A stretch of DNA of 64,000 bases from IMG/VR virus record IMGVR_UViG_3300045988_052681, one strand, 5' to 3'. Numbering within the stretch: the first letter of the stretch is position 1; the number at the start of each line of letters is the position of its first letter. Below, one piece after another: positions 1 through 64,000 of this stretch. Below the pieces are notes generated by a model that was not told the origin of the DNA, made no database searches, and worked only from the letters and a program-made list of their open reading frames with translations. The stretch comes from a virus. The translations under genes and the position numbers were made by a program.

Positions 1-29
1 ATAAATTAGGATGATTACCTAATGGTTTC

Positions 30-329
30 CTACAAATTTAACATAATTTCATGGTTTCCCAGTATGAGGTAAATCTTGCCTTTTAGACGAGACAAGACAT
101 TACTCCATACTGCACTACCACCTAGAGCAAAATCTCCCAAATGGAAGACCGTATCATCGTCAGAGACCACATTATTCCAGTTTTCAACTAACATATCATT
201 CATATGATTAACGTCTTTAAATGGACGATTGCATAGATTGATAATGTTAGCATGACCAAAATGTGTATCTGACGTAAAGAATGTGTGCTCCGGGTCAAAT
301 TTAAATTTATCTGTCATCTTCCACAACAA
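30..329 (-). CDS. calcineurin-like metallophosphoesterase (short form)
   Basis: Motifs [16 protein letters not shown] and GNHE typical of the metallophosphatase fold; only 99 aa. Confidence 0.5.
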
Positions 330-649
330 TGTTTATATTTCTTGCCACTGCCACATGGACAAGGGGCATTACGACCTATTTTAGGATAAGGCCTAACATA
401 TGGTTCTCTTCTTAGGAAGTTAGCAAGATGTTTCCTTAGCAATGCTTCTTCCTCTTTCGACAATTCCTTGTCCATGTCTAGTGCGTCTTTAGCGTCCTGC
501 ATTCTGAATGTGATTAGATACTTTAAGAATAATATAAATCTGATAACTAAGTGCATCTTGTAGTCTAGGAGTTTTGCCTCTTCCTTATGAAGTTCTCGCT
601 TATATCTCCTAGTATCTGTTCGATACTTGTAGATTCCCTTCTGCATCAA
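314..649 (-). CDS. SEC-C motif-containing small protein
   Basis: C-terminal [18 protein letters not shown] zinc-binding SEC-C motif. Confidence 0.5.
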
Positions 650-1556
650 TATCTATATAGTCATCCAACAGTAATCTATCTCGTAATTCAATTGCAAGTT
701 CTCTTGCCTGCGGATGAGCATCATTTGCACATCTCAATTTCAAGAACTCTATCCATTGTTCAACAGTGCCAGTCATTATTAATTCTGTCTTTAGTGCTAA
801 AGGTAGTACATTTCTAGCCTGTTGAGCGGGCTCACCCTCTGTCAATAATCCGAAATATGTACTTTCTGCTTCACACATAGCTTGTATCCATGCAGCTTCA
901 GTTCGAGATAATCCTTCAGATATAGTTAAATCATAAGTATGACATAGTTCTATATTATATGAATTACCCTCGAACATATTCTTATACCAGCACGGTATTA
1001 TACAATTTAATTCCTTACCAAACTTAGCCTTAGAGTAATTGCAATACCTAGTACTTTCTTGAGCGAAGCTAAATAGTCTGTGTCTACAGAACTCTCTAGC
1101 AACTCCCATATCACATATAAATCTTACAGTGACACGTTTAACGTGATATTCTGTAAGTTCACACAAGTATTGCAAGTCCTCAAGCCAACCATTTTGGAGT
1201 AACACTCTATAGTTAGTAGTTATAGCTACAAAGCCATCAGGTATACCCGGGACTGGTTGTGCTTGTACAGCTTCCGAGTACTGATTCTCATTATACTTAC
1301 TCCAAAGTCTGTAAGCAATGGGATTAGAATCATCATTAGCCTTAAAGTCATATCTGAGATACACAGTACCATGCTCTAGCATAGCAGTATGTCCTCTAGC
1401 TATAATGACATTATTAATAAACTTCTTAGCACTGTCTTCTGTTATCTTGTCTTCAGACTTATAACAAGTCCTTGCACACAGTTCCATGTGTTTGAACAAA
1501 CCTTCAACACCTGGCTCCTGGTTAATAAGTTCTACTTTCGGTTTGATTAGGCGCAT
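609..1556 (-). CDS. thyX: FAD-dependent thymidylate synthase ThyX
   Basis: ThyX signature [11 protein letters not shown] (RHRxxxxxxS); N-terminal fold pattern typical of ThyX; ~315 aa. Confidence 0.85.
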
Positions 1557-1733
1557 TAAGCTTTAATTCTACTTCTTTAGATTTGCAATGAACATAATCT
1601 CTTAGTAGATGATAAGTTTTGGTACTTATCTCCATCTTCCAATCGTTAACAAACCTTACAAATTCATCATTGAAGTAAGCAACTGCGTCTAAATTAATTG
1701 CAAACCCGTCATCAGCTTCAACGAAATAAGCCA

Positions 1734-2141
1734 TTAATAGAATTTTACTTCTTTAGAACTATATTCATCTTGTTCGGAGACAAAGTCATTATCATTGACT
1801 ATCTCCTCCTGACAAGTATCTTTCTCTCTATCCCATATACATACCAGGTCGAGCATACTGTCAAGATGTTTTAAACTGTGGGGTGCTCTGTGATTTTGGT
1901 CAAAGTTACTGTACACTCTCTTAAATACCTTTATTATGTCCCATTCCCGATAACGTTCATCATCAGTATTCATGAGCATATTAAAAGTATATGACGTACC
2001 TTGCATATAACCACCCTGGCTCAAGAATACAATGTCTTTATTCTTAGAAGCATTAGGTGGTAAACAATCAGTGATTACTAGATATAGTTGTTGATTTCTC
2101 ATCTGAACAACCATTGTATTCTCTAAATCATTCAGAGTCAT
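1734..2141 (-). CDS. hypothetical protein
   Basis: Long ORF in operon context; no recognised motif. Confidence 0.4.
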   Translation of the reverse strand: MTLNDLENTMVVQMRNQQLYLVITDCLPPNASKNKDIVFLSQGGYMQGTSYTFNMLMNTDDERYREWDIIKVFKRVYSNFDQNHRAPHSLKHLDSMLDLVCIWDREKDTCQEEIVNDNDFVSEQDEYSSKEVKFY

Positions 2142-2637
2142 CGTCCCAGTTCATATAAGGGTTAGACGCGAGGTTATAGTTATAATACTTAGTATCTTCT
2201 GTAACCTCTTCTCCTACAAAGTCAGGCAGAGGAGGATTTAGAGTTGCCTGTGATAACTCGCACTCGGCAATTACTAATCCTTCATTCTCTCCTAAGAACT
2301 CATCAATTTCCCATTTGTTACCCATATGATATACTATGTAGCGTACCTTACGGATAACATTAGGACAGAACTTTAGAAGCTCCTGTGCTTCATACAATGG
2401 GATTTCTTGTTGCCATTCAGAACGACTAAGGGTTCCCTTAGCTTTAATAAATAGCCAACCATGATTGTCCCTAATAGCTATCCTAGTTTCGGAGAGAGGA
2501 TTGTCTCCAAGATAACCCTGGACTATCAATCCTGCTCTTTGAGCCTGCATTTTATAGCTATTGTTTTTCACTAAATACTTTCTTTCAACTTCAATCATAT
2601 TAATGTACCCAATGGTCTTCAATTGATATATCAGCAC
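2128..2637 (-). CDS. CYTH-domain (triphosphate tunnel metalloenzyme-like) protein
   Basis: N-terminal IEVERKYLV = ExExK CYTH signature; 169 aa. Confidence 0.5.
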   Translation of the reverse strand: MLIYQLKTIGYINMIEVERKYLVKNNSYKMQAQRAGLIVQGYLGDNPLSETRIAIRDNHGWLFIKAKGTLSRSEWQQEIPLYEAQELLKFCPNVIRKVRYIVYHMGNKWEIDEFLGENEGLVIAECELSQATLNPPLPDFVGEEVTEDTKYYNYNLASNPYMNWDDDSE

Positions 2638-4738
2638 CTAAATGAGCACGTACACAAAATGGTTCGCCTCCACTTTCCATACATTTAACTAGTATATTAC
2701 CTACTTCTTCAGCAATATCATCCGGTGCTTCAACATTATGTTCATCATGTACGGGAACACAATATTTAACTATAAATAGCAGATTGTTCTTCCTTAGCCA
2801 ATTGAAGAACTTAATTGCAGACAATTTGAAACACATAGAACCAGCATGTTGTATCGGATAGTTAATAGACTGCTTCATAGAATCAGATAACCTTCTTCTC
2901 AAATGCTGTGAGCTTGTTTTATAATAATTGTCCCCATTACGCCCTAGCATATACTTAGCTTCTGGAGACCCAAGTTCACTGTCGATTTTACACAGATTGT
3001 CCCAGTCATATATAAATGCCTTATGCTTAGTAATAGGATTAAGAAGGATATATCCCTTATCAAGGACATCTTCTCTCCTAAACTCCTGATATCTCTTTAG
3101 TCCAGAGAAACCAGACATATAGTTATTATATACTTCTTGAGCTCTTGCCTTAGTAAGACCATAATTCTTCATTAAAGTGTTCCAATCTCCACCATAATTA
3201 AAACAAAATTCATACCCTTTAGCAGCATCTCTAAGAGGTTTATATTTAGCTTTAACTTCAGATAGTGGAGTGTCATCGGGGATGTCTGTAAATACTATTC
3301 TGGCAGTTAGACTGTGTAAGTCACCACTACCATAGATAAGCTCTTCCAACATCGCCTTATCATTAGCAATGGATGCCATTAAGAAAGACTCCTGCCCTTT
3401 ATAATCACAACTAATCCATTTATACCCAGTATCAGAAATGAAACACGACCTAGTAAATGGGTCATGCGGCAAATTCATTAAAGACGGGTTAGTAGCGGAT
3501 AACCGCCCAGTATCAGCTCCTAATTGAAAATAGTCTGGATGAATCCTACCACTTACTGGATTAATTTTATCTATGAACTTCTGTCCAAAGGTATCAACTA
3601 GAATTTTAGCCTTCTTATATTCTACATAAAGAGGAACTATACTACACTTATGTGCTTGTGGCTTTATCAACTTAATATCAGCAGATTTCTTCTTCTGCTT
3701 AGTTTTAGCATCAATGGTAGTACAATTAAGTCCCAACATTTCAAATAGTGGAACTACTTGTTGACTACTAGACCAGTTAACGTTACATTTAGCTGAAGCG
3801 TCAAATCCACTGAATAAATCGCCTTGTAGATTCTTGGTAACATATGGGAAAGGTTTGTCATATTCATAGTGAATTAATCCGGTTTGCGGATTACAAACTC
3901 TCTTTATTTGTCCCATATGAGGGCCTACTTTGTCAAATAGTTGATTCTCATGCATAATGTCCACTTCCTCTGTGCAGGCTTTAATATAGCCTTCAGAAGA
4001 TTTATGTTCATTATAATAATTTTCAACCCACTCGTTAAGCTTAGCTTCTGCTTTATTAACTTCCTCTTTATCTCGAATCATCTTCTGCTTCCATTTTACT
4101 GGGTCAAGTTTAGCTCCACAATATTCCATATAGGCAATTACTGGAGTAAACTTCATTTCAAATTCAGCAGCCTTAGTTAATTCCTTCTTCTCTAGTTCTG
4201 CATCTTGCTTCTCTTTAATCTTAGTAAGATACATAACATCACCAGCAGCATATTGTACCACTGGTATGGTTAATCCTTGAGTGATAATCTGCCCTCGAAC
4301 AGTTTTATCAATATCTATACCAAGATAGTTATCAGCTGCCGCTTTTAAAGAAAGACTATGAAACTGGGGAGGATAGCCAAGATAGAGTAACTTCTCAGCA
4401 ATCATTCCATCCCATACATTATAAGGAACTATTTTATGGTGATATAGAAACCTTAAATCAAATGCAATATTCCAACCTAAGAAAGTCTTAGTAGGGTCTT
4501 CAAGGACACATTTAAGCTTCTCAATTGGAATAGTTACATTGTCAACGACTATTTGGTCTTCCCCTAAACCATACTGAGTACACAGTAATGGTTTTGTATA
4601 GGGGTCTAAACCAGCAGTTTCTGAATCATATTCTACCCAACTATGTGGCATAATCATGTCTATAGCATCAGATAGAGATAATTCCTTATAAGCGTCAGTT
4701 TCAAATAGTGACCTTTGATTACTGACTAGATATATCAT
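2600..4738 (-). CDS. DNA polymerase, family A, with 3'-5' proofreading exonuclease domain
   Basis: Exo I motif YDSETAGLD at N-terminus; pol motif A-like DYKGQESF; motif C VPVHDE; GAGG SD-like element 5 nt upstream of ATG. Confidence 0.9.
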   Translation of the reverse strand: MIYLVSNQRSLFETDAYKELSLSDAIDMIMPHSWVEYDSETAGLDPYTKPLLCTQYGLGEDQIVVDNVTIPIEKLKCVLEDPTKTFLGWNIAFDLRFLYHHKIVPYNVWDGMIAEKLLYLGYPPQFHSLSLKAAADNYLGIDIDKTVRGQIITQGLTIPVVQYAAGDVMYLTKIKEKQDAELEKKELTKAAEFEMKFTPVIAYMEYCGAKLDPVKWKQKMIRDKEEVNKAEAKLNEWVENYYNEHKSSEGYIKACTEEVDIMHENQLFDKVGPHMGQIKRVCNPQTGLIHYEYDKPFPYVTKNLQGDLFSGFDASAKCNVNWSSSQQVVPLFEMLGLNCTTIDAKTKQKKKSADIKLIKPQAHKCSIVPLYVEYKKAKILVDTFGQKFIDKINPVSGRIHPDYFQLGADTGRLSATNPSLMNLPHDPFTRSCFISDTGYKWISCDYKGQESFLMASIANDKAMLEELIYGSGDLHSLTARIVFTDIPDDTPLSEVKAKYKPLRDAAKGYEFCFNYGGDWNTLMKNYGLTKARAQEVYNNYMSGFSGLKRYQEFRREDVLDKGYILLNPITKHKAFIYDWDNLCKIDSELGSPEAKYMLGRNGDNYYKTSSQHLRRRLSDSMKQSINYPIQHAGSMCFKLSAIKFFNWLRKNNLLFIVKYCVPVHDEHNVEAPDDIAEEVGNILVKCMESGGEPFCVRAHLGADISIEDHWVH

Positions 4739-4959
4739 GAAACCTCAATATCAACAGTACTAATATCAACATCTCCTAAGCTACTAAGTGCGGCTTGTAT
4801 TCTGCTCTTAATAGCTTCTATGGCTTCATCTATATCCAAATGTCCGTAATATTCATACCATGCTAATCCCTTAGCATTTATGTCAACTTTGAAGACTTTC
4901 TCTTCTACATTATAAGGAGCAAATGGGTCACGTTCTGCTCCAGCTGGTAAATTACTCAT
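4735..4959 (-). CDS. hypothetical protein
   Basis: ORF overlaps polymerase start by 4 nt (operon coupling). Confidence 0.4.
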   Translation of the reverse strand: MSNLPAGAERDPFAPYNVEEKVFKVDINAKGLAWYEYYGHLDIDEAIEAIKSRIQAALSSLGDVDISTVDIEVS

Positions 4960-5019
4960 TAATTAATAGCTGTTAGAATTAATAATAAGTAATCTGTCCA
5001 CAGACCTCGTCACCGAGTC

Positions 5020-5643
5020 TTAATCAGCTGTATCGAAATACAGCAACGTTGGGTTATCTTTCTGTATATCTATAGAATCCAGATTCCTAATAGCTAACTG
5101 TTGAGCGAACTGATTAGTATCGAACCCTATCGTTATAAGATGATAACCATGTGCAGTTGGAATTACATGTTTAACTTTGATGTCTTGTGCACCTCTACAA
5201 CTATTAACAATTTCTATGATTGTGTTAAGATAGTTCTCGTCCTTACTATCAACATCCACAACCCATAGTGGCTTGTAGCCTCTAGCTCTAGTATGCCCAC
5301 AAGATGAATCCCAAATGCGATATCCTTGATAGCAGTTGCCTTCTTGGATTAGTTTGGCATACTCTTGTATAGCAGTACATGCCACTTCTTTAGCATTACG
5401 TCTATTCAAGGTAATGTATGCTCTTGCATGATTGCTCTGGCACAATTCAGTAATTTTAGCTCTTTTGCGCTCTAGCTGTTCCCTACTGAATATATAGTAA
5501 GTTTTAACGGTCCTATATCCGTTATTACCAGTATCAGTAACACAGCCGTCTTTCTTGCGTTGTATAATTTGCAAGAAATAGAACTCATCTGAATTATTAA
5601 ATTCCAGAATGTCTAGTATTTGGTCAAAATTATCTATTACCAT
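5020..5643 (-). CDS. hypothetical protein
   Basis: 207-aa ORF; no motif recognised. Confidence 0.4.
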   Translation of the reverse strand: MVIDNFDQILDILEFNNSDEFYFLQIIQRKKDGCVTDTGNNGYRTVKTYYIFSREQLERKRAKITELCQSNHARAYITLNRRNAKEVACTAIQEYAKLIQEGNCYQGYRIWDSSCGHTRARGYKPLWVVDVDSKDENYLNTIIEIVNSCRGAQDIKVKHVIPTAHGYHLITIGFDTNQFAQQLAIRNLDSIDIQKDNPTLLYFDTAD

Positions 5644-6302
5644 TCTTCTCGTCTTTAATTTCGTAATACCTGTCTATGGTAATGAAGAACAGAGCTAAAC
5701 AGAAACATTCTGTCATTAAAACAGGACATGTAAACAGAGCTACAAGCCCAACTATCATTCCTATTAACATCCAAGGTGCTGCCATAGCAAGCAAATTGCA
5801 TATAGTAGAATCATCGAAATTACTTCTTAGCCATTTGTTCATATCGCTTATCCCTTTCTTCAATTACTGATAATGGTGATACTCCAGGTTCTAAGGTTTC
5901 AATAAGTACAAATCCATTCTCTGGTGTAATCATTGATTCCTTCTCACTTACACTACCCTTATACTTCTCACCATAATCTCCCTCTACCTTCTTAGTAGCG
6001 GGATTGATATCTCCCCAATCTGAATGTCCTCCGATTGGTTCAACATAGTATTTCCTACCAGTCACTAATGATTGATATATAAATCTACCAGTGTCATCAG
6101 TGTTCTTTAGAAATCGTTTCTCTAAATCAGTCATTTGGAACTACATCTAAATCTGTCAAATAAAATGCATTGTCGTTTAAATCTCTTTGTACGAAGTATC
6201 CGTTAACTTCGACAGTTTCTCCTTTAAGAGTATGTATAGTTACTTCTCTGTCTCGGTCATACTTTTGGAGAATTTCAATCAGTTGTCCTACAAGTATTGC
6301 CA

Positions 6303-7223
6303 TTAGAACTTACCCTCATTCGGTTGTAGACAAATCAAGCCTTCATTTCTCCACATCTCCACACACTTACAATTGTCTTCAAGTACGAAAGGTATATAGA
6401 ACTTGCCTTTGATATTGTCCTCATACAGTTTCTTCTTACATATAGGACCAGCAGTAAAGCTCTTAACAGGACGCATGAGAAGTATGTCAGGATGCAACCA
6501 ATTGTTCTCTAACCACTGTTCCGTAGCTTTACGAACTTCAGGAGTATCCTCTCTACCAGTTAGAATTATTAACTTAGCAGGATAATTATCACAGAAGTTT
6601 CTAATAAGCTCAATGACAGGAGTAATAGGCTCATCAGTAAGCATACCTTCAGCTGCACCTTCTCCGTAGAAGGGACGGCCACTAGTATTCAAACATACAG
6701 TTGCATCCATATCTACAATGATTGCTGCTGGTAGGTTAGTATCTTGAACTAATGACTTAGCTTTGGCTGCCATAATTTCTTCATGGATTATGAAGTCCTT
6801 ATAACGCCTCCAAGTTTGCCTAATAACCTTCTCTCCAATTGGATTAGGTCTCATGGCATCCCGGCGAATACATTCTTCAACAGGAGTCCAAAAGTCCTTA
6901 TACTCTATATCAACATGTATTCCCTTGTCCTTCTCTATATTGGCACATAGAGTTCTAATCCATTCATCCTCTTTGGGATTCAGATTCATATTATCAACTA
7001 CTACATCGTAACCTTTAATCAAAGCAAACGTTATCATATTAGCTTTAGCTTCAGTAACTAGCTTCTCCCTATTAGGAACCCAGTAATCACCTAACATGTT
7101 ACGAATATCATCATTGTTAAATCTTACTCTGTGCTCTGGGTCTTCGTGACACCATTGTTTAGCCCAAGTAGATTTACCTGAACCTTGAATACCTCTACAA
7201 ATTATTAATACTTGCTTGTCCAT
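6303..7223 (-). CDS. polynucleotide 5'-kinase / 3'-phosphatase (T4 Pnk-like)
   Basis: N-terminal P-loop GIQGSGKST (kinase); C-terminal HAD motif IIVDMDATV (DxDxT phosphatase); same two-domain order as T4 PseT. Confidence 0.8.
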   Translation of the reverse strand: MDKQVLIICRGIQGSGKSTWAKQWCHEDPEHRVRFNNDDIRNMLGDYWVPNREKLVTEAKANMITFALIKGYDVVVDNMNLNPKEDEWIRTLCANIEKDKGIHVDIEYKDFWTPVEECIRRDAMRPNPIGEKVIRQTWRRYKDFIIHEEIMAAKAKSLVQDTNLPAAIIVDMDATVCLNTSGRPFYGEGAAEGMLTDEPITPVIELIRNFCDNYPAKLIILTGREDTPEVRKATEQWLENNWLHPDILLMRPVKSFTAGPICKKKLYEDNIKGKFYIPFVLEDNCKCVEMWRNEGLICLQPNEGKF

Positions 7224-7853
7224 AAAGATTCTTTAAAATTGAGTTTAAATTCGGCAGTATCCTCCCAATCCATTATATCTTCCGTGCTTTCGTAATCAAT
7301 CAGTTCGTATTCCCGACTTAAAACGTCTCCATCTTCTTCATAATAGTCGTTGTCCTTTATTCTAGTAATGGCATCCTCAACATTTTCTGCCTGAATCTTT
7401 ATATGTTCTTTAAGTGCCACTCTTGCTATTGATGTTACTACAAACTCAAATGTTTCCATTAATCAATATTACATAAGACATCACTGAATCCGCTATAATC
7501 TAAATCAGTTAAAACGTCCCGTATAAACGATATATAATCTCTTGTGCTTTGCAAATCTCGTATATACTCTTTAGTGGATATTATCTCCTCTATAGATTCA
7601 GGATTACCATAACAGAATTTCTCATATTCTGTACGTCTTGTTTCCGCCTTAGTAATGTCAGCATCAATGTCTTGAATTACTGATTCAACATCACTAATAG
7701 TGAGTTTAGTATACTTCTCCTCATTACCAGCATATGCTATATTGAGATTGTCAGAGAATCTCTGATATACCTCATTAGACCTACTAAATGATTGAAGTAG
7801 TAACTTCTCCTCCGGATGTGCCCTAGGCACTAAGTAAAATGATAAATAACTAC

Positions 7854-8630
7854 TCATTTCTCGTTAGTTGGCTTAAGCCATAAATTGGTCTTACTAAAGA
7901 TATAATCTCTAAGTCTTGGAAGGTAATCAAGATATGTTAAGGTTCTAATGGTATTGCATCTAAAACACTTAATCAGTTCCTCTCTAATTCTCTCCTCTGA
8001 CACTACTGGCATTTTAGAATCATAATCATATAACACCATAGCTTGCCAAGTTGTTTGCTCTATTGTGAATCTCTTAGTAACCGCAAACCTAATGGCTCTA
8101 AGTATCCTAAGAGGGTCATCATCGAATGTTGTTACAGGGTCGAGGGGAGTTCTTATCAAAGCATTCGTTATATCATGCTTACCATAAAAGTAGTCAATGA
8201 TTTCTCCAGTATCAGGGTCTTTAGCCATAGCATTAACAGTGAAATCTCTACGTGATAAATCATCATACAAGTTACCTGGTTCTACTATGGGAGTTCTAGT
8301 GCCTGGGACATATCCTACTTCCTTTCTAGCCATTACGAAGTCTGCCACACCTTGATACTTGTATCCTTCTGGGAACTTAGCACGTATAGTATAGCAATCT
8401 GGAGTTACTAAGAAGATTTCAAAGCCTTCTTTCCTCAAATGACTTTCTAACATAGTGAAGACTGCGTTAGCAGTATTTGGATAGATTCCGTCCACCAAAC
8501 ATTGTGCTTCCTCTATGTTACGCAGTAACTCCTCACTGGGTACAGCTACATAATCAACATCCTTATTGGTAAGACCTAGGAGTTCATCTCTAATCTTACC
8601 GCCTACTTCATAAAATTTAAAATCTTCCAT
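7854..8630 (-). CDS. class II nucleotidyltransferase (CCA-adding enzyme / poly(A) polymerase head domain)
   Basis: VGGKIRDELLG...KDVDYVA (GGxVRD + DxD) and RRDFTVNAMA motifs of CCA-adding enzymes; 258 aa minimal head-neck. Confidence 0.65.
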   Translation of the reverse strand: MEDFKFYEVGGKIRDELLGLTNKDVDYVAVPSEELLRNIEEAQCLVDGIYPNTANAVFTMLESHLRKEGFEIFLVTPDCYTIRAKFPEGYKYQGVADFVMARKEVGYVPGTRTPIVEPGNLYDDLSRRDFTVNAMAKDPDTGEIIDYFYGKHDITNALIRTPLDPVTTFDDDPLRILRAIRFAVTKRFTIEQTTWQAMVLYDYDSKMPVVSEERIREELIKCFRCNTIRTLTYLDYLPRLRDYIFSKTNLWLKPTNEK

Positions 8631-9587
8631 TAATAAAAATAATCTGATTCAACTTTCTGAATAATCTTCTCTCTGCTTCCTTTTAGACTATAGCCACTAC
8701 GTTCGTAACAACTAAAGTATTCTAAAACTTCATGTACTAAAAGATTAAAACTATGATTCTCGAAGTGATGCCCATCCACATCAATAGACCAACCACATCC
8801 ATCTAACCACCTATACACATTTAGATGCTTACCATTAACATGGTTTGGAAGGTTTGCTAATAGTGACAGATTATCCATTCTCTAATATTATAACAATTTA
8901 CCAGTCATACACACAACCGATTACTTGCTTCTCTTTAACGAACTCATATAGTTCATTAATAGCTTCATCCCACGTTAGGTCAGGAAATTGGGCATACTGT
9001 GATACATTACCATCTTCATCCTTGAAATCGGCTATGTCTAAGTAGTTCATATACTTGATTGTTGAATATCTGTCAAAGTAATCATAGCTTTCCAGGAAAG
9101 CAGGAAGTTCTATCCAAGGAGCTACTGGTAATAAATCATAGACAGTCAGCAGGTCAAGAGCTACCTCCTTAGAGATAGCTCCTTCATCTGCCTTCTTAAA
9201 TATTTCTTTAGCGAACTCAGCCTTGAACTGGTTCAATTTCTCCTTCATCGACTCTAGAGTCCGAATTTCTTTGTCTAAGTCTTCCATCATATATTAATAT
9301 GAGTTTATCAAATTCTTCATCTGTTCCTTCATAAGGAGTAATTTTATAGTTGTAGTAATCTTCCCACTCGATACTATCAACTACCTGTCTTATAGCTTCT
9401 TCAGTCATGTTATGATATTCATAACCTTCTGTAGTAACTATAAACGAATCTGGAACTATACCAACTGCGATTTCGAAAGCATATGCATCAGCTGCATTGT
9501 TCATGTCTTCATCAAACAAGCTCTCTGCGTATGCAGCATATCCACTATATGTTTCGAAATCATTAATGCAAGTTATAATATACCTGT

Positions 9588-10976
9588 TCATTGGTCAGAT
9601 TCTATATCAACTTCACCTTTATCTAATGCTTTAGATTCTGCAAATAAGAATCTATTACATTTTAACTTATATGCCCCAGATAGACCGTCTTCTATACGAA
9701 TCACTATACCTTCATGCGGCACATCATTGTGACATTCCGGAGATAGTTCTTCCATGAAGAAATTCTTGTCCTCGGCTAATCTTTGTATGAAATTCTCATT
9801 CCAGTGTTCAGATATAGATATATCCGGATATAAATCCTTCGCATATCCATAATACAGTTCTGTTACCGGAGTGAGGCCCTTATCTTTACACCATTGTTGC
9901 ACTTGTCTAGCACTAAATTCATACACTATTCCGTCAGGATTAGTATAAGTAATACGGTACACTCTGATACCAAAATGCACATTATACTTATATGGAGTAG
10001 TTTGAGTAGTAGGGTCGTATATTGGCATATCGTAACCATAATCATAAGCTTTACCTCCCATTGACTGAATTGCTCCTCCAGTAGGAAGCCAGCCTATAAT
10101 TTCATAATAGAGAGTTAATCCTTTAGTTAGAAATGGCTGTAATACTTTATGAGCTTCTCCCCACACATCACAGCCATAGTAACCCTCACTAACTTCCTTA
10201 TTATAATATTGGTTCTTTACAACCTTTCTAGAGGACCACAGATAGTCATATGCAGTGTCAGGCACATAGGTAAGCCAACCAGCTACCTTGTCTTTCCACT
10301 TCAATTGCCTTTTGCATAACACATCTGCTGATATTCCAGACGTGCCATGAACTTTACTAGTAATACTAATAATGTCCTTTGGCTTAATTATCCATGGACA
10401 CTTCTTAATAAGAATAGTATCGTAGTGGAATCTAAACTGATTGTCAACTAACTTGCTCAACCCTTTAGGCTGTTTACCAGTTCTAGTTTTATTACTAGAG
10501 CCAGAAGTTCTATTCTTTACTACGTACTTCTTACAAATAAACAGGTTTCCTACCCTATCAAATTCAATGCCGGCATCTATTCCAGTTACAGCTTCGGTAT
10601 GTCCAAGAGAGCTTATCCATTTAGTAATGGACTCTATAGACATAATAAATCCTTCTGAAACATGGCCCTGCAACTTAATAATCTTCACTCTTCCGTTATC
10701 TTCGAAATACCCAGGTGCTGCTTCCTTGTCAGCATTCAGCTCAATGTGTCTGAACTGGTTATTAGCTGACAAGAAAGAATAGTCAATAGCACATCCTATA
10801 GGGAAATACACATACATTCCAGGTTCTGTATCTTTACTAACCGAAATAGTATATCCGTCTATATGAGCACATTTAAGACGCTCGCACTTAGGGTTTGGGT
10901 GTGGTGTAAAATCGTGGATTTCCACAATCTTAGCACAATAGTTAATATTGATTTTAGGTGATTGATTTAATTGCAT
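9588..10976 (-). CDS. ATP-dependent RNA ligase (Rnl2/Rnl5-like nucleotidyltransferase domain with N-terminal extension)
   Basis: Motif I SKVHGTSG (KxHGxx), motif III YYEIIGW, motif IV HEGIVIRIEDG (EGxVxR), motif V AYKLK. Confidence 0.6.
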   Translation of the reverse strand: MQLNQSPKININYCAKIVEIHDFTPHPNPKCERLKCAHIDGYTISVSKDTEPGMYVYFPIGCAIDYSFLSANNQFRHIELNADKEAAPGYFEDNGRVKIIKLQGHVSEGFIMSIESITKWISSLGHTEAVTGIDAGIEFDRVGNLFICKKYVVKNRTSGSSNKTRTGKQPKGLSKLVDNQFRFHYDTILIKKCPWIIKPKDIISITSKVHGTSGISADVLCKRQLKWKDKVAGWLTYVPDTAYDYLWSSRKVVKNQYYNKEVSEGYYGCDVWGEAHKVLQPFLTKGLTLYYEIIGWLPTGGAIQSMGGKAYDYGYDMPIYDPTTQTTPYKYNVHFGIRVYRITYTNPDGIVYEFSARQVQQWCKDKGLTPVTELYYGYAKDLYPDISISEHWNENFIQRLAEDKNFFMEELSPECHNDVPHEGIVIRIEDGLSGAYKLKCNRFLFAESKALDKGEVDIESDQ

Positions 10977-11968
10977 TCAAAACTAGTCAATAATTGCTTA
11001 CAGCTAATCTTCAGCTAGACTCCAATCTTGACTTAAAACGGCATCAGGAAACCACTTAGTAACAACGTAGTACTGGTTAGAACCAGATATAGGAAGACAG
11101 ATGATATTGCCTTCCTTCATTCTGTAACGTCTCTTACTTAAGTTGATAACTGTCATACCTGCTCTCATCATAGATAGAGCTTCTCCAAAGTCAAATGTCT
11201 CGTTCATAATCTTATAAATTAAAATTAAACAATCTTGTAGGATGATTCAACATATTCGTAAAGCTCATCCAATGTGCTTATAATTTCTTTACCCTCTTCG
11301 TCATAGGCTTTTATATCTGGGTCTCCGGCTTTCTCGTAAACCCACCACATAATCCAGTCTATGCCTTCGTCAGTATAGTTCTCTTTAAATATAGCCATGG
11401 CTATACATTCAGCATTACTGACTATATCACTGTCAGCAATATCAATTCCCATTTCAGACAATTTGAAACATCTGGAGTTGATAGCTTCCAATGAATTTAC
11501 TACTTCTATAAAGTTCCCTTTTACCATATTACACCTTTTAATTGTTCTTGAATTTCATTAATAGTCTCACTGTCATAACCTCTAAGAAGGTCTCTATAGA
11601 AATCAAATACAGTTTCATATAGCTGACTTTTATCCTCCTCTGATAGAGTGTTCCCTACCAGAGAAGTCAATAAGTCTGCCACCTTAGCGCTTATAGATAT
11701 TGAAGTTTTGTTAATCACAGATACATCAATGCGTTAGATAGTATTTTAATTAACTCTGCATCAGAGAAATCATCTACATTTAATAGTGTTTCTCTAATAA
11801 CAAAGACATCATCATCTGGTTGATAATGCTTCCGCATAATATCAATCACATCATCTTCATTCCTAATTAATGTACTTCTTTTATATGCAACGTCTGATTC
11901 GTCGCGATATTTAAAGAACTCCATTTTAGGTTCGCCTTGCTGCCTATATACTACAATGTAATTCATAC

Positions 11969-13177
11969 TTATTCATAGTCTCGGATGCACTTAAGTACTG
12001 GTTGTAATGGTCTGCCATCGTCAGAGTAGTAGAAATACTTAACAGTAGCCATTTTACCGATAAGTTCATCCATTCTGTCTAGATATTCATACTTAAGTTC
12101 TCTAGGTCCCATAGGCTTGGCTTCAAATTCCTTACCAGCCTGAGTCTTACATATGAACACCATATCTTCAGGACGTAATCCGTCACTATAGCCAACAATC
12201 TCGAACTCGTCGTCTTGATACATTTTGACTTTAATCATGGCATTAGTACGTCCTCCATAGTTATATGGTTTGTCCGGGTCTCTAATAACTATACCTTCAA
12301 ACCCTTCGCTGACATATTTATCATGAAGCTTCTGAATGTTAGTCCACCCTACTACTTCCTCTTCTGGAACTATTCTAACCTTCAGGTCATCTTCATTCCA
12401 ATTAGCATTAGGGTCAAAATCCACAATTCCAAGTATAGGAGCTATTTCGTCAGATATATAATTCCACCTTTCCTGTGCTGTCATATTAGCATCCATGGTA
12501 TCATAGATGTAATATTCCAATTCATTGCAGCGGGATTCTCCAGATTCTAATCTTGCTGTACCACTTATATACTGCAAGCTTCGACCGTGAATGTAAAGTT
12601 CACCATCGAGAACCAAATCTGGCATCTTATTAAATAACTCTATCATCTTGGGATGTGTTCTTAGGTGTACTGTAGAAGCGTCATAATCACCACCTCCCCG
12701 ACTAGCAGATACTATCTCTCCGTCCTTTAGATAGAAAGAACATCTGACACCGTCTATCTTACGAGAACCTAGCCAGTACTTGATTTTATCAAATACCTTA
12801 GTAGCTACCTCCTCGTACTTCTTGGCTTTCATATGCTTCTTAAATCCATTTGAATCAGTAACACCCTCACCTAGGTGTTCTTCAACAAATGCTGCAACTG
12901 CCTTCGCATCCTCTATGTTAACAGAGGATGGAAGTAGCTTATAACCCTTATCTGTATACTTCTTTAGATGAGAATTGTACTCTAACTTAGCCTGTTCTGC
13001 AACAGTCCTTTTGGCTTTGCCTTGGAATATCCATATCTCTGGCTGCACAGTTACTTTGCCACCATACTGATAAGTCTTTCTTCTTATAACAAAGCCATGT
13101 TGGGCATCATCCCATTCGCAACTAATCTCGACTACTCTAGTTTTACCCTTGTTGTCTTTAGTTACTAATTTATCCAT
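11969..13177 (-). CDS. ATP-dependent DNA ligase
   Basis: Motif I KIDGVR (KxDGxR), motif III LVLDGELY, motif IV EGIVIRD, motif V IKVKMY. Confidence 0.75.
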   Translation of the reverse strand: MDKLVTKDNKGKTRVVEISCEWDDAQHGFVIRRKTYQYGGKVTVQPEIWIFQGKAKRTVAEQAKLEYNSHLKKYTDKGYKLLPSSVNIEDAKAVAAFVEEHLGEGVTDSNGFKKHMKAKKYEEVATKVFDKIKYWLGSRKIDGVRCSFYLKDGEIVSASRGGGDYDASTVHLRTHPKMIELFNKMPDLVLDGELYIHGRSLQYISGTARLESGESRCNELEYYIYDTMDANMTAQERWNYISDEIAPILGIVDFDPNANWNEDDLKVRIVPEEEVVGWTNIQKLHDKYVSEGFEGIVIRDPDKPYNYGGRTNAMIKVKMYQDDEFEIVGYSDGLRPEDMVFICKTQAGKEFEAKPMGPRELKYEYLDRMDELIGKMATVKYFYYSDDGRPLQPVLKCIRDYE

Positions 13178-13339
13178 TTAAGATTTCAAAAGCCCTCATT
13201 GCACCTTCGATATAATCTGCGGCAATTGCTTCCACTGCATCGTCATGTTCATCTGCATCACACACGCAAGATTTAGCATACTGTTCAGCGTCTTTCTCAA
13301 TGGTTTCTACAAATTCTTCGTAATTCATAATTTGTTGTT

Positions 13340-13561
13340 TTATACGTCAGTGTCTAAATCATCTACAGTTAAAGGCTTATTACACTCTTGAATAAGGTTT
13401 CTAGCCAATTCATCCTGTTTAGCTTTCAATTCCTTAATCTTCTCCATAGTCTCACTCATCGCCTTCGCATGATTAGCATAGGCATTATTAAGTGTCTGGA
13501 TTTCCAATCCTATGTCGGATATGGCTTTACTCTTCTCGATTACTTCTACTGTACTTATCAT
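13340..13561 (-). CDS. hypothetical coiled-coil protein
   Basis: 73-aa ORF, heptad-like charged pattern. Confidence 0.35.
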   Translation of the reverse strand: MISTVEVIEKSKAISDIGLEIQTLNNAYANHAKAMSETMEKIKELKAKQDELARNLIQECNKPLTVDDLDTDV

Positions 13562-13743
13562 TTCTCACCGGTATGCCCAAATCCACCTTTACGCTCTGTT
13601 TCATCTAATCTAGCAACTTCTTCCCATTCTGCCACACAAGCCCATCCAAATACTAATTGGGCAATACGTTCTCCATCTTCAATGTACACTGCTTCGTGTC
13701 CTTGGTTAATGACTATTATACCAATTTCGTTTCTGTAGTCCAA
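13558..13743 (-). CDS. dut: dUTPase, C-terminal segment (rest of motif III, motifs IV-V)
   Basis: Begins DYRNEIGIIVIN (completes GxIDxDYRG); ends RKGGFGHTG (motif V); ORF track initiates at a TTG codon. Confidence 0.75.
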   Translation of the reverse strand: MDYRNEIGIIVINQGHEAVYIEDGERIAQLVFGWACVAEWEEVARLDETERKGGFGHTGEK

Positions 13744-14621
13744 ATTTGTTATCGTTAGGCTTTTTATCCTAACTTCTTATACTTCTAATTTAATATAAGT
13801 TCCGCGTACCTATTCACTATCACAGGTCGGGCACTCTTGGAAGGATTATATTTATTCACCTTCTACGCTGTACGATGGTTCAGAGCCTTTCGTAATCTCT
13901 GAACTTATCTCGGGATTAGCATCACAGCCTTCCCCGATATTGCCCGATTTAACGACGCCGACACATTTAGAATGATTGTGGTGTATAGTATGTTCTGACC
14001 TAGTAAGAATCTCAAGGTTCTCTATTCTATTATCCTTCTTATCCTCGTTTATATGATGTACATCATATTCAGGCTTAAGTACCTTCCACCCATCGATGAA
14101 CTCGAAATAAGCTTCGTCAAATCTATCAGAATTTCTTTCAACGACAAGTCTGTGTTGCAGAACTCTAGTAGTTTGATTACTTCTGTCATGAGGATATGGA
14201 TGTCCTGGACAATATTCTAATAAATAGCCGTAACTAGTCACTAACTCAGAATTTTTAAAGGAAGCATTTTTATCACCAACTAACCCATATTGGTGGTTAC
14301 CATCTTCCTTCATATATTCTGACTTTAGCTTATATGAACATTCTAAACTACACGTTATTCCATTCTTAACTCTCTTTAATCTACTTGGCTTGAGATACAT
14401 CTCCCTGCCACAAATTACACATTTACAATTTGGGGTTTTGTTGAACTTCTGCCACTCTTCGTAACATTTATAGGAACAGAAGGTTTTGGGAAATTTCTTA
14501 GTATCTACTGGATAATTCTCTTTACCACAAACTATACATTTACACATAATTAATACTTATTATTGTTAATATACAAAGGTAATGAATTTCCTGGAACAGA
14601 CCAAATCTCCAGGTACAATTA
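13744..14621 (-). mobile_element. intervening sequence in dut carrying HNH endonuclease (probable self-splicing intron; boundaries approximate)
   Basis: A single conserved dUTPase motif is split across two ORFs by ~880 nt that encodes an HNH HEG; inverted repeat GGTACAATT/AATTGTACC pairs exon 1 with the downstream sequence (P1-like). No canonical group I core seen. Confidence 0.45.
13852..14547 (-). CDS. HNH homing endonuclease inserted within dut
   Basis: N-terminal CxxC zinc pairs; C-terminal HHINEDKKDNRIENLEILTRSEHTIHHNH HNH motif. Confidence 0.8.
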   Translation of the reverse strand: MCKCIVCGKENYPVDTKKFPKTFCSYKCYEEWQKFNKTPNCKCVICGREMYLKPSRLKRVKNGITCSLECSYKLKSEYMKEDGNHQYGLVGDKNASFKNSELVTSYGYLLEYCPGHPYPHDRSNQTTRVLQHRLVVERNSDRFDEAYFEFIDGWKVLKPEYDVHHINEDKKDNRIENLEILTRSEHTIHHNHSKCVGVVKSGNIGEGCDANPEISSEITKGSEPSYSVEGE

Positions 14622-14981
14622 TTAATTATTAAATTCAGCGTCGATTGTACCTGGAGTGTTAAGTATAGTAATTCCCTTCTTTAAAGCTAAGCCACTCCTA
14701 GGTCTTACTTGGCACTCATAAATAAACTCACAGTCTTGGTCAGTAACTGGAAGAGCAATCTTTAATCCAGTCGGAATAAGTGCCCTAGCACCTGGGTCAA
14801 GACGAAGCATTGTAACCTTGTTAATATCGGATTTAAAAAGAATTTCACAATCCCCGAATGCTTTAATAGGATTATCAACTGTTACTCTACTGAAGTCTGC
14901 ACGTATATCCATACCTGCTGACGTAGGAGTTTCATACTGGGGAAGTTTGTTATTCGATAGATTAATTACTTGAACTTTCAT
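14622..14981 (-). CDS. dut: dUTPase, N-terminal segment (motifs I-III), interrupted
   Basis: AGMDIRA (motif I), [12 protein letters not shown] (motif II), GTIDAEF (start of motif III GxIDxDYRG), then stop. Confidence 0.75.
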
Positions 14982-15486
14982 TGAACGTAAATGAATAAAT
15001 TGAGTTTATAGTTGTGAATCTTTTATTCTCCCAGTCAATCTCAATTACATTAGATGTCTTGAACCATCTATCATTCGAATTAAGTTCTAAAGGAGCACCT
15101 TCTATAAATGCTTTAGTATATCCAGACTCCTTATGACCTTCTTCAATTCTAACGTTATTGGTTCCCAACACTTTGGTGATAGTCATAAAGCCCTTCTTAC
15201 CATTGGTAGCAAAGTAGTCTTGCAGCCAAGTATGTACATGATTTGCATTACATTCACCAGCTTCTGTATAGAAAGCTTTGATTAATGTATCGTTATCATC
15301 ATATACAGCCAAGAAAGGATTCTCTCTAGCACTACAGCTCCCTTTAATCTTGAAAGCCTTCTTGCGTTCCTTATAATGATTCACGTCATAAGTTTCAAAA
15401 TTAAATACGTAACCGTTCATTGTTGATAGCGTGTCCTTAAATGCATCAGGACGTTGGCTATCATAAACATACTTAAATGTTAGCAT
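14962..15486 (-). CDS. hypothetical protein
   Basis: 174-aa ORF. Confidence 0.4.
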
Positions 15487-15878
15487 TCAACAATATAGTA
15501 TTTAGGAAATAATATTCCATCTAGTTCCAGCTCTACTTCTTGAACAACATCAAATACATCAAATATGTCATTATAGTAAGCTGCTGCCATTTCCTCATCA
15601 GTGATTCTAGTAATGGCATTATCTATCGACTGGTCAGCTAATTTGCTAGCTAACATTCTACGATAGTTATCAACGATTCTACATGCCTCGTGTTCAGTTA
15701 ATATGTAGAATATCTTACCATTTATATGATATTCATATATTCCTGGCCATATGCTCTCTTCCTCTGTACAAAGAGTGTATACTTCTGGCATGTCTAGTTT
15801 ATAAGCTACCATGTATAATCGTTCTGGATGTTCAAATCCTCTACATAGAGCTTCGTTTACAAAATCTGAGTAATTCAT
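15480..15878 (-). CDS. hypothetical protein
   Basis: 132-aa ORF. Confidence 0.4.
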   Translation of the reverse strand: MNYSDFVNEALCRGFEHPERLYMVAYKLDMPEVYTLCTEEESIWPGIYEYHINGKIFYILTEHEACRIVDNYRRMLASKLADQSIDNAITRITDEEMAAAYYNDIFDVFDVVQEVELELDGILFPKYYIVEC

Positions 15879-15883
15879 AGGTA

Positions 15884-17248
15884 TTAAGTCAATACATAAG
15901 CATCTGTTTTAGTTCTTGATAAAGATACATATTGAAGCTGTCGTAGTTCTAATAAGTCTCTATCCAACTTAAGATTACCGGTATCTACAAACACATTATT
16001 GTAAGAGCTGCCTTGACTCCTATGTGCTGTTATAGCGTATCCATAATCAAAAGTTTGTGGCTTAATTACTCTATTATCAAATAACAGTGGTACTGGGGTT
16101 GCAAAGGACTTAGTCATGTCAAAATACTTACCCCATAAATATCCAGATTTAGTTCTATTACCCCACCTTTTCGCCTGTATAGCATCTAGCCTTATAGACT
16201 CAATCTGTTGTGCCAAAGTTTGCAGGTAGTCTGGATTTATGTCTGTTGGGTCTATTATGAATACGTCTAATAGCCGTCTATCAACGCTATCATATAATCC
16301 CAATTCGAACCCTGGAAGTCTAGTAAAATGAGGTACATTCCTAGTGGTTCTTCTAATGCTTGTAATTATATAGTCTGAAGAGTTAAAGAACATTTCTCCA
16401 TTATATTCAAAGTTCTCACAGCCAGTTAGAAACTCGAATTTATGATAAGGTTCATTGTCATTGTATAGTATTCTGCGTATACAATCATTGAATCCTTTAA
16501 CTCGCTTATTAGTATAAGCTATCAGCTTAGTATAATTTACATCATTATGCTTTATTCCATGATTAATCTTATTAGCTGCATCAACCATAAACTGCTTAGT
16601 GTCATTATAACAAATGAGAGAACCCTTCTCTCCCATTCGAGTTTCGAATTTAGATATAGGATTCTCTCTTAATGTTAATAATATTGGTGCTAATGCTGTA
16701 TTCTCGTCTTGCCTAAATATCTTGGTTAGACGGACAACATTTTCATGACTAAACACTTTACTAAGACCTCCGTTCTTAACTGGGGCAATCTGTGCAACAT
16801 CCCCTATAAATAAGATTTTGCACTGATGTGTTTCACAATAGTCTACAAGTAAATCATAAAGTTCATCACTAACCATAGATGCCTCATCAATGATTATTAG
16901 TCCTTTGTTTGGAATGTCTCCCATACCATCGGAATAGAACTTCAAGTCTTTATAGTCTAAATTAAATATATCCAGTTTAGGGGAAAGTGCTAGCAGTTTA
17001 TGTAATGTAGTAGCTCTATAGCCAGTAGCCATTTCAAGTACTGCTTTGGCTTTATGAGTAGGAGCACACAACTTAAAGAATCTACAACCTCTAGTACTAT
17101 CTAGATATTGTACAAATTCATTCATAACAGCTGTCTTACCTACTCCTGCATAGCCAGTAAGAACTAATATCCTATCTGGACTATCTAAAAACCTAATCAT
17201 TCTATCTATAGCATATAGCTGTTCGTCTGACCAAGCTATTGTACTCAT
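15884..17248 (-). CDS. Dda/RecD-like SF1 DNA helicase
   Basis: Walker A LTGYAGVGKT; IIIDEASMV Walker B; YAITAHRSQGSSY and C-terminal SLSRTKTDAYV motifs of the Dda/RecD family; 454 aa. Confidence 0.7.
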   Translation of the reverse strand: MSTIAWSDEQLYAIDRMIRFLDSPDRILVLTGYAGVGKTAVMNEFVQYLDSTRGCRFFKLCAPTHKAKAVLEMATGYRATTLHKLLALSPKLDIFNLDYKDLKFYSDGMGDIPNKGLIIIDEASMVSDELYDLLVDYCETHQCKILFIGDVAQIAPVKNGGLSKVFSHENVVRLTKIFRQDENTALAPILLTLRENPISKFETRMGEKGSLICYNDTKQFMVDAANKINHGIKHNDVNYTKLIAYTNKRVKGFNDCIRRILYNDNEPYHKFEFLTGCENFEYNGEMFFNSSDYIITSIRRTTRNVPHFTRLPGFELGLYDSVDRRLLDVFIIDPTDINPDYLQTLAQQIESIRLDAIQAKRWGNRTKSGYLWGKYFDMTKSFATPVPLLFDNRVIKPQTFDYGYAITAHRSQGSSYNNVFVDTGNLKLDRDLLELRQLQYVSLSRTKTDAYVLT

Positions 17249-17826
17249 AGTTCTCTATTCCAAAATCTAAAGGTAATATCCTTTAATTTAGGACCGTCAT
17301 CAGTCATTATCGTTTTATATAATCTCTGATTGGTATTTGGATTATCAAGTGGTCCACATTCCTCTATGTAAGGTCCTAACTTGATGTAATCGAAATTGTA
17401 CAAATCAATTTCATCTGCCAATGTAGCTCTACCACTATACCACCCAATCTTTATATCAAGTGGTACTGTTTGCTGCCATTCCATTTCTGTTTCGGCAGGA
17501 ATGGATACTTTGGGAAACCTAATTTCCTTATGAATAGTAAACTTATCAGCCGTTTTAGTGGTAGTTAACGTCCTTACTAATCCAGCATAGTGATTAATGA
17601 GCTTAGGGTCGTTATCGCCACCCATAAAGCAAATGGCAGTAATTCCCTTATTCTCATTAATAAGCTTCTCTATTCTAGTAATAGTCAGGACTTCCCCAAC
17701 GTCTCCTGCCAAGTAAGAGCTATGACAGCCGTTGCAGTGACATGGACAATTAGATATGTTTATGGCTAGTGTAGTCTCGTCAGGAATTTCCCTGAAGACT
17801 ATATCGAAACCTACATATTTAAGCAT
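17245..17826 (-). CDS. nrdG: anaerobic ribonucleotide reductase activating protein NrdG (radical SAM)
   Basis: CPCHCNGC = CxxxCxxC radical-SAM cluster motif near the N-terminus; immediately downstream of nrdD. Confidence 0.7.
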   Translation of the reverse strand: MLKYVGFDIVFREIPDETTLAINISNCPCHCNGCHSSYLAGDVGEVLTITRIEKLINENKGITAICFMGGDNDPKLINHYAGLVRTLTTTKTADKFTIHKEIRFPKVSIPAETEMEWQQTVPLDIKIGWYSGRATLADEIDLYNFDYIKLGPYIEECGPLDNPNTNQRLYKTIMTDDGPKLKDITFRFWNREL

Positions 17827-18097
17827 GAGTATAAAATCTTCTACTAGCTTCCTCTTGCCTTGCTTGGCTAAAGTTACTAATACGTTTCAAATAACCAATA
17901 ACTCTAGTAGCATAATCAACGTTCTTACTCCCACATTTTGGACATTCCTTAAGATACCTTTTATCAATATGTCCACAATCATTACAAATAGTATTTGGAA
18001 TATTAAATGTGAAATAATTAGTACCATTGACTGCTGCCACTCTCAACAAGTTACGATACTGTTCCTTACTAAGATGTTCATCGAGATTCATATGCAA
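17819..18097 (-). CDS. nrdD: anaerobic RNR NrdD, exon 2 (zinc ribbon + glycyl radical motif)
   Basis: CNDCGH...CPKCGS zinc ribbon followed by RVIGYL glycyl-radical motif, which is the C-terminus of class III RNR. Confidence 0.75.
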   Translation of the reverse strand: MHMNLDEHLSKEQYRNLLRVAAVNGTNYFTFNIPNTICNDCGHIDKRYLKECPKCGSKNVDYATRVIGYLKRISNFSQARQEEASRRFYTHA

Positions 18098-19158
18098 AGC
18101 TGAACCCGTGTTTCTCTAATGTTTCCATTAGCACTGACTATATCTTAACGGAATAACTTCCGCAATATCCATTTCAAACAGCGTACCAATAGCCGTCTTA
18201 CTCCTCCGATTCGAGGATAGTCGATACAGGATTATAATTATTGATGTCAACCTCGTTACCATTTAATAACCAGATTCTTTTGATTTTACTATAGATTGGA
18301 AGATGCTTATATGAGTTTGCTATCAGACTTCTAAAGCTGTCTTTGGATTTGCTTCTACTACCGTACTTCTCATAAGTTTCTGATAGAGTGTGGTTAACGT
18401 AATACTTACGTATCTCTAATACTTCTTCATCAGAATATATAGCATTACCATTCAAACTTCCAGGATTACTCTTTTGAGTACTATGATGCAATTTATTAGA
18501 TTCTGTGTAGATTTCCGGCATTATAGACTGCCACGTAACACCTTCCCAAATCTTTTGAAATGCCGAGTAGGAAATTCTATCTTCAAACAATTTCCAACAT
18601 TCCCTACATCTAAGCTCCCCATAAGAATAAATTTCTCTTATCTGAACTACATCTGACACCTTAAGTCTGGTTCTAGGGTTAGCATCTAGCTGATTGGATT
18701 CTCCACCTGCTGTAATATTATATCCCTTGTCTGGATTTTGAGAATCATACAGTTGTATATAATATCTCTCTAACCTTCCCAGTTCCTTAAAGTCTTCGGT
18801 ATTGTCAATTTCTTCTATAGTAAAATTCTCAAGACCGTATTTACGCATAGATTTATACAAATGCCTATTACAAGTCTTGCTATCTTGTTTGTGTTTACAC
18901 CATCTATTGCATAATGTGGTGGTAGTCAGACCCACATATACTTTACCATTAACAGTGTTAGTAATTTTATAGATTATCATAATTAGTGATTTTCTACAAA
19001 CTTACTAATTTAAATGGAGATGAGCAACACATACACCATAATTAATTTCCCACGGGATTACCATACATTTAGTTATCACAACTCAAGCTTCAGGCTTCCC
19101 CGTTAGCATAGTATTAATACCATACCCGTCTGGTTAGACGTAAAGATATAACAGGCGA
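18098..19158 (-). mobile_element. group I intron in nrdD carrying a GIY-YIG homing endonuclease gene
   Basis: Minus-strand P7 strands GACUA (18218-18222) and UAGUC within the conserved S element AAGATATAGTC (18136-18146); the HEG ORF end overlaps the core; the intron splits an otherwise contiguous NrdD. Confidence 0.75.
18198..18980 (-). CDS. GIY-YIG homing endonuclease (I-TevI-like)
   Basis: N-terminal IYKITNTVNGKVYVGLTT...R...H...YGLENF = GIY-YIG module; DNA-binding-like C-terminal domain. Confidence 0.85.
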   Translation of the reverse strand: MIIYKITNTVNGKVYVGLTTTTLCNRWCKHKQDSKTCNRHLYKSMRKYGLENFTIEEIDNTEDFKELGRLERYYIQLYDSQNPDKGYNITAGGESNQLDANPRTRLKVSDVVQIREIYSYGELRCRECWKLFEDRISYSAFQKIWEGVTWQSIMPEIYTESNKLHHSTQKSNPGSLNGNAIYSDEEVLEIRKYYVNHTLSETYEKYGSRSKSKDSFRSLIANSYKHLPIYSKIKRIWLLNGNEVDINNYNPVSTILESEE

Positions 19159-20943
19159 TTATTCACCATCAAGATACTTGATATAATCTTTGCCATGCAG
19201 TTTAAATTTATCAAGTATTGTCAAAGAAGTATCTTCTACAGCATAGAAATAACTATTATAGCAATCTCTAGGAACTACATAACCCGCTTTCCTGTCCCAA
19301 TTAGCATGTTTAACTCCCAGGTTCTCCGCTGGCACAAACTCACAGTTAAACATCAATTCTTTGGTCTTAGCCTTACGATTCTCATCACTGATAGTCTTAA
19401 GAATAGATTGCATAAACTCTCTATAAGTTGGATTATCATTAACTGGGATTCCTAAGAACTCCGCAGCCTCAATAACTCCATTAACACCTATAGTCAAATA
19501 CTGCTTCTTCATATCAATGAATCCAGCTGTATATACAGTAAGCAACCCGTCTTTTAAATAGTCTTTAAGCAATTCATTATATGCTGTTTGGAACTTATGA
19601 ACTTTCTTCACATTCTCACGCAAATACTCAATCATATCATACCCATTATTAACTGCATCCTGAACTAGCCTATTGATATTTAAGGTCATTACTGACTTAC
19701 TACCAGTAGCAATACCACCAGCTCCAAGAGAATAACTGAATTGATTATCAGTAACCTCATTACGAAGTCTGCAACAGGAAGATAAGGAATCAGGACTATC
19801 GGACATATAAGTAAAGAACGAGTGTCCTTTGCTATACATCTCTGCTGTAAAGTCTGCATACTCTTCATCAACAACATCCTCTCCGTTAGTTAGAAGCGCC
19901 ATGGTCTCAACAGGGAATGTAAGAATACACTTAGTACGTTCCTCATTAAACCATTTAGCAAATTTCTTCTGCAACCAACTAAGAGATTCCCATTGAGGTT
20001 GTGTACCGTCTGGGAAATAGAACTCTCCAAAGATACCTTCAAAGTAGTTCTTATCAAAATAACTGATATTCCAGAATACTGATTGGAAGTTACGAGCAGC
20101 TGCTGGCTGATTGATTGAATATACAATCTGCTGGAACTTCTGCTCTAACGTCTTGTCAATATTTCTGTGTTTGTCAACCATTTCCTCTGGACGTTTCCAG
20201 TAATCATCACCCCACTCTTTACGAGCAAAGTAATCAAAGTACATTAGAAACTCTCCAGTTGCTACTGCACCTGCAAATTGAGAACTAATCGCAAATACCA
20301 GATTAACGAACATGCCACAGAAAGAATCCAGGTTCTTGGGTCTGGCAGACAAACCTCCAATTGGCTGTAACCCCTCCAATAGAAAGGGATACATAGTGAT
20401 AGCCACGCAGTAGGGCATAATCGATGTTTCATCATGCTTATAAAGTAAATGTTGTTCCAGCATACGGATATATTCCTTAGCTAACTCCTCTCCATATAAC
20501 TCTCTGATTTTATCAGTAAGAATTGCACGATTTACCTTAATAACATCACCTTTGAACAATTCTCCATTTAAGGTTACAATGTTCTTCTCGGTAACATTAG
20601 CATTAGCATCGTATTTACTACCAGTTGCGGCATTCTTGGCTTTAGCATAGTCTTTAATGAATTGTTTCTTTTCATTTAAAGCCCTGCTCTCTGCCCTTTT
20701 ACGCCTGTACAAGATGAATGCCTTAGCAACATCATAATAATCACATGCCATAAGAGCTTTCTCTAACTGGTCTTGAAGCTCCTCAACTGAAACTATGTTG
20801 TTAATATACAACTCATCTTTAATATCCTGAAGAATATCAGAATCAATTGGCTCGTTAACAGCGTTAAATGCCTTAGTAATTGCGGCATCAATCTTATTAA
20901 CGTCGAAAGGTTCTACTTTTTTGTCTCTCTTAATTACTAACAT
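19159..20943 (-). CDS. nrdD: anaerobic ribonucleoside-triphosphate reductase NrdD, exon 1 (ends in intron-encoded stop)
   Basis: N-terminal ATP cone (VIKRDKKVEPFDVNKI); 594 aa class III RNR body lacking the C-terminal Gly-radical domain, which is found in exon 2. Confidence 0.85.
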   Translation of the reverse strand: MLVIKRDKKVEPFDVNKIDAAITKAFNAVNEPIDSDILQDIKDELYINNIVSVEELQDQLEKALMACDYYDVAKAFILYRRKRAESRALNEKKQFIKDYAKAKNAATGSKYDANANVTEKNIVTLNGELFKGDVIKVNRAILTDKIRELYGEELAKEYIRMLEQHLLYKHDETSIMPYCVAITMYPFLLEGLQPIGGLSARPKNLDSFCGMFVNLVFAISSQFAGAVATGEFLMYFDYFARKEWGDDYWKRPEEMVDKHRNIDKTLEQKFQQIVYSINQPAAARNFQSVFWNISYFDKNYFEGIFGEFYFPDGTQPQWESLSWLQKKFAKWFNEERTKCILTFPVETMALLTNGEDVVDEEYADFTAEMYSKGHSFFTYMSDSPDSLSSCCRLRNEVTDNQFSYSLGAGGIATGSKSVMTLNINRLVQDAVNNGYDMIEYLRENVKKVHKFQTAYNELLKDYLKDGLLTVYTAGFIDMKKQYLTIGVNGVIEAAEFLGIPVNDNPTYREFMQSILKTISDENRKAKTKELMFNCEFVPAENLGVKHANWDRKAGYVVPRDCYNSYFYAVEDTSLTILDKFKLHGKDYIKYLDGE

Positions 20944-20946
20944 TAA

Positions 20947-21726
20947 TTAGAAGTTTAATATGTTTCTTAGTAATAGAGTCTTCTCTGCTCTATTCATCAA
21001 ATCTTTACCCTTGTCATTACTAATTAGCTGCGTAAATGCATTGTACACAGTAAACATATCCACCTCATTACCCACTCCAATATAATATGAAGAATCTGGG
21101 TCCTCAAACATAGAACTATACGCCTTAGTAACAAGGTCTGTTCCTATCTTGACATCTCCATAACCTACATTATAAACCATATGCATAGCATTTCTTTGCC
21201 ATTTGCCTAAGTTTAAACTTACTAAATCGTCTTCAGCTTTCCATGTAGTATTATGAAGATTCTCCAACATCAGCTTTATATCAGAAGTCTGACTTAATAA
21301 ATACTCTACAGCTTTATAATTCAAGGCTTCTTCTGGATTAACTGGCTGCATTTGAAGAAATTCTGGGTCAAATACACAGAGATTTGTACATGCTCTGTTA
21401 AGTGCCCCTCTATAAATCTTGGCTACTGGCTTACGAACATCTAGTCCGTAGACCATGCCAATAACTTCATCATGATTGTCAAAGCTGCAACTCTCTGGCA
21501 TTACAGCTTGAATCAATACACGATTATATGTAATATCATCTGCATTAACATCTCCATCGACTGTCCTAGTGACCTGTTTAGGCAATTCTACTTCAACTAT
21601 AAAGTCTTTAGTAAACTTGGACATTCTTTCAATAAAAGGCTCTACATAGGCAGCAGTTGGTAAATATGCTCTCTTACCTATTCTAGTAGCCTTACCATTC
21701 ATGAGTTGGTCAATACTTATTTGCAT
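20947..21726 (-). CDS. hypothetical protein
   Basis: 259-aa ORF adjacent to nrdD. Confidence 0.4.
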   Translation of the reverse strand: MQISIDQLMNGKATRIGKRAYLPTAAYVEPFIERMSKFTKDFIVEVELPKQVTRTVDGDVNADDITYNRVLIQAVMPESCSFDNHDEVIGMVYGLDVRKPVAKIYRGALNRACTNLCVFDPEFLQMQPVNPEEALNYKAVEYLLSQTSDIKLMLENLHNTTWKAEDDLVSLNLGKWQRNAMHMVYNVGYGDVKIGTDLVTKAYSSMFEDPDSSYYIGVGNEVDMFTVYNAFTQLISNDKGKDLMNRAEKTLLLRNILNF

Positions 21727-21730
21727 TTAA

Positions 21731-22480
21731 TTACAAGTAATATATAGTCATTGTTTCTAAGAACTTGCCTGCTCCCGCAGTCTTGGCTAAAATTCTAATA
21801 GCTGCTCCATCCCCTCCTGCCAATATATCAGCAGCAGCTAATTCCTTCATTGTTAACTTTCCATTAGATGCATCATATAACGCCAATGCATTATGTAAGG
21901 CATCAGCATTATATATTCTGTCCTTGTTCTTCTTTAAGAGCTCAAGGTACGGGTGTAATATGGAATAGCCTATTGGTTTATAATCTTCTCCATAAAACAC
22001 TTTCCCATCAAACTTTATTATCCTAACCTTTCTATTGGTAAAGGCACTTGAAAACAAACTAACGGACAAATCCAAGTGGTCAGCTGGTCTGAATTTCTCT
22101 AATGGAGTTTTAACTTTACCTTTAAGGTAATATACCTCATCTTCAGACACTACTATAATACCACCATCTTTACAAAGGAACTCTTCCTTAGAGGATGTTT
22201 CATCCTTAGAGAATACCTCATCTAGAAGAGAATCAACACGTTGATTTATAGACTTGGCTTCTCCTTTACCAATAATTGGAATCTTTCCGATAGAAGTATC
22301 TATAGCTTTAGAGCAATCAATTTCTATGGTTAAACATTTCCTAAATTCCGATTCGGCTGCCTTCTGCTTAAGTCTTGCTTCCTGTAACAGACTGGTCAGT
22401 CTGTCTACTTCTAGAGTACATTCCTTATACTTGGAAGCAGAATCTATTACATGTTGGGCAAATTCCGGTGTTAAATCCAT
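21731..22480 (-). CDS. hypothetical protein
   Basis: 249-aa ORF. Confidence 0.4.
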   Translation of the reverse strand: MDLTPEFAQHVIDSASKYKECTLEVDRLTSLLQEARLKQKAAESEFRKCLTIEIDCSKAIDTSIGKIPIIGKGEAKSINQRVDSLLDEVFSKDETSSKEEFLCKDGGIIVVSEDEVYYLKGKVKTPLEKFRPADHLDLSVSLFSSAFTNRKVRIIKFDGKVFYGEDYKPIGYSILHPYLELLKKNKDRIYNADALHNALALYDASNGKLTMKELAAADILAGGDGAAIRILAKTAGAGKFLETMTIYYL

Positions 22481-22490
22481 AAATTATAGT

Positions 22491-24059
22491 TTATTGTAAC
22501 ACGATACGACCATCTGTAATGTTCTTTCCATCTACAATACTATAATCACAACATGCAAGTGTATTTCCAAAATTCTTGTGAATCCATTCGGAACTTCCAA
22601 ATAATGAACCAACTGACTTATAGGTAAATCTTCTACCATAAGTAGTGGCTGACTGATGTAAATCTCCTTTTACAAAGACTACATTACCAGTGATGCCCTT
22701 ATTGTCCAAATATTCATTGATGAAATTCTCTGTCTTCACGTCAAGAGTTAATGGTAGATTCTTGAACATGTCTTTATTATCTTTACCATGACACATTACA
22801 TAGGTAGTTTCATTAAGAGTAAACTCTCCTATGAACTTGTCAAATACTTGACATTTAACATCAAACTGTTCTAATACAGCAGCTAATGCTAAGTTAGCAG
22901 CATAACCAAAATCACCATCATGATTGGACTCGCCAACACAATAATAATACATATTGGTATGCTTTACATTCTCTATCAGAGATTTAACAAAGCTAGTCAT
23001 TAACTTAATATAAGTTTGCAATTGCTCCTTATTGCTCATGTTTTGAGCCAGTTCATGACCACCTCTTGTAGTTTGTCCATTATATCCGTCAAGAGAATCT
23101 CCAAGATTGCAGATAACTATATTCTCAAACCCACCACCAATGTAATAAGCTTCAGTATATACTCTCTTTATAATCATGTCAAATCTCTTCTTCATTTCTT
23201 CTTCGTTATAAGGATTCTGATAAATAGATAGAGGAGACACTGTGGCTCCAGTATGAATATCAGACAACCATATGATTAGGTCTTTGCCGTTAGAAATTGT
23301 CGGCATACGTCCCCAGTCATACAGATTATTGAAGTCTAGCCCTTCTATAAGAGCTTTGCCGTCAGCTATTTTAGCTTTCAGTTCGGCATTCTCCATGGCA
23401 TACTTCTTAAGTAGTCGCTCGTTATTCTTGATGCGTTCTGCTTCTATGCCCCTTAGGAAGTCATTCTCCTTCTCCCTTAGTTGCATATCTTTAAGCTCGT
23501 CAATAGTATTCTCCTCAATAACATGAGGAGCAAATGGTGCTGCGGCTTTAGTAATATTGAAGACTTTGAGAATCTTCTTAAACTCCTCTAGAGAATATTC
23601 AGGGAAGCTACGACTTACTTCTCTTTGTGTTATGGATGAACCATAATAAGAGTAAAGTCTATGAATCATATTCATTTCATCCCTAGTAAGACTGCCAGTA
23701 AATGGTGCTTTGTCTCTTAGCGGGATAGTGAATTGATACTTAACAATCTTACCTTCATCATTTCTGACCAATGTAATCTTGCCAGTACTAGTTTCCTCCT
23801 CTTCAGAAGATGTCACTTCTTCCGATTTAGAACGACGTATAATACCTCTCTTGCTAACCTTGTCATACAGACTCATTATCATGTCGTAGGATTCCTTGTC
23901 GATACTGCCATCAGCTATATCTTTGTTTACTACCTGTTTCTTTACCCAGAAGTAATTCTGTGGAAGACCTACTTGTTCTGCATATGCATTTAAACTAATG
24001 TTCTGTTTTAAAACTTCTTGTAAGTGATTGATTAGCTTGGTAATTGTTGTTTCTCTCAT
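22491..24059 (-). CDS. metallophosphoesterase with N-terminal coiled-coil/unknown domain
   Basis: LSDIHTG (motif I), NLGDSLDG (II), GESNHD (III) in the C-terminal half; 522 aa. Confidence 0.55.
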   Translation of the reverse strand: MRETTITKLINHLQEVLKQNISLNAYAEQVGLPQNYFWVKKQVVNKDIADGSIDKESYDMIMSLYDKVSKRGIIRRSKSEEVTSSEEEETSTGKITLVRNDEGKIVKYQFTIPLRDKAPFTGSLTRDEMNMIHRLYSYYGSSITQREVSRSFPEYSLEEFKKILKVFNITKAAAPFAPHVIEENTIDELKDMQLREKENDFLRGIEAERIKNNERLLKKYAMENAELKAKIADGKALIEGLDFNNLYDWGRMPTISNGKDLIIWLSDIHTGATVSPLSIYQNPYNEEEMKKRFDMIIKRVYTEAYYIGGGFENIVICNLGDSLDGYNGQTTRGGHELAQNMSNKEQLQTYIKLMTSFVKSLIENVKHTNMYYYCVGESNHDGDFGYAANLALAAVLEQFDVKCQVFDKFIGEFTLNETTYVMCHGKDNKDMFKNLPLTLDVKTENFINEYLDNKGITGNVVFVKGDLHQSATTYGRRFTYKSVGSLFGSSEWIHKNFGNTLACCDYSIVDGKNITDGRIVLQ

Positions 24060-24130
24060 TTCTGAGTTAAAATTAGATAACCTTTCGGCGCTTATATAAA
24101 ATCTAATCTCTTTTAGTTATGCACATCTGA

Positions 24131-24175
24131 ATAAAAAGAAAAGGGACTACCTTATTCACATAAGATAATCCCTTT
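24131..24175 (-). terminator. rho-independent terminator downstream of 24204..24740 gene
   Basis: Minus-strand hairpin AAAGGGA-(22 nt)-TCCCTTT followed by TCTTTTTAT. Confidence 0.55.
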
Positions 24176-24203
24176 GATATTTAAAGTCAATAGAAGTTAA
24201 ATT

Positions 24204-24740
24204 TTATCCTTCGACCCCAAAGCAGATGTATGTACCCATCTTAGCTGATTTTGACGGAGTGTGTTTTACTTCAAAAGCACCGTCTTCGCCTTCAACTACA
24301 GCCTTGATGTACTTGCAATAGATATCGCCAGTATAACCTTTCTTAGTGTAAAGTTCCTTAGCGATTTCTTTGGCTTTAGTTTTAGTTTCAAAGTTCAAGA
24401 ACAATACTTCACCAGTTGCAGGATTGATTCCCTGATAGCCAGTTTTGTATTTACGTTTACCTTTCTCGTTCTTGATGTCACGCATAGTATAAGGACGTTC
24501 ACGAGTATCAGCAGAACCTGCTTCAAATGTGATAGAACATCCGATGCCAGCAGCAAACTTAGTATGCTTAGCCAGATACTCTGCTTCAAATTCCTTCAAA
24601 GCTTTCTCTGAAATAGGTTTACCAGCTGTCTTCCATGCCTGAGTTGCATCACGAATTACTTGGAAAGGTGCTTGTGCGATTGCTTCTTGTTTAGTATAAC
24701 CTTTTACTTCTACGTTCTTAAAATTTACTTGGTTTGTCAT
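24204..24740 (-). CDS. hypothetical protein (probably highly expressed; start revised to MTNQV)
   Basis: The ORF-track N-terminal extension lies in an AT-rich non-coding leader; strong intrinsic terminator directly downstream. Confidence 0.4.
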   Translation of the reverse strand: MTNQVNFKNVEVKGYTKQEAIAQAPFQVIRDATQAWKTAGKPISEKALKEFEAEYLAKHTKFAAGIGCSITFEAGSADTRERPYTMRDIKNEKGKRKYKTGYQGINPATGEVLFLNFETKTKAKEIAKELYTKKGYTGDIYCKYIKAVVEGEDGAFEVKHTPSKSAKMGTYICFGVEG

Positions 24741-25547
24741 AATTAATTGGAATTTAAACATTAGTTCATTGTCATATCTCTTTGTTATTGTATTACAAAG
24801 GTACTGCTTTAATAGTAAACTACCAAACAGTTCTAATGCAAAATAATCTAAATTTAATTCTATTAATCTGACTCTCCTTCGAGAGGAAAGCGTTACAAAG
24901 ATACTACATTTCTTGTAACTACACAAGTAAATTGCCAACAATTAGTGAGTTAATAAGATTTAACTATTATCGTTTGGCGGAAAGCAAAATTCATTTTTAG
25001 TCATTTGCTCCCATGTGTCTCGACTTTCCTCGTAGAACTTGTCCACGATTTTGTCAGAGCGTTTCTCTATTAATCCTGCTGCCCATAACAGCTGGTGGAA
25101 ACGCATATCGGGATGTTTCCTGGCTAATACTTCCAAACTATGAATTATAGCCATGTTATTCAAATATCTGTCATGTACCATAATTAAAATGGCGTTTCTG
25201 GCGTAGTAGGTTCCCAAGGAAGCTCTTTATCAAGAATTTCATTAATCTTAGCAACCATATCTTTAGCCGATTTTAAATCAAATGTCAAGAACTCGGTAGT
25301 GTTTCTCATAAAATCATCACATATAACTGCGAGACCCTTAAGAAGACCCTCCGAATTATGACTTTCTTTGCCCTGTCTAATCTTCTGGATTACTTGCCAA
25401 GTAGTTGCGTTAGGAGTTTTGTTCCTAGCTTGCTTAGTAAGAAAGCATATTAGTGATATTAAAGCGAACTTAGTTCCTATATCACAGGCCAGACATCCTA
25501 AACTGAAGTACTGCTTGTAGTATTCCTTCAAATCATTCATAGTAGGC

Positions 25548-26585
25548 TCATAGTATTCCATCAGCATCGTATCCATAAAGCTCGTAATATGCTACACGCC
25601 TCAACAATGTAGTAAATTCAGTAAAACCCGACAACATATGACCATTATTAACAGGAAACACTCCAGACCTAAAATCCGGAACTGTTGATACCACTAACAT
25701 ATTAGCCTTAAGTGTGGGCTTTGCCTTATATTCATTCTCTATGTACAATTTCAGCATCCACATATACATAGCCATTTGCCTAGCATAGTGATACTTATCA
25801 AAGCTCTCATGAAACTTAGTGAGATAATGTCCACTAGTCTTCAAGTCATTGAGAACTAATTCATTCGACTCTGGACTGTATGTAAAATTATCCAACTTAG
25901 CTTTTAGTTTGAGAACCTTACTAAGACCATTATGCTCAACAAGCACATCTATTAATAGTACAGACTCATTCTTGGAGATTGGCTTCTCTAATAAATAGTC
26001 TGGATTCAATAAGGATTGTATTTGTGGATTACATTCAACTGATACAATACATTCTCGTAGTTTGTCTCTAGATTTAGCATCAAGATAAATTGGAACCTTA
26101 TCTGCAACATATTTGCTGCCCCACTCATAAGCTGTGCGTTGAGCATAATAGTTCTCGCATTTTATGCGCAGAGCATCCATTTTGTCTTCATCCATTTTAC
26201 CTTTATAATAGCTAATCTTGTCAGACGCTACTACTATCTCATCCTTAGTAACAACACCATTAGCTATAAATAAAGGATACAGCTCATCAGCCATGAATCC
26301 GGCTTTAGCTGTTGGTCTATCTACAGACTCTACAAGAATAAAAGACTCTGGTTGCAGTACTAATTCATGTACTGCCGAACCAAAGTACAGCGAATCGGAG
26401 TATCTTCCATCAGCACCCAGTCCTGCTAAATAAGCTTCTGGGCTACCTCCTTGTTCTGGGTTTATAAGCTTCAATCTAGAATTACTAATGTAATCAGAAT
26501 AAGCTTCACTGAAATACTCCTCATCACTTATCTCAAGGAACTTGATAGTTTCAATTAGTGGTGTAATTTTAATGTCTTTAAGCAT
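25548..26585 (-). CDS. putative PD-(D/E)XK (RecB/Cas4-like) nuclease
   Basis: C-terminal QMAMY (QxxxY) motif and upstream LIDVLVE acidic motif; weak. Confidence 0.35.
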   Translation of the reverse strand: MLKDIKITPLIETIKFLEISDEEYFSEAYSDYISNSRLKLINPEQGGSPEAYLAGLGADGRYSDSLYFGSAVHELVLQPESFILVESVDRPTAKAGFMADELYPLFIANGVVTKDEIVVASDKISYYKGKMDEDKMDALRIKCENYYAQRTAYEWGSKYVADKVPIYLDAKSRDKLRECIVSVECNPQIQSLLNPDYLLEKPISKNESVLLIDVLVEHNGLSKVLKLKAKLDNFTYSPESNELVLNDLKTSGHYLTKFHESFDKYHYARQMAMYMWMLKLYIENEYKAKPTLKANMLVVSTVPDFRSGVFPVNNGHMLSGFTEFTTLLRRVAYYELYGYDADGIL

Positions 26586-27081
26586 AACTCCTCATGAATT
26601 GATAAGCATCTATAATCTCATCTTTACATAAGGAGAATACTTTAAACATAGGAAAGTCAATAGTCCTTTCTGTATGCATTAATAATGCAGGCAGTCCAGA
26701 ACGTTGACATTTTAGTACGTTACTTAAAGAATCGTCAATAAAGACATCCACTTTACCTTTAATCATATCAGCCTTATTACCGTGTTGGTAATACATTTGA
26801 TAGACTGGTCTATCTGGGAATCCATTTCGTCTTAGCCATTCTTTAGTCCAAGTTTTATTGTTTACACGTTTAGTGCAATATAATTCCGGAACAAAATCAG
26901 GTCTGTTAACTACTTTGAGATTTAACCAGAAGTCTCTGTCCTTACTAAGAATACGTTGTACATTCCTAGTAATCATGCTATCTTCAAGCATACGTGGATT
27001 ACTAGCTGTATCGAAGTACTCACAGTAAGCACCCCAAAAGTCAGCTAGACAATCGTCAATATCTAAACCTATTCTAAACAT
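26578..27081 (-). CDS. HAD-family 5'(3')-deoxyribonucleotidase-like protein
   Basis: N-terminal GLDIDDCLADF (DxDx[T/C] HAD motif I), as in NT5C-type nucleotidases. Confidence 0.5.
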   Translation of the reverse strand: MFRIGLDIDDCLADFWGAYCEYFDTASNPRMLEDSMITRNVQRILSKDRDFWLNLKVVNRPDFVPELYCTKRVNNKTWTKEWLRRNGFPDRPVYQMYYQHGNKADMIKGKVDVFIDDSLSNVLKCQRSGLPALLMHTERTIDFPMFKVFSLCKDEIIDAYQFMRSYA

Positions 27082-27433
27082 TCATTGTCATCTTGTACGA
27101 CTAGAACTCTTCTATATCGTATATGTCACCAATAATTATCTCTTTGTCTTTAGCCATAGTACCTGCCAGTTCATCATAATCACCTGGAGGGTCTATGTCA
27201 TAATCTGTAATGAATAAGTCAATAAACTTATCCTCAGCTTCTGTAAAGCTTCTAGCTCTTCCCTTCTCTAGCCATAAATCACCGTCGTCCAGACTATAAC
27301 AAGGCAGAATATAAGTGTTCATCAGCAGATATAATAATTAAATGATTCAAGATTTAGTAAGTCAAGATGTGAATATATCAAATTTGCCATAGGATATTCT
27401 AATCAAGCATTACTAAACAAAGAAAGCCACAGA

Positions 27434-27829
27434 TTACTCCGTAGCCTTCTTAATAAGTTCATAAAAGAAATCTTTACTCATCATAACGTATTCTCCGTCA
27501 GAGCCCATGTTTACTCCCTTGTCAATCTGCTTGTTCCAGATTATTACTAAGGGTCTATCTTTACGACCACATGTTTTGATAATTTCAGCAATAGACGGTG
27601 TGTTCTTAGTACATTTACATTGTACGTAACATGGCAATTTGTCCTCGGTTTCAGCTATGTCAATTTTAGCATCATCCAGATTCTTGGACTCACTACGAGA
27701 TGACTTTAGGCCTTTATAACCAAGTCCTATCAATTCCTTAATAATCTTAAGTTCATAATTATTACCTTTACGTTTAGCATATGCACCGTTACGTTTCTTC
27801 TTCGGTTTTACTTCTTCAGTGTTCTCCAT
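27434..27829 (-). CDS. putative Holliday-junction resolvase (Hjc/PD-(D/E)XK-like)
   Basis: GNNYELKIIKELIGLGY...DDAKIDIAE...VQCKC resembles the archaeal Hjc nuclease core. Confidence 0.35.
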   Translation of the reverse strand: MENTEEVKPKKKRNGAYAKRKGNNYELKIIKELIGLGYKGLKSSRSESKNLDDAKIDIAETEDKLPCYVQCKCTKNTPSIAEIIKTCGRKDRPLVIIWNKQIDKGVNMGSDGEYVMMSKDFFYELIKKATE

Positions 27830-28812
27830 GCCCTTTCAATTAAATTAAGTGTCTTCTCTCTACCATATTTAGCATGAAAGTCAGATATATCTTTAGCTCC
27901 ATAAGACCTAGGAATGAAGATGCAGTCTATGTTAAACTTCTTTCTTATCTGGTTCATGTTATGAATGCCAGGCAAGTCATTATCATAGAATACAACTATC
28001 TTCTTAAATCTTTTACTCAACTTCTCGAATTGAGATTCAGTTAAGAATAAATTCTCTGAATTAGGAGCTATTGCAGTAATTCCTAAAGAATATAGACACA
28101 TAACGTCTTTCATACTCTTAGTAACTACTAACAAATCGCCTTCTGCCGGAAGCTGATGTGCTCCCTGTAACATGATAGACTTCCAGTTAGATAGAAACCG
28201 TGTAGTTCCTCTTTCTCTAAATGGAAAGTAGATTCTCCATAACTCAACCCCTTTATCGTTCTTACCACGATAATAGCCAAACATGGGATTCTGTGGACCA
28301 GTAGTGGCATAATAACTGCCATTTAAATAGACAGCCTTGCAAGAATAGACTCTGAATCTCTTCAGAATCTCCTTAGTAATGCCATATTGTGCCCACCACT
28401 GTAGTTCAGATTCAGTGAACTCTTGTACATCAGCTCTTATAATCGCAGGTCCATCGTCCTTAAATTCAGACTTACTTGCGACTACAGGCTTATTGTTCTT
28501 AGGTAACGTTTTATGAGTTATATAGCCAAAGTCGTTAGCAATTATTTGCAATGCCTTATAATAAGTACAACTATACTTATACATAACCACACTAATGAAA
28601 TTACCATAGAACTGTCCGCTGAAGTCATTGAATATGATGTCTCCAGACGCATTCCTATAAAAGGAACACGTAGGAGAATTATCATTTCTCAACGGAGATT
28701 TAAACAACCCTTTCTTAACTGGGATTCCTAGATAGTACTCAAGATAAGTTTCCTGAGTCTGCCTTTCAAGTAAATACTTCTTAGTAATTTTAGGTTCATA
28801 TTCCAATACCAT
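27808..28812 (-). CDS. putative DNA primase (degenerate TOPRIM)
   Basis: VVFYDNDLPG DxD motif and upstream LLVVTKSMKD; position next to SSB and helicase genes. Confidence 0.3.
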   Translation of the reverse strand: MVLEYEPKITKKYLLERQTQETYLEYYLGIPVKKGLFKSPLRNDNSPTCSFYRNASGDIIFNDFSGQFYGNFISVVMYKYSCTYYKALQIIANDFGYITHKTLPKNNKPVVASKSEFKDDGPAIIRADVQEFTESELQWWAQYGITKEILKRFRVYSCKAVYLNGSYYATTGPQNPMFGYYRGKNDKGVELWRIYFPFRERGTTRFLSNWKSIMLQGAHQLPAEGDLLVVTKSMKDVMCLYSLGITAIAPNSENLFLTESQFEKLSKRFKKIVVFYDNDLPGIHNMNQIRKKFNIDCIFIPRSYGAKDISDFHAKYGREKTLNLIERAWRTLKK

Positions 28813-28859
28813 ATTATTTCAATGTTTAATGTTTGAACCTCAAATTTACTAATTAATTA

Positions 28860-29543
28860 TTACACTTCAAAGTCAAGGTCTGCGTTATCTGTGGCTGCAT
28901 CATTAGATGCTGCAAAATCGTCAGAACTTGTACCAGGCATGTCAGTAGGGCCGTTACTCTTCTGTTTATTCATCTGACTGATTTCATAGTCAGAGAAGAA
29001 TACTTTGTCTCCTAACCAGTTGTTAGAGATATATGCATCACCTGCTTTACTGATATTGACGAAATAAGGCAGACAAGGTTCGCCTTTCTTATTAGCAATC
29101 AGCTTCAGATTAGTATGCTTATTAACTGCATCCTTAGTGATGTCGGCAAATGTCTTTACCAATTTCTCAAACTCTTCCGGAAGGGCAAAAGTTTTAGTTT
29201 TAAATGCTTCATATTTCTTAGGAGCAAGTTGTTCTCCAATATGAGCTAACATAAATTTAAACTTCTCAAAGTTGGACGGACTTTCACGTTCAACTCCATT
29301 GTTAGAGCTTACTTGTCTTACATCATCTCCCTCTTTAGGACAGAATACTGTTTCTTCATAAACACCATTCTCATTCTCGAATGAAATTCTCATGGTTTTA
29401 TACACTGCGTCAGGGTCTTTCTTACCCTTAAACTCATTAAATGTTATTCCCTTGAAAATAACATCGTGGATTTCCCATGGTTTCAGTCTTGGTTTAATAG
29501 ATGATGTACCGTTCGTGTTTGTTAAGTTGAAATTCATTGACAT
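28860..29543 (-). CDS. putative single-stranded DNA-binding protein (gp2.5-like)
   Basis: 227 aa with strongly acidic C-terminal tail DDFAASNDAATDNADLDFEV; replication-module context. Confidence 0.35.
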   Translation of the reverse strand: MSMNFNLTNTNGTSSIKPRLKPWEIHDVIFKGITFNEFKGKKDPDAVYKTMRISFENENGVYEETVFCPKEGDDVRQVSSNNGVERESPSNFEKFKFMLAHIGEQLAPKKYEAFKTKTFALPEEFEKLVKTFADITKDAVNKHTNLKLIANKKGEPCLPYFVNISKAGDAYISNNWLGDKVFFSDYEISQMNKQKSNGPTDMPGTSSDDFAASNDAATDNADLDFEV

Positions 29544-29555
29544 AGTTTATAAGTA

Positions 29556-30116
29556 TTAAAGTTCAAAAGTTAATGGGTCAATCTCTTTAGCTGACTCATC
29601 TCCAATCTCTGTGTCTAACGGCAAATCAATGTTGTCGCTTTCATCTTCTAATACCTCTATGTTATCTACTTCAGGCTCTTCCGGCCTTTCAGCATTACCA
29701 ACTAATACGAAGAGGTCGTCTTGACCTTTCATCGTAGTTACTGTAAATGTATCGCCATACTGACGTAGCATGTCATTAGCTTTACCTCTACAGCTGACAG
29801 ACAGACTCTTAGTAAGTTTGTTTCCACCTTTGGTTCCAAAGGCTTCATCAGTTCCTATAACGGGGAAAGTGATTCCGTCAATTTTCTGATATTTAATACT
29901 AAGTCTATCTTCCCAAGCAACTCCCATTAATTGGGCAGCTGCTTTATTAAGTATGTACTTGTTAGGGTCTAGGGTAATTTGCGGTTCAGATGTCTCTGGA
30001 ACCTCTTCCTTGACTGTTCTAGTCTTTACTTCTTCTTTGACAATTTCCTGCTTTAGAGATTTATACTCTCCAGTAGCTGGGTCAAAGTCCAAAGTTAACA
30101 GCATTTTAACTATCAT
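29556..30116 (-). CDS. hypothetical protein (acidic C-terminus)
   Basis: 186-aa ORF. Confidence 0.4.
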   Translation of the reverse strand: MIVKMLLTLDFDPATGEYKSLKQEIVKEEVKTRTVKEEVPETSEPQITLDPNKYILNKAAAQLMGVAWEDRLSIKYQKIDGITFPVIGTDEAFGTKGGNKLTKSLSVSCRGKANDMLRQYGDTFTVTTMKGQDDLFVLVGNAERPEEPEVDNIEVLEDESDNIDLPLDTEIGDESAKEIDPLTFEL

Positions 30117-30805
30117 TCTCCGTATTCAAATTTATTGATTGTGTCAATCACCATCTTCATATTAGGTTCAACATATAAATCTGGGAAACATCCTGCGGTA
30201 CTTCTACAAGTATCTGGACCAAGTGACCTTGTTCTGAATTTATAGTCAACCTCTTCATCATTTACAATCTTCTCTGCATACAGCAAATAATTAAACAGTC
30301 CATCTATATTAACAGACCTATCCAACATCTTTCCAGTAGTAAATAACTTATATTTAGGGTCATAGTCGTTACCGTCATTTACAATATGAGATATGAACAC
30401 TACAATTAAATCCTCTCTAAGAGTCATAGCTTTCATTATTAAATCATAATAGTGCTTTGCAAAGTCAATATGCTTGTCATATCCTTTCTCTGCACTTCTA
30501 GACATCACCTCTTGTGAAAGAAGATAATTACTATCATCAATTACTAAGACCTTAATCTCCGGCATTTTAACATTAACTACATTCATGATGTTCATCACTT
30601 TGGCAAATTCATTACTGAAATACCAATTTCCAACATAGTTCTTGTCTTTGTCCTGAGTTAGCTTCTTGTAATTCTTCCTAAATCCTGGAATTGATAATTG
30701 TTTAGGAGTACAGCTAATGATAAATGTCTCCTTTGGGTTTAAATACTGTAGGGAACTAGACTTACCACTTCCCGAAAATCCTCCAAGTCCTATAATTTGG
30801 CTCAT
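30113..30805 (-). CDS. P-loop ATPase (Sak4/RecA-like core)
   Basis: Walker A GLGGFSGSGKSS, Walker B LVIDDSNYL; ~230 aa. Confidence 0.4.
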   Translation of the reverse strand: MSQIIGLGGFSGSGKSSSLQYLNPKETFIISCTPKQLSIPGFRKNYKKLTQDKDKNYVGNWYFSNEFAKVMNIMNVVNVKMPEIKVLVIDDSNYLLSQEVMSRSAEKGYDKHIDFAKHYYDLIMKAMTLREDLIVVFISHIVNDGNDYDPKYKLFTTGKMLDRSVNIDGLFNYLLYAEKIVNDEEVDYKFRTRSLGPDTCRSTAGCFPDLYVEPNMKMVIDTINKFEYGE

Positions 30806-30809
30806 TAAA

Positions 30810-31901
30810 TCATAATGTTATGGTTACGCGTAAATCATCTTTCTTAGTTCGTTCTATCTCGACTTCCCTGTCTGGGAAATCAATAATAGTCCAATCTGGA
30901 TTCTTATACTTGTCATAATCATTGATTTCGGATGCAGACGGAAGCTCTTTAAAGATACCGCATCTACCATAAAATCCTACACCAATGGCTACGTCAGACG
31001 CACCAAATCTATTCTTAAGAACCAATAATGACCTGAAACCATCCTTTAGCTCTTTAATGCAATATCCTCTATATGTAGACAATTTGCTTCTAAATGGATT
31101 AAATAATACCAATACTACATTGGCATCCTCACTCGGAGAACCACTCTCTTTTAAATCTGACAAATCAGGTTCTTGCAAGCCTTGTTTTAGTCGTTCTGCA
31201 TTATTAGCATTTCTATTGAACTGCATAATATTGATTGGAGATATCTTACATTTATTTCTAAATGAGACACCATATGCTGATATGGTATCAATCTCCTCCT
31301 TCTTGCTCCGACCTAACTGTGGTCTCACTAAGCCTAAGTGGTCAGTAATTACTGCGATAATTTGTTTCGGATTATTAAGTTCATAAGTATCTTCATCAAC
31401 AAAGGTTCCAAATTTCTTTAAATCCTCTATGATTAGAGACTTATACTTCTCTGAATTAAGAGTGCCGTCATGTATTATTAGTCTATCCTCTATAGATTCT
31501 AGCCATGGAATACATTCCTGTACTAACTCATAATCCTCATTAGAGAGTGTAGAGTCCTTGCCTCTAGACAATAACTCTTTAAAAGATATTTGTTTACCAT
31601 ATGTCTCATATATATGAAGAGAGAGCAATTTAGCAAGTAACTGCTCAGCACTCATCTCCAAAGAGAATATAATAAACTGAACATCCTTATCAGAATCAGA
31701 GTCCAGTAGAGCCTTATATATAAAGGAGTGAAGCACGAAACTAGTCTTACCGTTACCAGTTCCTGCGGCAATCAGGTAATAGGTCTCTTGAGTTAATCCG
31801 TCAATTATATGCTCCAGCTTAGGCATTCCAAGTGATAACCCTTGATTGTCACCTTCTCTACCTCTTTTGATAAGTTCGATTAGTCTGCTAGTATATGTCA
31901 T
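30810..31901 (-). CDS. DnaB-like replicative helicase (RecA-fold C-terminal domain)
   Basis: Walker A AAGTGNGKTS, motif H2-like ITDHLGLVRP, arginine-finger region; 363 aa. Confidence 0.7.
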   Translation of the reverse strand: MTYTSRLIELIKRGREGDNQGLSLGMPKLEHIIDGLTQETYYLIAAGTGNGKTSFVLHSFIYKALLDSDSDKDVQFIIFSLEMSAEQLLAKLLSLHIYETYGKQISFKELLSRGKDSTLSNEDYELVQECIPWLESIEDRLIIHDGTLNSEKYKSLIIEDLKKFGTFVDEDTYELNNPKQIIAVITDHLGLVRPQLGRSKKEEIDTISAYGVSFRNKCKISPINIMQFNRNANNAERLKQGLQEPDLSDLKESGSPSEDANVVLVLFNPFRSKLSTYRGYCIKELKDGFRSLLVLKNRFGASDVAIGVGFYGRCGIFKELPSASEINDYDKYKNPDWTIIDFPDREVEIERTKKDDLRVTITL

Positions 31902-32521
31902 AGTTCCGTCATAGTATCAAACACTAATTCTTCATATGTTCCATCTTTAAACTTCTCGATGCCTTCCCAAGCCTTAGACATTATAAAGTCAGCAATATTG
32001 ACGTTTATCAGATTACATTTGTTCTGTTTAGCCCAATTGACTAACTCTATCACCCTTTTATGATTCTCAAGTTTCCACCCTATATTTTTGCCATATCTAA
32101 AGAACATGTCTTCTAAAGTGTTAAACTTCTTAGACCAGTTCTTTAAACTATACTCCCTACCATTAATAATGACAATATCTGGGTATGCTTCCCAGAACTC
32201 TCCTCCCAGGTCTCCGGAATACTTTCTATAATTCTTAATGAAGTTTTCATTAAAGATTACAGATTCAGGGTCAAACGTCTGACCCTCTGCGGGAATTTTA
32301 TACTTCTTAGTAATGACTCCCTTCACCTGTAGACTTAATAATACGTCTCTAAGGCGGGTTTTAGTTATTGGCATTCCCAGATATCGGATGAGGGAGTCTT
32401 TATGTCCCTCTTCTGGTTGTGCCAAGAATAGCAACTCAATCATTAACAACTCCTCAGCAGTAAGCCTATACTGCTCCATTATTAACAACTGATTCTCTAT
32501 TGTTAAACTTAATTTCTCCAA
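31898..32521 (-). CDS. hypothetical protein
   Basis: 207-aa ORF overlapping helicase start by 4 nt. Confidence 0.4.
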   Translation of the reverse strand: MEKLSLTIENQLLIMEQYRLTAEELLMIELLFLAQPEEGHKDSLIRYLGMPITKTRLRDVLLSLQVKGVITKKYKIPAEGQTFDPESVIFNENFIKNYRKYSGDLGGEFWEAYPDIVIINGREYSLKNWSKKFNTLEDMFFRYGKNIGWKLENHKRVIELVNWAKQNKCNLINVNIADFIMSKAWEGIEKFKDGTYEELVFDTMTEL

Positions 32522-33059
32522 GCGTATTGATTAATAAGTAAATAACTTACTAATCTATCAGCTGTGATACTTTGTTATTCTGATTTCTCAGTGTCCTCAA
32601 TCACATAAGCTTCGCCTGCTACTTCGTAAGGAGCTATAAACTCTTTAAAGAGTTCTGTCTGCCTTGCTACCATAGCTTTGACGTCATAGATTCCACCTTC
32701 AAATTCAATTTCACCGTTTTCGTTGACACCACTAGCATGAATGATACTATCAAACGTGTTAGTAAGCATCACAAGTTCAAGCAATCTTTCAGTTGTCATG
32801 TAATTTTGACCGTTAAGGATTACAAAGATACGATAATCTTGTTACACTTCAAAACGAATCTACTTAAATTTCAGGCTCGTAATAAGACTCTGCACATCTA
32901 GAGGGCTACGCTCTAAATGCACAGACATTATGCAAATACGACGCTCTGAATGCTTCTCTAACAGCTCTAATAGCTTGACAGCATCAACATCAGTAGATAC
33001 TGTCGAAGTTCTATCAGGCTGCCCTTCAGCACCTATGTTGCAATATAACACTCTAAACA

Positions 33060-34334
33060 TTAGAACCTAAATATCATTTTAGTTTCTTTGTTCTTCTTAG
33101 GAGTAAATTCTCGCCCTTCTAGTAGATTTAATAAATCAGAATCGGCTATAGTGATATAATCCTTACTACCAGTACTCTTGCGAAACCATTCTTCTTCAAC
33201 AGTTCCCTTGATTACTAAAGTAAAGACTTCCGCTACTTTATTCTCTGCCTTTCTAATAACTCTACCTATTCTCTGCGTCTTAGACGTAGGACTGGAATCA
33301 TATCCAAGAATAACGGCTACTGACAGTCCTGGTATGTCAGCTCCTTCATCTAACATCTTAGAAGTATTAAGTACTCCCACAGATGCTGATTTAAACTCCT
33401 CTAAAGTCATCCTTCCCTTCTTCTTAGTTTCTTTACTAGATAGTACCTTACCATACTTGATTTGTTCAGCAATTTTGATTGTCTTACTAAAAGTAATACA
33501 TTTCTTGTCTTGCCTATGCTCAAGTATCATATTTGTAAGTTCTATCTTTTTAGGATGCTCATAAATGAACTTCTTCCTTGCTTGCAAAGTCCTATTGAAA
33601 CCCATAGCATGAATTAGAATGGTCTTATTAAGAGCTTTCCATTCATCTGGTTTCTTGTCAAAGTCGGGAAGCATAGTTTTAGCTAGCTCAATTCTCTTCT
33701 GCCATTTAGTAGCACAAGCCATAGCAAGTGTAAAGTCATGACCAAAGAATGCGAAATGCTCATAGAATTCTCTGTTTAACTCATAGTATTTGTCTAGATT
33801 GTCTACTTCTACCATAACCTTATATTCCCTATAGGGAGATAGCCAGCCTCTAGCAGTAGCTTCACTAACATCTACTCTATCAACTACTGGACAATACTTC
33901 TTGATATAGCTATCCTTACCGTCTAGTCGTTCCATAGTTGCAGTTAAGCCTAAAATTATTTTATACTTGACTACTTCAAATACCTTTCCAAATAAATCAG
34001 AAGCATACTTATGACATTCGTCAAGTACTAGCAAATCACATGTCCACTCATGTTTCACAACAGAGTTTATTATTAGTACCTCGTACACCATTGGGACTTG
34101 CTGCTCTGTTAAATCACTAAGCCATTGTCTCTGTAGTGCATCAGTAGGTACTACTATTATAATTCTTCTACCAGGATTCTTAGCCAAGAATCTTTTCATA
34201 CACATAATGGCAGTTCTAGTCTTACCGAAACCGGTACAATAGACTAAAGAACCACGCAACTTATTATCTACCCAACGTTGAACACCAATTGCTTGGCGTT
34301 CATCTCTGCTTACGTTTCCGAATAAGTCTGCCAC
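33060..34334 (-). CDS. SF2 DEAD/DEAH-box helicase
   Basis: Walker A TGFGKTRTAIM, DEAH-like LVLDECHKY, motif III LGLTATMER, motif VI-like RIGRVIRKAENK. Confidence 0.7.
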   Translation of the reverse strand: MADLFGNVSRDERQAIGVQRWVDNKLRGSLVYCTGFGKTRTAIMCMKRFLAKNPGRRIIIVVPTDALQRQWLSDLTEQQVPMVYEVLIINSVVKHEWTCDLLVLDECHKYASDLFGKVFEVVKYKIILGLTATMERLDGKDSYIKKYCPVVDRVDVSEATARGWLSPYREYKVMVEVDNLDKYYELNREFYEHFAFFGHDFTLAMACATKWQKRIELAKTMLPDFDKKPDEWKALNKTILIHAMGFNRTLQARKKFIYEHPKKIELTNMILEHRQDKKCITFSKTIKIAEQIKYGKVLSSKETKKKGRMTLEEFKSASVGVLNTSKMLDEGADIPGLSVAVILGYDSSPTSKTQRIGRVIRKAENKVAEVFTLVIKGTVEEEWFRKSTGSKDYITIADSDLLNLLEGREFTPKKNKETKMIFRF

Positions 34335-34487
34335 TTGTTATAGGCTAAGCCCTTAATTAATAACTCATTTGAATCTATTACCTTGAACCCTGTTATTTAA
34401 TATTAGTAAATTCTCACAAGTTACGTTAAGCAGCTTATACCTACTACATAGTAATCTGGATTAACTGTGGTCAGCATCCAGAGTACA

Positions 34488-35330
34488 TTATAAAGTATAG
34501 CCTTTAGCATCACATACTAATTTAATTTGGTTCTTGCGAGTTTCCCACTGAGATATATGGAACTTCACTTCATCTTCCAAAGAATACAAGATTCTATTTC
34601 TAAGAACCTTTAATTGGTCAGTAGTTAGTTCTGTATACTTCTTACTCTTCAAATTAACCATAGAACGAAGCTGTGAATAGCTAAGTCCTTTAGGAGTAAC
34701 ATAAAGAGGCATTGTGGGCTTCAGACCTAGTCTTTCCTTCGCCACTTCAATCTTATCTCTTATCTGACCTGTCTTAGGGTCTTTCTCCACTAAGTCCTTG
34801 CTCTCTTGAGCAGTGAACCATAGACCTTGCTTGAGAATAAATGTAAGAGTAATGTGTTGTTTGTTGAACTTTCCCAGTCTGTCCAAACAACCTTCGCGTA
34901 CTGTCTCTGTTGGAATGTCTCCAAACTCTTTAGGACAGCCGCACATAGTTCCTTCGATTGGATACTCTTTCGGGTCTATACCGTCCTTATTAATATCCAA
35001 GAAAGAGACTAACGCCTCTAGGAACTTAAACCTTGGCATATGCTGCTCCTGTTCTAACCAGCGCAAGAACAATTCTGCGTTACAACGCTGACGCTGGTCT
35101 TTAATAATGTCCAATAGAACATAACGACCAGGATAGTCCTTGTTAGTATTATAGAGCATAGAATCACAATGAGCATAGAAACCACGAAGTTCTTCTTCAG
35201 TACAATCAACCAAGCGTTTCTCCTCTTGTACTAGAACTCCATTTACTTCTTGCTTACGACCCTTCCAAATGAAAGAGTTGATGTCATTATTCTTTCTATC
35301 GATAGCTGATGCCAATTTCTCTCTGAACAT
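34488..35330 (-). CDS. hypothetical protein
   Basis: 280-aa ORF. Confidence 0.4.
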   Translation of the reverse strand: MFREKLASAIDRKNNDINSFIWKGRKQEVNGVLVQEEKRLVDCTEEELRGFYAHCDSMLYNTNKDYPGRYVLLDIIKDQRQRCNAELFLRWLEQEQHMPRFKFLEALVSFLDINKDGIDPKEYPIEGTMCGCPKEFGDIPTETVREGCLDRLGKFNKQHITLTFILKQGLWFTAQESKDLVEKDPKTGQIRDKIEVAKERLGLKPTMPLYVTPKGLSYSQLRSMVNLKSKKYTELTTDQLKVLRNRILYSLEDEVKFHISQWETRKNQIKLVCDAKGYTL

Positions 35331-36563
35331 AGATATATCATATTAATTTTAGATAATGGTCTAATCTCGTTAATTTAGATAATCTTTTACAGTATAATCT
35401 CACCTTCTGGTGGTTTCTCATAAACAAAGTCTTCGAAATATATATCGGTATATTTATACTTCTCAAAGGAGTCAGTGATGGGATTATACCATGTGTCTTC
35501 CCCTGCATATACTTCCTTACATTTCAAATACCCGATGTCACCAACTCTTAAGAATGGACCTTCCCAGTTAGGACATCGGGTACACATTTTATATGTGCCG
35601 TTTGACAAATCTTTGAATGCATAGACTATATAACCACCAGCATCTTCCTTACTAGCTAGTAATTCAACGCGTATGGTATATTGAATCATCATTCCGAGCC
35701 CACCAGCTCATTTTGTCGTTTATTAACCCCACCGTCTTTATAATGCACACAACCATACTTGGCGAAATCACAAACACTGCGCTCAATACCTCTGAAACAG
35801 GGATATCTAGAACAGTCTTTGCAAGTTCTTTCGGGGTATTTGTACTTTACTCCATCTTTGTCCTTATCAAAACTGTCAGATAGTTTGTTCGCCATGTTCC
35901 GAATAGTAGTTTGCCAAGAATTTGCTATTTAATCAGTAAGGCTAATAATAAGCCTACACTAATAGCAAATCCTCCTATTGACAATGTAGTTAATCTCTTG
36001 TTCTTTTTGTTCATCTTAGCTATCTGCTCCTGTTGCTTACTAATAGCTTCATCATACATCTGCATTTGCAATTCTGCTCGTGCTAGTTGTTGAAGTCTTA
36101 TACTATCAGTTTTAGCATAGTTAGCAGTTAGTAATTCATAAGATGCAAGCTGTTTATTGAGTTCAAACCTCTCCAGCTTAAGCTTCTTATGCTCCAGAAA
36201 TATAAGGTTACTAGCCTTTAATTGCTGTGGAGTAATCACAACTAAAGAGTCATCTACCAACTTGGGATACATATTCTGCGAAGAAAGATGCATCAGAGGC
36301 AATAGACTGATTAGTAATATCAATAAGCTCCTTTTCATACCAATTATTAATGGTGTCTATCTTACCTTTAGAATTGGTAATGACACTAATTAGACTGTCG
36401 TTAGTAATTTCTAACTTCCTTACTTCCTTATTGAGCGAGTCTATAGCTTGCTCATATTTAGTGTTGTCAGGAATAACTACTGTGTTTCTATCCTTGTAAG
36501 CCCATGCTATACCAAGGCATATAGCAGCAGCAATCACACCTCCAACGAAAGCATCCTTAAATT

Positions 36564-37091
36564 TCATTTCTGAGACTGATAGTAGTTATAGATATCATAG
36601 ATAACATCCACTCTATCATTCTTAGAAGTTAATAAGGTATCCAAGCATGTACGTTCTTCATCAGATAGTGATGCTTCTAGTTCGACCATTTTACGTCCTT
36701 CTTCATAGATAGCCTTAGCTGTATCATATCCTTTCAGATACTTGCCAGGACATTGTTTGAAGAATGCTACTTCCTGGTCAAGAAGAGCATTAACTACACC
36801 ACGGTTAATCAATCCGGGGTCAGTGCTGTATAGAGCATGATTATGCAGTTTACGAGCCTTACCAAGAGCTATTTGAACTCCCATGTTCTCATCAAACTCA
36901 TCTTCTGGTTGACATACAGACACGCCAATAGACAGACATTTATCACTTAAGAGTGCATCTTCATCCCAGTTCTCTGTATCTGGGTCAATTTCAGCACATA
37001 CTTCCTGTGACAATGCAACCATTACGAACTTGCGTTCCATGCCAGTAAAATCAACAAAACTGTCAACTCTATACTCAACTCTTTCTTTCAT
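36564..37091 (-). CDS. hypothetical protein
   Basis: 175-aa ORF. Confidence 0.4.
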   Translation of the reverse strand: MKERVEYRVDSFVDFTGMERKFVMVALSQEVCAEIDPDTENWDEDALLSDKCLSIGVSVCQPEDEFDENMGVQIALGKARKLHNHALYSTDPGLINRGVVNALLDQEVAFFKQCPGKYLKGYDTAKAIYEEGRKMVELEASLSDEERTCLDTLLTSKNDRVDVIYDIYNYYQSQK

Positions 37092-37155
37092 AAACTTGTA
37101 GATTAAATGTTTCTAAATGTAATCTCTTTAGATAAGTTAATCTGATTTTAGGCAA

Positions 37156-37716
37156 TTACTTGCGACCTAGACCATTATAGAAATCAAGTATTGCATTCTC
37201 TTTACGAAGCCAAGTAGCCTGTTCCTTAGCCATATCAAGAATAGTACGGCTAATAGATTCTTCTTCTACTTGCTCTTTAACTAACATACCTTCATCCTCA
37301 TCCTCTCCATTCAACCATTGGAATGTAGCCCAATCACTCTCTTTTTGAGCTTGGTCTACAATCTTATTAATACCACGAGTAGTCTCAATCTCCCTATCTA
37401 CTGTGGCAGCAAAGGGCATGACTCTATCAGTGATTTCAACATTAATGGCTGGAACAGGCGGATATTGGAACAGAGCATCGTTAGTGGTTAGATATTCAAA
37501 TATCCAAGAATGGTGCAAATATTCTTCCTTAGCACGACCTCTCCAGTAAATACCTAGCTTTGGTAAACCCTCTACTTCAAAGTAATTGGCAAAGGTCATA
37601 TACAGAGCATGGTTGGCAAGTTCGGCTGACATCTGTTTTACCAACATCTCAACCATTACAGTTGATAGTGGGCAAACACGTCTAGACTTATCAATCACCT
37701 GCTCTGTATACTTCAT
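37156..37716 (-). CDS. ferritin-like diiron-carboxylate protein
   Basis: MSAELANHALYM...AKEEYLHHSWIFEYL matches the ferritin helix A/B E...ExxH pattern; start trimmed to MKYTEQ to avoid overlap with the upstream ORF. Confidence 0.45.
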   Translation of the reverse strand: MKYTEQVIDKSRRVCPLSTVMVEMLVKQMSAELANHALYMTFANYFEVEGLPKLGIYWRGRAKEEYLHHSWIFEYLTTNDALFQYPPVPAINVEITDRVMPFAATVDREIETTRGINKIVDQAQKESDWATFQWLNGEDEDEGMLVKEQVEEESISRTILDMAKEQATWLRKENAILDFYNGLGRK

Positions 37717-38510
37717 AGTAGGTTCAGCGCCTACGGTTTGAACTCCTTCGCTTGTCTTCTCCTGTATTGGATTTCCGTCTTTGTCTAGCATTCTCACGTT
37801 CTAACACTTTAAAATTGTTGTTCATTAAATAATCTAGGGGAGCTGCTAGCCAAGTAATATACTTAGCACATGTAATCTCATCGTCGACTTTAATAAACTG
37901 CGATTCCCTTACCTTAATAGGCTTATCAGTAGTATAGAACTTAGAACCTACACATTCTACCCTATCCTTCCTAATGAGGTATAGTTGTACTTCATATAGA
38001 AAGGAAGGATACACTGTTAGTTTAACGTCCCCAGAATGGTAGACAGTCGGGGGCGTAGGTTTTGCCATTCCAAGAATATTTAGTAACCTGGGACTTCTCT
38101 GTCTTATATTTACTTAATAAGAAAGGGATGTCAGATTGAATACATTTATGGCTAAATGTGTTCTTTGGTATAGGTTTGTTGGTCTTTGGATTCATTTTAC
38201 CAGTAGTAAAGTTACCACCCTTTACATACACGACCAGAGTTCCAGGAATAGGAATAGATTTAGCAGGAGCCGGCCATTGATAGCTCGGAGCAGGGAATCG
38301 TCTATAGCGTTTCCACAACTTACGTTCTTTAGGAGTTTTACTCCACACACTTGGGTCACGTGGTGTTACAGACGGCTGTCTTAAATGCTCTGCCACCATG
38401 AAAGCATCATCGGTCAAATCCTTGATTCTTAGTCTTTTGAATCTCTCCTCTGGAGTCTCTTTGATAGTTTCCTTCTTCATTACTGATAAGTTTAATGAGT
38501 TAAATATTAG

Positions 38511-38687
38511 TTATTTACCACGTTTAGTATAAACTGCCCCACAGACATTACATTTATAAAGCCTGTTGTCATAATCGAACAGCGTGTGAGTAGTATCTCT
38601 ACCACACCTTGCACAATTCATTAACTTAACAGATTCATACACCTTCTTCGGCTTATGAGGTGCCGTACCTTTCTTACGTGAAGCCAT
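38511..38687 (-). CDS. small zinc-ribbon protein (58 aa, below ORF-track cutoff)
   Basis: MASRKKGTAPHKPKK...CARCG...CNVCG: two CxxC pairs; fills an otherwise empty intergenic gap. Confidence 0.4.
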   Translation of the reverse strand: MASRKKGTAPHKPKKVYESVKLMNCARCGRDTTHTLFDYDNRLYKCNVCGAVYTKRGK

Positions 38688-41064
38688 AGCTTAAATTCCT
38701 TTAGTTAACTCTTCTAATCTAGTTACTTCTTGTTTGTAATCTTGAATATATTCTTTCAGAGACATGGCATCTGGGTGCTTACACTCTATTCTATAATCCG
38801 CTATTCTTTGAAGACATGCAGATATGGGAAGTCCATAACCAATTACTTTAAACTCCTGACGTTCTCCGTCCTTAGATTTAATAGTCTTTAGTATAGATAG
38901 GTCCCAGAAGTGTAAATTGTCACCTACAGATTCCATTCTAAAGTCAGCTTCTTCAATAATCATACTTGATTATCCGTAAAGTTAGTATTAGTTTAATCTG
39001 ATTGTTCTTCTAATACCTTACCTATTAGCCATAAGTATAAGAATGGTGATATGACTGGACATGTCATCCACCAACCTACATCCTCCTCTACGACTTCCCA
39101 GAAGTATTCTTCATCCAAGTCGTAGTATGCAAGCATGTAGTTCAGTACAATGTTTAGTAAGTAAGACACACCATACAGTGCGAGCACTATTAATATTACA
39201 ATCACAATTTCTCTTTCTCTACTCTAAATTGACAACATAGTTTCTGCAACTCGAGTATGACGGGTTCTAAGGTACTAACACCCTTAACCAACACTGCTCG
39301 TTGGTCTACCGTCCTTCTAGCTAAATGGGATTGGACGCTGGAAACAGCATCTTCATATCTCTTCTTAATAAGGTCTCTATTCTCGAAATACTTGGGAATT
39401 TTACCATGCAGATATATTAAAGCATCTAATGCCTTAATAAGTTCCTTATGGCTCATAGAAGTAGATATTCTGTCATAAATAAATACATATCTATCAACTC
39501 CGTCTGGAATGATATTTATATATTTATCAGTTTCAGTTCCTTCTCTTCCTACATGGTCTGCTAACCTCACAGTAGCAGAGAATCCGTTCAATGTGTAGTA
39601 CTCCGAATCTCCCTTATAATTAGTAGAAGTAAACCCCTTCCTCTTTAGCCACGCTTTTAGTTTGCTCAACCCTCTCATCTTGTTTAATCTTCTTTTCCAC
39701 CTTCCGAAATATCAAGTCTCCGTCAAGTGGACATCTACACTCCATAGTACAGTCACTGGCTTTAAAGTAACAGCCAAAGCACGCGCAACCACTGTCAACG
39801 ATTTCCACCGGACTACCGTTTACAGTGATAAGGTCTCCTGCCTGTAAAATGGGTATTAGTTCATCGTCTTCATATTTAAACCTCTGCATATCTAAAGTTA
39901 AAAAAGAAGGGCCAAACCCAGACAATCACTAGAGTAGACCTTACCTCATTAGAAGTAAAGAATAATCTAATAACTAATCTGAATTTGACCCTAAACGGCA
40001 GTACGAATATCGTTCTGCGCGATTAGCACTACATTAAATATAACGTAGCCTAAAGTCCGTTACCATAAACTGATAACAATAATGCCAATGCCTGGCATTA
40101 GGTGTGTTGCTAAAAGCAACGAAGAGGAGCCTACACCCCCCCCCTAGTGATATTCTGGCTGGAATGTCTATTCCATAACCTATCACCATACATAAGAACT
40201 ATTCAAAGTAGTCTGGGAACTTATCTTTTAATATTTCAGATATGTCCACGCCAGTCAGTTCAGCCATAGATAATTCTTCCAACATTGCGTCTTCAGAATC
40301 GTCCACACTACCGTCAGCGCTATCAATAAGATTGAGCAGTAATTGAGCTTTCTCATCAGTCAGCCCGTCTTGCGCCCATTTACTTACTACTTCTGCAAAG
40401 AACTCATCGAACTCGTAAGAAGTCTGCTCATCTTCATCAGCGATTACATTCTTCTTAGCAAACAGTTCTTTGATGTCTTCATCTGTAATAGTTCCGGCTT
40501 TATCATAAGCCGCGTTCAATGACTCTATAAGAGAGTCTTGTTCATCGAATGTCATTGTCGTTAACAATTAATGTTAAGAACATGTGAATAGTCTATTCAC
40601 ACCAACCCTCAAGGGCTTAAGATAATGTATGGTAATCAAATCACCATTACAGCAGTGGGGACTGCTTAAACAGGCATTTCACTCTCAATTATGCCTGTGG
40701 TTATGTTAGAATAAAGAAATTTACTTCTTCCAGGATATGAATAGATATTCTCCAACTAAGCCGGGATATCCTTCTTTGTCGATAACCTTAACGAAGAATC
40801 GTTTATCTTCGTAGTATTTAAGGATTTCATCCTTGGCTTTAGCTACATCATCATTCAAATCCATAACAAGACTAAAGTAATTGTTCTCACTCTTAGCCTT
40901 AATAAGTTGGTCAGTAGTATCTAGAAACCTCTTAACTAGAGTTTCTTGTGTCACCACTTCATTGTAAGTGGCAACTGAATATGCCTCGTCCGCATTCATA
41001 GATTCACCTTCCAACAATTTACCAAAATTAAAGATATTCTTCATAATAACTAATAATTGGTTTG

Positions 41065-41138
41065 TGGTCCAGACGAGATTCAAACTCGTGACCTTCCCTT
41101 TAGGAGAGGGACGCTCTATTCTACTGAGCTACTAGACC
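41065..41138 (-). tRNA. tRNA-Arg (anticodon CCT)
   Basis: Cloverleaf GGTCTAG/CTGGACC acceptor, GCTC/GAGC D-stem, anticodon loop CTCCTAA, T-arm ACGAG-TTTGAAT-CTCGT. Confidence 0.8.
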
Positions 41139-41146
41139 CCTTTACG

Positions 41147-41512
41147 TTATACGTTAATACTCCCAGTATGTCTGCCTTTTATTTTAACAGAATTAGCATC
41201 GATGTCTCCTTGTACATTACCACCAACCTCAATACTGTTAGCTTCTATAGAACCTCCCACATTGCCTTTAACTTTAACACTATTACCATGTACAGTAAAT
41301 GCGTCTCCGTCAATATCACATGTGTTGCAGTTAAGTTCTTTTACATTACCAGTAAAACTGATATGTACACTATCCTTATTCGTTTCAGATATTAATTTAC
41401 CATTTACGTAAATTTTACGCTTGATTTGTGAGATAGTGATATTGTCCTCTTCAATGTCATAGGACTCATTATCAATAAATAACTTATTCATGATTCTTTT
41501 TATCCAGTTCAT
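41147..41512 (-). CDS. bactofilin-like (beta-helical repeat) protein
   Basis: Repeating GNV.../ANS... hydrophobic-Gly pattern (VKVKGNVGGSIEANSIEVGGNVQGDIDANSVKIKG) typical of the bactofilin DUF583 fold. Confidence 0.45.
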   Translation of the reverse strand: MNWIKRIMNKLFIDNESYDIEEDNITISQIKRKIYVNGKLISETNKDSVHISFTGNVKELNCNTCDIDGDAFTVHGNSVKVKGNVGGSIEANSIEVGGNVQGDIDANSVKIKGRHTGSINV

Positions 41513-42111
41513 CTTCCTTCGTAATACTTAATCAGTTTATCAAATGCTTCAATCCTAGCATTGTGACCCTTCTCGTCATCGGGAGTCCACCAGAATGCCT
41601 TACCATACCTGTCTTTAGGCGCACCTAAAAACTCTCTATTGAACTCGGGGAACATGGCAACTACATCACATTCATCGTAGATGTTGATTCCTCGTTCGGT
41701 TCCAGCCATAGCATGCTCGATACAAAAGCACATTCCCCAGTATTCTGAATGGTCTTCAAACAGCTTCTTAGCTTTTAGTAAGATAGCGTGCTTATTGATT
41801 CTTTCTGTGTACCAATGGATGAGCTTATCAAAAGCTACAAGCCTATGTTTCTTCTCATCTACTGGCCACCAGAAGACAAGTCTAGCCACTTCTTCTTGTT
41901 TGACATTACCTCCTAGAAACTCTGGATTAAACTCCGGAATTAGTGTTACTAATTCATTATAAGAGGGAGGTATTCCTTCTTTAAACACTCCGTTGAATGC
42001 TTGCTTCATATAGTGGCACATACCACCATTCTTATCACTGCCTGGTTTTGTATCTTTATCATACAAGTCTTTAGCAGTCTTTAATCTTTTAATAATTTCT
42101 AAGTTAGTCAT
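41509..42111 (-). CDS. hypothetical protein with internal tandem duplication
   Basis: Two copies of a EFNxEFLG...FWW(P/T)xDEK(K/G)H...AFDKLI(H/K)(W/Y)Y module. Confidence 0.4.
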   Translation of the reverse strand: MTNLEIIKRLKTAKDLYDKDTKPGSDKNGGMCHYMKQAFNGVFKEGIPPSYNELVTLIPEFNPEFLGGNVKQEEVARLVFWWPVDEKKHRLVAFDKLIHWYTERINKHAILLKAKKLFEDHSEYWGMCFCIEHAMAGTERGINIYDECDVVAMFPEFNREFLGAPKDRYGKAFWWTPDDEKGHNARIEAFDKLIKYYEGR

Positions 42112-42131
42112 CTCTTTCCTTATTAAGTTAG

Positions 42132-42203
42132 TAGTCCCAGGCAGAGTCGAACTGCCATTTCAGGTTCCGTAGACCAGCGTTCTATCCATTGAACTATGGG
42201 ACC
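42132..42203 (-). tRNA. tRNA-Arg (anticodon ACG)
   Basis: Acceptor GGTCCCA/TGGGACT (G1-U72), D-arm GTTC-AATGGATA-GAAC, anticodon loop CTACGGA (one T-T mismatch in stem), T-arm GGCAG-TTCGACT-CTGCC. Confidence 0.7.
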
Positions 42204-42990
42204 ATACAGGAAGCAATTCCGATTTAACGGCCGCCCTTGCCAGTATCACGTACTGGGCTTTTCACGTGGACGGTCTGTCAGCATAACTCACAGTATTACT
42301 TACATGCTTCCTTTAAAGTTTAGCCTCTTCCAGCGCAAGAGCACTTATAGTCACTCTTCGCCATAGTACATCAAGTATAGCACCTGCTGACGCAAACCAT
42401 ATCTACGTGTAACCACGTTAGCTTCCGCTCTCCTGGAAAGCGCAGCATTGATACTCCTCTTGAGTTTATCGGCATCAAATAGCAAACCAGTCACTCCTAC
42501 TAATCCATTAGGCTCATCAGCGCAGATGTAATCTACTGCTTCAAAGAGCTGGGCTTTAGTTTCAGAGCTGTTCACCTTCTGCCATTTCTTTATTTCTTTC
42601 TCAAAGTCCATAATCAATTAAGTGCTTCGAGTTCTTTAGCCAATTCTTCCAGAGACTTACCTTCGAGTTCAGCGTCTTGTTTCTTAGCCATAAGGTCAAG
42701 AATCTTCTGACGCTTAGCTTTCTTCTCACTTTCAAGTAGACGGTCTTCCTGTTCTTGCAACTTAACATCAATAATGTGTTTTGCAATATTGAATTTCAGT
42801 TCAAGTTCGGTAGTGTCCTTAGTCCGGGTTTTGATGAAGCTTTCAGTTTTAGACTCTTGCAATTTCTTGTTAAGAGCAATTGCAATATTGTCAAGTTGAA
42901 TTAAGGGCAAATCCCACAAATCTTCAACAGAAAGAACTCCACGTTGCGTGTTGAAACGCAACTTCATTCTAGATGCTTTCTCAAACATAA

Positions 42991-43929
42991 TTATAGCATT
43001 AAATTGTTAATACGTTTATATTCTTCAAACACTTTATCCTCTGATTCTTCTCCCCACATACTGTGAATGAGAACACCATAAGCACAAGGCTGGTACACAA
43101 TAGGGTCTACTGCCTTCTTAGTGATTGTAACCTCTGGATTGTTTAATTGACCAGGAGGGCAAGCTACAAATAGCTCATTTCTACCTATCTTAACAGCATC
43201 AAAGGAAACTATGTTAGGATAGCTAAAACCCTTTACATCAGCAGGAAGACCAGGATTCTTGTTAACTATACTGGACAGCCTGAGTGTGCCTTCTATATCA
43301 GGACCAACAACTATATGATTATGTGATTCTATGTATTTCTTCAGATTGTTCAACATAGTTTCGCTGTCATTATATCCATAGTTGATACCTGTAACATAAT
43401 AATATGCTCCATTAGTACACTCCAACCCCAAATCAGAGAACATTGGTCCTTCACCATTAAGCTTGCGCTTAACTTTTATGATTTCTCTAATATTACGGTC
43501 AGGAATCACTCCAGTGTACTGTTTTAGTAGACCTTTGACAAGTTTATACTTCTTACAAACATCATCAAATTGTTTAGAGCCAACCAGAAGAGTACTCTCT
43601 CCGAATACCTCTCTTGCACGCTTTACGAAACTAAACAAGTTCTTAGCGCGCATGGCATCCAGAGCTATCTGATTATATTCCGATATTTTAGCTTGCAATA
43701 ACCTAGCATTCTTTGAGCTGCCCAGTCCAGCATCAACCAACGTGTTGTATTCTCTTACTAATGTATCTCTATTAGGAATATCAACTGATGTCTTGGAAAC
43801 AGAACGTAGATATTCCTCCATACATAAAGCAAGAGCCATAGCTATGTTGGACTGAATAGTCATCACCGGCACGTCAACCACTTCTGGAGTTATAACTTCA
43901 GAATCATTGCGTTTTAGAAATCTAAACAT
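42991..43929 (-). CDS. hypothetical protein, paralog of 45946..46812
   Basis: Shares KKYKLVKGLLKQYTGVIPDRNIREI and C-terminal GVLIHSMWGEESEDKVFEE segments with the other copy. Confidence 0.45.
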   Translation of the reverse strand: MFRFLKRNDSEVITPEVVDVPVMTIQSNIAMALALCMEEYLRSVSKTSVDIPNRDTLVREYNTLVDAGLGSSKNARLLQAKISEYNQIALDAMRAKNLFSFVKRAREVFGESTLLVGSKQFDDVCKKYKLVKGLLKQYTGVIPDRNIREIIKVKRKLNGEGPMFSDLGLECTNGAYYYVTGINYGYNDSETMLNNLKKYIESHNHIVVGPDIEGTLRLSSIVNKNPGLPADVKGFSYPNIVSFDAVKIGRNELFVACPPGQLNNPEVTITKKAVDPIVYQPCAYGVLIHSMWGEESEDKVFEEYKRINNLML

Positions 43930-45941
43930 CAGAAATTGACTTTTAAAGTTCTACTAAATGTTCCGTCCACTTTAACAATAACGGAATTACGCATAGTAGA
44001 TGAGAATCCTAATCCACTCAATTGATGTTCTTGGTAAGGAGTCTTCATCTTATCAGCTAGAACCTCAAATACCTTACGGTGAGGAGTTAGCTCACTGTTA
44101 AGATATTCGTTAAAGAATCCACGAACAGGCTCCGGATTCTTGCAATCATCCAACATAAAGAAGTAATGTTTATTGCCAATACCCTGCTCATCCCAATAAT
44201 TGGGAGACAGCATCATCACGTTCACCTTATGGAACTTGTTAGTATCAATATTCCATATGCCTATTGACGAATTGCTAGTACTGGGTATTAGCTCTCTTAT
44301 TTGGATGCCTTTAGATTTACTATAAGTAATCTCGGCCACTTTAACATTCTCTTTATGTTTAACGGGTTTGTCATAGACAAATTGTCGGACTTCTCCATTG
44401 TGTTCTATTTCCAATGTAAATCCTGTATCAACAGATTCTCTACAATGAAAGTTATTAACATACACAACATACTTACCTTCAAGCATCTTACGTTCGTCAA
44501 CCCATATGATGTTCTCAACGGGTTTGCGAGTTTTGCCATATCCGGCATTTTCATCCACGTCTAGCTTACCACCACTTCTGCCGATTCTGTTGGAGTAATA
44601 AATTTCAAGATTATTAGGTTCAACGACATGCAAATCCAAGTCATCATAGTTAGACCATGCCAACGAACATCTTAAGAAGCCTTCAGTCTGACCACCAGCA
44701 GCTCTTACTTTCTCTTTAATAGAATCAGCTACTCCTCCATTATATGTCCAAGCAAAGTTATTTGGCCATTTAAATAGATTCTTAGCATCCTTATTAACAG
44801 GAGCTGTAAGAGTTACTAAGTTATTAGACAGCCTACTCTCCATTAACACTTCTATGTTAGTGGCAGTGGGTACCACATTAGCAATGAAATCATCAATGCT
44901 AATTTCAGTTAACTTGTCAAACTTCTTAGGATTAACTTTAGTGTCTGCGGCCAGTTCCTCGAATATGTTTCCGGCCATTACCTTCTTGGCATCACGGTTA
45001 GCGAATATAACATTGTTGACTGTTATATCCTCTAAGGCAGCATGTCTACGAGGTAGAGAATCCATAAGACCTAGTTCCTGCACTTTCTTCTGTGCTTCCT
45101 CAATCATTCTTTTAGTAACAATTGACTTAGGTCTTTGATAGTTCTCTGGAGCCATGATACGTTCGTATGCAGTCACACAATCGTCCAATTCAAGTCCTGA
45201 TGATATATTTACCAACAATGTACCAATTGCCGTATTACGAATGCGTGCACATCCTACACGATTGAAGTTTGCCCAACACCAGTTGTCTTTCTCTTCATCA
45301 GGTAATGAATCATAGTGTCTTTTATGACCCAGGAATACACTTAAGTCATTTTTAAACTGTTCTCCTCTATATAAAGCATTCTGACCTATTAAGTCCAGAA
45401 CTGTTTCTATAGAATCGACAGTTAATTCCTCCAGTGCACGTTTGAACACTTCCTTAGTTGTGCGTAAAGTCCCCATTACAGCAGATACGGATTCAGTTCC
45501 TGTATACACCAATTGATTTGGCATATGATAATAGAGATGATTCCAGGTAATTACTTTAGGACCTTGCAAACTGTCAATATAGACATTGTTTCTATCAATT
45601 CCTAGTTCATAATCACGAGTGATAAAAACATCTACAACTGGTTTTGATTTCACTAATGCATCGAGATTTCTAGCTACAGTAGCATAAGGTTCATCCAACT
45701 GTAGGTTCTCCCACATGGTTACTACTTTATTGTCTTTAATGGCGACAACTCTACCATAATGTCTGATATAATGTTTACAATTGTTGCAATTATGAGACTG
45801 TCTCTCTTCCTCCGGAAAGGAATTAAGATAACAATCCCATAATGCATCCTTGTCTACATTAGTCAGAAAGAGCATGTCTGCACCAGCAGCTAGTCGATTA
45901 AACTGCGCATGGACTGCTCTTTTAAACTTGACAAATTCCAT
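43929..45941 (-). CDS. hypothetical large protein (670 aa) with N-terminal Cys/His cluster
   Basis: SHNCNNCKHYIRHYG zinc-binding-like cluster; no other motif recognised. Confidence 0.45.
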   Translation of the reverse strand: MEFVKFKRAVHAQFNRLAAGADMLFLTNVDKDALWDCYLNSFPEEERQSHNCNNCKHYIRHYGRVVAIKDNKVVTMWENLQLDEPYATVARNLDALVKSKPVVDVFITRDYELGIDRNNVYIDSLQGPKVITWNHLYYHMPNQLVYTGTESVSAVMGTLRTTKEVFKRALEELTVDSIETVLDLIGQNALYRGEQFKNDLSVFLGHKRHYDSLPDEEKDNWCWANFNRVGCARIRNTAIGTLLVNISSGLELDDCVTAYERIMAPENYQRPKSIVTKRMIEEAQKKVQELGLMDSLPRRHAALEDITVNNVIFANRDAKKVMAGNIFEELAADTKVNPKKFDKLTEISIDDFIANVVPTATNIEVLMESRLSNNLVTLTAPVNKDAKNLFKWPNNFAWTYNGGVADSIKEKVRAAGGQTEGFLRCSLAWSNYDDLDLHVVEPNNLEIYYSNRIGRSGGKLDVDENAGYGKTRKPVENIIWVDERKMLEGKYVVYVNNFHCRESVDTGFTLEIEHNGEVRQFVYDKPVKHKENVKVAEITYSKSKGIQIRELIPSTSNSSIGIWNIDTNKFHKVNVMMLSPNYWDEQGIGNKHYFFMLDDCKNPEPVRGFFNEYLNSELTPHRKVFEVLADKMKTPYQEHQLSGLGFSSTMRNSVIVKVDGTFSRTLKVNF

Positions 45942-45945
45942 AATC

Positions 45946-46812
45946 TTATAAAGGTTTAATATTGTCGAATATATTGTCTTCGGCTTCTACTCCCCATTTA
46001 GAGTGAATCATTACCCCTATTGGAGTTACTTGAAATACAAATGGGTCATTATTGATAGGAATAATCTTCCTTTCCGGAACTGTAAACTGCATCGTTTCAT
46101 TCATTTCTTCAATAGGAGCGGCAATGAATAAGTCAGCACTGCTACATTCTTTTGAATCAGCAATGTTCACGTCATGTGCCTTGGCTTTATTAAGGATATG
46201 AAAGAATGGATATGCATTCATTCTAGCCTTATTTCTACTCAAATACATAAGTCCAATATGGGAAGGTTCCTGCCTAATGAAGTACCTTCCAACCGGATAG
46301 GACATGCTATCAATAGGCATAGGGTGAGTAGCAACTTGCATACCAGTAACATACCGTAAAGGTGAACCGTTTCCGCTATAGTTAACATACTCATTTGCTT
46401 CAAGTGCTTGAGCAGTGGCCATTACCTTAGAGATTTCATCAATGTTCTCGTCAGGCACAGAACCTTTATAAGCTGATAGTCTTCCAACAACTAATCCATA
46501 CTTAACATTCAGATTAATGAAATCCTCCTCCTTAAGTATCAATGAGCCAGGGAAATGTCTTTGCAAAAAGCTATAACATTTTAAGACTTTAAGGTCCTCT
46601 TCCGAAGTGATAGCATCACCTACTTCTTTAGAATTAGTAAATCCTAAAGCTTTCAGTTTGACAGCCTTATCAACTAGTTGATGATTCGGATTCAGACCCT
46701 TAATAGTCTTCATGTACTCTACAGCCATTAGAGTATAAGCTAATTGCACTTCTTGGGCTGTGAATCTCTTTGTGCCTACAGACGTATCTGTAGAAGGACT
46801 AAAATTGTTCAT
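45946..46812 (-). CDS. hypothetical protein, paralog of 42991..43929
   Basis: KYGLVVGRLSAYKGSVPDENIDEI and C-terminal GVMIHSKWGVEAEDNIFDN align with the other copy. Confidence 0.45.
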   Translation of the reverse strand: MNNFSPSTDTSVGTKRFTAQEVQLAYTLMAVEYMKTIKGLNPNHQLVDKAVKLKALGFTNSKEVGDAITSEEDLKVLKCYSFLQRHFPGSLILKEEDFINLNVKYGLVVGRLSAYKGSVPDENIDEISKVMATAQALEANEYVNYSGNGSPLRYVTGMQVATHPMPIDSMSYPVGRYFIRQEPSHIGLMYLSRNKARMNAYPFFHILNKAKAHDVNIADSKECSSADLFIAAPIEEMNETMQFTVPERKIIPINNDPFVFQVTPIGVMIHSKWGVEAEDNIFDNIKPL

Positions 46813-46932
46813 AATTACTTTTGTTTAACTGAACCTGGTCTGGTAGTAGCTCTCTTAAATGAATCAGAGTGCTTATCCCACCAAGCCTGTCGGTCTTTAA
46901 GACGTTGTACTTTCTTCTTGTATTTCATAGGT

Positions 46933-47340
46933 TTATCCTATTTCGTTACTAGCATTATAAGCAAGCTTGTCGGCTTCCTTATTATGTTCATCACTTGCGT
47001 GACCTTTACACCACTCAACAGACACTACTTTATGCCTGTTCACAGCCTTATCAAGACGTTCCCACAAATCAGTATTGGCTTTCCTCTTCCACCCTTTAGT
47101 AAGAGTTCCTACAATATACATAGAATCTGTTACTATTGTAATTTCAGAAGGTTCCTTTATGGATTCCAGGGCAACTATGGCAGCCATTTGCTCCATTCGC
47201 TGATTGGTGCTGTTCTTATACATCTTACTGTATTGGAATATCTTCTTGTCATCCTCTAAAATGACAAAGCCTATTCCCCCTTGATTTCTCGCAGGAGAAT
47301 AGGCACCATCACAGTATATTCTGTACTTATGCGTCGGCAT
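46933..47340 (-). CDS. rnh: ribonuclease H (RNase HI)
   Basis: YCDGAY..., TNQRMEQMAAIVAL, TDSMY, ANTDLW, WCKGHASDEHNKEADKLA = RNase HI catalytic DEDD framework; start placed at MPTHKY. Confidence 0.8.
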   Translation of the reverse strand: MPTHKYRIYCDGAYSPARNQGGIGFVILEDDKKIFQYSKMYKNSTNQRMEQMAAIVALESIKEPSEITIVTDSMYIVGTLTKGWKRKANTDLWERLDKAVNRHKVVSVEWCKGHASDEHNKEADKLAYNASNEIG

Positions 47341-47857
47341 TAGGATTCTCAACAAAATCCTCATCATCCTCATCTTCTTCAGTTTCGGATATGACATCTT
47401 CATCAATAAGGTGCTTAACCCACATACCTAAGATAAAGATGACATAGAATTTGTCTTCCTCCTGTTTGTAGTTAACCTTGTCAGAGACTTCATTAACTAC
47501 ATCTAACATTGTGAACTCCTCTTTAGCCATAGCATCATCAGCTATAGCAGACATTTCTTCTACATAAGGTCTAGCCTTCTGCATTGCTTCGTCAAAACTC
47601 TTTACTAAGGCTATGCCTTCATCACCTCTAATTTGCATAGCAACAGATAGAGGTTGTTGCAATTCATTTCTAAAGAAGCCCAAATAGAAAGCTTTCTCTA
47701 CATTTCCGTTCACGAAGTCATTGAAAGATTTAGCTTTCATTACTTCTTCTACTTTGAAATTAATTTCTGATACGTCTCTGATTTTGTCCATAATGTTATG
47801 ATAGCAACCCACCAATCTTCTCGGCCATGGCTGTTGCTTTGTTAGAAACTGCTTCAA
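47327..47857 (-). CDS. hypothetical acidic protein
   Basis: 176-aa ORF with D/E-rich C-terminus. Confidence 0.4.
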   Translation of the reverse strand: MKQFLTKQQPWPRRLVGCYHNIMDKIRDVSEINFKVEEVMKAKSFNDFVNGNVEKAFYLGFFRNELQQPLSVAMQIRGDEGIALVKSFDEAMQKARPYVEEMSAIADDAMAKEEFTMLDVVNEVSDKVNYKQEEDKFYVIFILGMWVKHLIDEDVISETEEDEDDEDFVENPNADA

Positions 47858-48079
47858 GGTTTGCAGCTTCAGTTTGTAATTCGATAATCTCTTGTTCTCT
47901 AACCTCTTTCTCTGCTTGAGCTTTAGATGCTACCTCTTTAAGATTGGTAACAGCTTTCTCAAATACATCAATAATCTTAGCTGATTCTTCGGCTAGTGAG
48001 GTACTTGTTACTTTAGCCGGTTCGGCTGATTGTTTCTTTCCAAACATCTTATAGGATTAGAATTACAGGGTTCAGGGTG

Positions 48080-48162
48080 AGCGGCTGTCGGGAATCGAAC
48101 CCAATCTATCACTTGTGCGCATACTAAAATTAGCGATGTGCCCTCCTTTACACTACAGCCGC
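48080..48162 (-). tRNA. tRNA-like gene with canonical acceptor/T-arm but no foldable standard anticodon arm (83 nt)
   Basis: Perfect 7-bp acceptor GCGGCTG/CAGCCGC and T-arm TTGGG-TTCGATT-CCCGA; internal 50 nt (…CGCTAATTTTAGTATGCGCACAAGTG…) gives no 5-bp/7-nt anticodon hairpin in any register. Confidence 0.4.
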
Positions 48163-48303
48163 ATGGAGCAGTGGTTAGAATACTAATAGTCAAACACTAA
48201 TAGTCATTCCTAAAGAGGTGTTCTGCAACCACCCCACAGTCAGCGCTAAACTGCACGTCTTATTACATACGCTCAACTCTGCTTTAGTTGTCATCGCTGG
48301 ACT

Positions 48304-49506
48304 TCACTTAACCCAGATTCCAGCCTGGTCTATACTCTCTCTAGCCATTTCTTGAATAACTCTTTCATAATCAATCCGTTTTACTAATGGATATAGCTGC
48401 CCATATCCGTGATTAACTGTTATATACCTAGATGTTATAGACAGACGATAGTGAGCATTGTTAATTTCGTTAGTAAGATACTCCATAGTTACAGGAGTTA
48501 CTCCGTCACTAAATGTAACAGTTATGCCTGCTTCTATATCTTCTACACTCTTAGTAAGAGCATCTAAGCTACTTTGAATTTCTGCATATCTAGGATTAGG
48601 AATCTGCTCCGTCTCTAAATGCATAAAATGCTTAGATGTTTCACCTATATAACCTCCTTTGCTACATGGAATCGGAAGATAAACCCAGTTGTTATCAAAC
48701 TTAACAGCTTGTTCATAAGCATGAGTTCCAGGTCTAAAGAGTTGCTGGTACGTATCGACTTTAACTACTTCTCTAGTCCCAGGAATTCTACCCTGCTTGC
48801 CGTCTAACCACCACCTTATATAGTCACGAGCATCACGCACATGATATACTGGCAACTCAACTGGAGTACCATTAACCATACACCAATAATGACCTAGCAA
48901 CCTCGGTCTATAAAAGTTAGAGTCTGTTCCATTGGAGTCAGGATTAGAATTGGCAAATCCATAACAGTAATCATAATAGTCTGCTGCTTTATGAGGTTTA
49001 GCAATCTTACCAAACTTGGGCAAAGCATGATTCCTGTTCTCCTTCCATTGCTTGGTGCTAATGTTATATCGACGACCCTTAGGAGTCTGTTCAACAGATT
49101 GTACTAATCCATTATCATCAACTCTAAAGAAAGCTTGTCTCCATCTATAATCGGTGAAGTAGTCGTCTAGGTATTCAGTTTTATCAGTATTCTTAATTGG
49201 CTTAATCCACTCATTCCAGGCTTTGGCTAGCTCTTTATAAGGCTTACCTACATACTTGGCTATGAATTTCACAATTCTGGATTCTTTAACGTATCCATAA
49301 CCGTGGTCCCAAGTTTTGTCTAATACCTTTCTACCGTACCCTCTCTGTGCTGCTACTTCTTTAGACACTCTCAAATTGAAATCAGCATCAAAATCAGCTA
49401 GCGTCACTTTAGTAAGGTGTCTAGGATAGTAACTTGGATTACGAGTATGCTTGCTTTTACGTTTATACTCTTTCCTATGACCAAGTTTAAGTCTTCGTTC
49501 ACTCAT
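48304..49506 (-). CDS. hypothetical protein (basic N-terminus)
   Basis: 400-aa ORF. Confidence 0.45.
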   Translation of the reverse strand: MSERRLKLGHRKEYKRKSKHTRNPSYYPRHLTKVTLADFDADFNLRVSKEVAAQRGYGRKVLDKTWDHGYGYVKESRIVKFIAKYVGKPYKELAKAWNEWIKPIKNTDKTEYLDDYFTDYRWRQAFFRVDDNGLVQSVEQTPKGRRYNISTKQWKENRNHALPKFGKIAKPHKAADYYDYCYGFANSNPDSNGTDSNFYRPRLLGHYWCMVNGTPVELPVYHVRDARDYIRWWLDGKQGRIPGTREVVKVDTYQQLFRPGTHAYEQAVKFDNNWVYLPIPCSKGGYIGETSKHFMHLETEQIPNPRYAEIQSSLDALTKSVEDIEAGITVTFSDGVTPVTMEYLTNEINNAHYRLSITSRYITVNHGYGQLYPLVKRIDYERVIQEMARESIDQAGIWVK

Positions 49507-50421
49507 GTTATAGTATTTTAGTTACTTTACCAAATACGGATTTGGTCCACCCATTAATCTTACCATGATTGTTACCTATAAGAACTCCTCTGTCTCCCTT
49601 AGCTTTGACTAAGTGAGTATAGTATCTACCTTTAACTTTGCAGAATACTATATCACCTACCTCTACATCGCTAAGATTTATAGGACTCAAGACATGCTCT
49701 TGGCCAGATTTGATTAGAGGAGTCATAGAGTTTCCCTTCTCTGAGGTTCTGAAGGATTTTCCTTCGGTCAGTAGTTTCTCCTTGTAATACATCGGCTTTA
49801 GACATTAAATATACAAAGTTTAATCTCTCTTCCATGGTAGAACCATTACTTATTCTTTCAAACAAGGTTAGTTCTTGCCCATTTTTGTAGTTATAGTAAG
49901 ATATCAACTCATTATATCTGGCAGTTTTACTATTCAGTGAAGCTATAGTCATTGGATATCTTCTTAGCACTACTCCCCTATATAAATCAACAAGTTCACC
50001 CAATGAGTTGGCAATCTTTAATAACCTAACTACATTGGGTGAACCGTGTTTCTTGTACCTAATAGCATAACTCTCCAGAGCAGCATCCCAATCATGGAAT
50101 ACGTGTTGAGCTTGAGTTAAATCAATCTCAACTATTTTACGCAGGAACTCTTCTATAGTCATATTAATTAGATATTGTAGGTGATGTTAACTTGTCAATT
50201 AGATTCTTCATTGCTTCTTCACCAGCAGCAAAACCTTCAGAATACCCGATTTTATATGCCTTCTCTATAGATACAGCAACAGCTTCCATGACGCTATTGC
50301 CCTCATACTGTTTCTTTAATTCTTCTAATAGTTCTTTCATAAATCCTCCTTCCTTTAATTATTAGTAGCTTGAGTGGGATTCGAACCCACACGTCCATTT
50401 CTGGACATCAAAATACATCTG

Positions 50422-50506
50422 TGACGCAGAAGGGAATCGAACCCTCAATCCCATAAAGGGCAACGCATTTTAAGTGCGTTTCGTATACCAGTTCCGACAC
50501 TGCGCC
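50422..50506 (-). tRNA. tRNA-Leu (anticodon TAA), class II
   Basis: Acceptor GGCGCAG/CTGCGTC, 3-bp D-stem, anticodon arm ACGCA-CTTAAAA-TGCGT, long variable arm TGCCCTTTATGGGATT, T-arm GAGGG-TTCGATT-CCCTT. Confidence 0.8.
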
Positions 50507-50512
50507 ATCTTA

Positions 50513-51007
50513 TTATTTACCCATGTTCTTGCCACGGTAGTTATCAGTAAAAGCATGACAATTTGGGCAGAGTAATTGTAAATTCTCTGCTCTCAAATCA
50601 TCCTTAATGCCGTTTACATGATGTAATTCTAGAGCAATAGGTTTGCCCATCCACTCTGTATTACCGCAACATTCACATTTGTATTCTTTCACACATTCCT
50701 TTAACAATCTGTCTTTTAAATGATATGTACTTCTATAAGAGGAATGCTCTATTAGAATAGATTCTAACGGTTGTGCTCCTTTTATAGGCTTGTACCTATC
50801 TCCTTGATTCCAAGCTTGTCCAGTCATGTGAGATGTATCTAAGTTAAGTTCACTAATCTTACGCTTTACAGTCTCGTAGTTACTGCCAGCAGGTTTAAGT
50901 CCTAGCTTTCTCATTACTTCTGCATGAGATAGGCTGGTCTTTACTGCTTCAATGAATTGTTCGTCTGTCCATTTTCTCTTACTCATCCTTGTATATTTAA
51001 TACACAA
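50513..51007 (-). CDS. free-standing HNH homing endonuclease
   Basis: C-terminal CECCGN...LELHHVNG...NLQLLCPNCH HNH/zinc motif; sits between tRNA genes. Confidence 0.8.
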   Translation of the reverse strand: MCIKYTRMSKRKWTDEQFIEAVKTSLSHAEVMRKLGLKPAGSNYETVKRKISELNLDTSHMTGQAWNQGDRYKPIKGAQPLESILIEHSSYRSTYHLKDRLLKECVKEYKCECCGNTEWMGKPIALELHHVNGIKDDLRAENLQLLCPNCHAFTDNYRGKNMGK

Positions 51008-51099
51008 AGATAGTAATTAAATTTGAGTCTACCTAATTCATTAAGTTAAAATTTGTGAACACCTGACGCGTCTACCAATTTCGCCATCAAGCCATACCC

Positions 51100-51276
51100 T
51101 TATACTGACATCATGACCTTGATTGTAACTACAATTATCATTCCTATAGTACTTATAGCAGCTATACTTAAGAATATCTTAACCCATTTAAAGTCACAAT
51201 CCCATATAGTTAGTAACATAGCTATTAATGCAGCCACAAATGCAATGACTACAGTAATCATTAATGCTGTTTCCAT
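51100..51276 (-). CDS. small two-TM membrane protein (58 aa, below ORF-track cutoff)
   Basis: METALMITVVIAFVAALIAMLLTIWD...IAAISTIGMIIVVTIKV: two hydrophobic helices. Confidence 0.3.
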   Translation of the reverse strand: METALMITVVIAFVAALIAMLLTIWDCDFKWVKIFLSIAAISTIGMIIVVTIKVMMSV

Positions 51277-51748
51277 ATCAATCTCTTACTAAGTCTATCC
51301 AATTAATTAGGATATGATACAACCACCTCATAATACGTAATCGCAATAAGTGTCAACAAAATCCTTAGCTTCTTTTAAACCACATTTAGCAGATTCTTTT
51401 ACATGCTTAACTGCTTGCAGTTTGGAACCAGTCTGTACAAACTGTTTCATCTTAAAGAAGTCTTCACATGACAAATCAATTGTATTATTCCAACGCTTCC
51501 TGTATGCAAGCATTGCATCACTATACTCTTGAGGATGTTCTGTCCAGGTAATTTGTTGGTCTAATATAACTGTACAAGTTCCATCAAGTATATCATATTC
51601 TCTAGATTCTACGGTGAATTTACCAGCTTCTAACACTACTATATCAGTAGGAAATGGAATCATCTCTGGTGAGATTGATACCTCTTGTACTACTTTATCA
51701 TCTTTTACAAATTTTACAAACATAATCTTTAAGTATTAATTAATAATG

Positions 51749-51822
51749 TGGCGAGAAGGTGACTCGAACACCCAACCTTGCGATTATGAGTCGCACGCTC
51801 TAGCCAGTTGAGCTATCTCGCC
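51749..51822 (-). tRNA. tRNA-Met or tRNA-Ile2 (anticodon CAT), elongator type
   Basis: GGCGAGA/TCTCGCC acceptor, TAGCTCAACTGGCTAGAGC D-arm, anticodon loop CTCATAA, T-arm GGGTG-TTCGAGT-CACCT; the G1-C72 pair argues against an initiator. Confidence 0.8.
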
Positions 51823-51828
51823 ATTAAT

Positions 51829-51930
51829 AAGAACATAAAGCTCATCGTGTCTACATCGTTACCAATGCAACCTTAATACCTCCCGTTTGCTTCACTGCCG
51901 GCTAGTCTGGCTTTGTCTCCTTATGTTCTT
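51829..51930 (-). ncRNA. structured RNA element closed by a 10-bp long-range stem, upstream of tRNA-Met
   Basis: AAGAACATAA (51829-38) pairs perfectly with TTATGTTCTT (51921-30), enclosing 82 nt with internal hairpin GCCGG-CTAGT-CTGGC; lies in a 320-nt ORF-free region. Confidence 0.3.
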
Positions 51931-53008
51931 ATATATGAATAATCCGCCTGGCAGGGCTGCGAGCTGCCTTACCAATTATTGACGTCAGCTAATCTATGGA
52001 ATAGCACGTCTGCTAAACTGAAATAGCCCTATAGTCATTTCTACACCTGCTCACATTTAAGTGGTGGATTACATGTTTATCGGTATTTATCGAACATGCT
52101 GTCTGATGCTTCTTCTCCCCACATAGACACGATAACAATACCTATTTTGGTAGCCCTAAAGCTGACTTATACTTCTTAGACTCGAGAATAGTCCTAAGAG
52201 TTTCTGCATTCTTAGTTCCACCCAGACCTGCTGCTTCTAACTTACCAAGCTCTTCTTTGATTTGCTCGGAATTATCAAAGTCTTGATTGCCTTCTACGTA
52301 CTTCTTATAGTACTCCATAGATGCTGTTACTAAGGCTAAACGTAACGCATCTGCACTCAATTTCTCCATACTATGATAAATGTTCTTTAATATCAATCAT
52401 GTATTTTATACCTTCAATTATCACACATGCTAGCCCGCCAACGAGCATAATGAAGTATAATGCAACAATTAGTGGTTCCCAACCAGTCCCATAATCACTT
52501 CTATTAAGATTAAAGCTAAGCCTATTAGGCTTGTTATTAATAAAAGCTCTATCATAGGTTGGTTTGTCTACACGTAGTTTAAACTGATTGTCTCTACCGT
52601 CAGCTATTAGTGTAAGCTCATATACAGTATGCGTCTGTTGATTAACTGTTTCGGTATAACAGTCCTTAGCAACTACTGTAGTCCACACAGGTTTGTCAAT
52701 ACAGGTTTCTTTAACTAGGTTAGATTTACATCCTCCTAGTCCTACTAAGCACACCACCAGCCATATTACTATCAAAGTTGCATGTCTGAAAGTGTTAGCT
52801 GACGGTCTCATATCAACAATTGTTGGCATCCTCTGTCAGTAATTTAGTTGCTTTATCCATTCCTAACTCGTAAGCTTCAGCAATTAATACTGCCACACTT
52901 GCTATAGAAAGCTTACCACCGTTGTCCTCTGCTACGTTAGCTGCATTTTCAAGCAGCTCACTTAAAGTTTCTACCATAATTAAATACATTTAATAGTTAA
53001 TAATCTAG

Positions 53009-53090
53009 TAGGGTAGGTGAGACTCGAACTCACACGCCCGAAGACACTTGGGCCTAAACCAAGCCTGTCTGCCAATTCCAGCACTACCCC
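53009..53090 (-). tRNA. tRNA-Leu (anticodon TAG), class II
   Basis: Acceptor GGGGTAG/CTACCCT, D-arm CTG-GAATTGGCAGA-CAG (cf. E. coli Leu GAATTGGTAGA), anticodon arm CTTGG-TTTAGGC-CCAAG, 13-nt variable arm, T-arm GTGAG-TTCGAGT-CTCAC. Confidence 0.8.
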
Positions 53091-53360
53091 ATTGTTACTT
53101 CATCAAGTTAATAAATTCATCTTCATGTCCCTTATAGTATCGCTGGAGATATGCAATATACACAGCTTCGTCCTTAACTATTTGAGGGAATTTGGATTCA
53201 AATTGTTCTACTTTCTCTTCTCCTACTATACTTACATGAAAGTCTCTAGGTGTGTTATCCACCTTAGTTGCAGACATTAATAAGACTAATAGGAATACCA
53301 ATAAATGTTTCATTTAGTTGTTAATAAAAGGAGAGCGAGATTACTCCCGCCCTCCAAGGT

Positions 53361-54818
53361 TTATTTGTTGTCCTTCTTCTCCGTAGAATAGTCCTTACGG
53401 TCAAGTTCCCACTCATACTCACACATCTGAGTAATTGCTTCAAGCTTCTCTGTACCCAGAACGAGTTTGAGAGCATTTACCAATCTTTCAGCCGGAGTTT
53501 CCACAACAGCTTTCTTGGATGCGAGTCCAAGTTGACGTTGATAAGATTCAACGCTAGCTTTGATATGGAACGATGTTACATGGGTTTCTTCTGTAAAGAT
53601 GAGTTTGGATTTGGTTGATTCAACGATTTCAGCCATAAATGCCGGAGCAATTTCAGCTTCTTGAATGTAGTTACATACTTCACTCAAATCATCGTCGATT
53701 GTATATCCTTCTTCAGCGGTGAAGGTAGAACGGATGAATTTCTCCGCAGTTTCAGCGTCCAGACAGTCCATGGTAATCACAGAACCAATTCTCTTACCTC
53801 TCAAGAAGGTAGGTTCAATCAATTCAATGTGATTAGTAGTGAACAAGGTGATTACGTTCATGTCTTTGGTATCACCACCGTCCAGAGTATTCAGGATGTC
53901 TTGCATAGCAGCATCTCTGTTACCTCTAGTTACTTGGTCAATATCTTCAACAAATACGACAACACCATGGCCCGAACGGTCAACAACTTTACACATGCGC
54001 AGAGTTTCTGCAAGAAGAGAAGGATTCTTCAAATACACGAACGACCAACCGTTTGTTACAGCATCTTTAGCCAGCTTAAATGCCAGCAAGGTCTTACCTG
54101 TACCATATTTACCTTCCAGCAAACAACCATACTTCAATGGAATACCTTTAGCCAGACATTTCTCTGGATACAAGATTCTTGAGCGTAGCGGTTGCAATTC
54201 AAATTCAGTCTTCTTAGAAAGAACCATGAATTGTTTCTCAATGCCGGCAAGTGTCATGATAGTAGGTTCAGACAGATTGCTGATTTCCAAAGCCTGGTTT
54301 TTGTAGATAGATTCTGATGCCAACAGCTCTTTAGTTCTGTCAACAATATCATCAATCAATGACTGGTATTTGAACTGGCATTGTCCTTTAATAAGGAGCA
54401 AATGACGGTCATTGTCATAGTTGATGTTGATTTCAGAATCTTCTCCCAATTCTTCAAGGCTGATTTTACCAAACGGAACCTTGGTACGAGAACCGTCTGC
54501 CAGAACAACGTCTACGGTATCAATGTTGCTGTTTCCAGAAGGACTGTTATCCTCCTTACTAACGGCAGAACCGAAGATTTCATTGATTGCTCTGTTCAAC
54601 TGATATACACCGTCTGGTTTCCAACAAAGCAGCGAGTATTTGAAACTTGCCATTTTCTTGGACTGTTTGATTTCACCTTCGATGAATCCCAGAGCATCAG
54701 CATACTTCACATTGCTTTGGAGCACTTCAATCATTCTCTGTTTCTGAGTTTCCTCGTACTTGTTAACTCTCTGCTTAATAGCAGCTGTAGTTCCTTGCGG
54801 AATAATGTTCTTTGCCAT
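53361..54818 (-). CDS. AAA+ ATPase (classical AAA clade) with N-terminal unknown domain
   Basis: Walker A GKYGTGKTLLA, Walker B VVVFVEDIDQ, sensor-1 TTNH, second region of homology with FLRGKRIG arginine fingers. Confidence 0.8.
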   Translation of the reverse strand: MAKNIIPQGTTAAIKQRVNKYEETQKQRMIEVLQSNVKYADALGFIEGEIKQSKKMASFKYSLLCWKPDGVYQLNRAINEIFGSAVSKEDNSPSGNSNIDTVDVVLADGSRTKVPFGKISLEELGEDSEININYDNDRHLLLIKGQCQFKYQSLIDDIVDRTKELLASESIYKNQALEISNLSEPTIMTLAGIEKQFMVLSKKTEFELQPLRSRILYPEKCLAKGIPLKYGCLLEGKYGTGKTLLAFKLAKDAVTNGWSFVYLKNPSLLAETLRMCKVVDRSGHGVVVFVEDIDQVTRGNRDAAMQDILNTLDGGDTKDMNVITLFTTNHIELIEPTFLRGKRIGSVITMDCLDAETAEKFIRSTFTAEEGYTIDDDLSEVCNYIQEAEIAPAFMAEIVESTKSKLIFTEETHVTSFHIKASVESYQRQLGLASKKAVVETPAERLVNALKLVLGTEKLEAITQMCEYEWELDRKDYSTEKKDNK

Positions 54819-55106
54819 TACTTAATTAGGTTTATTAATCTTATTTACTTCTTTAATGATTGCCTCACAATTCTCTCTTGTTGTAGTTAAACAACCAAGT
54901 TGAATAATAGAACCGTCTTGAGTGATAGTCAGGTTCTTCTCTTCGATTGTTTCCCTACACAAACCTCCTCTGATAATTCTTTTAATGAGTGGAAAGGGTA
55001 ATATAGTATTCTTACAGAATATCATATTCTTGCCTTCCACATAAATGACATCGTAGCCGTCAATGCTACCTACTACCTTACTCATTCGATTCAACTATTA
55101 ACTGTG

Positions 55107-55180
55107 TGGGCCCGGCCGGACTTGAACCGACAACCTCCTGATTATGAGTCAGTTTCTCTAACCGATTGAGATACGGGCCC
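55107..55180 (-). tRNA. tRNA-Met or tRNA-Ile2 (anticodon CAT), second copy
   Basis: Acceptor GGGCCCG/CGGGCCC, D-arm TCTC-AATCGGTTA-GAGA, anticodon loop CTCATAA, T-arm GTCGG-TTCAAGT-CCGGC. Confidence 0.8.
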
Positions 55181-55276
55181 CGAACGCCCATGTTTACTCA
55201 CAATTAACAGTTCTCAAAGAGTAGTGTTGTTAGTGACTTCATGATAAATTCTATTTTAAACTGAAATAATTAGTAG

Positions 55277-55348
55277 TTGGGCTACCAGGATTCGAACCTG
55301 GGCTACAAGAGCCAAAACCTTGTGTGACTACCACTACACCATAGCCCA
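55277..55348 (-). tRNA. tRNA-Gln (anticodon TTG)
   Basis: Acceptor TGGGCTA/TAGCCCA, anticodon arm CAAGG-TTTTGGC-TCTTG, T-arm CCAGG-TTCGAAT-CCTGG. Confidence 0.7.
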
Positions 55349-55369
55349 GTAAAAGGAGTCCGAAGACTC

Positions 55370-56437
55370 CTAAACTAACTTATCGAATATCATGGGTTGT
55401 ATTGACATCCATAAATTCGCTAGCATTTCTTGCTCTGCGTCAGATGCTTCATCCCAATGTGATACGTACAATTTCTCCGTTCGTTCATTCCTATAAGGAA
55501 CTTTAAATGAACGGTTAATGTGTACACTGTGTGCGAATAGGTCTTTGTCGAAATCAATAGCCCTAAGCGTCTTCTGGAAATCGTTGAACTTATTATTAGG
55601 GTCATCGACATCCCTAACAGACATTCCAGAAGGAAATGGGCCGTTACCATGCCTTGTTATATAAGGACGAGTTACATAACAAGTTTGGATTTCTTTACGT
55701 ATGCCTGCTTTCCGCAACAGCTCGTAAGCGTTTTGTGAAGTTGTATTAGACGGAGTGCAATAAGGCATTATGCCGAATCTTTGGTCAAGCAATATTCCCT
55801 GTGAACCTTCAAACACTAGGTTGTCATAGTTTAACAAGCAATCTTCATTAACCGTACCTGTATGTAAGAAATAAGCATGTGCTAACCTACACCAGTTGTC
55901 TAGGTCTATCGAGGGATATTTACTAGACATGTTGTAATAGTTATCCACTATGGCATTTAATTTCTCACGTAGTATGTAAGGATTCATACAATCTACAACT
56001 GTTAAGCTGTATCCTGCCTTAACTCGGTCCAAACAAGCTTTAAACCCTGTACCTACAGTACCATGTCGTAAGTTCTCTTCGTTATTAACTTGGGAATAGA
56101 CATCGAAGGGAATTACAACTTGGCAGTGAGGGTGATACTGAACAATGGGACGAACTCCCATTTTAGCTAAGTCTGCACCCTCTAACATAGAGGTAATTGG
56201 GTCTACAGTACAGTATTCGGACCAATACGTCGGCACTCCAAGTAAGGTTCCGCTGCCAAAGTTACTAAAGGTGTGCATCATGTCTCCATGCTTTACAGTA
56301 TGTCCTACTTGATGTCCACCACTAAACCTGACTACTAATACAGACTCTCGCTTACCTATGTACTTGTTACATAAGTTGTGAACTGTCTGTCCCTTACCTT
56401 CGTCTCCAAAGAATGTTCCTAATACAATACTAATCAT
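55370..56437 (-). CDS. adenylosuccinate synthetase family protein, short C-terminally truncated form (PurA/PurZ-like)
   Basis: N-terminal VLGTFFGDEGKGQ P-loop, GGHQVGHT, GTVGTGFKA, FEGSQGILLD, PYCTPSNTT and GNGPFPS align with PurA landmarks; 355 aa, whereas PurA is ~430 aa; the TTGRRRR and KxD guanine-specificity elements are not evident. Confidence 0.7.
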   Translation of the reverse strand: MISIVLGTFFGDEGKGQTVHNLCNKYIGKRESVLVVRFSGGHQVGHTVKHGDMMHTFSNFGSGTLLGVPTYWSEYCTVDPITSMLEGADLAKMGVRPIVQYHPHCQVVIPFDVYSQVNNEENLRHGTVGTGFKACLDRVKAGYSLTVVDCMNPYILREKLNAIVDNYYNMSSKYPSIDLDNWCRLAHAYFLHTGTVNEDCLLNYDNLVFEGSQGILLDQRFGIMPYCTPSNTTSQNAYELLRKAGIRKEIQTCYVTRPYITRHGNGPFPSGMSVRDVDDPNNKFNDFQKTLRAIDFDKDLFAHSVHINRSFKVPYRNERTEKLYVSHWDEASDAEQEMLANLWMSIQPMIFDKLV

Positions 56438-56443
56438 TTCAGT

Positions 56444-57376
56444 TTAATAAAATTTGTCATTACTATCAGACGGCACATCTTGCCATTCTTGACTAACAGA
56501 AGCACTAGGAGCTAAACCTTCAGCAGGCTCCTCATAGTTCTCTTTAATTGCGGTGACAATCACCTTGTCTACTTCTCCAGATGCACATGTCAATACATTC
56601 TGTCCAAGTAAAGTCTTCCAAGATTCAGCAACCCTTGAGCCATGACTGGCATTAGTAATGTGAATGTGGAATACATGGTACTGTTCCTTTGCTTTGTCAA
56701 GAGCTTCTTGACAAGTAATGGTTTTAGCACCTTTTTGATATCCTAGAACACGTTCTAAGTAACACCCCTCTACCTTATCGAGATTTGGTTCATCTCCAAT
56801 AGTAAATAGGAATCCCTTAGTGTGTCTTTCAAACCAGGAATCAGTTTCAGTATGATAACCTGCCACAATATGAGCTAGTAGATAGCTTTCGCCTCTATTA
56901 CCTCCTCCTCCACCTTCAATCACGAACGATTGTAAAGTGTCAAGAATTTTAGCTGTATCAGACTCAAACTGCCCAATTTGAATTGGATATCGGTCATAAA
57001 CGTGGTCCCCAACTGCCATAAACATGATTTGTGGGTCACGTACACCTAGTTGAATGAGAGAGTCCATAATCTTAGGGAATTGGTCTCTAATCATTTCATA
57101 AGGTGTGTCCATCATTGAACCAGTAACGTCTAGCGCAATGATTATCGGAGTAGAGAAAGGATGTTCTTTAGAATCACGAGATTCACGAACACCCACGTTA
57201 ACCATTTCTTGCCTTATCTGCGTGTTATACTGCCTAACATTGTTGTTAAGCGATGCAGCAGTATTACATGCATTAATGGCATGGCTCTTAAAGAGTTCAT
57301 CCCTAGTGGAGGTATATAAACCCCTACTGCCGGCCTCTACATCATAAGCAATTCTAGAATAACTACCTGCTCCCAT
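56444..57376 (-). CDS. von Willebrand factor A (vWA) domain protein
   Basis: MIDAS motif IIIALDVTGSM (DxTGS) plus downstream T/D residues; 310 aa. Confidence 0.7.
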   Translation of the reverse strand: MGAGSYSRIAYDVEAGSRGLYTSTRDELFKSHAINACNTAASLNNNVRQYNTQIRQEMVNVGVRESRDSKEHPFSTPIIIALDVTGSMMDTPYEMIRDQFPKIMDSLIQLGVRDPQIMFMAVGDHVYDRYPIQIGQFESDTAKILDTLQSFVIEGGGGGNRGESYLLAHIVAGYHTETDSWFERHTKGFLFTIGDEPNLDKVEGCYLERVLGYQKGAKTITCQEALDKAKEQYHVFHIHITNASHGSRVAESWKTLLGQNVLTCASGEVDKVIVTAIKENYEEPAEGLAPSASVSQEWQDVPSDSNDKFY

Positions 57377-57379
57377 AAA

Positions 57380-57748
57380 TTATTCATTTACAGTTGCAGC
57401 AGCGTCATCCAAATTAATGGATTCTGATGCATCAGCGGGAAATTCTTCTGCATCGACTTGCATAGCTAGAGCAAGTTCAATCTTTGCAACACGCAGTTTA
57501 CGTGCTAATTCATGTCTTGTTCTTACCCATTCAGCCGGATTCAGTCCTTCTCCCGGATTCAAAGAGTCTCTTGATTTAACAGCCAGGTCATTGTGTTTGT
57601 TGATTTCTCCCTGAATGCGGAGTACTTTCAATTTACAATCCTGAACAAATCTGTCTTCCTCGATTTTAGCCAATTCATACAGATTCTGCGCTCTTGCATC
57701 AAGTACACTTTGTCCACTCTTACTTAATTTCTCTTTAAAACTGCTCAT
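57380..57748 (-). CDS. hypothetical coiled-coil protein
   Basis: 122-aa ORF, 4-nt spacing from the vWA gene. Confidence 0.4.
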   Translation of the reverse strand: MSSFKEKLSKSGQSVLDARAQNLYELAKIEEDRFVQDCKLKVLRIQGEINKHNDLAVKSRDSLNPGEGLNPAEWVRTRHELARKLRVAKIELALAMQVDAEEFPADASESINLDDAAATVNE

Positions 57749-57824
57749 TTACACTTACATTTAACATGTTAAATTCAATAAGCATCTCTGTGTGGTAATT
57801 TATAATCTAACTGTAATCATCTAG

Positions 57825-57907
57825 GATTACAATCGAGCCGACTGTCAGATTCGAACTGACGTGGAGTTTCCTCTCGTGATTACAAGTCACGTGCAATCAA
57901 CCACTAT
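57825..57907 (-). tRNA. class II-architecture tRNA with anticodon TGT (nominally Thr)
   Basis: Acceptor GCCGACT/AGTCGGC, 3-bp D-stem GCA/TGC with 11-nt D-loop, anticodon arm CGTGA-CTTGTAA-TCACG, 14-nt variable arm with GAG-GAAA-CTC hairpin, T-arm GTCAG-TTCGAAT-CTGAC, U73. Confidence 0.6.
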
Positions 57908-57965
57908 GCGAAGTCGGCATAAACAGGAGACGATGTTACCAAGTGTGCTGACATCTCCTTCGTAA

Positions 57966-58037
57966 ATCAAAGAAAGCGGTGCATACGGGATTCAAACCCG
58001 TGGTCTCCTCATAGACAGTGAGGCATCCTATCACTGA
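57966..58037 (-). tRNA. tRNA-Asp (anticodon GTC)
   Basis: Acceptor GGTGCAT/ATGCACC, anticodon arm CCTCA-CTGTCTA-TGAGG, T-arm ACGGG-TTTGAAT-CCCGT, G73. Confidence 0.75.
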
Positions 58038-58353
58038 ACGAATGCACCATGAAGCTTGCTTAACCTACCCTCTAAACCTATGCTTGGACTTGCAGTCAGT
58101 TATTCAGATATTGTCCCTTCCCGCTAGCTGAGTCATTCTCTTACTGTAATCATGTGTCCAACTCACAATTACTATTCAGATGTGCCAAATGGGACATGGC
58201 AATTCATAGAAAGTGGGTGCTAGCCGTTTCTATCCCACCATTGCGTACTACAGTGCTAGCTACCGTCTAAGCTCCTATCCCTTACGTCGCCTTAGAGTGT
58301 ACATGATTATTATTGCCTAACCAGTTACCTGATTGGAAGGATTATGTACGAGG

Positions 58354-58425
58354 TACTGCCAACGGGATTCGAACCCGTATTTTCAGTGTGAGAGACTGAT
58401 TACCTAACCCTTAGTAGATGGCAGT
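58354..58425 (-). tRNA. tRNA-Glu (anticodon CTC)
   Basis: Acceptor ACTGCCA/TGGCAGT (A1-U72), anticodon arm TCAGT-CTCTCAC-ACTGA, T-arm ACGGG-TTCGAAT-CCCGT. Confidence 0.65.
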
Positions 58426-58708
58426 GTGTTAAATAGTCGTGAGTAGTTAATTGCAACTATGACAAAATTAAGATTAAAGTCAAAGACCAGCCTATTGCTA
58501 TCTAGGGCAAAGTCAAAGGAATTTTGTAACTTCGCAATAGACTGACAGGGTTTGAATTAATAATACTTAATTATGCTGGAAATCGTCCCTGTATGAAATA
58601 CAGAACACGATTAATTTGTCGACAATGCATCGACTAGAGTCTTTGATGCAATTCATACTACTCACGCAAAGCTATGTTAGAATCCAATGAGATTCAAGAC
58701 TATAGCAC

Positions 58709-59602
58709 CTATTTATCTGGATTGGAAATCTTAGTTAGCAATTCATAAGTTGCTTGTAACTCATTAGGAATTACTATCTTAAGTTCCAATAGTTTCTTAC
58801 GTTCTTCAACTTTCCAAGTTTCACATTGTTGAGACAGGGTTTTGGCATCCAAATTGAATCTATCAACAGCTTGTTTATAAGCCTGATTGACTTCATATTC
58901 AGAATCCTTTACCATTTTATCAATCTTGAACTTAATCTTATTAAGTCTAGCTGATATGTCTCTGTGTTTCTGCTGTAATGCAAAGAATGTATTCTCTACC
59001 TTATCACTACTAACAGACGGGTCATACGAGTACACGATTGTGTCAGTGCCAGAACCTTCAACCTTAGTAGGATTAGTATAGGCATCCATTAAAGCTCTAC
59101 GGGCGTTTGCAAACGGACGCATTGGATGAATATACTTACCAATAGCAGATGCTTCTGCTTCTAGTCTGTAATATTCCATACGTTCTGCAATGCTCAATGA
59201 AGCAATTGCTTCCTCTTCGGTAAGGATATGACCCTTAATCGGGGTGTCCAACTTGAATCCAGCTACGTCTGTAGCATATAAATCCCATGTGTACCTGTTA
59301 ATAATTTCAAGTTCTTCTTCTCTAGCCTTAATAGCTTCACGAATCCATGCACAGAAGGCATTCATATTAGCAACTTCTTGAAGTAATGTAGGTACATTAT
59401 CAAGATATGCCTCATTTCTACCTGTCTTTACAGTCCTAGAGTTACCTCCACTTAGCAAGCTAATATTGACATTCACAAACCCTACAGAATCTAAAGCTTG
59501 TCTATTAGATTCTACTGTTTCCTTAGCTATATTAGCCAGGTGATTGGCAGAAGTTTGGGTTAGTCCCTTCTCGCCAAAGAATACTTTGTTACATTCTTTC
59601 AT
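58709..59602 (-). CDS. hypothetical protein
   Basis: 297-aa ORF. Confidence 0.45.
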   Translation of the reverse strand: MKECNKVFFGEKGLTQTSANHLANIAKETVESNRQALDSVGFVNVNISLLSGGNSRTVKTGRNEAYLDNVPTLLQEVANMNAFCAWIREAIKAREEELEIINRYTWDLYATDVAGFKLDTPIKGHILTEEEAIASLSIAERMEYYRLEAEASAIGKYIHPMRPFANARRALMDAYTNPTKVEGSGTDTIVYSYDPSVSSDKVENTFFALQQKHRDISARLNKIKFKIDKMVKDSEYEVNQAYKQAVDRFNLDAKTLSQQCETWKVEERKKLLELKIVIPNELQATYELLTKISNPDK

Positions 59603-59631
59603 AAGCTGTAATTATTAATTCATTACTAATG

Positions 59632-59704
59632 CACTGGATAGGGGATTCGAACCCCTGTTTACGCATAGAAAGTGCGTCGACCTAAACCACTAGTCGAATC
59701 CAGT
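59632..59704 (-). tRNA. tRNA-Glu (anticodon TTC)
   Basis: Acceptor ACTGGAT/ATCCAGT (A1-U72), D-arm GACT-AGTGGTTTA-GGTC, anticodon arm ACGCA-CTTTCTA-TGCGT, T-arm AGGGG-TTCGAAT-CCCCT. Confidence 0.7.
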
Positions 59705-60052
59705 ATACCTTATTAAGCCTTCCAGAATACAAACTTATTGCCTTCTGGACATCTTATATACTTCACATCAAAACCATTCTCTCGATATAGAGGTTCTACA
59801 TCTAACCAATGGTTCTTAATTACTTCTTCTTCAGTTAAACCTTCAGATGCTACATAGGCTATTACATCTGATTGCTTAAATTCAGAAGCTTTACCACTCC
59901 AGTTCTTAACTATTAAAGTATTAAAAGCTAAGATAACTACATCAGGAATAGATTTTAAATCTATACTCCTCAATTCTCTTGAATTTAATACCTTCACCAT
60001 AATTCTAATAATTAGGTTAATAATGATTTTCACAAACTCTTATTAGCCAGCG

Positions 60053-60140
60053 CGGAGAGTGCCGGATTCGAACCAGCGGAACCCTTTTGAGGTTCGGAGT
60101 CTTAGCAGGACTCTGGTATAGACCACTCACCCAACTCTCC
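60053..60140 (-). tRNA. tRNA-Ser (anticodon GCT), class II
   Basis: Acceptor GGAGAGT/ACTCTCC, G73, anticodon arm GAGTC-CTGCTAA-GACTC, long variable arm GAACC-TCAAAAG-GGTTC, T-arm GCTGG-TTCGAAT-CCGGC. Confidence 0.8.
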
Positions 60141-60227
60141 AATCCACAGAAGACTCATTTATGCTATATCAATCGCTTATGATTACCTCAATGCTGTAAG
60201 TCTTCTTAGAAATTCACTGTAAAAGGA

Positions 60228-62189
60228 TTACTTTACAGGAGGAAAATTATCACCTTTAGCTGGTGATTCTTCTGGCTTCTTGCCAGTGATTATTTGCTTA
60301 AGCGAATCTGCAATAGGCAAATTACGGGCAATCTCCAAGCTAGGAGCAAGATTCTTAGCCATATTAGCCATGAACTGTCCAGCAGTGTTGGAATCACCAT
60401 ACACAGTAACATTACCAAGCTGGATATGTTCAAATACCTTAGCGTTGGCTTCAGCAACTTCCTTCCACCTGTCGGTCATTGCATATTGAACGATTGCTTC
60501 AGGATGCATACCTGATTTAATCATATGTTCAACTGCAAGAGCCGGAGCCATTTCCATTGCCTGTTTCTGTTCAGCTTCTGCCATTAAAGATGCTTTCTTA
60601 CCTTCAGCTTCAGCAAGAAGTTTCTTCTTGGTACCTTCAGCTTCTGCTTCCAGTTGCATCTTAGTAGCATTTGCTTTAGCTTCTGCTGCTTTCAAGATTT
60701 TAGCTGCTTCCGCTTCTGCTTCAAGAATGGCTACACTCTTAACAGCTTCTGCTTCAATTTTAGCTTTCTCTTTGGCTTTCTCGGCAGGTATAATTACTTC
60801 AGCTTTAAGCTTAGCTTCTTCAGCTTTAGCTTTAGCTTCGTTAACTTCCACCTGACGTTCTTGCTCTGTTTTAGCAACTGCCATTTGAGCTTCAACTTTA
60901 GAAGTACCAGCTACTCTTTCTGCTTCAGCTTTAGCTTTCTCTGCTTCTCCCTTAGCTTTGGAAACTTCAATAGTAGCCTTCTGTTCAGCTACTCCTGCTG
61001 CTTTCTCTGCTTCAGCTGCCTTTTGACGGGCTTCTGATTCATACTGTGCAGTTTTAGCTTCCTTTTCCTGCTGTGCTTTAACAGTTTCAGCTTCTTGGTT
61101 TTGTGCTGCTACTGCCATACGAACTTCCTTCTCTGCTTCTGCTTCTGCCTTAGCGGCTTCAGCTTTGGCAGTAAATTCTGCTTCTTTAGCAGTTGCATAA
61201 GCTTGCTGCTCTGCAATCTTGGCAGCTCTCAATGCTTCTTGCTCGGCAACTTTGGAAGCTTCTTCAGTTTGGGCTGTAGCCACACCAATTTCACGTTCCT
61301 TTCTTTGCTCTGCAACAGCAATTTGTTGTTCCTTATGCTGCTCGGCCAATTGAGTTTCTTTCTCTTTAGTGGTCTTAGCAATAGCAACTTCTTTCTCCCT
61401 GTTAGTTTCAGCCACTATAGTTTCTTGCTCCTTAGTAGCTGCTGCAATTGCAATCTCCTTCTCTCTCGTAGTTTGAGCTATCTGGATTGCTCCTTTCTTC
61501 TCTTCTTCTGCGATATCAGCTTGTGATTGCGCTCTTGCTTTAGTCTCTTCTTTCTTACCAAGATTATCAATATATTGAGCAGCATCTTGAATGTCACTGA
61601 TATTGATATTCATCAGATAAAGACCAAGTTTGTTCAATTCCGTATTGATATTGTCTCTAGCTTGAGCTAGGAACTTGTCTCTGTCAGAGTTAAGCTCTTC
61701 AATAGTCATCGAAGCAATAACAAGCCTCATCTGACCATAAACAATATCTGAAATCAAACTTTCTTTAACGTCATCATCAGCACCTAGTAAGCGATTAGCA
61801 GCATTCTGCATAATCAGCGGTTCTTGGCTAATAGCAACAGTTACAGTGGTAGGGATAGTTACACGAATATTTTGAGCTGACAAAGCATTCTTCAATACAA
61901 GATTCAATTGAATCGGTTGCATTGACATTACTTCATAACCCTGTATAATCGGCCATACAAAAGCTGCACCACCATGATAAACCTTGGCAGTTTTAATTTC
62001 AACTTCTCTGTCAACCAGATTACCTTTAGCGTCGCGTTCGCTAACTTTCTCTTTGTGAGAGCCTGTTTTACCATAAACTACCAACAATTCGTCAGATTTA
62101 CATTTACGGTAGCGGGATAGAATCCCAATGATAGTGATGATTGCAACTAGTACAACTACACCAACGATAATTAATGATGTCATTTCCAT
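60228..62189 (-). CDS. SPFH/band-7 flotillin-like protein (YqiK/FloT type)
   Basis: N-terminal TM helix, then SPFH domain, then ~300-aa Ala/Glu/Lys-rich coiled coil (AEAEKE…, EAKAKAEEAKLKAE…); architecture of bacterial flotillins. Confidence 0.75.
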   Translation of the reverse strand: MEMTSLIIVGVVVLVAIITIIGILSRYRKCKSDELLVVYGKTGSHKEKVSERDAKGNLVDREVEIKTAKVYHGGAAFVWPIIQGYEVMSMQPIQLNLVLKNALSAQNIRVTIPTTVTVAISQEPLIMQNAANRLLGADDDVKESLISDIVYGQMRLVIASMTIEELNSDRDKFLAQARDNINTELNKLGLYLMNINISDIQDAAQYIDNLGKKEETKARAQSQADIAEEEKKGAIQIAQTTREKEIAIAAATKEQETIVAETNREKEVAIAKTTKEKETQLAEQHKEQQIAVAEQRKEREIGVATAQTEEASKVAEQEALRAAKIAEQQAYATAKEAEFTAKAEAAKAEAEAEKEVRMAVAAQNQEAETVKAQQEKEAKTAQYESEARQKAAEAEKAAGVAEQKATIEVSKAKGEAEKAKAEAERVAGTSKVEAQMAVAKTEQERQVEVNEAKAKAEEAKLKAEVIIPAEKAKEKAKIEAEAVKSVAILEAEAEAAKILKAAEAKANATKMQLEAEAEGTKKKLLAEAEGKKASLMAEAEQKQAMEMAPALAVEHMIKSGMHPEAIVQYAMTDRWKEVAEANAKVFEHIQLGNVTVYGDSNTAGQFMANMAKNLAPSLEIARNLPIADSLKQIITGKKPEESPAKGDNFPPVK

Positions 62190-62202
62190 CTTGAAATTGG
62201 TA

Positions 62203-64000: not shown

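Follow-up and report, generated by a model that had tools for sequence, protein, structure and literature searches.

A conserved island of RNA-end enzyme genes in gut phages, with a candidate role in maintaining phage-supplied tRNAs

It is on the minus strand of a human gut phage, inside 4,674 bp (positions 6303-10976) of the 64,000-nucleotide stretch analysed here, called the window, that three ORFs for RNA-end enzymes are found together: a polynucleotide kinase/phosphatase (Pnk), a class II nucleotidyltransferase (NTase) and an ATP-dependent RNA ligase. We lean towards the view that they form a conserved phage RNA-end maintenance island which would keep the phage-supplied tRNA pool chargeable. 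The active sites of all three enzymes are intact as far as their sequence motifs tell. Kits of this type are already recognised, given that phage RNA-repair kits with CCA enzymes and Thg1 have been described, and two of the island components are under-studied. The earlier note on this DNA, which had put the three enzyme ORFs within 4.7 kb of one strand, is confirmed in both coordinates and strand, and its family-level assignments are all right by Pfam, PHROG, PDB and fold matches. The features are the following:

6303..7223, minus strand: Pnk, bifunctional polynucleotide 5'-kinase/3'-phosphatase of the T4 Pnk/Pnkp1 type, 306 aa (Pfam, PHROG and PDB matches)
7205..7459, minus strand: o84, small acidic ORF without significant family match (Pfam/PHROG searches)
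7459..7857, minus strand: o132, small ORF without assignable function, adjoining the NTase in 57 of 80 relatives (blastp across loci)
7854..8630, minus strand: mini class II NTase of the CCA/A-adding/poly(A) polymerase family, 258 aa (PolyA_pol, phrog_24229)
8630..8878, minus strand: o82, small ORF without Pfam or PHROG match, overlapping the NTase start by 1 nt
8898..9290, minus strand: o130, small ORF without Pfam or PHROG match, kept in window-type relatives
9217..9591, minus strand: o124, small ORF without Pfam or PHROG match, kept in window-type relatives
9588..10976, minus strand: ATP-dependent RNA ligase of predicted Rnl5 architecture, 462 aa (phrog_968, fold match)
11969-13177: separate ATP-dependent DNA ligase
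41064..63197, minus strand: dispersed array of 14 tRNA genes (ARAGORN; Rfam confirms 12 of the 14)

The five small ORFs separate the three enzyme genes in a packing with overlaps of 1-19 nt (the o124 start and the ligase stop share 4 nt), and no internal terminator was found within the island. It is probably a single transcription unit inside a replication and nucleotide-metabolism block, with the DNA ligase on one side of it and PolA on the other in the replication module.

Pnk consists of a P-loop kinase and a HAD phosphatase, matching AAA_33 (2e-14) and HAD_PNKP (2.7e-24) in Pfam, phrog_505 'polynucleotide kinase' (7e-59) and, at full length, the solved structures of Pnkp1 (4xrp, 7e-31) and T4 Pnk (1ltq, 8e-14), while 51 distinct homologs (55-100% identity) keep its P-loop CRGIQGSGKS, its HAD motif DMDAT and the segment RFNNDDIRNM. 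Its closest solved relative, Pnkp1, belongs to the Pnkp1-Rnl-Hen1 system of Capnocytophaga gingivalis and likewise partners a separate RNA ligase, although that ligase is of another family and Pfam and PHROG searches of the island gave no Hen1 methyltransferase. The likeness to tRNA repair in T4 is also close on the Pnk side, the two Pnk enzymes being colinear over their full length and a phage-encoded ATP-dependent RNA ligase being present in both phages; T4 differs in that the island adds a class II NTase and its relatives add a Thg1-like enzyme.

The ligase matches phrog_968 'RNA ligase' (2e-40), and its AF2 model (pLDDT 83.6) has the predicted fold of Rnl5, that is, the Naegleria NgrRnl type with an N-terminal OB plus NTase. 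The top 13 Foldseek matches are all NgrRnl (E 1e-14, full length), followed by REL1, T4 Rnl2 and Rnl3. DNA ligases appear only at E > 0.04, and a DNA ligase, which the earlier note had named as the outcome that would count against it, was therefore rejected. The protein runs from the OB (~residues 1-150) through a disordered basic linker (158-181) to a C-terminal nucleotidyltransferase without any C-terminal appendage, the same order as in NgrRnl, its best structural match, and DraRnl, and the residues K208-x-H210-G211, E292, E422-G423 and K437-x-K439 are invariant across 39 homologs. It differs from these Rnl5 enzymes in being ~120 residues longer, in its linker and NTase-domain insertions, and in a motif I that reads KxHG against KxDG in NgrRnl (PMC7261155). 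The kinship is visible at the fold level only (~15% identity), sequence profiles failing to reach NgrRnl; phage members of the Rnl5 family are already in the literature (PMC7261155). We rejected an Rnl1-like ligase because of the N-terminal OB and the absence of the Rnl1-type C-terminal tRNA-specificity domain, so that the T4 analogy drawn in the earlier note stands for the Pnk and is imprecise for the ligase, T4's Rnl1 being tailored to anticodon-loop breaks. Since the characterised Rnl5 members are duplex nick sealers, feeble on single strands, and their natural substrates are not established (PMC4408790), tRNA is to be taken as a presumed substrate of the ligase, and the linkage to tRNA-end enzymes hints at the substrate so far missing for the Rnl5 family.

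The NTase matches the PolyA_pol head in Pfam (2.8e-17), phrog_24229 'tRNA nucleotidyltransferase' (5e-67) and, in the PDB, class II CCA- and A-adding enzymes, the best being the Aquifex A-adding enzyme and bacterial CCA-adding enzymes; its matches are thus of the CCA/poly(A) family and not the aminoglycoside NTases that the earlier note had named as counting against it. All the catalytic and nucleotide-selecting motifs of the class II head and neck are present (invariantly GGxxRD...DxD, RRDFTxNA, DDPLRxLRxxRF and SEERIREEL). The PDB alignments stop at ~residue 231-286 of enzymes of 390-450 aa and the Foldseek alignments span 240-250 columns, with moderate model confidence (pLDDT 74.8), and in both the protein ends as head and neck, without the ~150-190-residue body and tail. 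Hence the description of a class II CCA enzyme is right for head and neck and overstated for the rest; given that in every characterised class II enzyme body and tail hold the tRNA, contacting the acceptor/T-arm and anchoring its elbow (PMC3925840), CCA-adding activity cannot be assumed. The neighbouring o132 was considered as the missing body/tail domain and rejected, hhalign against a full-length NTase returning a probability of 0.5%; a PDB profile search with o132 also gave no match. The NTase has instead its own conserved C-terminal motif LWLKPTNEK (family form (L/I)WL(K/M)PT) and a variable insert (residues 31-67), and it belongs to a large phage family of 'mini' enzymes, so far uncharacterised, with 413 clusters at E <= 1e-30, mostly of 225-265 aa. 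Full-length class II NTases occur in other phages.

Linkage of the three genes was followed in 80 loci of relatives (NTase identity 69-99%). Pnk comes after the NTase in 79 of them, at a gap of 3-1568 nt, the ligase lies upstream of the NTase in 78, with all genes on one strand, and the island is kept in 77 despite rearrangements, a Thg1-like gene being inserted beside Pnk in 37 and PolA relocated in some. This clustering exceeds chance, and the conserved order owes part to shared ancestry, the 80 relatives being one clade. In two loci (L001 and L002) the NTase is absent between the other genes, leaving the order ligase-Pnk-Thg1, and the NTase gene is mosaic, its identity being 86-88% where that of its neighbours is 97-100%. 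In other lineages, a gene resembling Pnk, Rnl5 or Thg1 lies within 10 kb at 30 of 128 mini-NTase loci, the Pnk often less than 1.5 kb away, and 77% have none of the three nearby, a survey made with HMMs from a narrow clade, so that the linked fraction may be underestimated.

The 14 tRNA genes (Arg x2, Leu x2, Met x2, Gln, Thr, Asp, Glu x2, Ser, Phe and His), which the earlier note had put at about 15 and had correctly described as lacking CCA, end in C74 only in every case, none encoding CCA when the 3' tails are read from the sequence. The same note had tied this array to the enzymes, and a physical link is not seen: the array lies ~30 kb from the island, and in 20 relatives no tRNA comes closer than 10 kb to the NTase. 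In other lineages, tRNAs lie within 10 kb in 44 of the 128 mini-NTase loci, the nearest being less than 3 kb away in 21. Arrays in which most genes encode CCA make up 1 of 24 near mini-NTases vs. 34 of 70 in the background (Fisher P = 5e-5), the background arrays having been picked by a D-arm motif and including host tRNA arrays at prophage borders. Mini-NTases thus accompany CCA-less tRNA arrays, and therefore the most parsimonious role for the NTase is to complete the tRNAs that the phage itself encodes, a role that these data fit better than the earlier proposal of an answer to 3'-end-trimming defences. The 14 tRNAs of the window are its likely clients.

From family membership, Pnk would heal the ends that metal-independent RNases leave, giving 3'-OH and 5'-phosphate in place of 2',3'-cyclic-phosphate or 3'-phosphate and 5'-OH, and the Rnl5-type ligase would then seal the break where helical context holds both ends, e.g., in a nicked tRNA with its halves together. 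By the same reasoning, the mini-NTase would act on tRNA 3' ends, its likeliest routine job being CCA completion on the phage's 14 tRNAs, whose genes end N73-C74, besides which it could rebuild damaged CCA ends, and in many relatives the Thg1-like 3'-5' polymerase would mend tRNA 5' ends. The island may thereby sustain a chargeable tRNA pool during infection, host nuclease attack on tRNA included.

A dedicated counter-defence, with Pnk and ligase undoing anticodon-nuclease cuts and the NTase restoring immunity-damaged CCA ends, is possible though we would not expect it. The precedent of T4 Pnk/Rnl1 against PrrC is established (PMC2610378), and tRNA is an often-hit immune target, with known toxins acting on the CCA end, MenT/AbiEii extending it and toxSAS/CapRel-type enzymes pyrophosphorylating it; moreover, the patchy and mosaic NTase is typical of accessory arms-race genes and adjoins repair enzymes, not tRNA genes. 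However, the ligase falls outside the Rnl1 and Rnl4 types, which seal loop breaks (PMC4408790), CCA addition alone leaves an extended or pyrophosphorylated end in place, and the strongest cross-lineage signal, that of the CCA-less arrays, is explained by a housekeeping role.

That there is no joint pathway at all, the NTase only maturing CCA-less tRNAs, Pnk and ligase working elsewhere and their adjacency being inherited early-gene-block order, seems to us unlikely. It would suit the tracking of CCA-less arrays by mini-NTases, often near tRNA genes in other lineages, the lack of a nearby Pnk or ligase at most non-clade mini-NTase loci, and the full-length NTases of GAP31, Myrna, Lak-B8 and MT836249, all unlinked to Pnk or ligase. 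Nevertheless, NTase-Pnk adjacency outlasts PolA moves and Thg1 insertions, and a same-strand Pnk lies within 1.5 kb in ~9 unrelated loci, above a random expectation of ~2%, which is our own estimate for a pair of single-copy genes placed at random in a genome of 150 kb.

We find it improbable that Pnk and the Rnl5-type ligase work in DNA replication or repair, on nicks whose 3' end is a ribonucleotide (e.g., in RNA-primed or ribo-patched DNA), and not on tRNA, even if T4 Pnk is also active on DNA ends and the island sits among replication genes. Rnl5 enzymes do join RNA 3'-OH to DNA 5'-phosphate at nicks (PMC4408790), and loss of DraRnl makes Deinococcus radiation-sensitive (PMC5397189), but the phage has a DNA ligase besides, which makes a second one unnecessary for DNA, two tRNA-end enzymes share the spot (the class II NTase, plus the Thg1-like one in relatives), and no result here indicates RNA-DNA junctions. 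Just as doubtful is an NTase that does not add CCA and instead tails with poly(A) or, as has been suggested for RlaP NTases, refills the nucleotides lost at a cut ahead of ligation: body and tail are missing, head and neck cannot tell a CCA enzyme from a bacterial poly(A) polymerase, the PDB matches including both kinds, the gene invariably adjoins Pnk in the clade and ligase-associated NTases have precedent (PMC7824862; PMC12776372), yet the neck motif DDPLRxLRxxRF is fully conserved, as is a segment that, judged by eye, resembles the flexible loop, and the family tracks CCA-less arrays.

The maintenance island that we favour has the same parts list as the jumbo-phage kits of self-encoded tRNAs, ATP-dependent RNA ligases, PNK-HAD, a CCA-adding enzyme and sporadic Thg1, which Iyer, Anantharaman, Krishnan, Burroughs and Aravind (2021) read as countering RNase effectors (PMC7824862). 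This phage and its relatives differ in that their genomes (~117-190 kb) fall short of the 200 kb usually asked of a jumbo phage, the genes sit together in a single tight island vs. genome-level co-occurrence, and the NTase is the mini form. In Lak-A2, Thg1-like and Rnl5-like genes lie 2.7 kb apart.

The three enzymes that the earlier note had read as a clustered tRNA-repair toolkit are present in the window with exactly the ends assigned to them there, all on the minus strand, and the features on which the analysis turns are as follows:

6303-7223, minus strand: bifunctional polynucleotide kinase/phosphatase (Pnk), 306 aa; AAA_33 2e-14, HAD_PNKP 2.7e-24, phrog_505
7854-8630, minus strand: nucleotidyltransferase (NTase) of the class II CCA/A-adding/poly(A) polymerase family, 258 aa; PolyA_pol 2.8e-17, phrog_24229
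9588-10976, minus strand: ATP-dependent RNA ligase, 462 aa; phrog_968 'RNA ligase' 2e-40
11969-13177: ATP-dependent DNA ligase, separate from the island ligase, within the replication block
41064-63197, minus strand: 14 tRNA genes (ARAGORN), 12 of them confirmed by Rfam

Between Pnk, NTase and ligase there are five small ORFs without assignable function, packed with overlaps of 1-19 nt, and no internal terminator was found within the island; the scan for promoters and terminators performed no better than on shuffled sequence. The surroundings form a one-strand replication and nucleotide-metabolism block with ThyX, PolA, a helicase, an anaerobic ribonucleotide reductase, a primase-like protein and homing endonucleases, and the minus strand carries every identified gene and all 14 tRNAs of the 64-kb window. 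The homing-endonuclease-like ORFs, of the HNH_3, GIY-YIG and HNH types, lie at 13852-14547, 18198-18980 and 50513-51007, all on the minus strand, two of them within the replication module and one beside a tRNA gene. At ~97% identity the whole window matches MT835470.1, a 117-kb "Bacteriophage sp." record from human faeces that carries no annotation.

Pnk has both domains of the T4-type bifunctional PNK-HAD enzymes, and 5'-OH kinase and 2',3'-cyclic/3'-phosphatase activity on RNA ends is predicted for it. It matches phrog_505 "polynucleotide kinase" at 7e-59 and can be aligned over its entire length with Pnkp1 of Capnocytophaga (4xrp, 7e-31) and, colinearly, with T4 Pnk (1ltq, 8e-14). The N-terminal P-loop kinase domain carries the P-loop itself as GIQGSGKST (residues 11-19) and, as its catalytic Asp/Arg segment, RFNNDDIRNM (33-42), both near-invariant among relatives (51 distinct homologs), while the C-terminal HAD-superfamily phosphatase domain is given by a Pfam HAD_PNKP match over 143 of 143 profile positions (2.7e-24), with the DxDxT nucleophile motif, here DMDAT at residues 171-175, invariant across the same 51 homologs.

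The ligase, judging from its modelled fold, is of the Rnl5 type (the NgrRnl/DraRnl type) and not of the Rnl1 type. The one Pfam match is a weak one, to an OB fold near the N-terminus (PHA02142, residues 27-112), and neither phmmer nor a 39-sequence profile reached any RNA ligase in the PDB, with spurious antibody matches as the sole return. The AlphaFold (AF2) model (pLDDT 83.6) consists of a beta-rich N-terminal domain (residues 1-150), a disordered and basic linker (158-181) and a nucleotidyltransferase domain reaching the C-terminus, that is, the OB-then-nucleotidyltransferase order without a C-terminal appended domain that defines Rnl5. In a Foldseek search of the PDB with this model, the first 13 entries are all Naegleria gruberi RNA ligase (NgrRnl) over its full length (E 1e-14 to 6e-13, at 14-16% identity), followed by trypanosome REL1, T4 Rnl2 and archaeal Rnl3. 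All DNA ligases in the search have E > 0.04, so the ligase does not group with them; such a grouping was the outcome that the earlier note had named as fatal to its assignment, and the term RNA ligase is kept. The relationship with Rnl5 would hold at the level of the fold only, together with the RNA_ligase labels that PHROG and Pfam give to the homologs. Thirty-nine homologs share invariant K208-x-H210-G211, E292, E422-G423 and K437-x-K439, which by position and pattern we assign as the probable covalent nucleotidyltransferase motifs I (with its lysine), III, IV and V. An Rnl1 identity was rejected, since Rnl1 starts with the nucleotidyltransferase domain and ends in a helical domain that gives it tRNA-loop specificity, an order that is reversed here, with the OB domain first, and Rnl5, Rnl2/REL1 and Rnl3 all rank ahead; no T4 Rnl1 chain occurs in the top 50 PDB fold matches. 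This type of ligase is carried by more than 370 phage records, mostly annotated "RNA ligase", and the closest one outside the clade of the window, at 42% identity, is found in the Prevotella Lak megaphages, a weak hint at the host of the window phage.

The analogy with T4 drawn in the earlier note is thus upheld in one half: the healing-and-sealing logic of Pnk and Rnl1 is common to T4 and the island, whereas the ligase is not of the loop-break Rnl1 kind. Work from Shuman's group has described Rnl1 and Rnl4 as ligases tailored to stem-loop breaks, whereas Rnl5 enzymes seal duplex nicks with an RNA 3'-OH strand, are feeble on single strands, have phage homologs, and have unknown physiological substrates (PMC4408790, PMC7261155). 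Given these different substrate preferences, the T4 analogy is functional at best. Sealing of 3'-OH/5'-phosphate nicks with an RNA 3'-OH strand is predicted for the island ligase as well.

The third enzyme is a class II nucleotidyltransferase reduced to head and neck, for which we use the name mini-NTase. It matches phrog_24229 "tRNA nucleotidyltransferase" at 5e-67 and the Pfam PolyA_pol head at 2.8e-17, and its PDB matches, by sequence and by fold, are class II tRNA nucleotidyltransferases, with weak unrelated ones only below E 0.04 in rank. The head domain has an invariant motif A (GGxxRD...DxD: G10 G11 R14 D15, D24 D26) and motif B (RRDFTxNA: R127 R128 D129 F130 T131 N133 A134); the neck has the nucleotide-selecting motif D (DDPLRxLRxxRF: D171 D172 P173 L174 R175, R178, R181 F182), and motif E (SEERIREEL) is equally invariant at S211-E-E-R214-I-R-E-E218. 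The protein stops at residue 258, just past the neck, where the PDB alignments end at about chain residue 231-286 of enzymes of 390-450 aa; Foldseek, with an AlphaFold model of moderate confidence (pLDDT 74.8), aligned only about 240-250 columns. The body and tail, with which class II CCA-adding enzymes bind the acceptor/T-arm helices and secure the tRNA elbow (PMC3925840), are therefore missing.

This shortness is not a truncation artefact, given that its profile, run against 1.84 billion representatives, returned a family of 413 clusters at E <= 1e-30; most of the 150 best are 225-265 aa long, and they end with the profile. Those sampled retain the motifs and a common C-terminal (L/I)WL(K/M)PT signature. 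A split enzyme, with the missing body and tail in the adjoining small, conserved ORF at 7459-7857 that overlaps the NTase stop codon, fails at an hhalign probability of 0.5% against a full-length phage NTase; the same small ORF had zero PDB, Pfam or PHROG matches. The homologs in cultured phages are mostly full length (GAP31, 417 aa; Myrna, 397 aa; Lak-B8; MT836249), and the short form is present in one 192-kb Microbacterium phage. The literature yielded nothing specific on class II enzymes in truncated form or on phage CCA enzymes that have been characterised. Mini-NTase domains also occur inside very large, apparently high-GC and actinophage-like proteins of 478-1652 aa (P0289, P0363 and P0387), where the domain end is still marked by an (R/W)L(x)PT motif. 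NTase is encoded by a mosaic gene, only 86-88% identical where the flanking genes are 97-100% identical (MT835470.1 and the related loci L016-L020 and L025). Its residues 31-67 form a hypervariable insert and its C-terminal half is swapped block-wise, a pattern that points to recombination or to a diversifying pressure acting on it.

The association of the three genes was followed in 80 IMG/VR loci of one clade, with NTases 69-99% identical to that of the window. Pnk follows NTase in 79 of the 80, with a gap of 3-1568 nt and a truncated contig as the lone exception; 78 have the ligase upstream and 77 the complete set of three genes, which always share one strand. A Thg1-like gene stands beside Pnk in 37/80 (among loci L003-L082), and three arrangements can be distinguished by where PolA lies and whether Thg1 is present, while some 185-kb relatives have ligase, Pnk and Thg1 without NTase. 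The adjacency of NTase and Pnk has therefore outlived rearrangements, and NTase behaves like an optional part of the set. In several relatives further insertions separate NTase from Pnk, or the Pnk ORF call is interrupted. The Thg1-like gene, of a 3'-5' polymerase family (Pfam Thg1, Thg1C), is absent from the window; it lies at 12958-13743 in the relatives L001/L002 and at 11620-12270 in Prevotella megaphage Lak-A2 (L086), near an Rnl5-type ligase.

Outside the clade, we compared 128 mini-NTase loci from diverse environments, with ORFs all of 204-291 aa. A Pnk-, Rnl5- or Thg1-like gene was found within 10 kb on the same strand in 30/128, as detected with HMMs built from the narrow clade, and Pnk lay within 1.5 kb in about nine. 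In Lak-A2 the Thg1-like gene is 2.7 kb from the closest outside-clade ligase. The association thus recurs across lineages but is far from universal.

What the mini-NTase does is best approached through the tRNA genes, which number 14 and not the ~15 estimated previously, and none of which encodes CCA (0/14), as the earlier note had observed. They lie ~30 kb from the island enzymes. No tRNA was found within 10 kb of NTase in 20 relatives, nor near NTase in the Lak phages, the Microbacterium phage or the remainder of MT835470, and a search for the arrays of divergent relatives through the PurZ-like gene returned only relatives 98-100% identical. Among the 128 outside-clade loci, in turn, 44 have tRNA genes within 10 kb, and arrays of at least three tRNAs with a majority encoding CCA make up 1/24 beside mini-NTases versus 34/70 in the background, an imperfect sample of 586 phage-contig tRNAs fetched by a generic D-arm motif (Fisher P = 5e-5). 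Mini-NTases thus go together with phage tRNA arrays that lack CCA, and this association matches the prediction for an enzyme that completes CCA on the phage's own tRNAs, most likely its role; the exact, template-independent addition of C74-C75-A76 is predicted, with indirect support from the same association. The repair and counter-defence role proposed earlier for NTase is the less economical reading. As for the action against 3'-end-trimming defences that the earlier note put forward as a candidate, the CCA-directed toxins known so far extend or pyrophosphorylate the CCA end and do not trim it.

A further regularity concerns position 74, which is C in 14/14 window tRNAs, with a non-C base next in 13/14 (P about 5e-12 for all 14 against base composition, C frequency 0.155). 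It is no peculiarity of the window phage, given that among CCA-less tRNAs C74 reaches 72% (188/261) in the same imperfect background, against 95% (200/211) beside mini-NTases; the C74-only class is therefore general, though enriched beside these enzymes. Phage tRNA arrays sort into discrete all-CCA, C74-only and T74 classes (loci L113-L270 and L271-L390). C74 is known to pair with the G of RNase P L15, and CCA blocks RNase Z (PMC1874595). As an ordinary candidate explanation, we infer that keeping C74 preserves the G-C74 pair, while the missing C75 would avoid the RNase Z block. Less ordinarily, mini-NTases may start from N73-C74.

Extended to its full length, this last reading would make the mini-NTase, with its head, neck and terminal WLKPT, an enzyme specialised in tRNA 3' ends that has evolved together with phage tRNA genes ending in N73-C74; it would append C75-A76 alone, or repair CCA, and do so in the absence of the canonical elbow-measuring domains. 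Pnk, an Rnl5 ligase for nicked tRNA helices and the Thg1-like 5'-end polymerase of relatives would join it in a complete phage-encoded system of tRNA end and break maintenance, and this would also supply the long-missing physiological substrate of Rnl5. The C74 counts (200/211 vs. 188/261) lend it support, and we nevertheless consider it improbable as a whole.

The island belongs to a known kind of system. Jumbo-phage RNA-repair kits with the same parts list as the island and its relatives (own tRNAs, ATP-dependent RNA ligases, PNK-HAD, a CCA enzyme and sporadic Thg1) have already been catalogued and read as answers to RNase effectors (PMC7824862), and phage homologs of Rnl5 have been noted, so that, as it stands, we have a well-supported annotation and not the discovery of a new kind of system. 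Less explored are the compact grouping of the genes into one island, the occurrence of an Rnl5 ligase together with tRNA-end enzymes, and the mini-NTases, a family yet to be characterised. Given that tRNA is now seen as a major target of bacterial immunity, with phage tRNA genes and repair enzymes as known answers, the island is a further, clear example from a gut phage. Two questions accessible to experiment arise from it: what Rnl5 ligases, here genetically tied to tRNA-end enzymes, repair in nature, and how a class II nucleotidyltransferase can handle tRNA without the tRNA-binding body and tail. Should the mini-NTase turn out to be an enzyme of compact build that adds CCA or CA, this would bear on how template-independent polymerases measure their substrates, and the protein could become a small RNA 3'-end tool.

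The tRNA array has other features of its own. In bacteria, a class II-like tRNA shape is normally restricted to Leu, Ser and Tyr; the window tRNA-Thr(UGU), at 57835-57918 on the minus strand, is 84 nt long, with a long variable arm containing a stem and U as discriminator. The tRNA-His gene encodes a G at position -1. Within the array, at 55370-56437 on the minus strand, lies the PurZ-like ORF of 355 aa, a short adenylosuccinate-synthetase homolog (Adenylsucc_synt 9e-35, Pfam profile positions 1-277 of 416; phrog_1211 "2-aminooxy adenylosuccinate synthetase" 5e-46). No DatZ or MazZ partner was found among the ORFs neighbouring it, and the gene itself suggests that the window phage may make 2-aminoadenine (Z) DNA. 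The anaerobic ribonucleotide reductase of the replication block, at 19159-20943, fits an obligately anaerobic gut host.

Follow-up and report, generated by a model that had tools for sequence, protein, structure and literature searches.

The dUTPase gene (dut) of the phage analysed here is split within its catalytic motif III, and the insert is very probably a mobile group I intron with an HNH endonuclease gene, whose splicing is predicted from sequence comparison. The analysed window, i.e., the whole 64,000-nt stretch of IMG/VR record IMGVR_UViG_3300045988_052681, belongs to a human-gut phage that is a distant relative of the crAss-like phages (its helicase is ~30% identical to theirs). The element of the window is not new in kind, since the prototype crAssphage has an annotated dut intron that likewise carries an HNH gene, homologous to the one found here.

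Both the split and the exact position of its junction were confirmed. The dut gene, the HNH ORF and the intron all lie on the minus strand. The N-terminal half is contained in an ORF of 119 aa (14981..14622) that ends ...GTIDAEFNN-stop and matches positions 22-72 of the Pfam dUTPase profile, and the C-terminal half in an ORF of 61 aa (13743..13558) that has a TTG start, reads M-DYRNEIG... and matches positions 71-129 (E 6.9e-12). The joined Dut protein matched the Pfam dUTPase with an E value of 1.6e-21 and the trimeric dUTPase family PF00692 with 76.8 bits (cut-off 22), motif III (G-x-I-D-x-D-Y-R) included. It could also be aligned to solved dUTPases without a gap over the junction, e.g., 8y1q LNAPGTIDADYRGEV, and in this alignment the break falls within the hairpin of catalytic motif III. 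All catalytic residues are retained, and the frames of both exons are intact. The closest phage record, MT835470 (~93% identical), encodes an unbroken dUTPase of 178 aa (...NTPGTVDADYRNEIH...) with near-identical flanks, and its intronless site reads ...CCTGGTACAGTCGACGCTGATTACAGG.... This intronless dUTPase (MT835470/L001) fixes the junction at GTIDA|DYRNE. The insertion point lies between the Ala and Asp codons of motif III (GTIDA|DYR), and the ligated exons would read ...AUCGACGCU|GACUACAGA... (GACGCU|GACUAC).

Exon 1 (14637..14981, minus strand) extends from Met to GTIDA. Its boundary was set by the intronless homologue L001 and by homologous introns with unambiguous boundaries, which are those in which intron and exon 2 do not begin with the same base. 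The final codon of exon 1 is GCT (Ala, 14637), and the EFNN-stop results from reading on past the exon end into the intron. The first codon of exon 2 (13558..13740, minus strand; DYRNEIG...GHTGEK-stop) is GAC at 13740, and the TTG at 13743 is therefore intron sequence. An earlier sequence-only reading of this DNA is partly supported by our results. Its observation of a dut gene split in catalytic motif III with an HNH ORF between the halves is confirmed by the Pfam matches of both halves, the HNH_3 match of the ORF and the intronless gene of MT835470. The insert does lie between the halves, but it measures 896 nt (14636-13741) rather than the proposed 880 nt, and exon 1 ends after the Ala codon and not after EF. 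For annotation, both dUTPase fragments, together with the EFNN tail, should be joined into one spliced CDS of 175 aa, with the HNH ORF labelled as intron-encoded.

The intron (896 nt, 13741..14636, minus strand) starts with GAAUUU and ends with the omega-G at 13741. It consists of P1, P3-P9.1 and a P7.1 hairpin between P7 and the 3' strand of P3, without P2. In P1, the last 7 nt of exon 1, CGACGCU (14643-14637), pair with GGCGUCG (13959-13953), with a U.G pair at the splice site. The internal guide sequence (13953..13962, minus strand) sits 677 nt 3' of the 5' splice site, just before P3, and is composed of GUC (13962-13960), the P10 partner of the GAC that opens exon 2, followed by the 3' strand of P1. 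The P1 loop (L1, 13960..14636, minus strand) is 677 nt long and holds the homing-endonuclease cassette, compared with 14 nt in L010, another phage with a natural ORF-less intron of 238 nt at the same dut site. P3 (UCGGGCA 13947-13941/UGCCCGA 13833-13827, spanning 13827..13947) encloses P4 (13937-13932/13915-13910), P5 (13929-13927/13920-13918) and P6 (13909-13897/13885-13874). The 5' strand of P7 (C(A)GCGUA, 13870-13864) and both strands of P7.1 (13863-13859/13844-13840) are also within the P3 span, and the 3' strand of P7 (UACGCG, 13808-13803) completes a pseudoknot with P3. A short and weak P8 (13826-13816) is followed by J8/7 and this 3' strand in the segment 13803..13826, while the last segment (13741..13799) includes P9 (13799-13793/13782-13776), P9.1 (13773-13768/13759-13754) and the 3' tail GAUAACAAAUUUG with the omega-G at its end. 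P3 with the helices that it encloses, P9 and P9.1 were assigned using RNAalifold and pair counts; all of these elements are on the minus strand.

The P3-P9.1 core overlaps the HNH ORF in its final ~36 codons and includes the 111 nt beyond it. The sequence-only reading had found no canonical P7 core; P7 is present, hidden partly in the 3'-terminal part of the ORF and partly in these 111 nt. Introns of subgroup IA are characterized by one or more extra pairings (P7.1/P7.2) between the 5' strand of P7 and the 3' strand of P3. The architecture of the window intron is IA-like, as judged from the position of P7.1 and from general subgroup definitions, taken in part from PMC2248736. The hairpin at the P7.1 position covaries in 4 of its 5 pairs.

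Comparison with relatives supports both the guide pairings and the core. P1 has 7 bp with the U.G pair in all seven dut introns (7/7), among which exon position -7 covaries with the guide sequence as C-G, U-A and A-U. P10, which likewise covaries with the exon, is limited to 3 bp in the window but reaches 4-7 bp in relatives. A 19-nt core motif was found in 114 IMG/VR stretches, of which ~80 are members of the family, with 57 distinct forms having a complete 3' end and many different genes represented; in other members of this RNA family, the ORFs are in the P7.1, P8 or P9 loops. The fold was evaluated on a plain MAFFT alignment (A2) of 32 non-redundant cores. RNAalifold independently recovered P3, P4, P5, P6, P7.1, P9 and P9.1 from it, with compensatory changes in 33 of 46 pairs. 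The full structure with the P3/P7 pseudoknot was paired at 98.7% in the 32 sequences, vs 30-40% for slid partners, and 35 of its 52 pairs showed double-sided changes. Neither the covariation score nor the percentage paired was reached in any of 500 shuffles (0/500), and the count of double-changed pairs was reached in two (2/500). P7 is 100% paired, with two covarying pairs, and has the bulged nucleotide beside a G-C pair that marks the guanosine site. Folded alone, the window core adopts the same helices as its minimum free energy structure (z -3.6). The conserved group I core, i.e., the P4-P6 and P3-P8 domains and the P3/P7 pseudoknot, is present in the window, with a P8 of just 3-4 bp, compared with 4-7 bp in most relatives; P8 is nearly absent in L006. 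A search of the window with the family profile (nhmmer) found no second copy of the intron.

The group I model of Rfam, RF00028, was informative only on ORF-free sub-regions. With the ORF included, a 2.5-kb scan of the window region gave no group I match and no family at threshold, and group I was likewise not matched in eight related loci. For the ORF-less core of the window, RF00028 was the top match, at 14.1 bits (E 0.21), far below the cut-off of 50, and P3 and P4 were placed as assigned here. This cut-off is a curated score threshold and not a defining biological feature. The dut intron at the same site in another contig, L008, reached 64.1 bits (cut-off 50; E 2.7e-16), and its Rfam alignment has a 47-nt insert at the place of P7.1. 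We also considered GUUCAGAGAUUACG and AAAUAUAAUCC as P7, in the role of the classical R and S elements, and rejected this after a comparison with L010, which identified GUUCAGAG/CUCUGAAC as the covarying P6 hairpin and CAGCGUA/UACGCG as P7. The sub-threshold Rfam alignment of the window core also mistakes the P6 strands for P7.

The putative HNH homing endonuclease ORF (13852..14547, minus strand) encodes 231 aa with two N-terminal CxxC...CxxxC repeats. It matches Pfam HNH_3 (E 1.7e-9) and PHROG HNH families, and no relative of the protein was found among solved structures. Homologous HNH ORFs occur at the same dut site in L005-L009, and the homologues in other dut introns are 55-74% identical to that of the window. 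The T-arm-like insert of L005 contains no tRNA detectable by ARAGORN. The dut intron is present or absent between near-identical genomes: over +/-1.5 kb, the window and L001 are ~99-100% identical, but from about -240 to +120 around the insertion site identity falls to 62-87%. Two intron-bearing strains, L003 and L004, have shorter divergent tracts, extending about 36-42 nt downstream. These tracts of strain-dependent length beside the insertion site fit homing, as does the presence/absence polymorphism, and together with the intact HEG ORF they indicate an element that is probably recent and active. In mixed infections, the endonuclease encoded in the P1 loop would cut or nick intronless dut alleles, and repair would copy the intron and some flanking exon sequence into the cut allele. 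Introns with and without an ORF at a single site, a near-identical genome that lacks the intron, and co-conversion-like tracts of graded length together provide a clean natural system in which to study homing and the requirements of ORF insertion into the P1 loop.

According to the predicted splicing mechanism, P1 would form in the pre-mRNA between the last 7 nt of exon 1 and GGCGUCG, located 677 nt further downstream, and would place the U.G wobble where cleavage occurs. With the core folded about the bulged P7, exogenous guanosine would attack the 5' splice site. The 3' splice site would be aligned by P10 (exon 2 GAC with GUC) and by the omega-G at 13741, and ligation would produce the mRNA for the 175-aa dUTPase. 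The weak P8, the 677-nt distance between the strands of P1, a 13-bp hairpin formed between exon 1 and the intron, and ribosomes on the HEG, which in translating it pass through P3-P7, could each lower the efficiency of splicing.

Some of these features would also fit a decayed group I intron that splices inefficiently because of its weak P8 and 677-nt P1 loop, with dut being a pseudogene or poorly expressed, which we regard as improbable. The reduction of P8 to 3-4 bp and the 14 bits on RF00028 are in agreement with decay, as is the dispensability of dUTPase reported for some crAss-like phages (PMC7886860). Nevertheless, the exon frames and all catalytic residues are preserved, every helix but P8 is intact in the window, and P1 and P10 are intact and covary among the HEG-containing copies. 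The intact HEG ORF and the co-conversion-like tracts, which indicate a recent and active element, also speak against decay.

Even less probable is a gene in pieces, in which two Dut polypeptides of 119 aa and 61 aa (the latter from the TTG at 13743) reassemble without RNA splicing. The NrdA of Aeromonas phage Aeh1, which is split by mobE, provides a precedent, and each dut half is an ORF that has a stop and a potential start, the TTG being located exactly at the junction. However, this explanation places the break inside the catalytic motif III hairpin, and it leaves unexplained the conserved and covarying group I core, the P1 and P10 pairings that track the exons, and the 238-nt ORF-less insert of L010, where the downstream half is preceded by a different context. 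The preference of the sequence-only reading for a self-splicing intron over two polypeptides is strongly supported by comparison, namely by the covarying group I helices, the ORF-less L010 and the passing Rfam score of L008. A group II intron, which that reading had left possible, or another kind of intervening sequence, with which the lack of any Rfam family at threshold on the window agrees, has a negligible probability, given that the insert lacks an ORF for a reverse transcriptase or a maturase and has just ~200 non-coding nt, that neither GUGYG...AY ends nor a domain V were seen, that the fold is a P3/P7 pseudoknot with an omega-G and a U.G pair, and that the same-site dut intron of L008, which carries a homologous endonuclease gene, scores above the cut-off of the group I model.

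The hairpin mentioned above is a 13-bp inverted repeat (14607..14656, minus strand; 14656-14644/14619-14607) with the 5' splice site and the in-frame stop codons (UAA UAA) between its arms. Previously noticed as GGTACAATT/AATTGTACC and proposed as the P1 or guide pairing, it does exist, with 13 perfect pairs; that role was rejected, as the ORF-less intron lacks the repeat and the true guide sequence is located elsewhere (13959-13953). A related motif, TTGTTCCAGGA, is present in other HEG-containing dut introns and at 14598-14588 in the window, and the repeat motif is absent from the ORF-less L010. In the window, the TTGTTCCAGGA-type motif is a perfect complement of exon 1 positions -20 to -8. 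The hairpin could compete with or constrain P1. It is possible, although rather unlikely, that it acts as a switch over the formation of P1 by the distant guide, coupling splicing to exon 1 translation or to expression of the endonuclease; such a switch might rest on a conserved RNA or DNA element brought in by the P1-loop endonuclease cassette and, if true, would be a regulatory layer undescribed for phage group I introns. As a general phage promoter or operator, the motif TGTTCCAGGAA was not convincing, with 3 matches (<=1 mismatch) in the 64 kb vs 1.0 expected, and scans for sigma-70 promoters and terminators gave nothing informative.

Regarding known relatives, the window intron appears to share with those of phages T4 (td, nrdB and nrdD), SPO1 (DNA polymerase), Twort (orf142) and Bacillus (nrdE/nrdF), all of subgroup IA and with homing endonuclease genes, its location within a conserved motif of a gene for nucleotide metabolism, the extra P7.1 and P9.1, an ORF in a peripheral loop that partly overlaps the core, and mobility with co-conversion of flanking exons. 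The window intron differs from them in that its ORF occupies the P1 loop, flanked by the 5' splice site and the guide sequence, in lacking P2 and in its very short P8. In the IA intron of B. thuringiensis nrdF, the ORF partly overlaps core elements (PMC2248736).

Our BLAST analysis identified the record of the prototype crAssphage, Carjivirus communis (BK010471.1), in which KP06_gp34 is annotated as 'Dut dUTPase, contains intron insertion' and KP06_gp35 as 'intron-encoded HNH endonuclease'. This intron has been described (PMC7551546), contrary to the earlier impression that none was known in dut. A split dut is also present in cr50_1, and cr1_1 has a match to the HNH endonuclease. The crAssphage intron interrupts the same gene at the same codon position (LDY|GYR vs IDA|DYR in the window), its P1 guide likewise follows the ORF just before P3 (AGACUAU/GUAGUCU), and KP06_gp35, also located upstream of the core, is homologous to the window HNH protein (36% identity, E 2e-39). 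In contrast, the host phages are only distantly related, and the crAssphage and L008 cores belong to a different sequence lineage, in which the P, Q, R and S elements are of textbook form and the RF00028 score passes, whereas the window-type core has P7 GCGUA/UACGC, P4-P5 AUCGGGGAAGGCUG and 14 bits on RF00028.

The ribozyme lineage of the window was found by BLAST in 31 public phage records, including Bacillus, Clostridium, Staphylococcus, Lak and crAss-like phages, and is unannotated in nearly all of them. It is common in phages yet far below the Rfam group I cut-off, and in gut viromes the genes that it splits will go unnoticed or be called wrongly. Yutin et al. (2021, PMC7886860) reported group I introns for the Delta/Zeta crAss-like phages; these, too, are phages of the human gut whose core replication genes contain introns with HEGs. 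That report does not give the RNA structure. In cr6_1, a core that is 75-76% identical to that of the window splits an ATPase gene.

In the window, the dUTPase gene dut is divided between two minus-strand ORFs: one for the N-terminal portion of a trimeric dUTPase (14981-14622), the other for its C-terminal portion, (TTG)DYRNEIG...GHTGEK-stop (13743-13558). Between them lies a minus-strand ORF for a 231-aa protein (14547-13852) that Pfam assigns to HNH_3 (E 1.7e-9). The two halves cover positions 22-72 and 71-129 of the Pfam dUTPase profile, respectively; the joined protein scores 76.8 bits (cut-off 22) and, in the alignment proposed as a check in the sequence-only reading, matches solved dUTPases with no gap over the junction, e.g., 8y1q LNAPGTIDADYRGEVKVI. 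The split claimed in that reading is thus real. Among public records, the closest is MT835470, a 117-kb human-faecal phage that carries no annotation; it aligns to the region as two blocks, one on either side of the insert, and its uninterrupted dUTPase has 178 aa (...NTPGTVDADYRNEIH...); this comparison places the insert at 14636-13741 on the minus strand (896 nt). Exon 1 ends in ...GAC GCT and exon 2 starts with GAC TAC; the residues EFNN are a read-through from exon 1 into the insert, to which the TTG "start" of the second dut ORF also belongs. In the window, the junction has a 2-nt GA ambiguity; it is settled by those homologous inserts in which the insert and exon 2 start with different bases. 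An intron, as had been suggested in substance, is the right explanation for the split, with splicing predicted from P1/P10 pairing and a covarying group I core.

Searching other viral contigs with the HNH protein identified relatives at the same site. Five loci (L005-L009) have the order dut exon 1 (ending in ...GACGCT), HNH ORF and exon 2, and their HNH ORFs are 55-74% identical to that of the window. L010, from a clearly different phage, has at the same dut position a 238-nt insert without an endonuclease ORF (...AUUGACGCU/AAACGGAUAUAAUUGGCGUCAUUAAAUCGGGC...AACAAAAUUG/GAUUAUAGAGG, with slashes at the insert boundaries). From GGCGUC onward, it is 78% identical to window 13959-13741. This comparison indicates that the conserved RNA element begins within the 3′ end of the window HNH ORF, that GGCGUCG (13959-13953) complements the exon 1 end CGACGCU with a U.G pair at the junction, and that the endonuclease cassette is located in the P1 loop, which measures 677 nt in the window versus 14 nt in L010. 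A 7-bp P1 with the U.G wobble at the cleavage site is present in all seven independent dut inserts, and exon position -7 covaries with its partner (C-G in the window and L006; U-A in L005, L007 and L010; A-U in L008 and L009). P10, in which the first exon 2 bases pair with the bases immediately 5′ of the guide sequence, has three base pairs in the window (GAC/GUC) and as many as 7 in other inserts, also with compensatory changes.

The sequence-only reading had instead proposed as P1 an inverted repeat that encloses both the 5′ splice site and the stop codons UAA UAA; over 13 bp, exon 1 (14656-14644) and the intron (14619-14607) complement each other perfectly. The ORF-less L010 intron lacks this repeat, which is therefore part of the endonuclease cassette, not of the ribozyme; it was rejected as P1 in favor of the covarying CGACGCU/GGCGUCG helix. 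A related motif, TTGTTCCAGGA, which is partly palindromic, is found in one or two copies at the cassette 5′ end in L005, L006, L008 and L009 and again at window 14598-14588; complementarity to the exon reaches significance for the window, L006 and L008, and falls short of it for L005, L007 and L009.

Two of these loci show further variation. Exon 2 of L009 (about 3310-3330) starts with GFRNFWG rather than DYRN..., the catalytic Asp-Tyr of motif III being apparently replaced; this dUTPase may be inactive, or our 3′ splice-site call may be off. In L005, the P7.1 loop contains an extra insert of ~110 nt (3190-3300) with the tRNA T-arm-like sequence GGGGTTCGACTCCCC and a partial tmRNA match, in which ARAGORN called neither a tRNA nor a tmRNA.

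Using a 19-nt motif from P4-P5 as query, we retrieved 114 IMG/VR stretches, most with the same RNA. This RNA was represented by about 80 copies in many different genes, with 57 distinct forms having a complete 3′ end; among these copies, other endonuclease genes (GIY-YIG or HNH) are located in the P7.1, P8 or P9 loops. From a MAFFT alignment of 32 non-redundant cores made without structural guidance, RNAalifold independently recovered P3, P4, P5, P6, P7.1 (a hairpin between P7 and P3′), P9 and P9.1, with compensatory changes in 33 of 46 pairs. P7 is beyond RNAalifold prediction because it pseudoknots with P3, and it was added before the pairs were counted. In the full structure, 98.7% of the alignment cells are paired, versus 30-40% when the partners are slid by 1-3 columns, and both sides change in 35 of the 52 pairs. 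None of 500 shuffles equalled the real alignment in covariation score or in percentage paired, and two of 500 reached its count of both-side-changed pairs. P7, reported as not visible in the sequence-only reading, is 100% paired across the 32 cores; two of its pairs covary, and a bulged nucleotide sits beside an invariant G-C pair. Folded alone, the window core adopts the same helices (z -3.6). The weak point is P8: most relatives have 4-7 bp in this helix, the window has only 3-4 bp, and L006 has almost none.

Rfam scans of the window region and related loci with the ORF included, i.e., the kind of covariance-model scan proposed earlier, gave no group I match. With the ORF removed, the best of 4227 families for the window core was the group I intron model RF00028, at only 14.1 bits (cut-off 50), which places this ribozyme lineage outside the coverage of the model; P3 and P4 in that alignment agree with our assignment. 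The ORF-free core of L008, which resembles the window in its site, homologous endonuclease and P1-loop arrangement, scored 64.1 bits (E 2.7e-16); in its alignment, the P, Q, R and S elements are textbook, and 47 nt are inserted between P7 and P3′. By its predicted structure, the window ribozyme is of group I, at a score beneath the curated Rfam threshold.

The same lineage was also observed in Bacillus phage PJN02, C. perfringens phage 39-O, Prevotella phage Lak-A1 and Staphylococcus and Clostridioides phages, and thus in Firmicutes phages and Lak megaphages. These copies are usually located immediately 3′ of an endonuclease ORF, and the matched stretch is unannotated in almost all of the records. 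The tested window and L010 copies were far under the RF00028 cut-off or gave no match.

In addition to HNH_3, the window endonuclease matches PHROG HNH families; no relative was found among solved structures. The HNH ORF draws its final ~36 codons from the ribozyme core, P1 3′ strand through P7.1 (13959-13852); this explains the tblastn match of the protein to the ORF-less L010 and means that RNA structure and protein tail both constrain these bases. ORFs overlapping core elements are known in IA introns (PMC2248736).

The sequence TAccTTTG is located at window 14581-14574, 27 nt upstream of the endonuclease ATG. It fits the Bacteroidetes -7 promoter box TAnnTTTG, and L006, L008 and L009 have this box about as far from the endonuclease start, a hint that the endonuclease gene has a promoter of its own inside the intron.

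The window and the intronless MT835470 are ~99-100% identical over ±1.5 kb, except for one tract (about -240 to +120 relative to the insertion site), where identity drops to 62-87%. Two other intron-bearing strains with a 100% identical endonuclease have shorter divergent tracts, of about 36-42 nt downstream. Endonuclease-driven homing with co-conversion classically leaves such a combination of presence/absence polymorphism and variable flanking tracts, and we infer that the dut intron probably spread by this mechanism.

Introns in dut, of which the sequence-only reading was not aware, have a precedent. BLAST with the L008 core led to the prototype crAssphage record, BK010471.1, where KP06_gp34, a joined CDS, is annotated as "putative Dut dUTPase, contains intron insertion" and KP06_gp35, 36% identical to the window endonuclease (E 2e-39), as "putative intron-encoded HNH endonuclease". 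The crAssphage insertion is at the same codon position (LDY/GYR), and its P1, read from the sequence, is AGACUAU/GUAGUCU. Rossi et al. (2020) describe the crAssphage dut split (PMC7551546); together with the annotation, this makes a dut intron with an HNH gene already known. The dut gene is also split in cr50_1. Yutin et al. (2021), working from endonuclease domains, reported numerous group I introns among Delta and Zeta crAss-like phages; dut is not in their list (PMC7886860). New to a modest degree are the occupation of the known dut site by a different ribozyme lineage, invisible to Rfam; a structure spelled out explicitly and supported by covariation, in which the ORF is within the P1 loop; a natural variant lacking the ORF; and a clear co-conversion-like signature.

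The best non-self matches of the helicase adjoining dut are in crAss-like phages (~30% identity). A related core splits an ATPase gene in cr6_1 (1859-3818), where a core 75-76% identical to that of the window and an "intron-encoded endonuclease" separate gp44 from gp42; these two ORFs are recorded as separate genes, each annotated as part of a single ATPase-like protein. The window carries 14 tRNA genes on the minus strand (41064-63197: two each for Arg, Leu, Met and Glu, and one each for Gln, Thr, Asp, Ser, Phe and His), among which ARAGORN called no suppressor. Adjoining tRNA-Leu, positions 50629-50537 match the HNH motif region of the endonuclease weakly by tblastn (E 0.043) and could represent a further HNH gene or the remains of one.

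Follow-up and report, generated by a model that had tools for sequence, protein, structure and literature searches.

A phage-encoded PurA-like protein paired with a vWA protein belongs to a distinct clade of the PurA superfamily

A Three-Gene Cassette in the Phage Genome

In the 64-kb window analyzed here (the whole stretch of viral DNA, 64,000 nt, from IMG/VR record IMGVR_UViG_3300045988_052681), we confirmed a minus-strand open reading frame (ORF) of 355 aa at positions 55370–56437, which encodes a PurA-like ligase as judged from its Pfam match, its motifs and a residue alignment. It is the last gene of a minus-strand cassette in which a small protein of 122 aa (57380–57748) comes first and a vWA/MIDAS partner of 310 aa (56444–57376) comes second. 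The stop codon of the small protein lies 3 nt ahead of the start codon of the partner, and the stop codon of the partner lies 6 nt ahead of the start codon of the PurA-like protein. The partner folds as a vWA domain, and its MIDAS motif is intact (D83-x-T85-x-S87, T192, and D195); it belongs to no Pfam family and matches phrog_2971, which is labeled as of unknown function. The N-terminus of the partner is Met-Gly in 187 of 190 homologs, and an aromatic residue is conserved at position 6.

Comparison of loci revealed that the PurA-like gene essentially always adjoins its vWA partner, in phages as well as in bacteria. The partner lies directly upstream of the PurA-like gene and on the same strand in all 80 bacterial loci, and the pair is also adjacent in Bxz1 and in Rhizobium, Vibrio, and metagenomic phages, that is, in all phage loci examined. 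Among GenBank phages, the record counts for the two proteins match, at 220 against 238 (Mycobacterium, 201/202; Rhizobium, 10/10; Vibrio, 6/6). The 122-aa protein is the probable third component of the cassette, a placement suggested by its position and by its homology to a ~111-aa product whose gene immediately precedes that of the partner in 53 bacterial loci (16 genera); as this homology is weak (best blastp E-value 2e-5, collinear), membership is probable rather than certain. In other lineages, the position of the third component is taken by a kinase-like protein of ~300 aa. In the gut-phage neighborhoods, the cassette stands without further annotated partners. An AAA+ ATPase encoded nearby (53361–54818) was considered as a MoxR-type partner and was dropped, since in none of the distant loci does the pair have a homolog of it nearby.

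A Remodeled Member of the PurA Superfamily

The 355-aa protein is a genuine member of the PurA superfamily, in agreement with a preliminary description of the locus that had recognized a PurA-family enzyme in a phage. The match to Pfam PF00709 reached 120.6 bits (E = 9e-35) over profile positions 1–277 of 416 only, and every element of the core quoted in that description was located in the protein: the P-loop GDEGKGQ at 11–17, GGHQVGHT at 40–47, the IMP-loop GTVGTG at 126–131, FEGSQG at 209–214, and PYCTPSNTT at 225–233. In a Foldseek comparison, bacterial PurA structures came out on top (E ~1e-21 to 1e-20, TM ~0.7), with PurZ0 at rank 20 and the PurZ structures from rank 34, behind every bacterial PurA. 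The fold is held in common with E. coli PurA (PDB 1CG0 and 1ADE), as are the P-loop GDEGKG, the catalytic Asp/Lys/His, the purine-contacting Gln, T239, R305, and, by alignment, the guanine-specifying Asp. However, the window protein is 24–27% identical to PurA, is 77 aa shorter than the 432-aa E. coli enzyme (a difference first estimated at ~75 aa), has an obligate vWA partner, and falls in a separate clade. It also missed both NCBIfam/TIGRFAM cutoffs for PurA equivalogs, scoring 100.7 bits with NF002223 (cutoff 402) and 92.4 bits with TIGR00184 (cutoff 395.55). A megablast search of GenBank phages with the ORF region gave no match.

The ligand positions of PurA were surveyed in 339 family members, numbered against E. 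coli PurA by sequence alignment (MAFFT and hhalign), not by structure superposition. The window protein keeps a core for phosphotransfer and purine binding (D12, K15, H46, Q213, T228, R292, and D329). Four of these residues, D12, K15, H46 (His41 in PurA), and Q213 (Gln224), belong to the GTP-dependent 6-phosphorylation of IMP in PurA, and no fewer than 334 of the 339 members retain each of them. In contrast, N38, T129, R143, V273, T300, T301, and R303 of PurA are replaced or missing in the family, and the corresponding family-specific substitutions in the window protein are Q43, V128, H263, F287, and Q288. Of the four ligands of the IMP 5′-phosphate (N38, T129, T239, and R143), T239 alone is kept: N38 has become Gln in 334/339 members (Q43 in the window protein), T129 has become Val or Cys in 323/339 (V128), and R143 has no counterpart in the window protein, as in 322/339 members. 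V273 is replaced by His throughout the family (H263). In the aspartate loop, on which MAFFT and hhalign disagree by one register, T300, T301, and R303 of TTGRxRR are not matched, and the window protein reads F287, Q288, K289, and T290. In the family as a whole, Gln stands for T301 (334/339) and an aromatic residue for T300, and R303 is variable (E/S/T/K). By comparison, N38, T129, R143, and T301 are invariant in PurA and in the PurZ sequences aligned. R292 aligns with R305 of PurA, and since R292 and, in the sub-clade of the window protein, K289 could still hold a carboxylate, use of aspartate is possible.

At the C-terminal end, D329 aligns with the guanine-specifying Asp333, with Asp in 279/339 members and a predicted strand at the matching position; the mapping is alignment-based and, as hhalign left the C-terminal 40 residues unaligned, it relies on MAFFT together with predicted secondary structure. 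The Lys of (N/T)KxD is His or Cys in the family, which also lacks the region of the S414 contact. Two losses had been suspected in the preliminary description. That of TTGRRRR was borne out by the alignment, in which the aspartate loop is absent and FQKTLR stands in its place, whereas that of KxD proved half right: SHWD aligns with TKLD of E. coli, so that the Lys is replaced (His327) and the Asp is kept (D329). The fallback offered at the time, a novel nucleotide-modifying enzyme, fits the remodeled substrate pockets.

A Clade Apart from PurA and PurZ

In a neighbor-joining tree that included five cellular PurA sequences, none of them archaeal, bootstrap support was 100% for the vWA-coupled family, 94% for cellular PurA, and 100% for PurZ plus PurZ0, with the last group split from both the family and PurA in 100/100 bootstraps. 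Bxz1 gp250, the proteins of the Rhizobium and Vibrio phages, and bacterial homologs near nrtR grouped with the window protein (100/100 bootstraps), which carries the signature residues Q43, H263, and Q288 (PurA N38, V273, and T301). The clade is distinct, and these sequence comparisons suggest a third branch of the PurA superfamily, apart from cellular PurA and from PurZ/PurZ0. In this tree, the protein does not branch inside ordinary bacterial PurA, and the P-loop Asp (D12) and the His (H46) are not substituted. GenBank phages with the family comprise ~200 Mycobacterium cluster C phages and Rhizobium and Vibrio phages, and hundreds of bacterial chromosomes carry it as well. In the literature, we found no characterization of a member of the clade, of a link among PurA-like, vWA, and NADAR proteins, or of nrtX/nrtY.

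A PurZ-type enzyme was the leading candidate in the preliminary description; a protein of the PurZ/PurZ0 type would use dGMP and aspartate to make a 2-aminoadenine precursor, and the phage DNA would carry Z for A. The window protein does resemble the PurZ and PurZ0 enzymes of phiVC8, S-2L, and Ghobes (PDB 6FM1, 7ODX, and 7VF6) in being a PurA-superfamily protein of reduced length encoded by a phage, PHROG 1211 bears a PurZ label, the guanine-specifying Asp is kept in PurZ0 as well, and the phage encodes a dUTPase and, as had been pointed out, a family A polymerase (2600–4738). The diagnostic position nevertheless argues for another assignment. D12 aligns with Asp13 of PurA and is Asp in 334/339 family members, whereas all six PurZ/PurZ0 references have Ser, a residue found at this position in 100% of 147 phage PurZ/PurZ0 proteins (PMC12884076); the mutation S14D has been described in the literature as abolishing selectivity. 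The PurZ model NF038379 scored 22.1 bits against a cutoff of 300, over residues 192–263 only, and BLASTP against phiVC8 PurZ gave E = 0.002 over 34 aa. At N38, T129, R143, V273, and T301, PurZ is like PurA, whereas the window protein differs at every one of these positions (identity 13–21%), and the protein lies outside the PurZ plus PurZ0 clade with the full bootstrap support given above.

Pfam scans that covered every minus-strand ORF of 60 aa and longer in the 64-kb window revealed no HD, MazG, DUF550, DUF5664, or NDT domain, and tblastn searches of the window with DatZ, MazZ, DpoZ, and PrimPol of phiVC8/S-2L returned nothing at E < 1, which confirms the earlier observation that neither DatZ (HD) nor MazZ (MazG) is present there; the window is likewise without a DUF550 or DpoZ-type partner of the kind that accompanies PurZ/PurZ0, whose genes cluster with, and usually adjoin, one for a dATP/dGTP-removing partner (DatZ, MazZ, DUF550, DUF5664, DutZ, or DmtZ). 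The polymerase adds nothing to the case, as it is only remotely DpoZ-like (29% in an 86-aa motif block). The dUTPase was considered as DutZ and was dropped, since all five canonical motifs of a dUTPase are present and the PurA-like protein already falls outside PurZ0. In addition, bacterial chromosomes commonly encode the family, in operons of NAD/ADP-ribose genes, a setting that would be unexpected for an enzyme of DNA-base replacement. On the best reading of these sequence data, the enzyme would not make 2-aminoadenine, and we regard a PurZ/PurZ0-type function as extremely improbable.

NAD+ and ADP-Ribose Genes Around the Cassette

In three bacterial phyla, the cassette is adjoined by nrtR, the gene of the NAD regulator that senses ADP-ribose, and NrtR is encoded within 6 kb of the pair in 38 of the 80 bacterial loci, Hahella among them; the Dyadobacter and Saprospiraceae loci have no NrtR within 6 kb. 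In Flavobacteriia, the neighbors of the cassette are genes of ADP-ribose processing: the Flavobacterium operon contains NrtR, a Prs-like protein, PARG, NADAR, Macro-ARH, Tpt1, a second ARH, and a metallophosphoesterase, and an actinobacterial operon of NrtR, kinase-like, vWA, and PurA-like genes was present in all three genomes examined. A tellurite-resistance (Ter) cluster had been considered for Flavobacterium because of multi-copy paralogs of ~185 aa, and was dropped when Pfam gave NADAR, Tpt1, and ARH. ADP-ribose is known to release NrtR from its DNA sites (PMC2330246). Genes designated nrtX-nrtY were listed as being of unknown role (Rodionov, 2008), and the cassette may account for these genes, unexplained since 2008.

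Among phages, Vibrio phage TDDLMA encodes NADAR beside the vWA–PurA-like pair, and a Rhizobium phage has NAD-salvage genes near it. Just past the edge of the window, a sister genome (98.5% identity to the window) carries genes for PncA-like, NAPRTase, NadE, NMNAT-like, and Nudix proteins. This phage NAD+ salvage cluster lies ~60 kb from the cassette, and neither in the window nor in the gut-phage contigs does an NAD-related gene adjoin the cassette. The NAD/ADP-ribose neighborhood is a property of a subset of loci only, being strong in Flavobacteriia, Hahella, and Actinobacteria.

Two groups of described systems come close to this gene context. ARG-centered, NrtR/WYL-regulated ADP-ribose systems have been predicted (Iyer et al., 2022; PMC9503650), and the Flavobacterium operon fits that description, with its Nudix transcription factor, ARG, Macro, NADAR, phosphatase, and vWA “chaperone”; however, neither “adenylosuccinate” nor “PurA” occurs in that paper, whereas the vWA protein here is strictly paired with a PurA-like enzyme. 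NARP1, NARP2, and NARP3 are likewise small phage cassettes tied to NAD+/ADP-ribose metabolism. The likeness is one of gene context only: the bacterial relatives of the cassette occur in contexts with NrtR and Prs-like genes, and the window phage species also has NAD+ salvage genes; the NARP enzymes themselves (Adps/Namat, NadV/NMNAT, and PnuC/NadR) are unrelated to the window cassette.

Predicted Chemistry and Alternatives

We propose that the PurA-like protein is a purine-C6 ligase that depends on GTP, has altered substrates, and acts with its vWA partner in nucleotide metabolism related to NAD+/ADP-ribose, and we put the probability of this explanation as a whole at about 0.5. The PurA-like enzyme, the MIDAS-containing vWA protein, and the small third protein would form a self-contained cassette. 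With GTP, whose use is suggested by the retained guanine-specifying Asp, the enzyme would phosphorylate a hypoxanthine-type nucleotide on its 6-oxo group, and the phosphate would then be displaced by an amine other than free L-aspartate; the 5′ end of the nucleotide is probably no simple monophosphate. These candidate substrates are read from the kept and changed ligand positions of PurA. Altered purine substrates have a precedent in ToyG of toyocamycin biosynthesis, a PurA homolog that acts on a 7-deazapurine nucleotide. The vWA partner would sit within the active complex, possibly standing in for the second PurA subunit that supplies R143. The most likely role would be in the economy of adenine nucleotides, NAD+, and ADP-ribose: in bacteria, the cassette would be switched on when ADP-ribose accumulates, and in phages it would serve as a salvage or counter-defense module beside NAD+ reconstitution genes.

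It is unlikely that we are dealing with an auxiliary metabolic gene for an ordinary adenylosuccinate synthetase, which would make adenylosuccinate from IMP, aspartate, and GTP. Host PurB would then complete AMP, and the adenylate supply would rise for replication and NAD+ rebuilding, so AMP resynthesis would also benefit the NAD-salvage context; the PF00709 match, the seven retained core residues (D12 to D329), and the bacterial PurA structures as best fold matches are what such an enzyme would be expected to give. But the equivalog scores are about one quarter of the cutoffs, the family forms a separate clade, and the reaction of PurA has no role for an obligate vWA partner. The replaced or missing positions weigh in the same way (Gln for T301 and N38, Val/Cys for T129, R143 missing, and R303 not conserved), as the first four are invariant even in PurZ, which also uses aspartate. 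Moreover, the bacterial copies stand in accessory operons by nrtR and look like extra paralogs, a housekeeping purA being assumed in these genomes. At the opposite extreme, the PurA fold might have become a non-catalytic GTP-binding regulator or scaffold that senses nucleotides for the vWA protein. Two remodeled substrate pockets and the missing C-terminal guanine-contact segment (S414 region) would suit such a role, yet the near-invariance of the catalytic Asp, Lys, His, and Gln would be hard to explain without catalysis, and we hold this reading to be very improbable.

A protein-directed ligase would join the activated purine nucleotide to a protein amine and yield a covalent adduct for signaling or conflict, the acceptor being, for instance, the glycine that invariantly opens the vWA partner after its Met, or else some protein bound at the MIDAS of that partner. 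The loss of the free-aspartate ligands from a protein with a retained catalytic core is consistent with this, as are the Met-Gly start, position-6 aromatic, and intact MIDAS of the partner, the obligate and tightly spaced gene pairing, and the kinase-like or small adaptor proteins in third place. The proposal is purely inferential, however; the N-terminus may be conserved for another reason, for example as an interaction surface, and vWA domains are usually adaptors, so that we consider it distinctly unlikely. A slimmer chance still is given to a conjugation/salvage machine in NAD+/ADP-ribose conflict, in which a GTP-activated purine or ADP-ribose-derived nucleotide would be joined to a protein amine, for example the N-terminal glycine of the partner. 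If true, it would represent a previously undescribed protein–nucleotide linkage, common to bacteria, where it may be controlled by NrtR, and to large phages.

Annotation and Tractable Relatives

The gene is present in several hundred sequenced phages (~200 of them cluster C mycobacteriophages) and in hundreds of bacterial species, where it is currently labeled as “adenylosuccinate synthetase”, as “PurA-like” or, wrongly, as a PurZ-type enzyme, and the last label could prompt predictions of Z-genomes where none exist. What emerges is a very large separate branch of the PurA superfamily with remodeled pockets, locked to a vWA partner and linked by gene context to NrtR and to enzymes of ADP-ribose processing. 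Depletion and reconstitution of NAD+ is a central current theme of phage–bacterium conflict (NARP1 to NARP3), and a widespread module in such a context is a concrete experimental target, for which Bxz1 and Flavobacterium are tractable.

Bxz1 gp250 falls in the same clade as the window protein, has its vWA partner, gp248, encoded upstream, and shows the same signature residues (Q/H/Q at N38/V273/T301). It is ~32% identical to the window protein and longer (442 aa), and its third component is the Hanks-type kinase-like gp247, in place of the small 122-aa protein of the window. Cluster C relatives are annotated as “PurA-like adenylosuccinate synthetase” and have also been mislabeled as “2-aminooxy adenylosuccinate synthetase”.

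A PurA-like protein outside the PurA and PurZ groups

The PurA motifs quoted in the preliminary description are all found in the PurA-like ORF (55370-56437, minus strand, 355 aa), which matches the adenylosuccinate synthetase family PF00709 with 120.6 bits over profile positions 1-277 of 416 only, and which E. coli PurA exceeds by 77 aa. The reported absence of the TTGRRRR element was borne out, as the loop is replaced by FQKTLR. The guanine motif, described as missing, has changed in its Lys alone: SHWD aligns with the TKLD of PurA, and the Asp (D329) is retained. In the AlphaFold model (pLDDT 93.2, pTM 0.92), a strand stops right before SHWD, as it does in PurA.

It had been proposed that this protein is a PurZ-type enzyme of the Z-base pathway. 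PurZ is defined by a Ser at the position of PurA Asp13, and an S14D mutation abolishes its selectivity (bioRxiv 10.1101/2025.10.22.683976); another study gives this Ser for all 147 of its phage PurZ/PurZ0 sequences (PMC12884076). The window protein has Asp (GDEGKG) in our alignment, against Ser in all six PurZ/PurZ0 references, and scores 22 bits with the curated PurZ model NF038379, whose cutoff is 300. No PurZ entry was found among its sequence matches to solved structures, and a fold search placed bacterial PurA structures on top (E about 1e-21), with PurZ0 (7VF6) at rank 20 and PurZ (7ODX, 6FM1) only from rank 34 down. Pairwise BLASTP with phiVC8 PurZ gave E 0.002 over 34 residues, and the GenBank phages retrieved by tblastn when PurZ was the query hardly overlapped with those retrieved by the window protein. 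In agreement with the earlier remark that no DatZ or MazZ partner is recognizable, DatZ, MazZ and DpoZ had no match at E below 1, and no HD, MazG, Nudix, DUF550, DUF5664 or NDT domain was detected by Pfam in minus-strand ORFs of at least 60 aa; these searches cover the 64-kb window, and a further 110 kb or so of the genome lies outside it. The family A polymerase is indeed encoded (2600-4738), and has only an 86-aa motif block in common with DpoZ. The single dUTPase of the window, whose five canonical motifs are complete, also counts against a Z-pathway set. On the Asp, the model score, the fold ranks, the BLASTP result, the partner genes and a separate clade, the PurZ identity was rejected.

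The phylogenetic comparison with PurA, PurZ and PurZ0 (neighbour-joining, 40 sequences, 359 columns, 100 bootstraps, with few outgroups and archaeal PurA left out) separated three groups cleanly. The window protein falls with its metagenomic and bacterial relatives, Bxz1 gp250 and the Rhizobium and Vibrio phage proteins (bootstrap 100%), outside both the five cellular PurA sequences (94%) and PurZ plus PurZ0 (100%). PurA equivalog models give it 92-101 bits, with cutoffs near 400. These scores, the separate clade and the changed ligand residues speak against an ordinary PurA identity as well. The family is large, with 1,327 cluster representatives (50% identity) at E ≤ 1e-30. By the counts of its authors, a published 767-sequence tree contains about 365 sequences, mostly viral, outside both the PurA and PurZ groups, which are not discussed there (PMC12884076).

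The name that PHROG gives to PurZ, “2-aminooxy adenylosuccinate synthetase”, has been carried onto proteins of cluster C mycobacteriophages and Vibrio phages. The mislabelled proteins, such as Bxz1 gp250 (3980-5308 of the Bxz1 locus, L008) and those in many RefSeq phage records, keep Asp13 and are not PurZ, and this systematic misannotation could wrongly suggest Z-genomes.

An obligate vWA partner and a third gene

Directly upstream of the PurA-like gene lies a vWA protein (56444-57376, minus strand, 310 aa), and the pairing is obligate. A partner homologue occupies the same place in Bxz1 (gp248), Rhizobium phage RHph_TM2_3B, Vibrio phage TDDLMA and three distant metagenomic phage contigs, and is the sole neighbour common to these phage loci. 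With one genome per GTDB species, 359 genomes carry a PurA-like relative, mostly Bacteroidota but also Hahella, Moraxellaceae and Omnitrophota; the partner is directly upstream on the same strand at all 80 bacterial loci retrieved. In GenBank phages, the two genes occur in matching numbers, at 202 and 201 for Mycobacterium phages, 10 each for Rhizobium phages and 6 each for Vibrio phages. No Pfam family covers the partner and no solved structure matches its sequence; its model adopts a vWA fold (pLDDT 88). Across 190 homologues, the MIDAS motif D-x-T-x-S hardly varies, and conservation reaches 93% or more at some 40 other positions.

Upstream of the partner is a third gene of two kinds. One encodes a protein of ~111-122 aa (53 bacterial loci, 16 genera), to which the window ORF at 57380-57748 probably belongs, by weak homology (best E 2e-5); the other encodes a Hanks-type kinase-like protein of ~300 aa and occurs in Bxz1 (gp247), Actinobacteria, Dyadobacter and Saprospiraceae. 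The gene spacers of the window cassette are 3 and 6 nt, and tRNA-Thr and tRNA-Gln genes directly flank it. An N-terminal YRELVGALHPDR stretch in the kinase-like proteins (L106:4937-5911, L107:4840-5889 and L008:1529-2659, the last from Bxz1) appears to resemble the J-domain HPD motif. In several phages the partner gene is interrupted (contigs L017:5891-7993 and L102:8775-9985; Mycobacterium phages Quasimodo and CharlieB, H126 and H129), being split into two ORFs in some and having an HNH endonuclease annotated beneath the match in others; this conserved gene appears to be a target of mobile elements.

Residue pattern and proposed activity

Functional residues of E. coli PurA were mapped onto 339 family members by sequence alignment. 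Those of catalysis and purine binding are kept: G12 in 333, D13 in 334, K16 in 336, H41 and Q224 in 338 each, T239 in 337, and R305 in 304, with Lys in 31. D333, which recognizes guanine, is kept in 279. Among the ligands of the IMP 5'-phosphate, N38 is Gln in 334 members, T129 is Val or Cys in 323, and the counterpart of R143, contributed by the second subunit, is missing in 322; V273, next to the ribose, is His in 338. In the aspartate pocket, where the MAFFT and hhalign registers of the loop differ by one position, T300 is aromatic, T301 is Gln in 334 of the 339, and R303 is variable. The aligned PurA and PurZ/PurZ0 sequences are invariant at every changed position except T300 and R303. Judged from this alignment, the kept core and replaced ligands indicate that the 6-oxopurine phosphotransfer machinery is preserved, and that the 5'-phosphate and aspartate pockets are rebuilt in a conserved way.

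We propose that the PurA-like protein would be a GTP-dependent ligase for a hypoxanthine-type nucleotide whose 5' end is unlike that of IMP. It would phosphorylate this nucleotide at the 6-oxo group and pass it, so activated, to some amine distinct from free aspartate. We infer that it may act in complex with the vWA partner and serve NAD+/ADP-ribose-related nucleotide metabolism. To this joint reading, we assign a probability of about 0.5.

An ordinary PurA, encoded by the phage as an auxiliary gene, would fit the kept core and not the equivalog scores or rebuilt pockets, and we regard it as unlikely. A protein-directed ligase acting on the N-terminal glycine of the partner, which begins with Met-Gly in 187 of the 190 homologues and has an aromatic residue at position 6, is quite improbable. 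A non-catalytic regulator, with D13 and H41 nearly invariant, is very improbable, and PurZ extremely so.

NAD+ and ADP-ribose genes near the cassette

The association with NAD and ADP-ribose is one of gene context and is seen in some lineages only. The cassette of Flavobacterium bizetiae lies within a same-strand operon in the order NrtR (Nudix plus NrtR winged helix), PRPP-synthetase-family protein, microbial PARG, cassette, NADAR, Macro plus ADP-ribosylglycohydrolase fusion, Tpt1/KptA, second ADP-ribosylglycohydrolase and metallophosphoesterase, with a LysR-type regulator gene upstream on the same strand. An NrtR homologue is found within 6 kb of the cassette at 38 of 80 bacterial loci (Chryseobacterium, 8/8; Flavobacterium, 24/32; one Bacteroidales MAG; the gammaproteobacterium Hahella), and at none of the Dyadobacter or Saprospiraceae loci. 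With one representative per genus, the commonest neighbouring families are NrtR, NADAR, a Prs-like protein and Tpt1. The actinobacterial operons of Verrucosispora, Micromonospora and Actinomadura run NrtR, kinase-like, vWA, PurA-like. Among phages, TDDLMA has a NADAR gene two genes upstream of the pair, and the Rhizobium phage has phosphoribosyltransferase-like and NMNAT/Nudix genes nearby; in gut-phage contigs, only unannotated genes surround the cassette.

NrtR represses NAD metabolism genes and is freed from DNA by ADP-ribose, and an unexplained NrtR-regulated operon, nrtX-nrtY, occurs in Streptomyces, Frankia, Kineococcus, Proteus and Hahella (PMC2330246); it may be the vWA/PurA-like cassette. 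ARG-centred systems under the control of a Nudix transcription factor, with a vWA “chaperone” among their components, have been described with no mention of a PurA-like enzyme (Iyer et al., 2022, PMC9503650).

A sister genome of the same phage species (L109, ENA ERZ18698263 NODE_26), 98.5% identical to window positions 321-11541 (11.2 kb), encodes beyond the left edge of the window (position 1) a row of genes (L109:15276-20759) for nicotinamidase-like, nicotinate phosphoribosyltransferase, NAD synthase, NMNAT-like (GSFDPPHIGH motif), Nudix hydrolase and AAA proteins, and two metallophosphoesterases just past that edge. The row resembles a full phage-borne pathway for NAD+ salvage of the Preiss-Handler type, and differs from the NARP1 to NARP3 pathways of the literature.

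Other features of the window

All features below with coordinates in the window are on the minus strand. The one dUTPase, with all five canonical motifs, is split into N-terminal (14622-14981) and C-terminal (13558-13743) parts around an HNH endonuclease ORF (13852-14547), probably by a mobile intron that carries a homing endonuclease (13558-14981). Similarly, the anaerobic ribonucleotide reductase NrdD (main part, 19159-20943; C-terminal zinc-ribbon and glycyl-radical piece, 17819-18097) is interrupted by a GIY-YIG endonuclease ORF (18198-18980), probably in a second such intron (17819-20943); the presence of NrdD suggests an anaerobic host. Fourteen tRNA genes, all on the coding strand, lie amid small ORFs at 41064-63197. 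Close together are genes for a polynucleotide kinase-phosphatase (6303-7223), a CCA-adding/poly(A)-polymerase-family enzyme (7854-8630) and an ATP-dependent ligase (11969-13177), which together resemble a repair set for tRNA or RNA.

Downstream of the cassette, an AAA+ ATPase (phrog_10440, 53361-54818, 485 aa) is conserved in close phage relatives and unlinked to the cassette elsewhere. A batch Pfam scan gave a Ribosomal_L12 match (E 2e-5) in one small ORF, putatively that at 51328-51723 (131 aa), whose C-terminal GLKEAKDFV is characteristic of the C-terminal domain of ribosomal protein L7/L12. An SPFH/Band-7 domain protein is encoded at 60228-62189 (653 aa), and a distant metagenomic contig (L016) also has a Band-7 protein (13177-14025) a few kb from its cassette.
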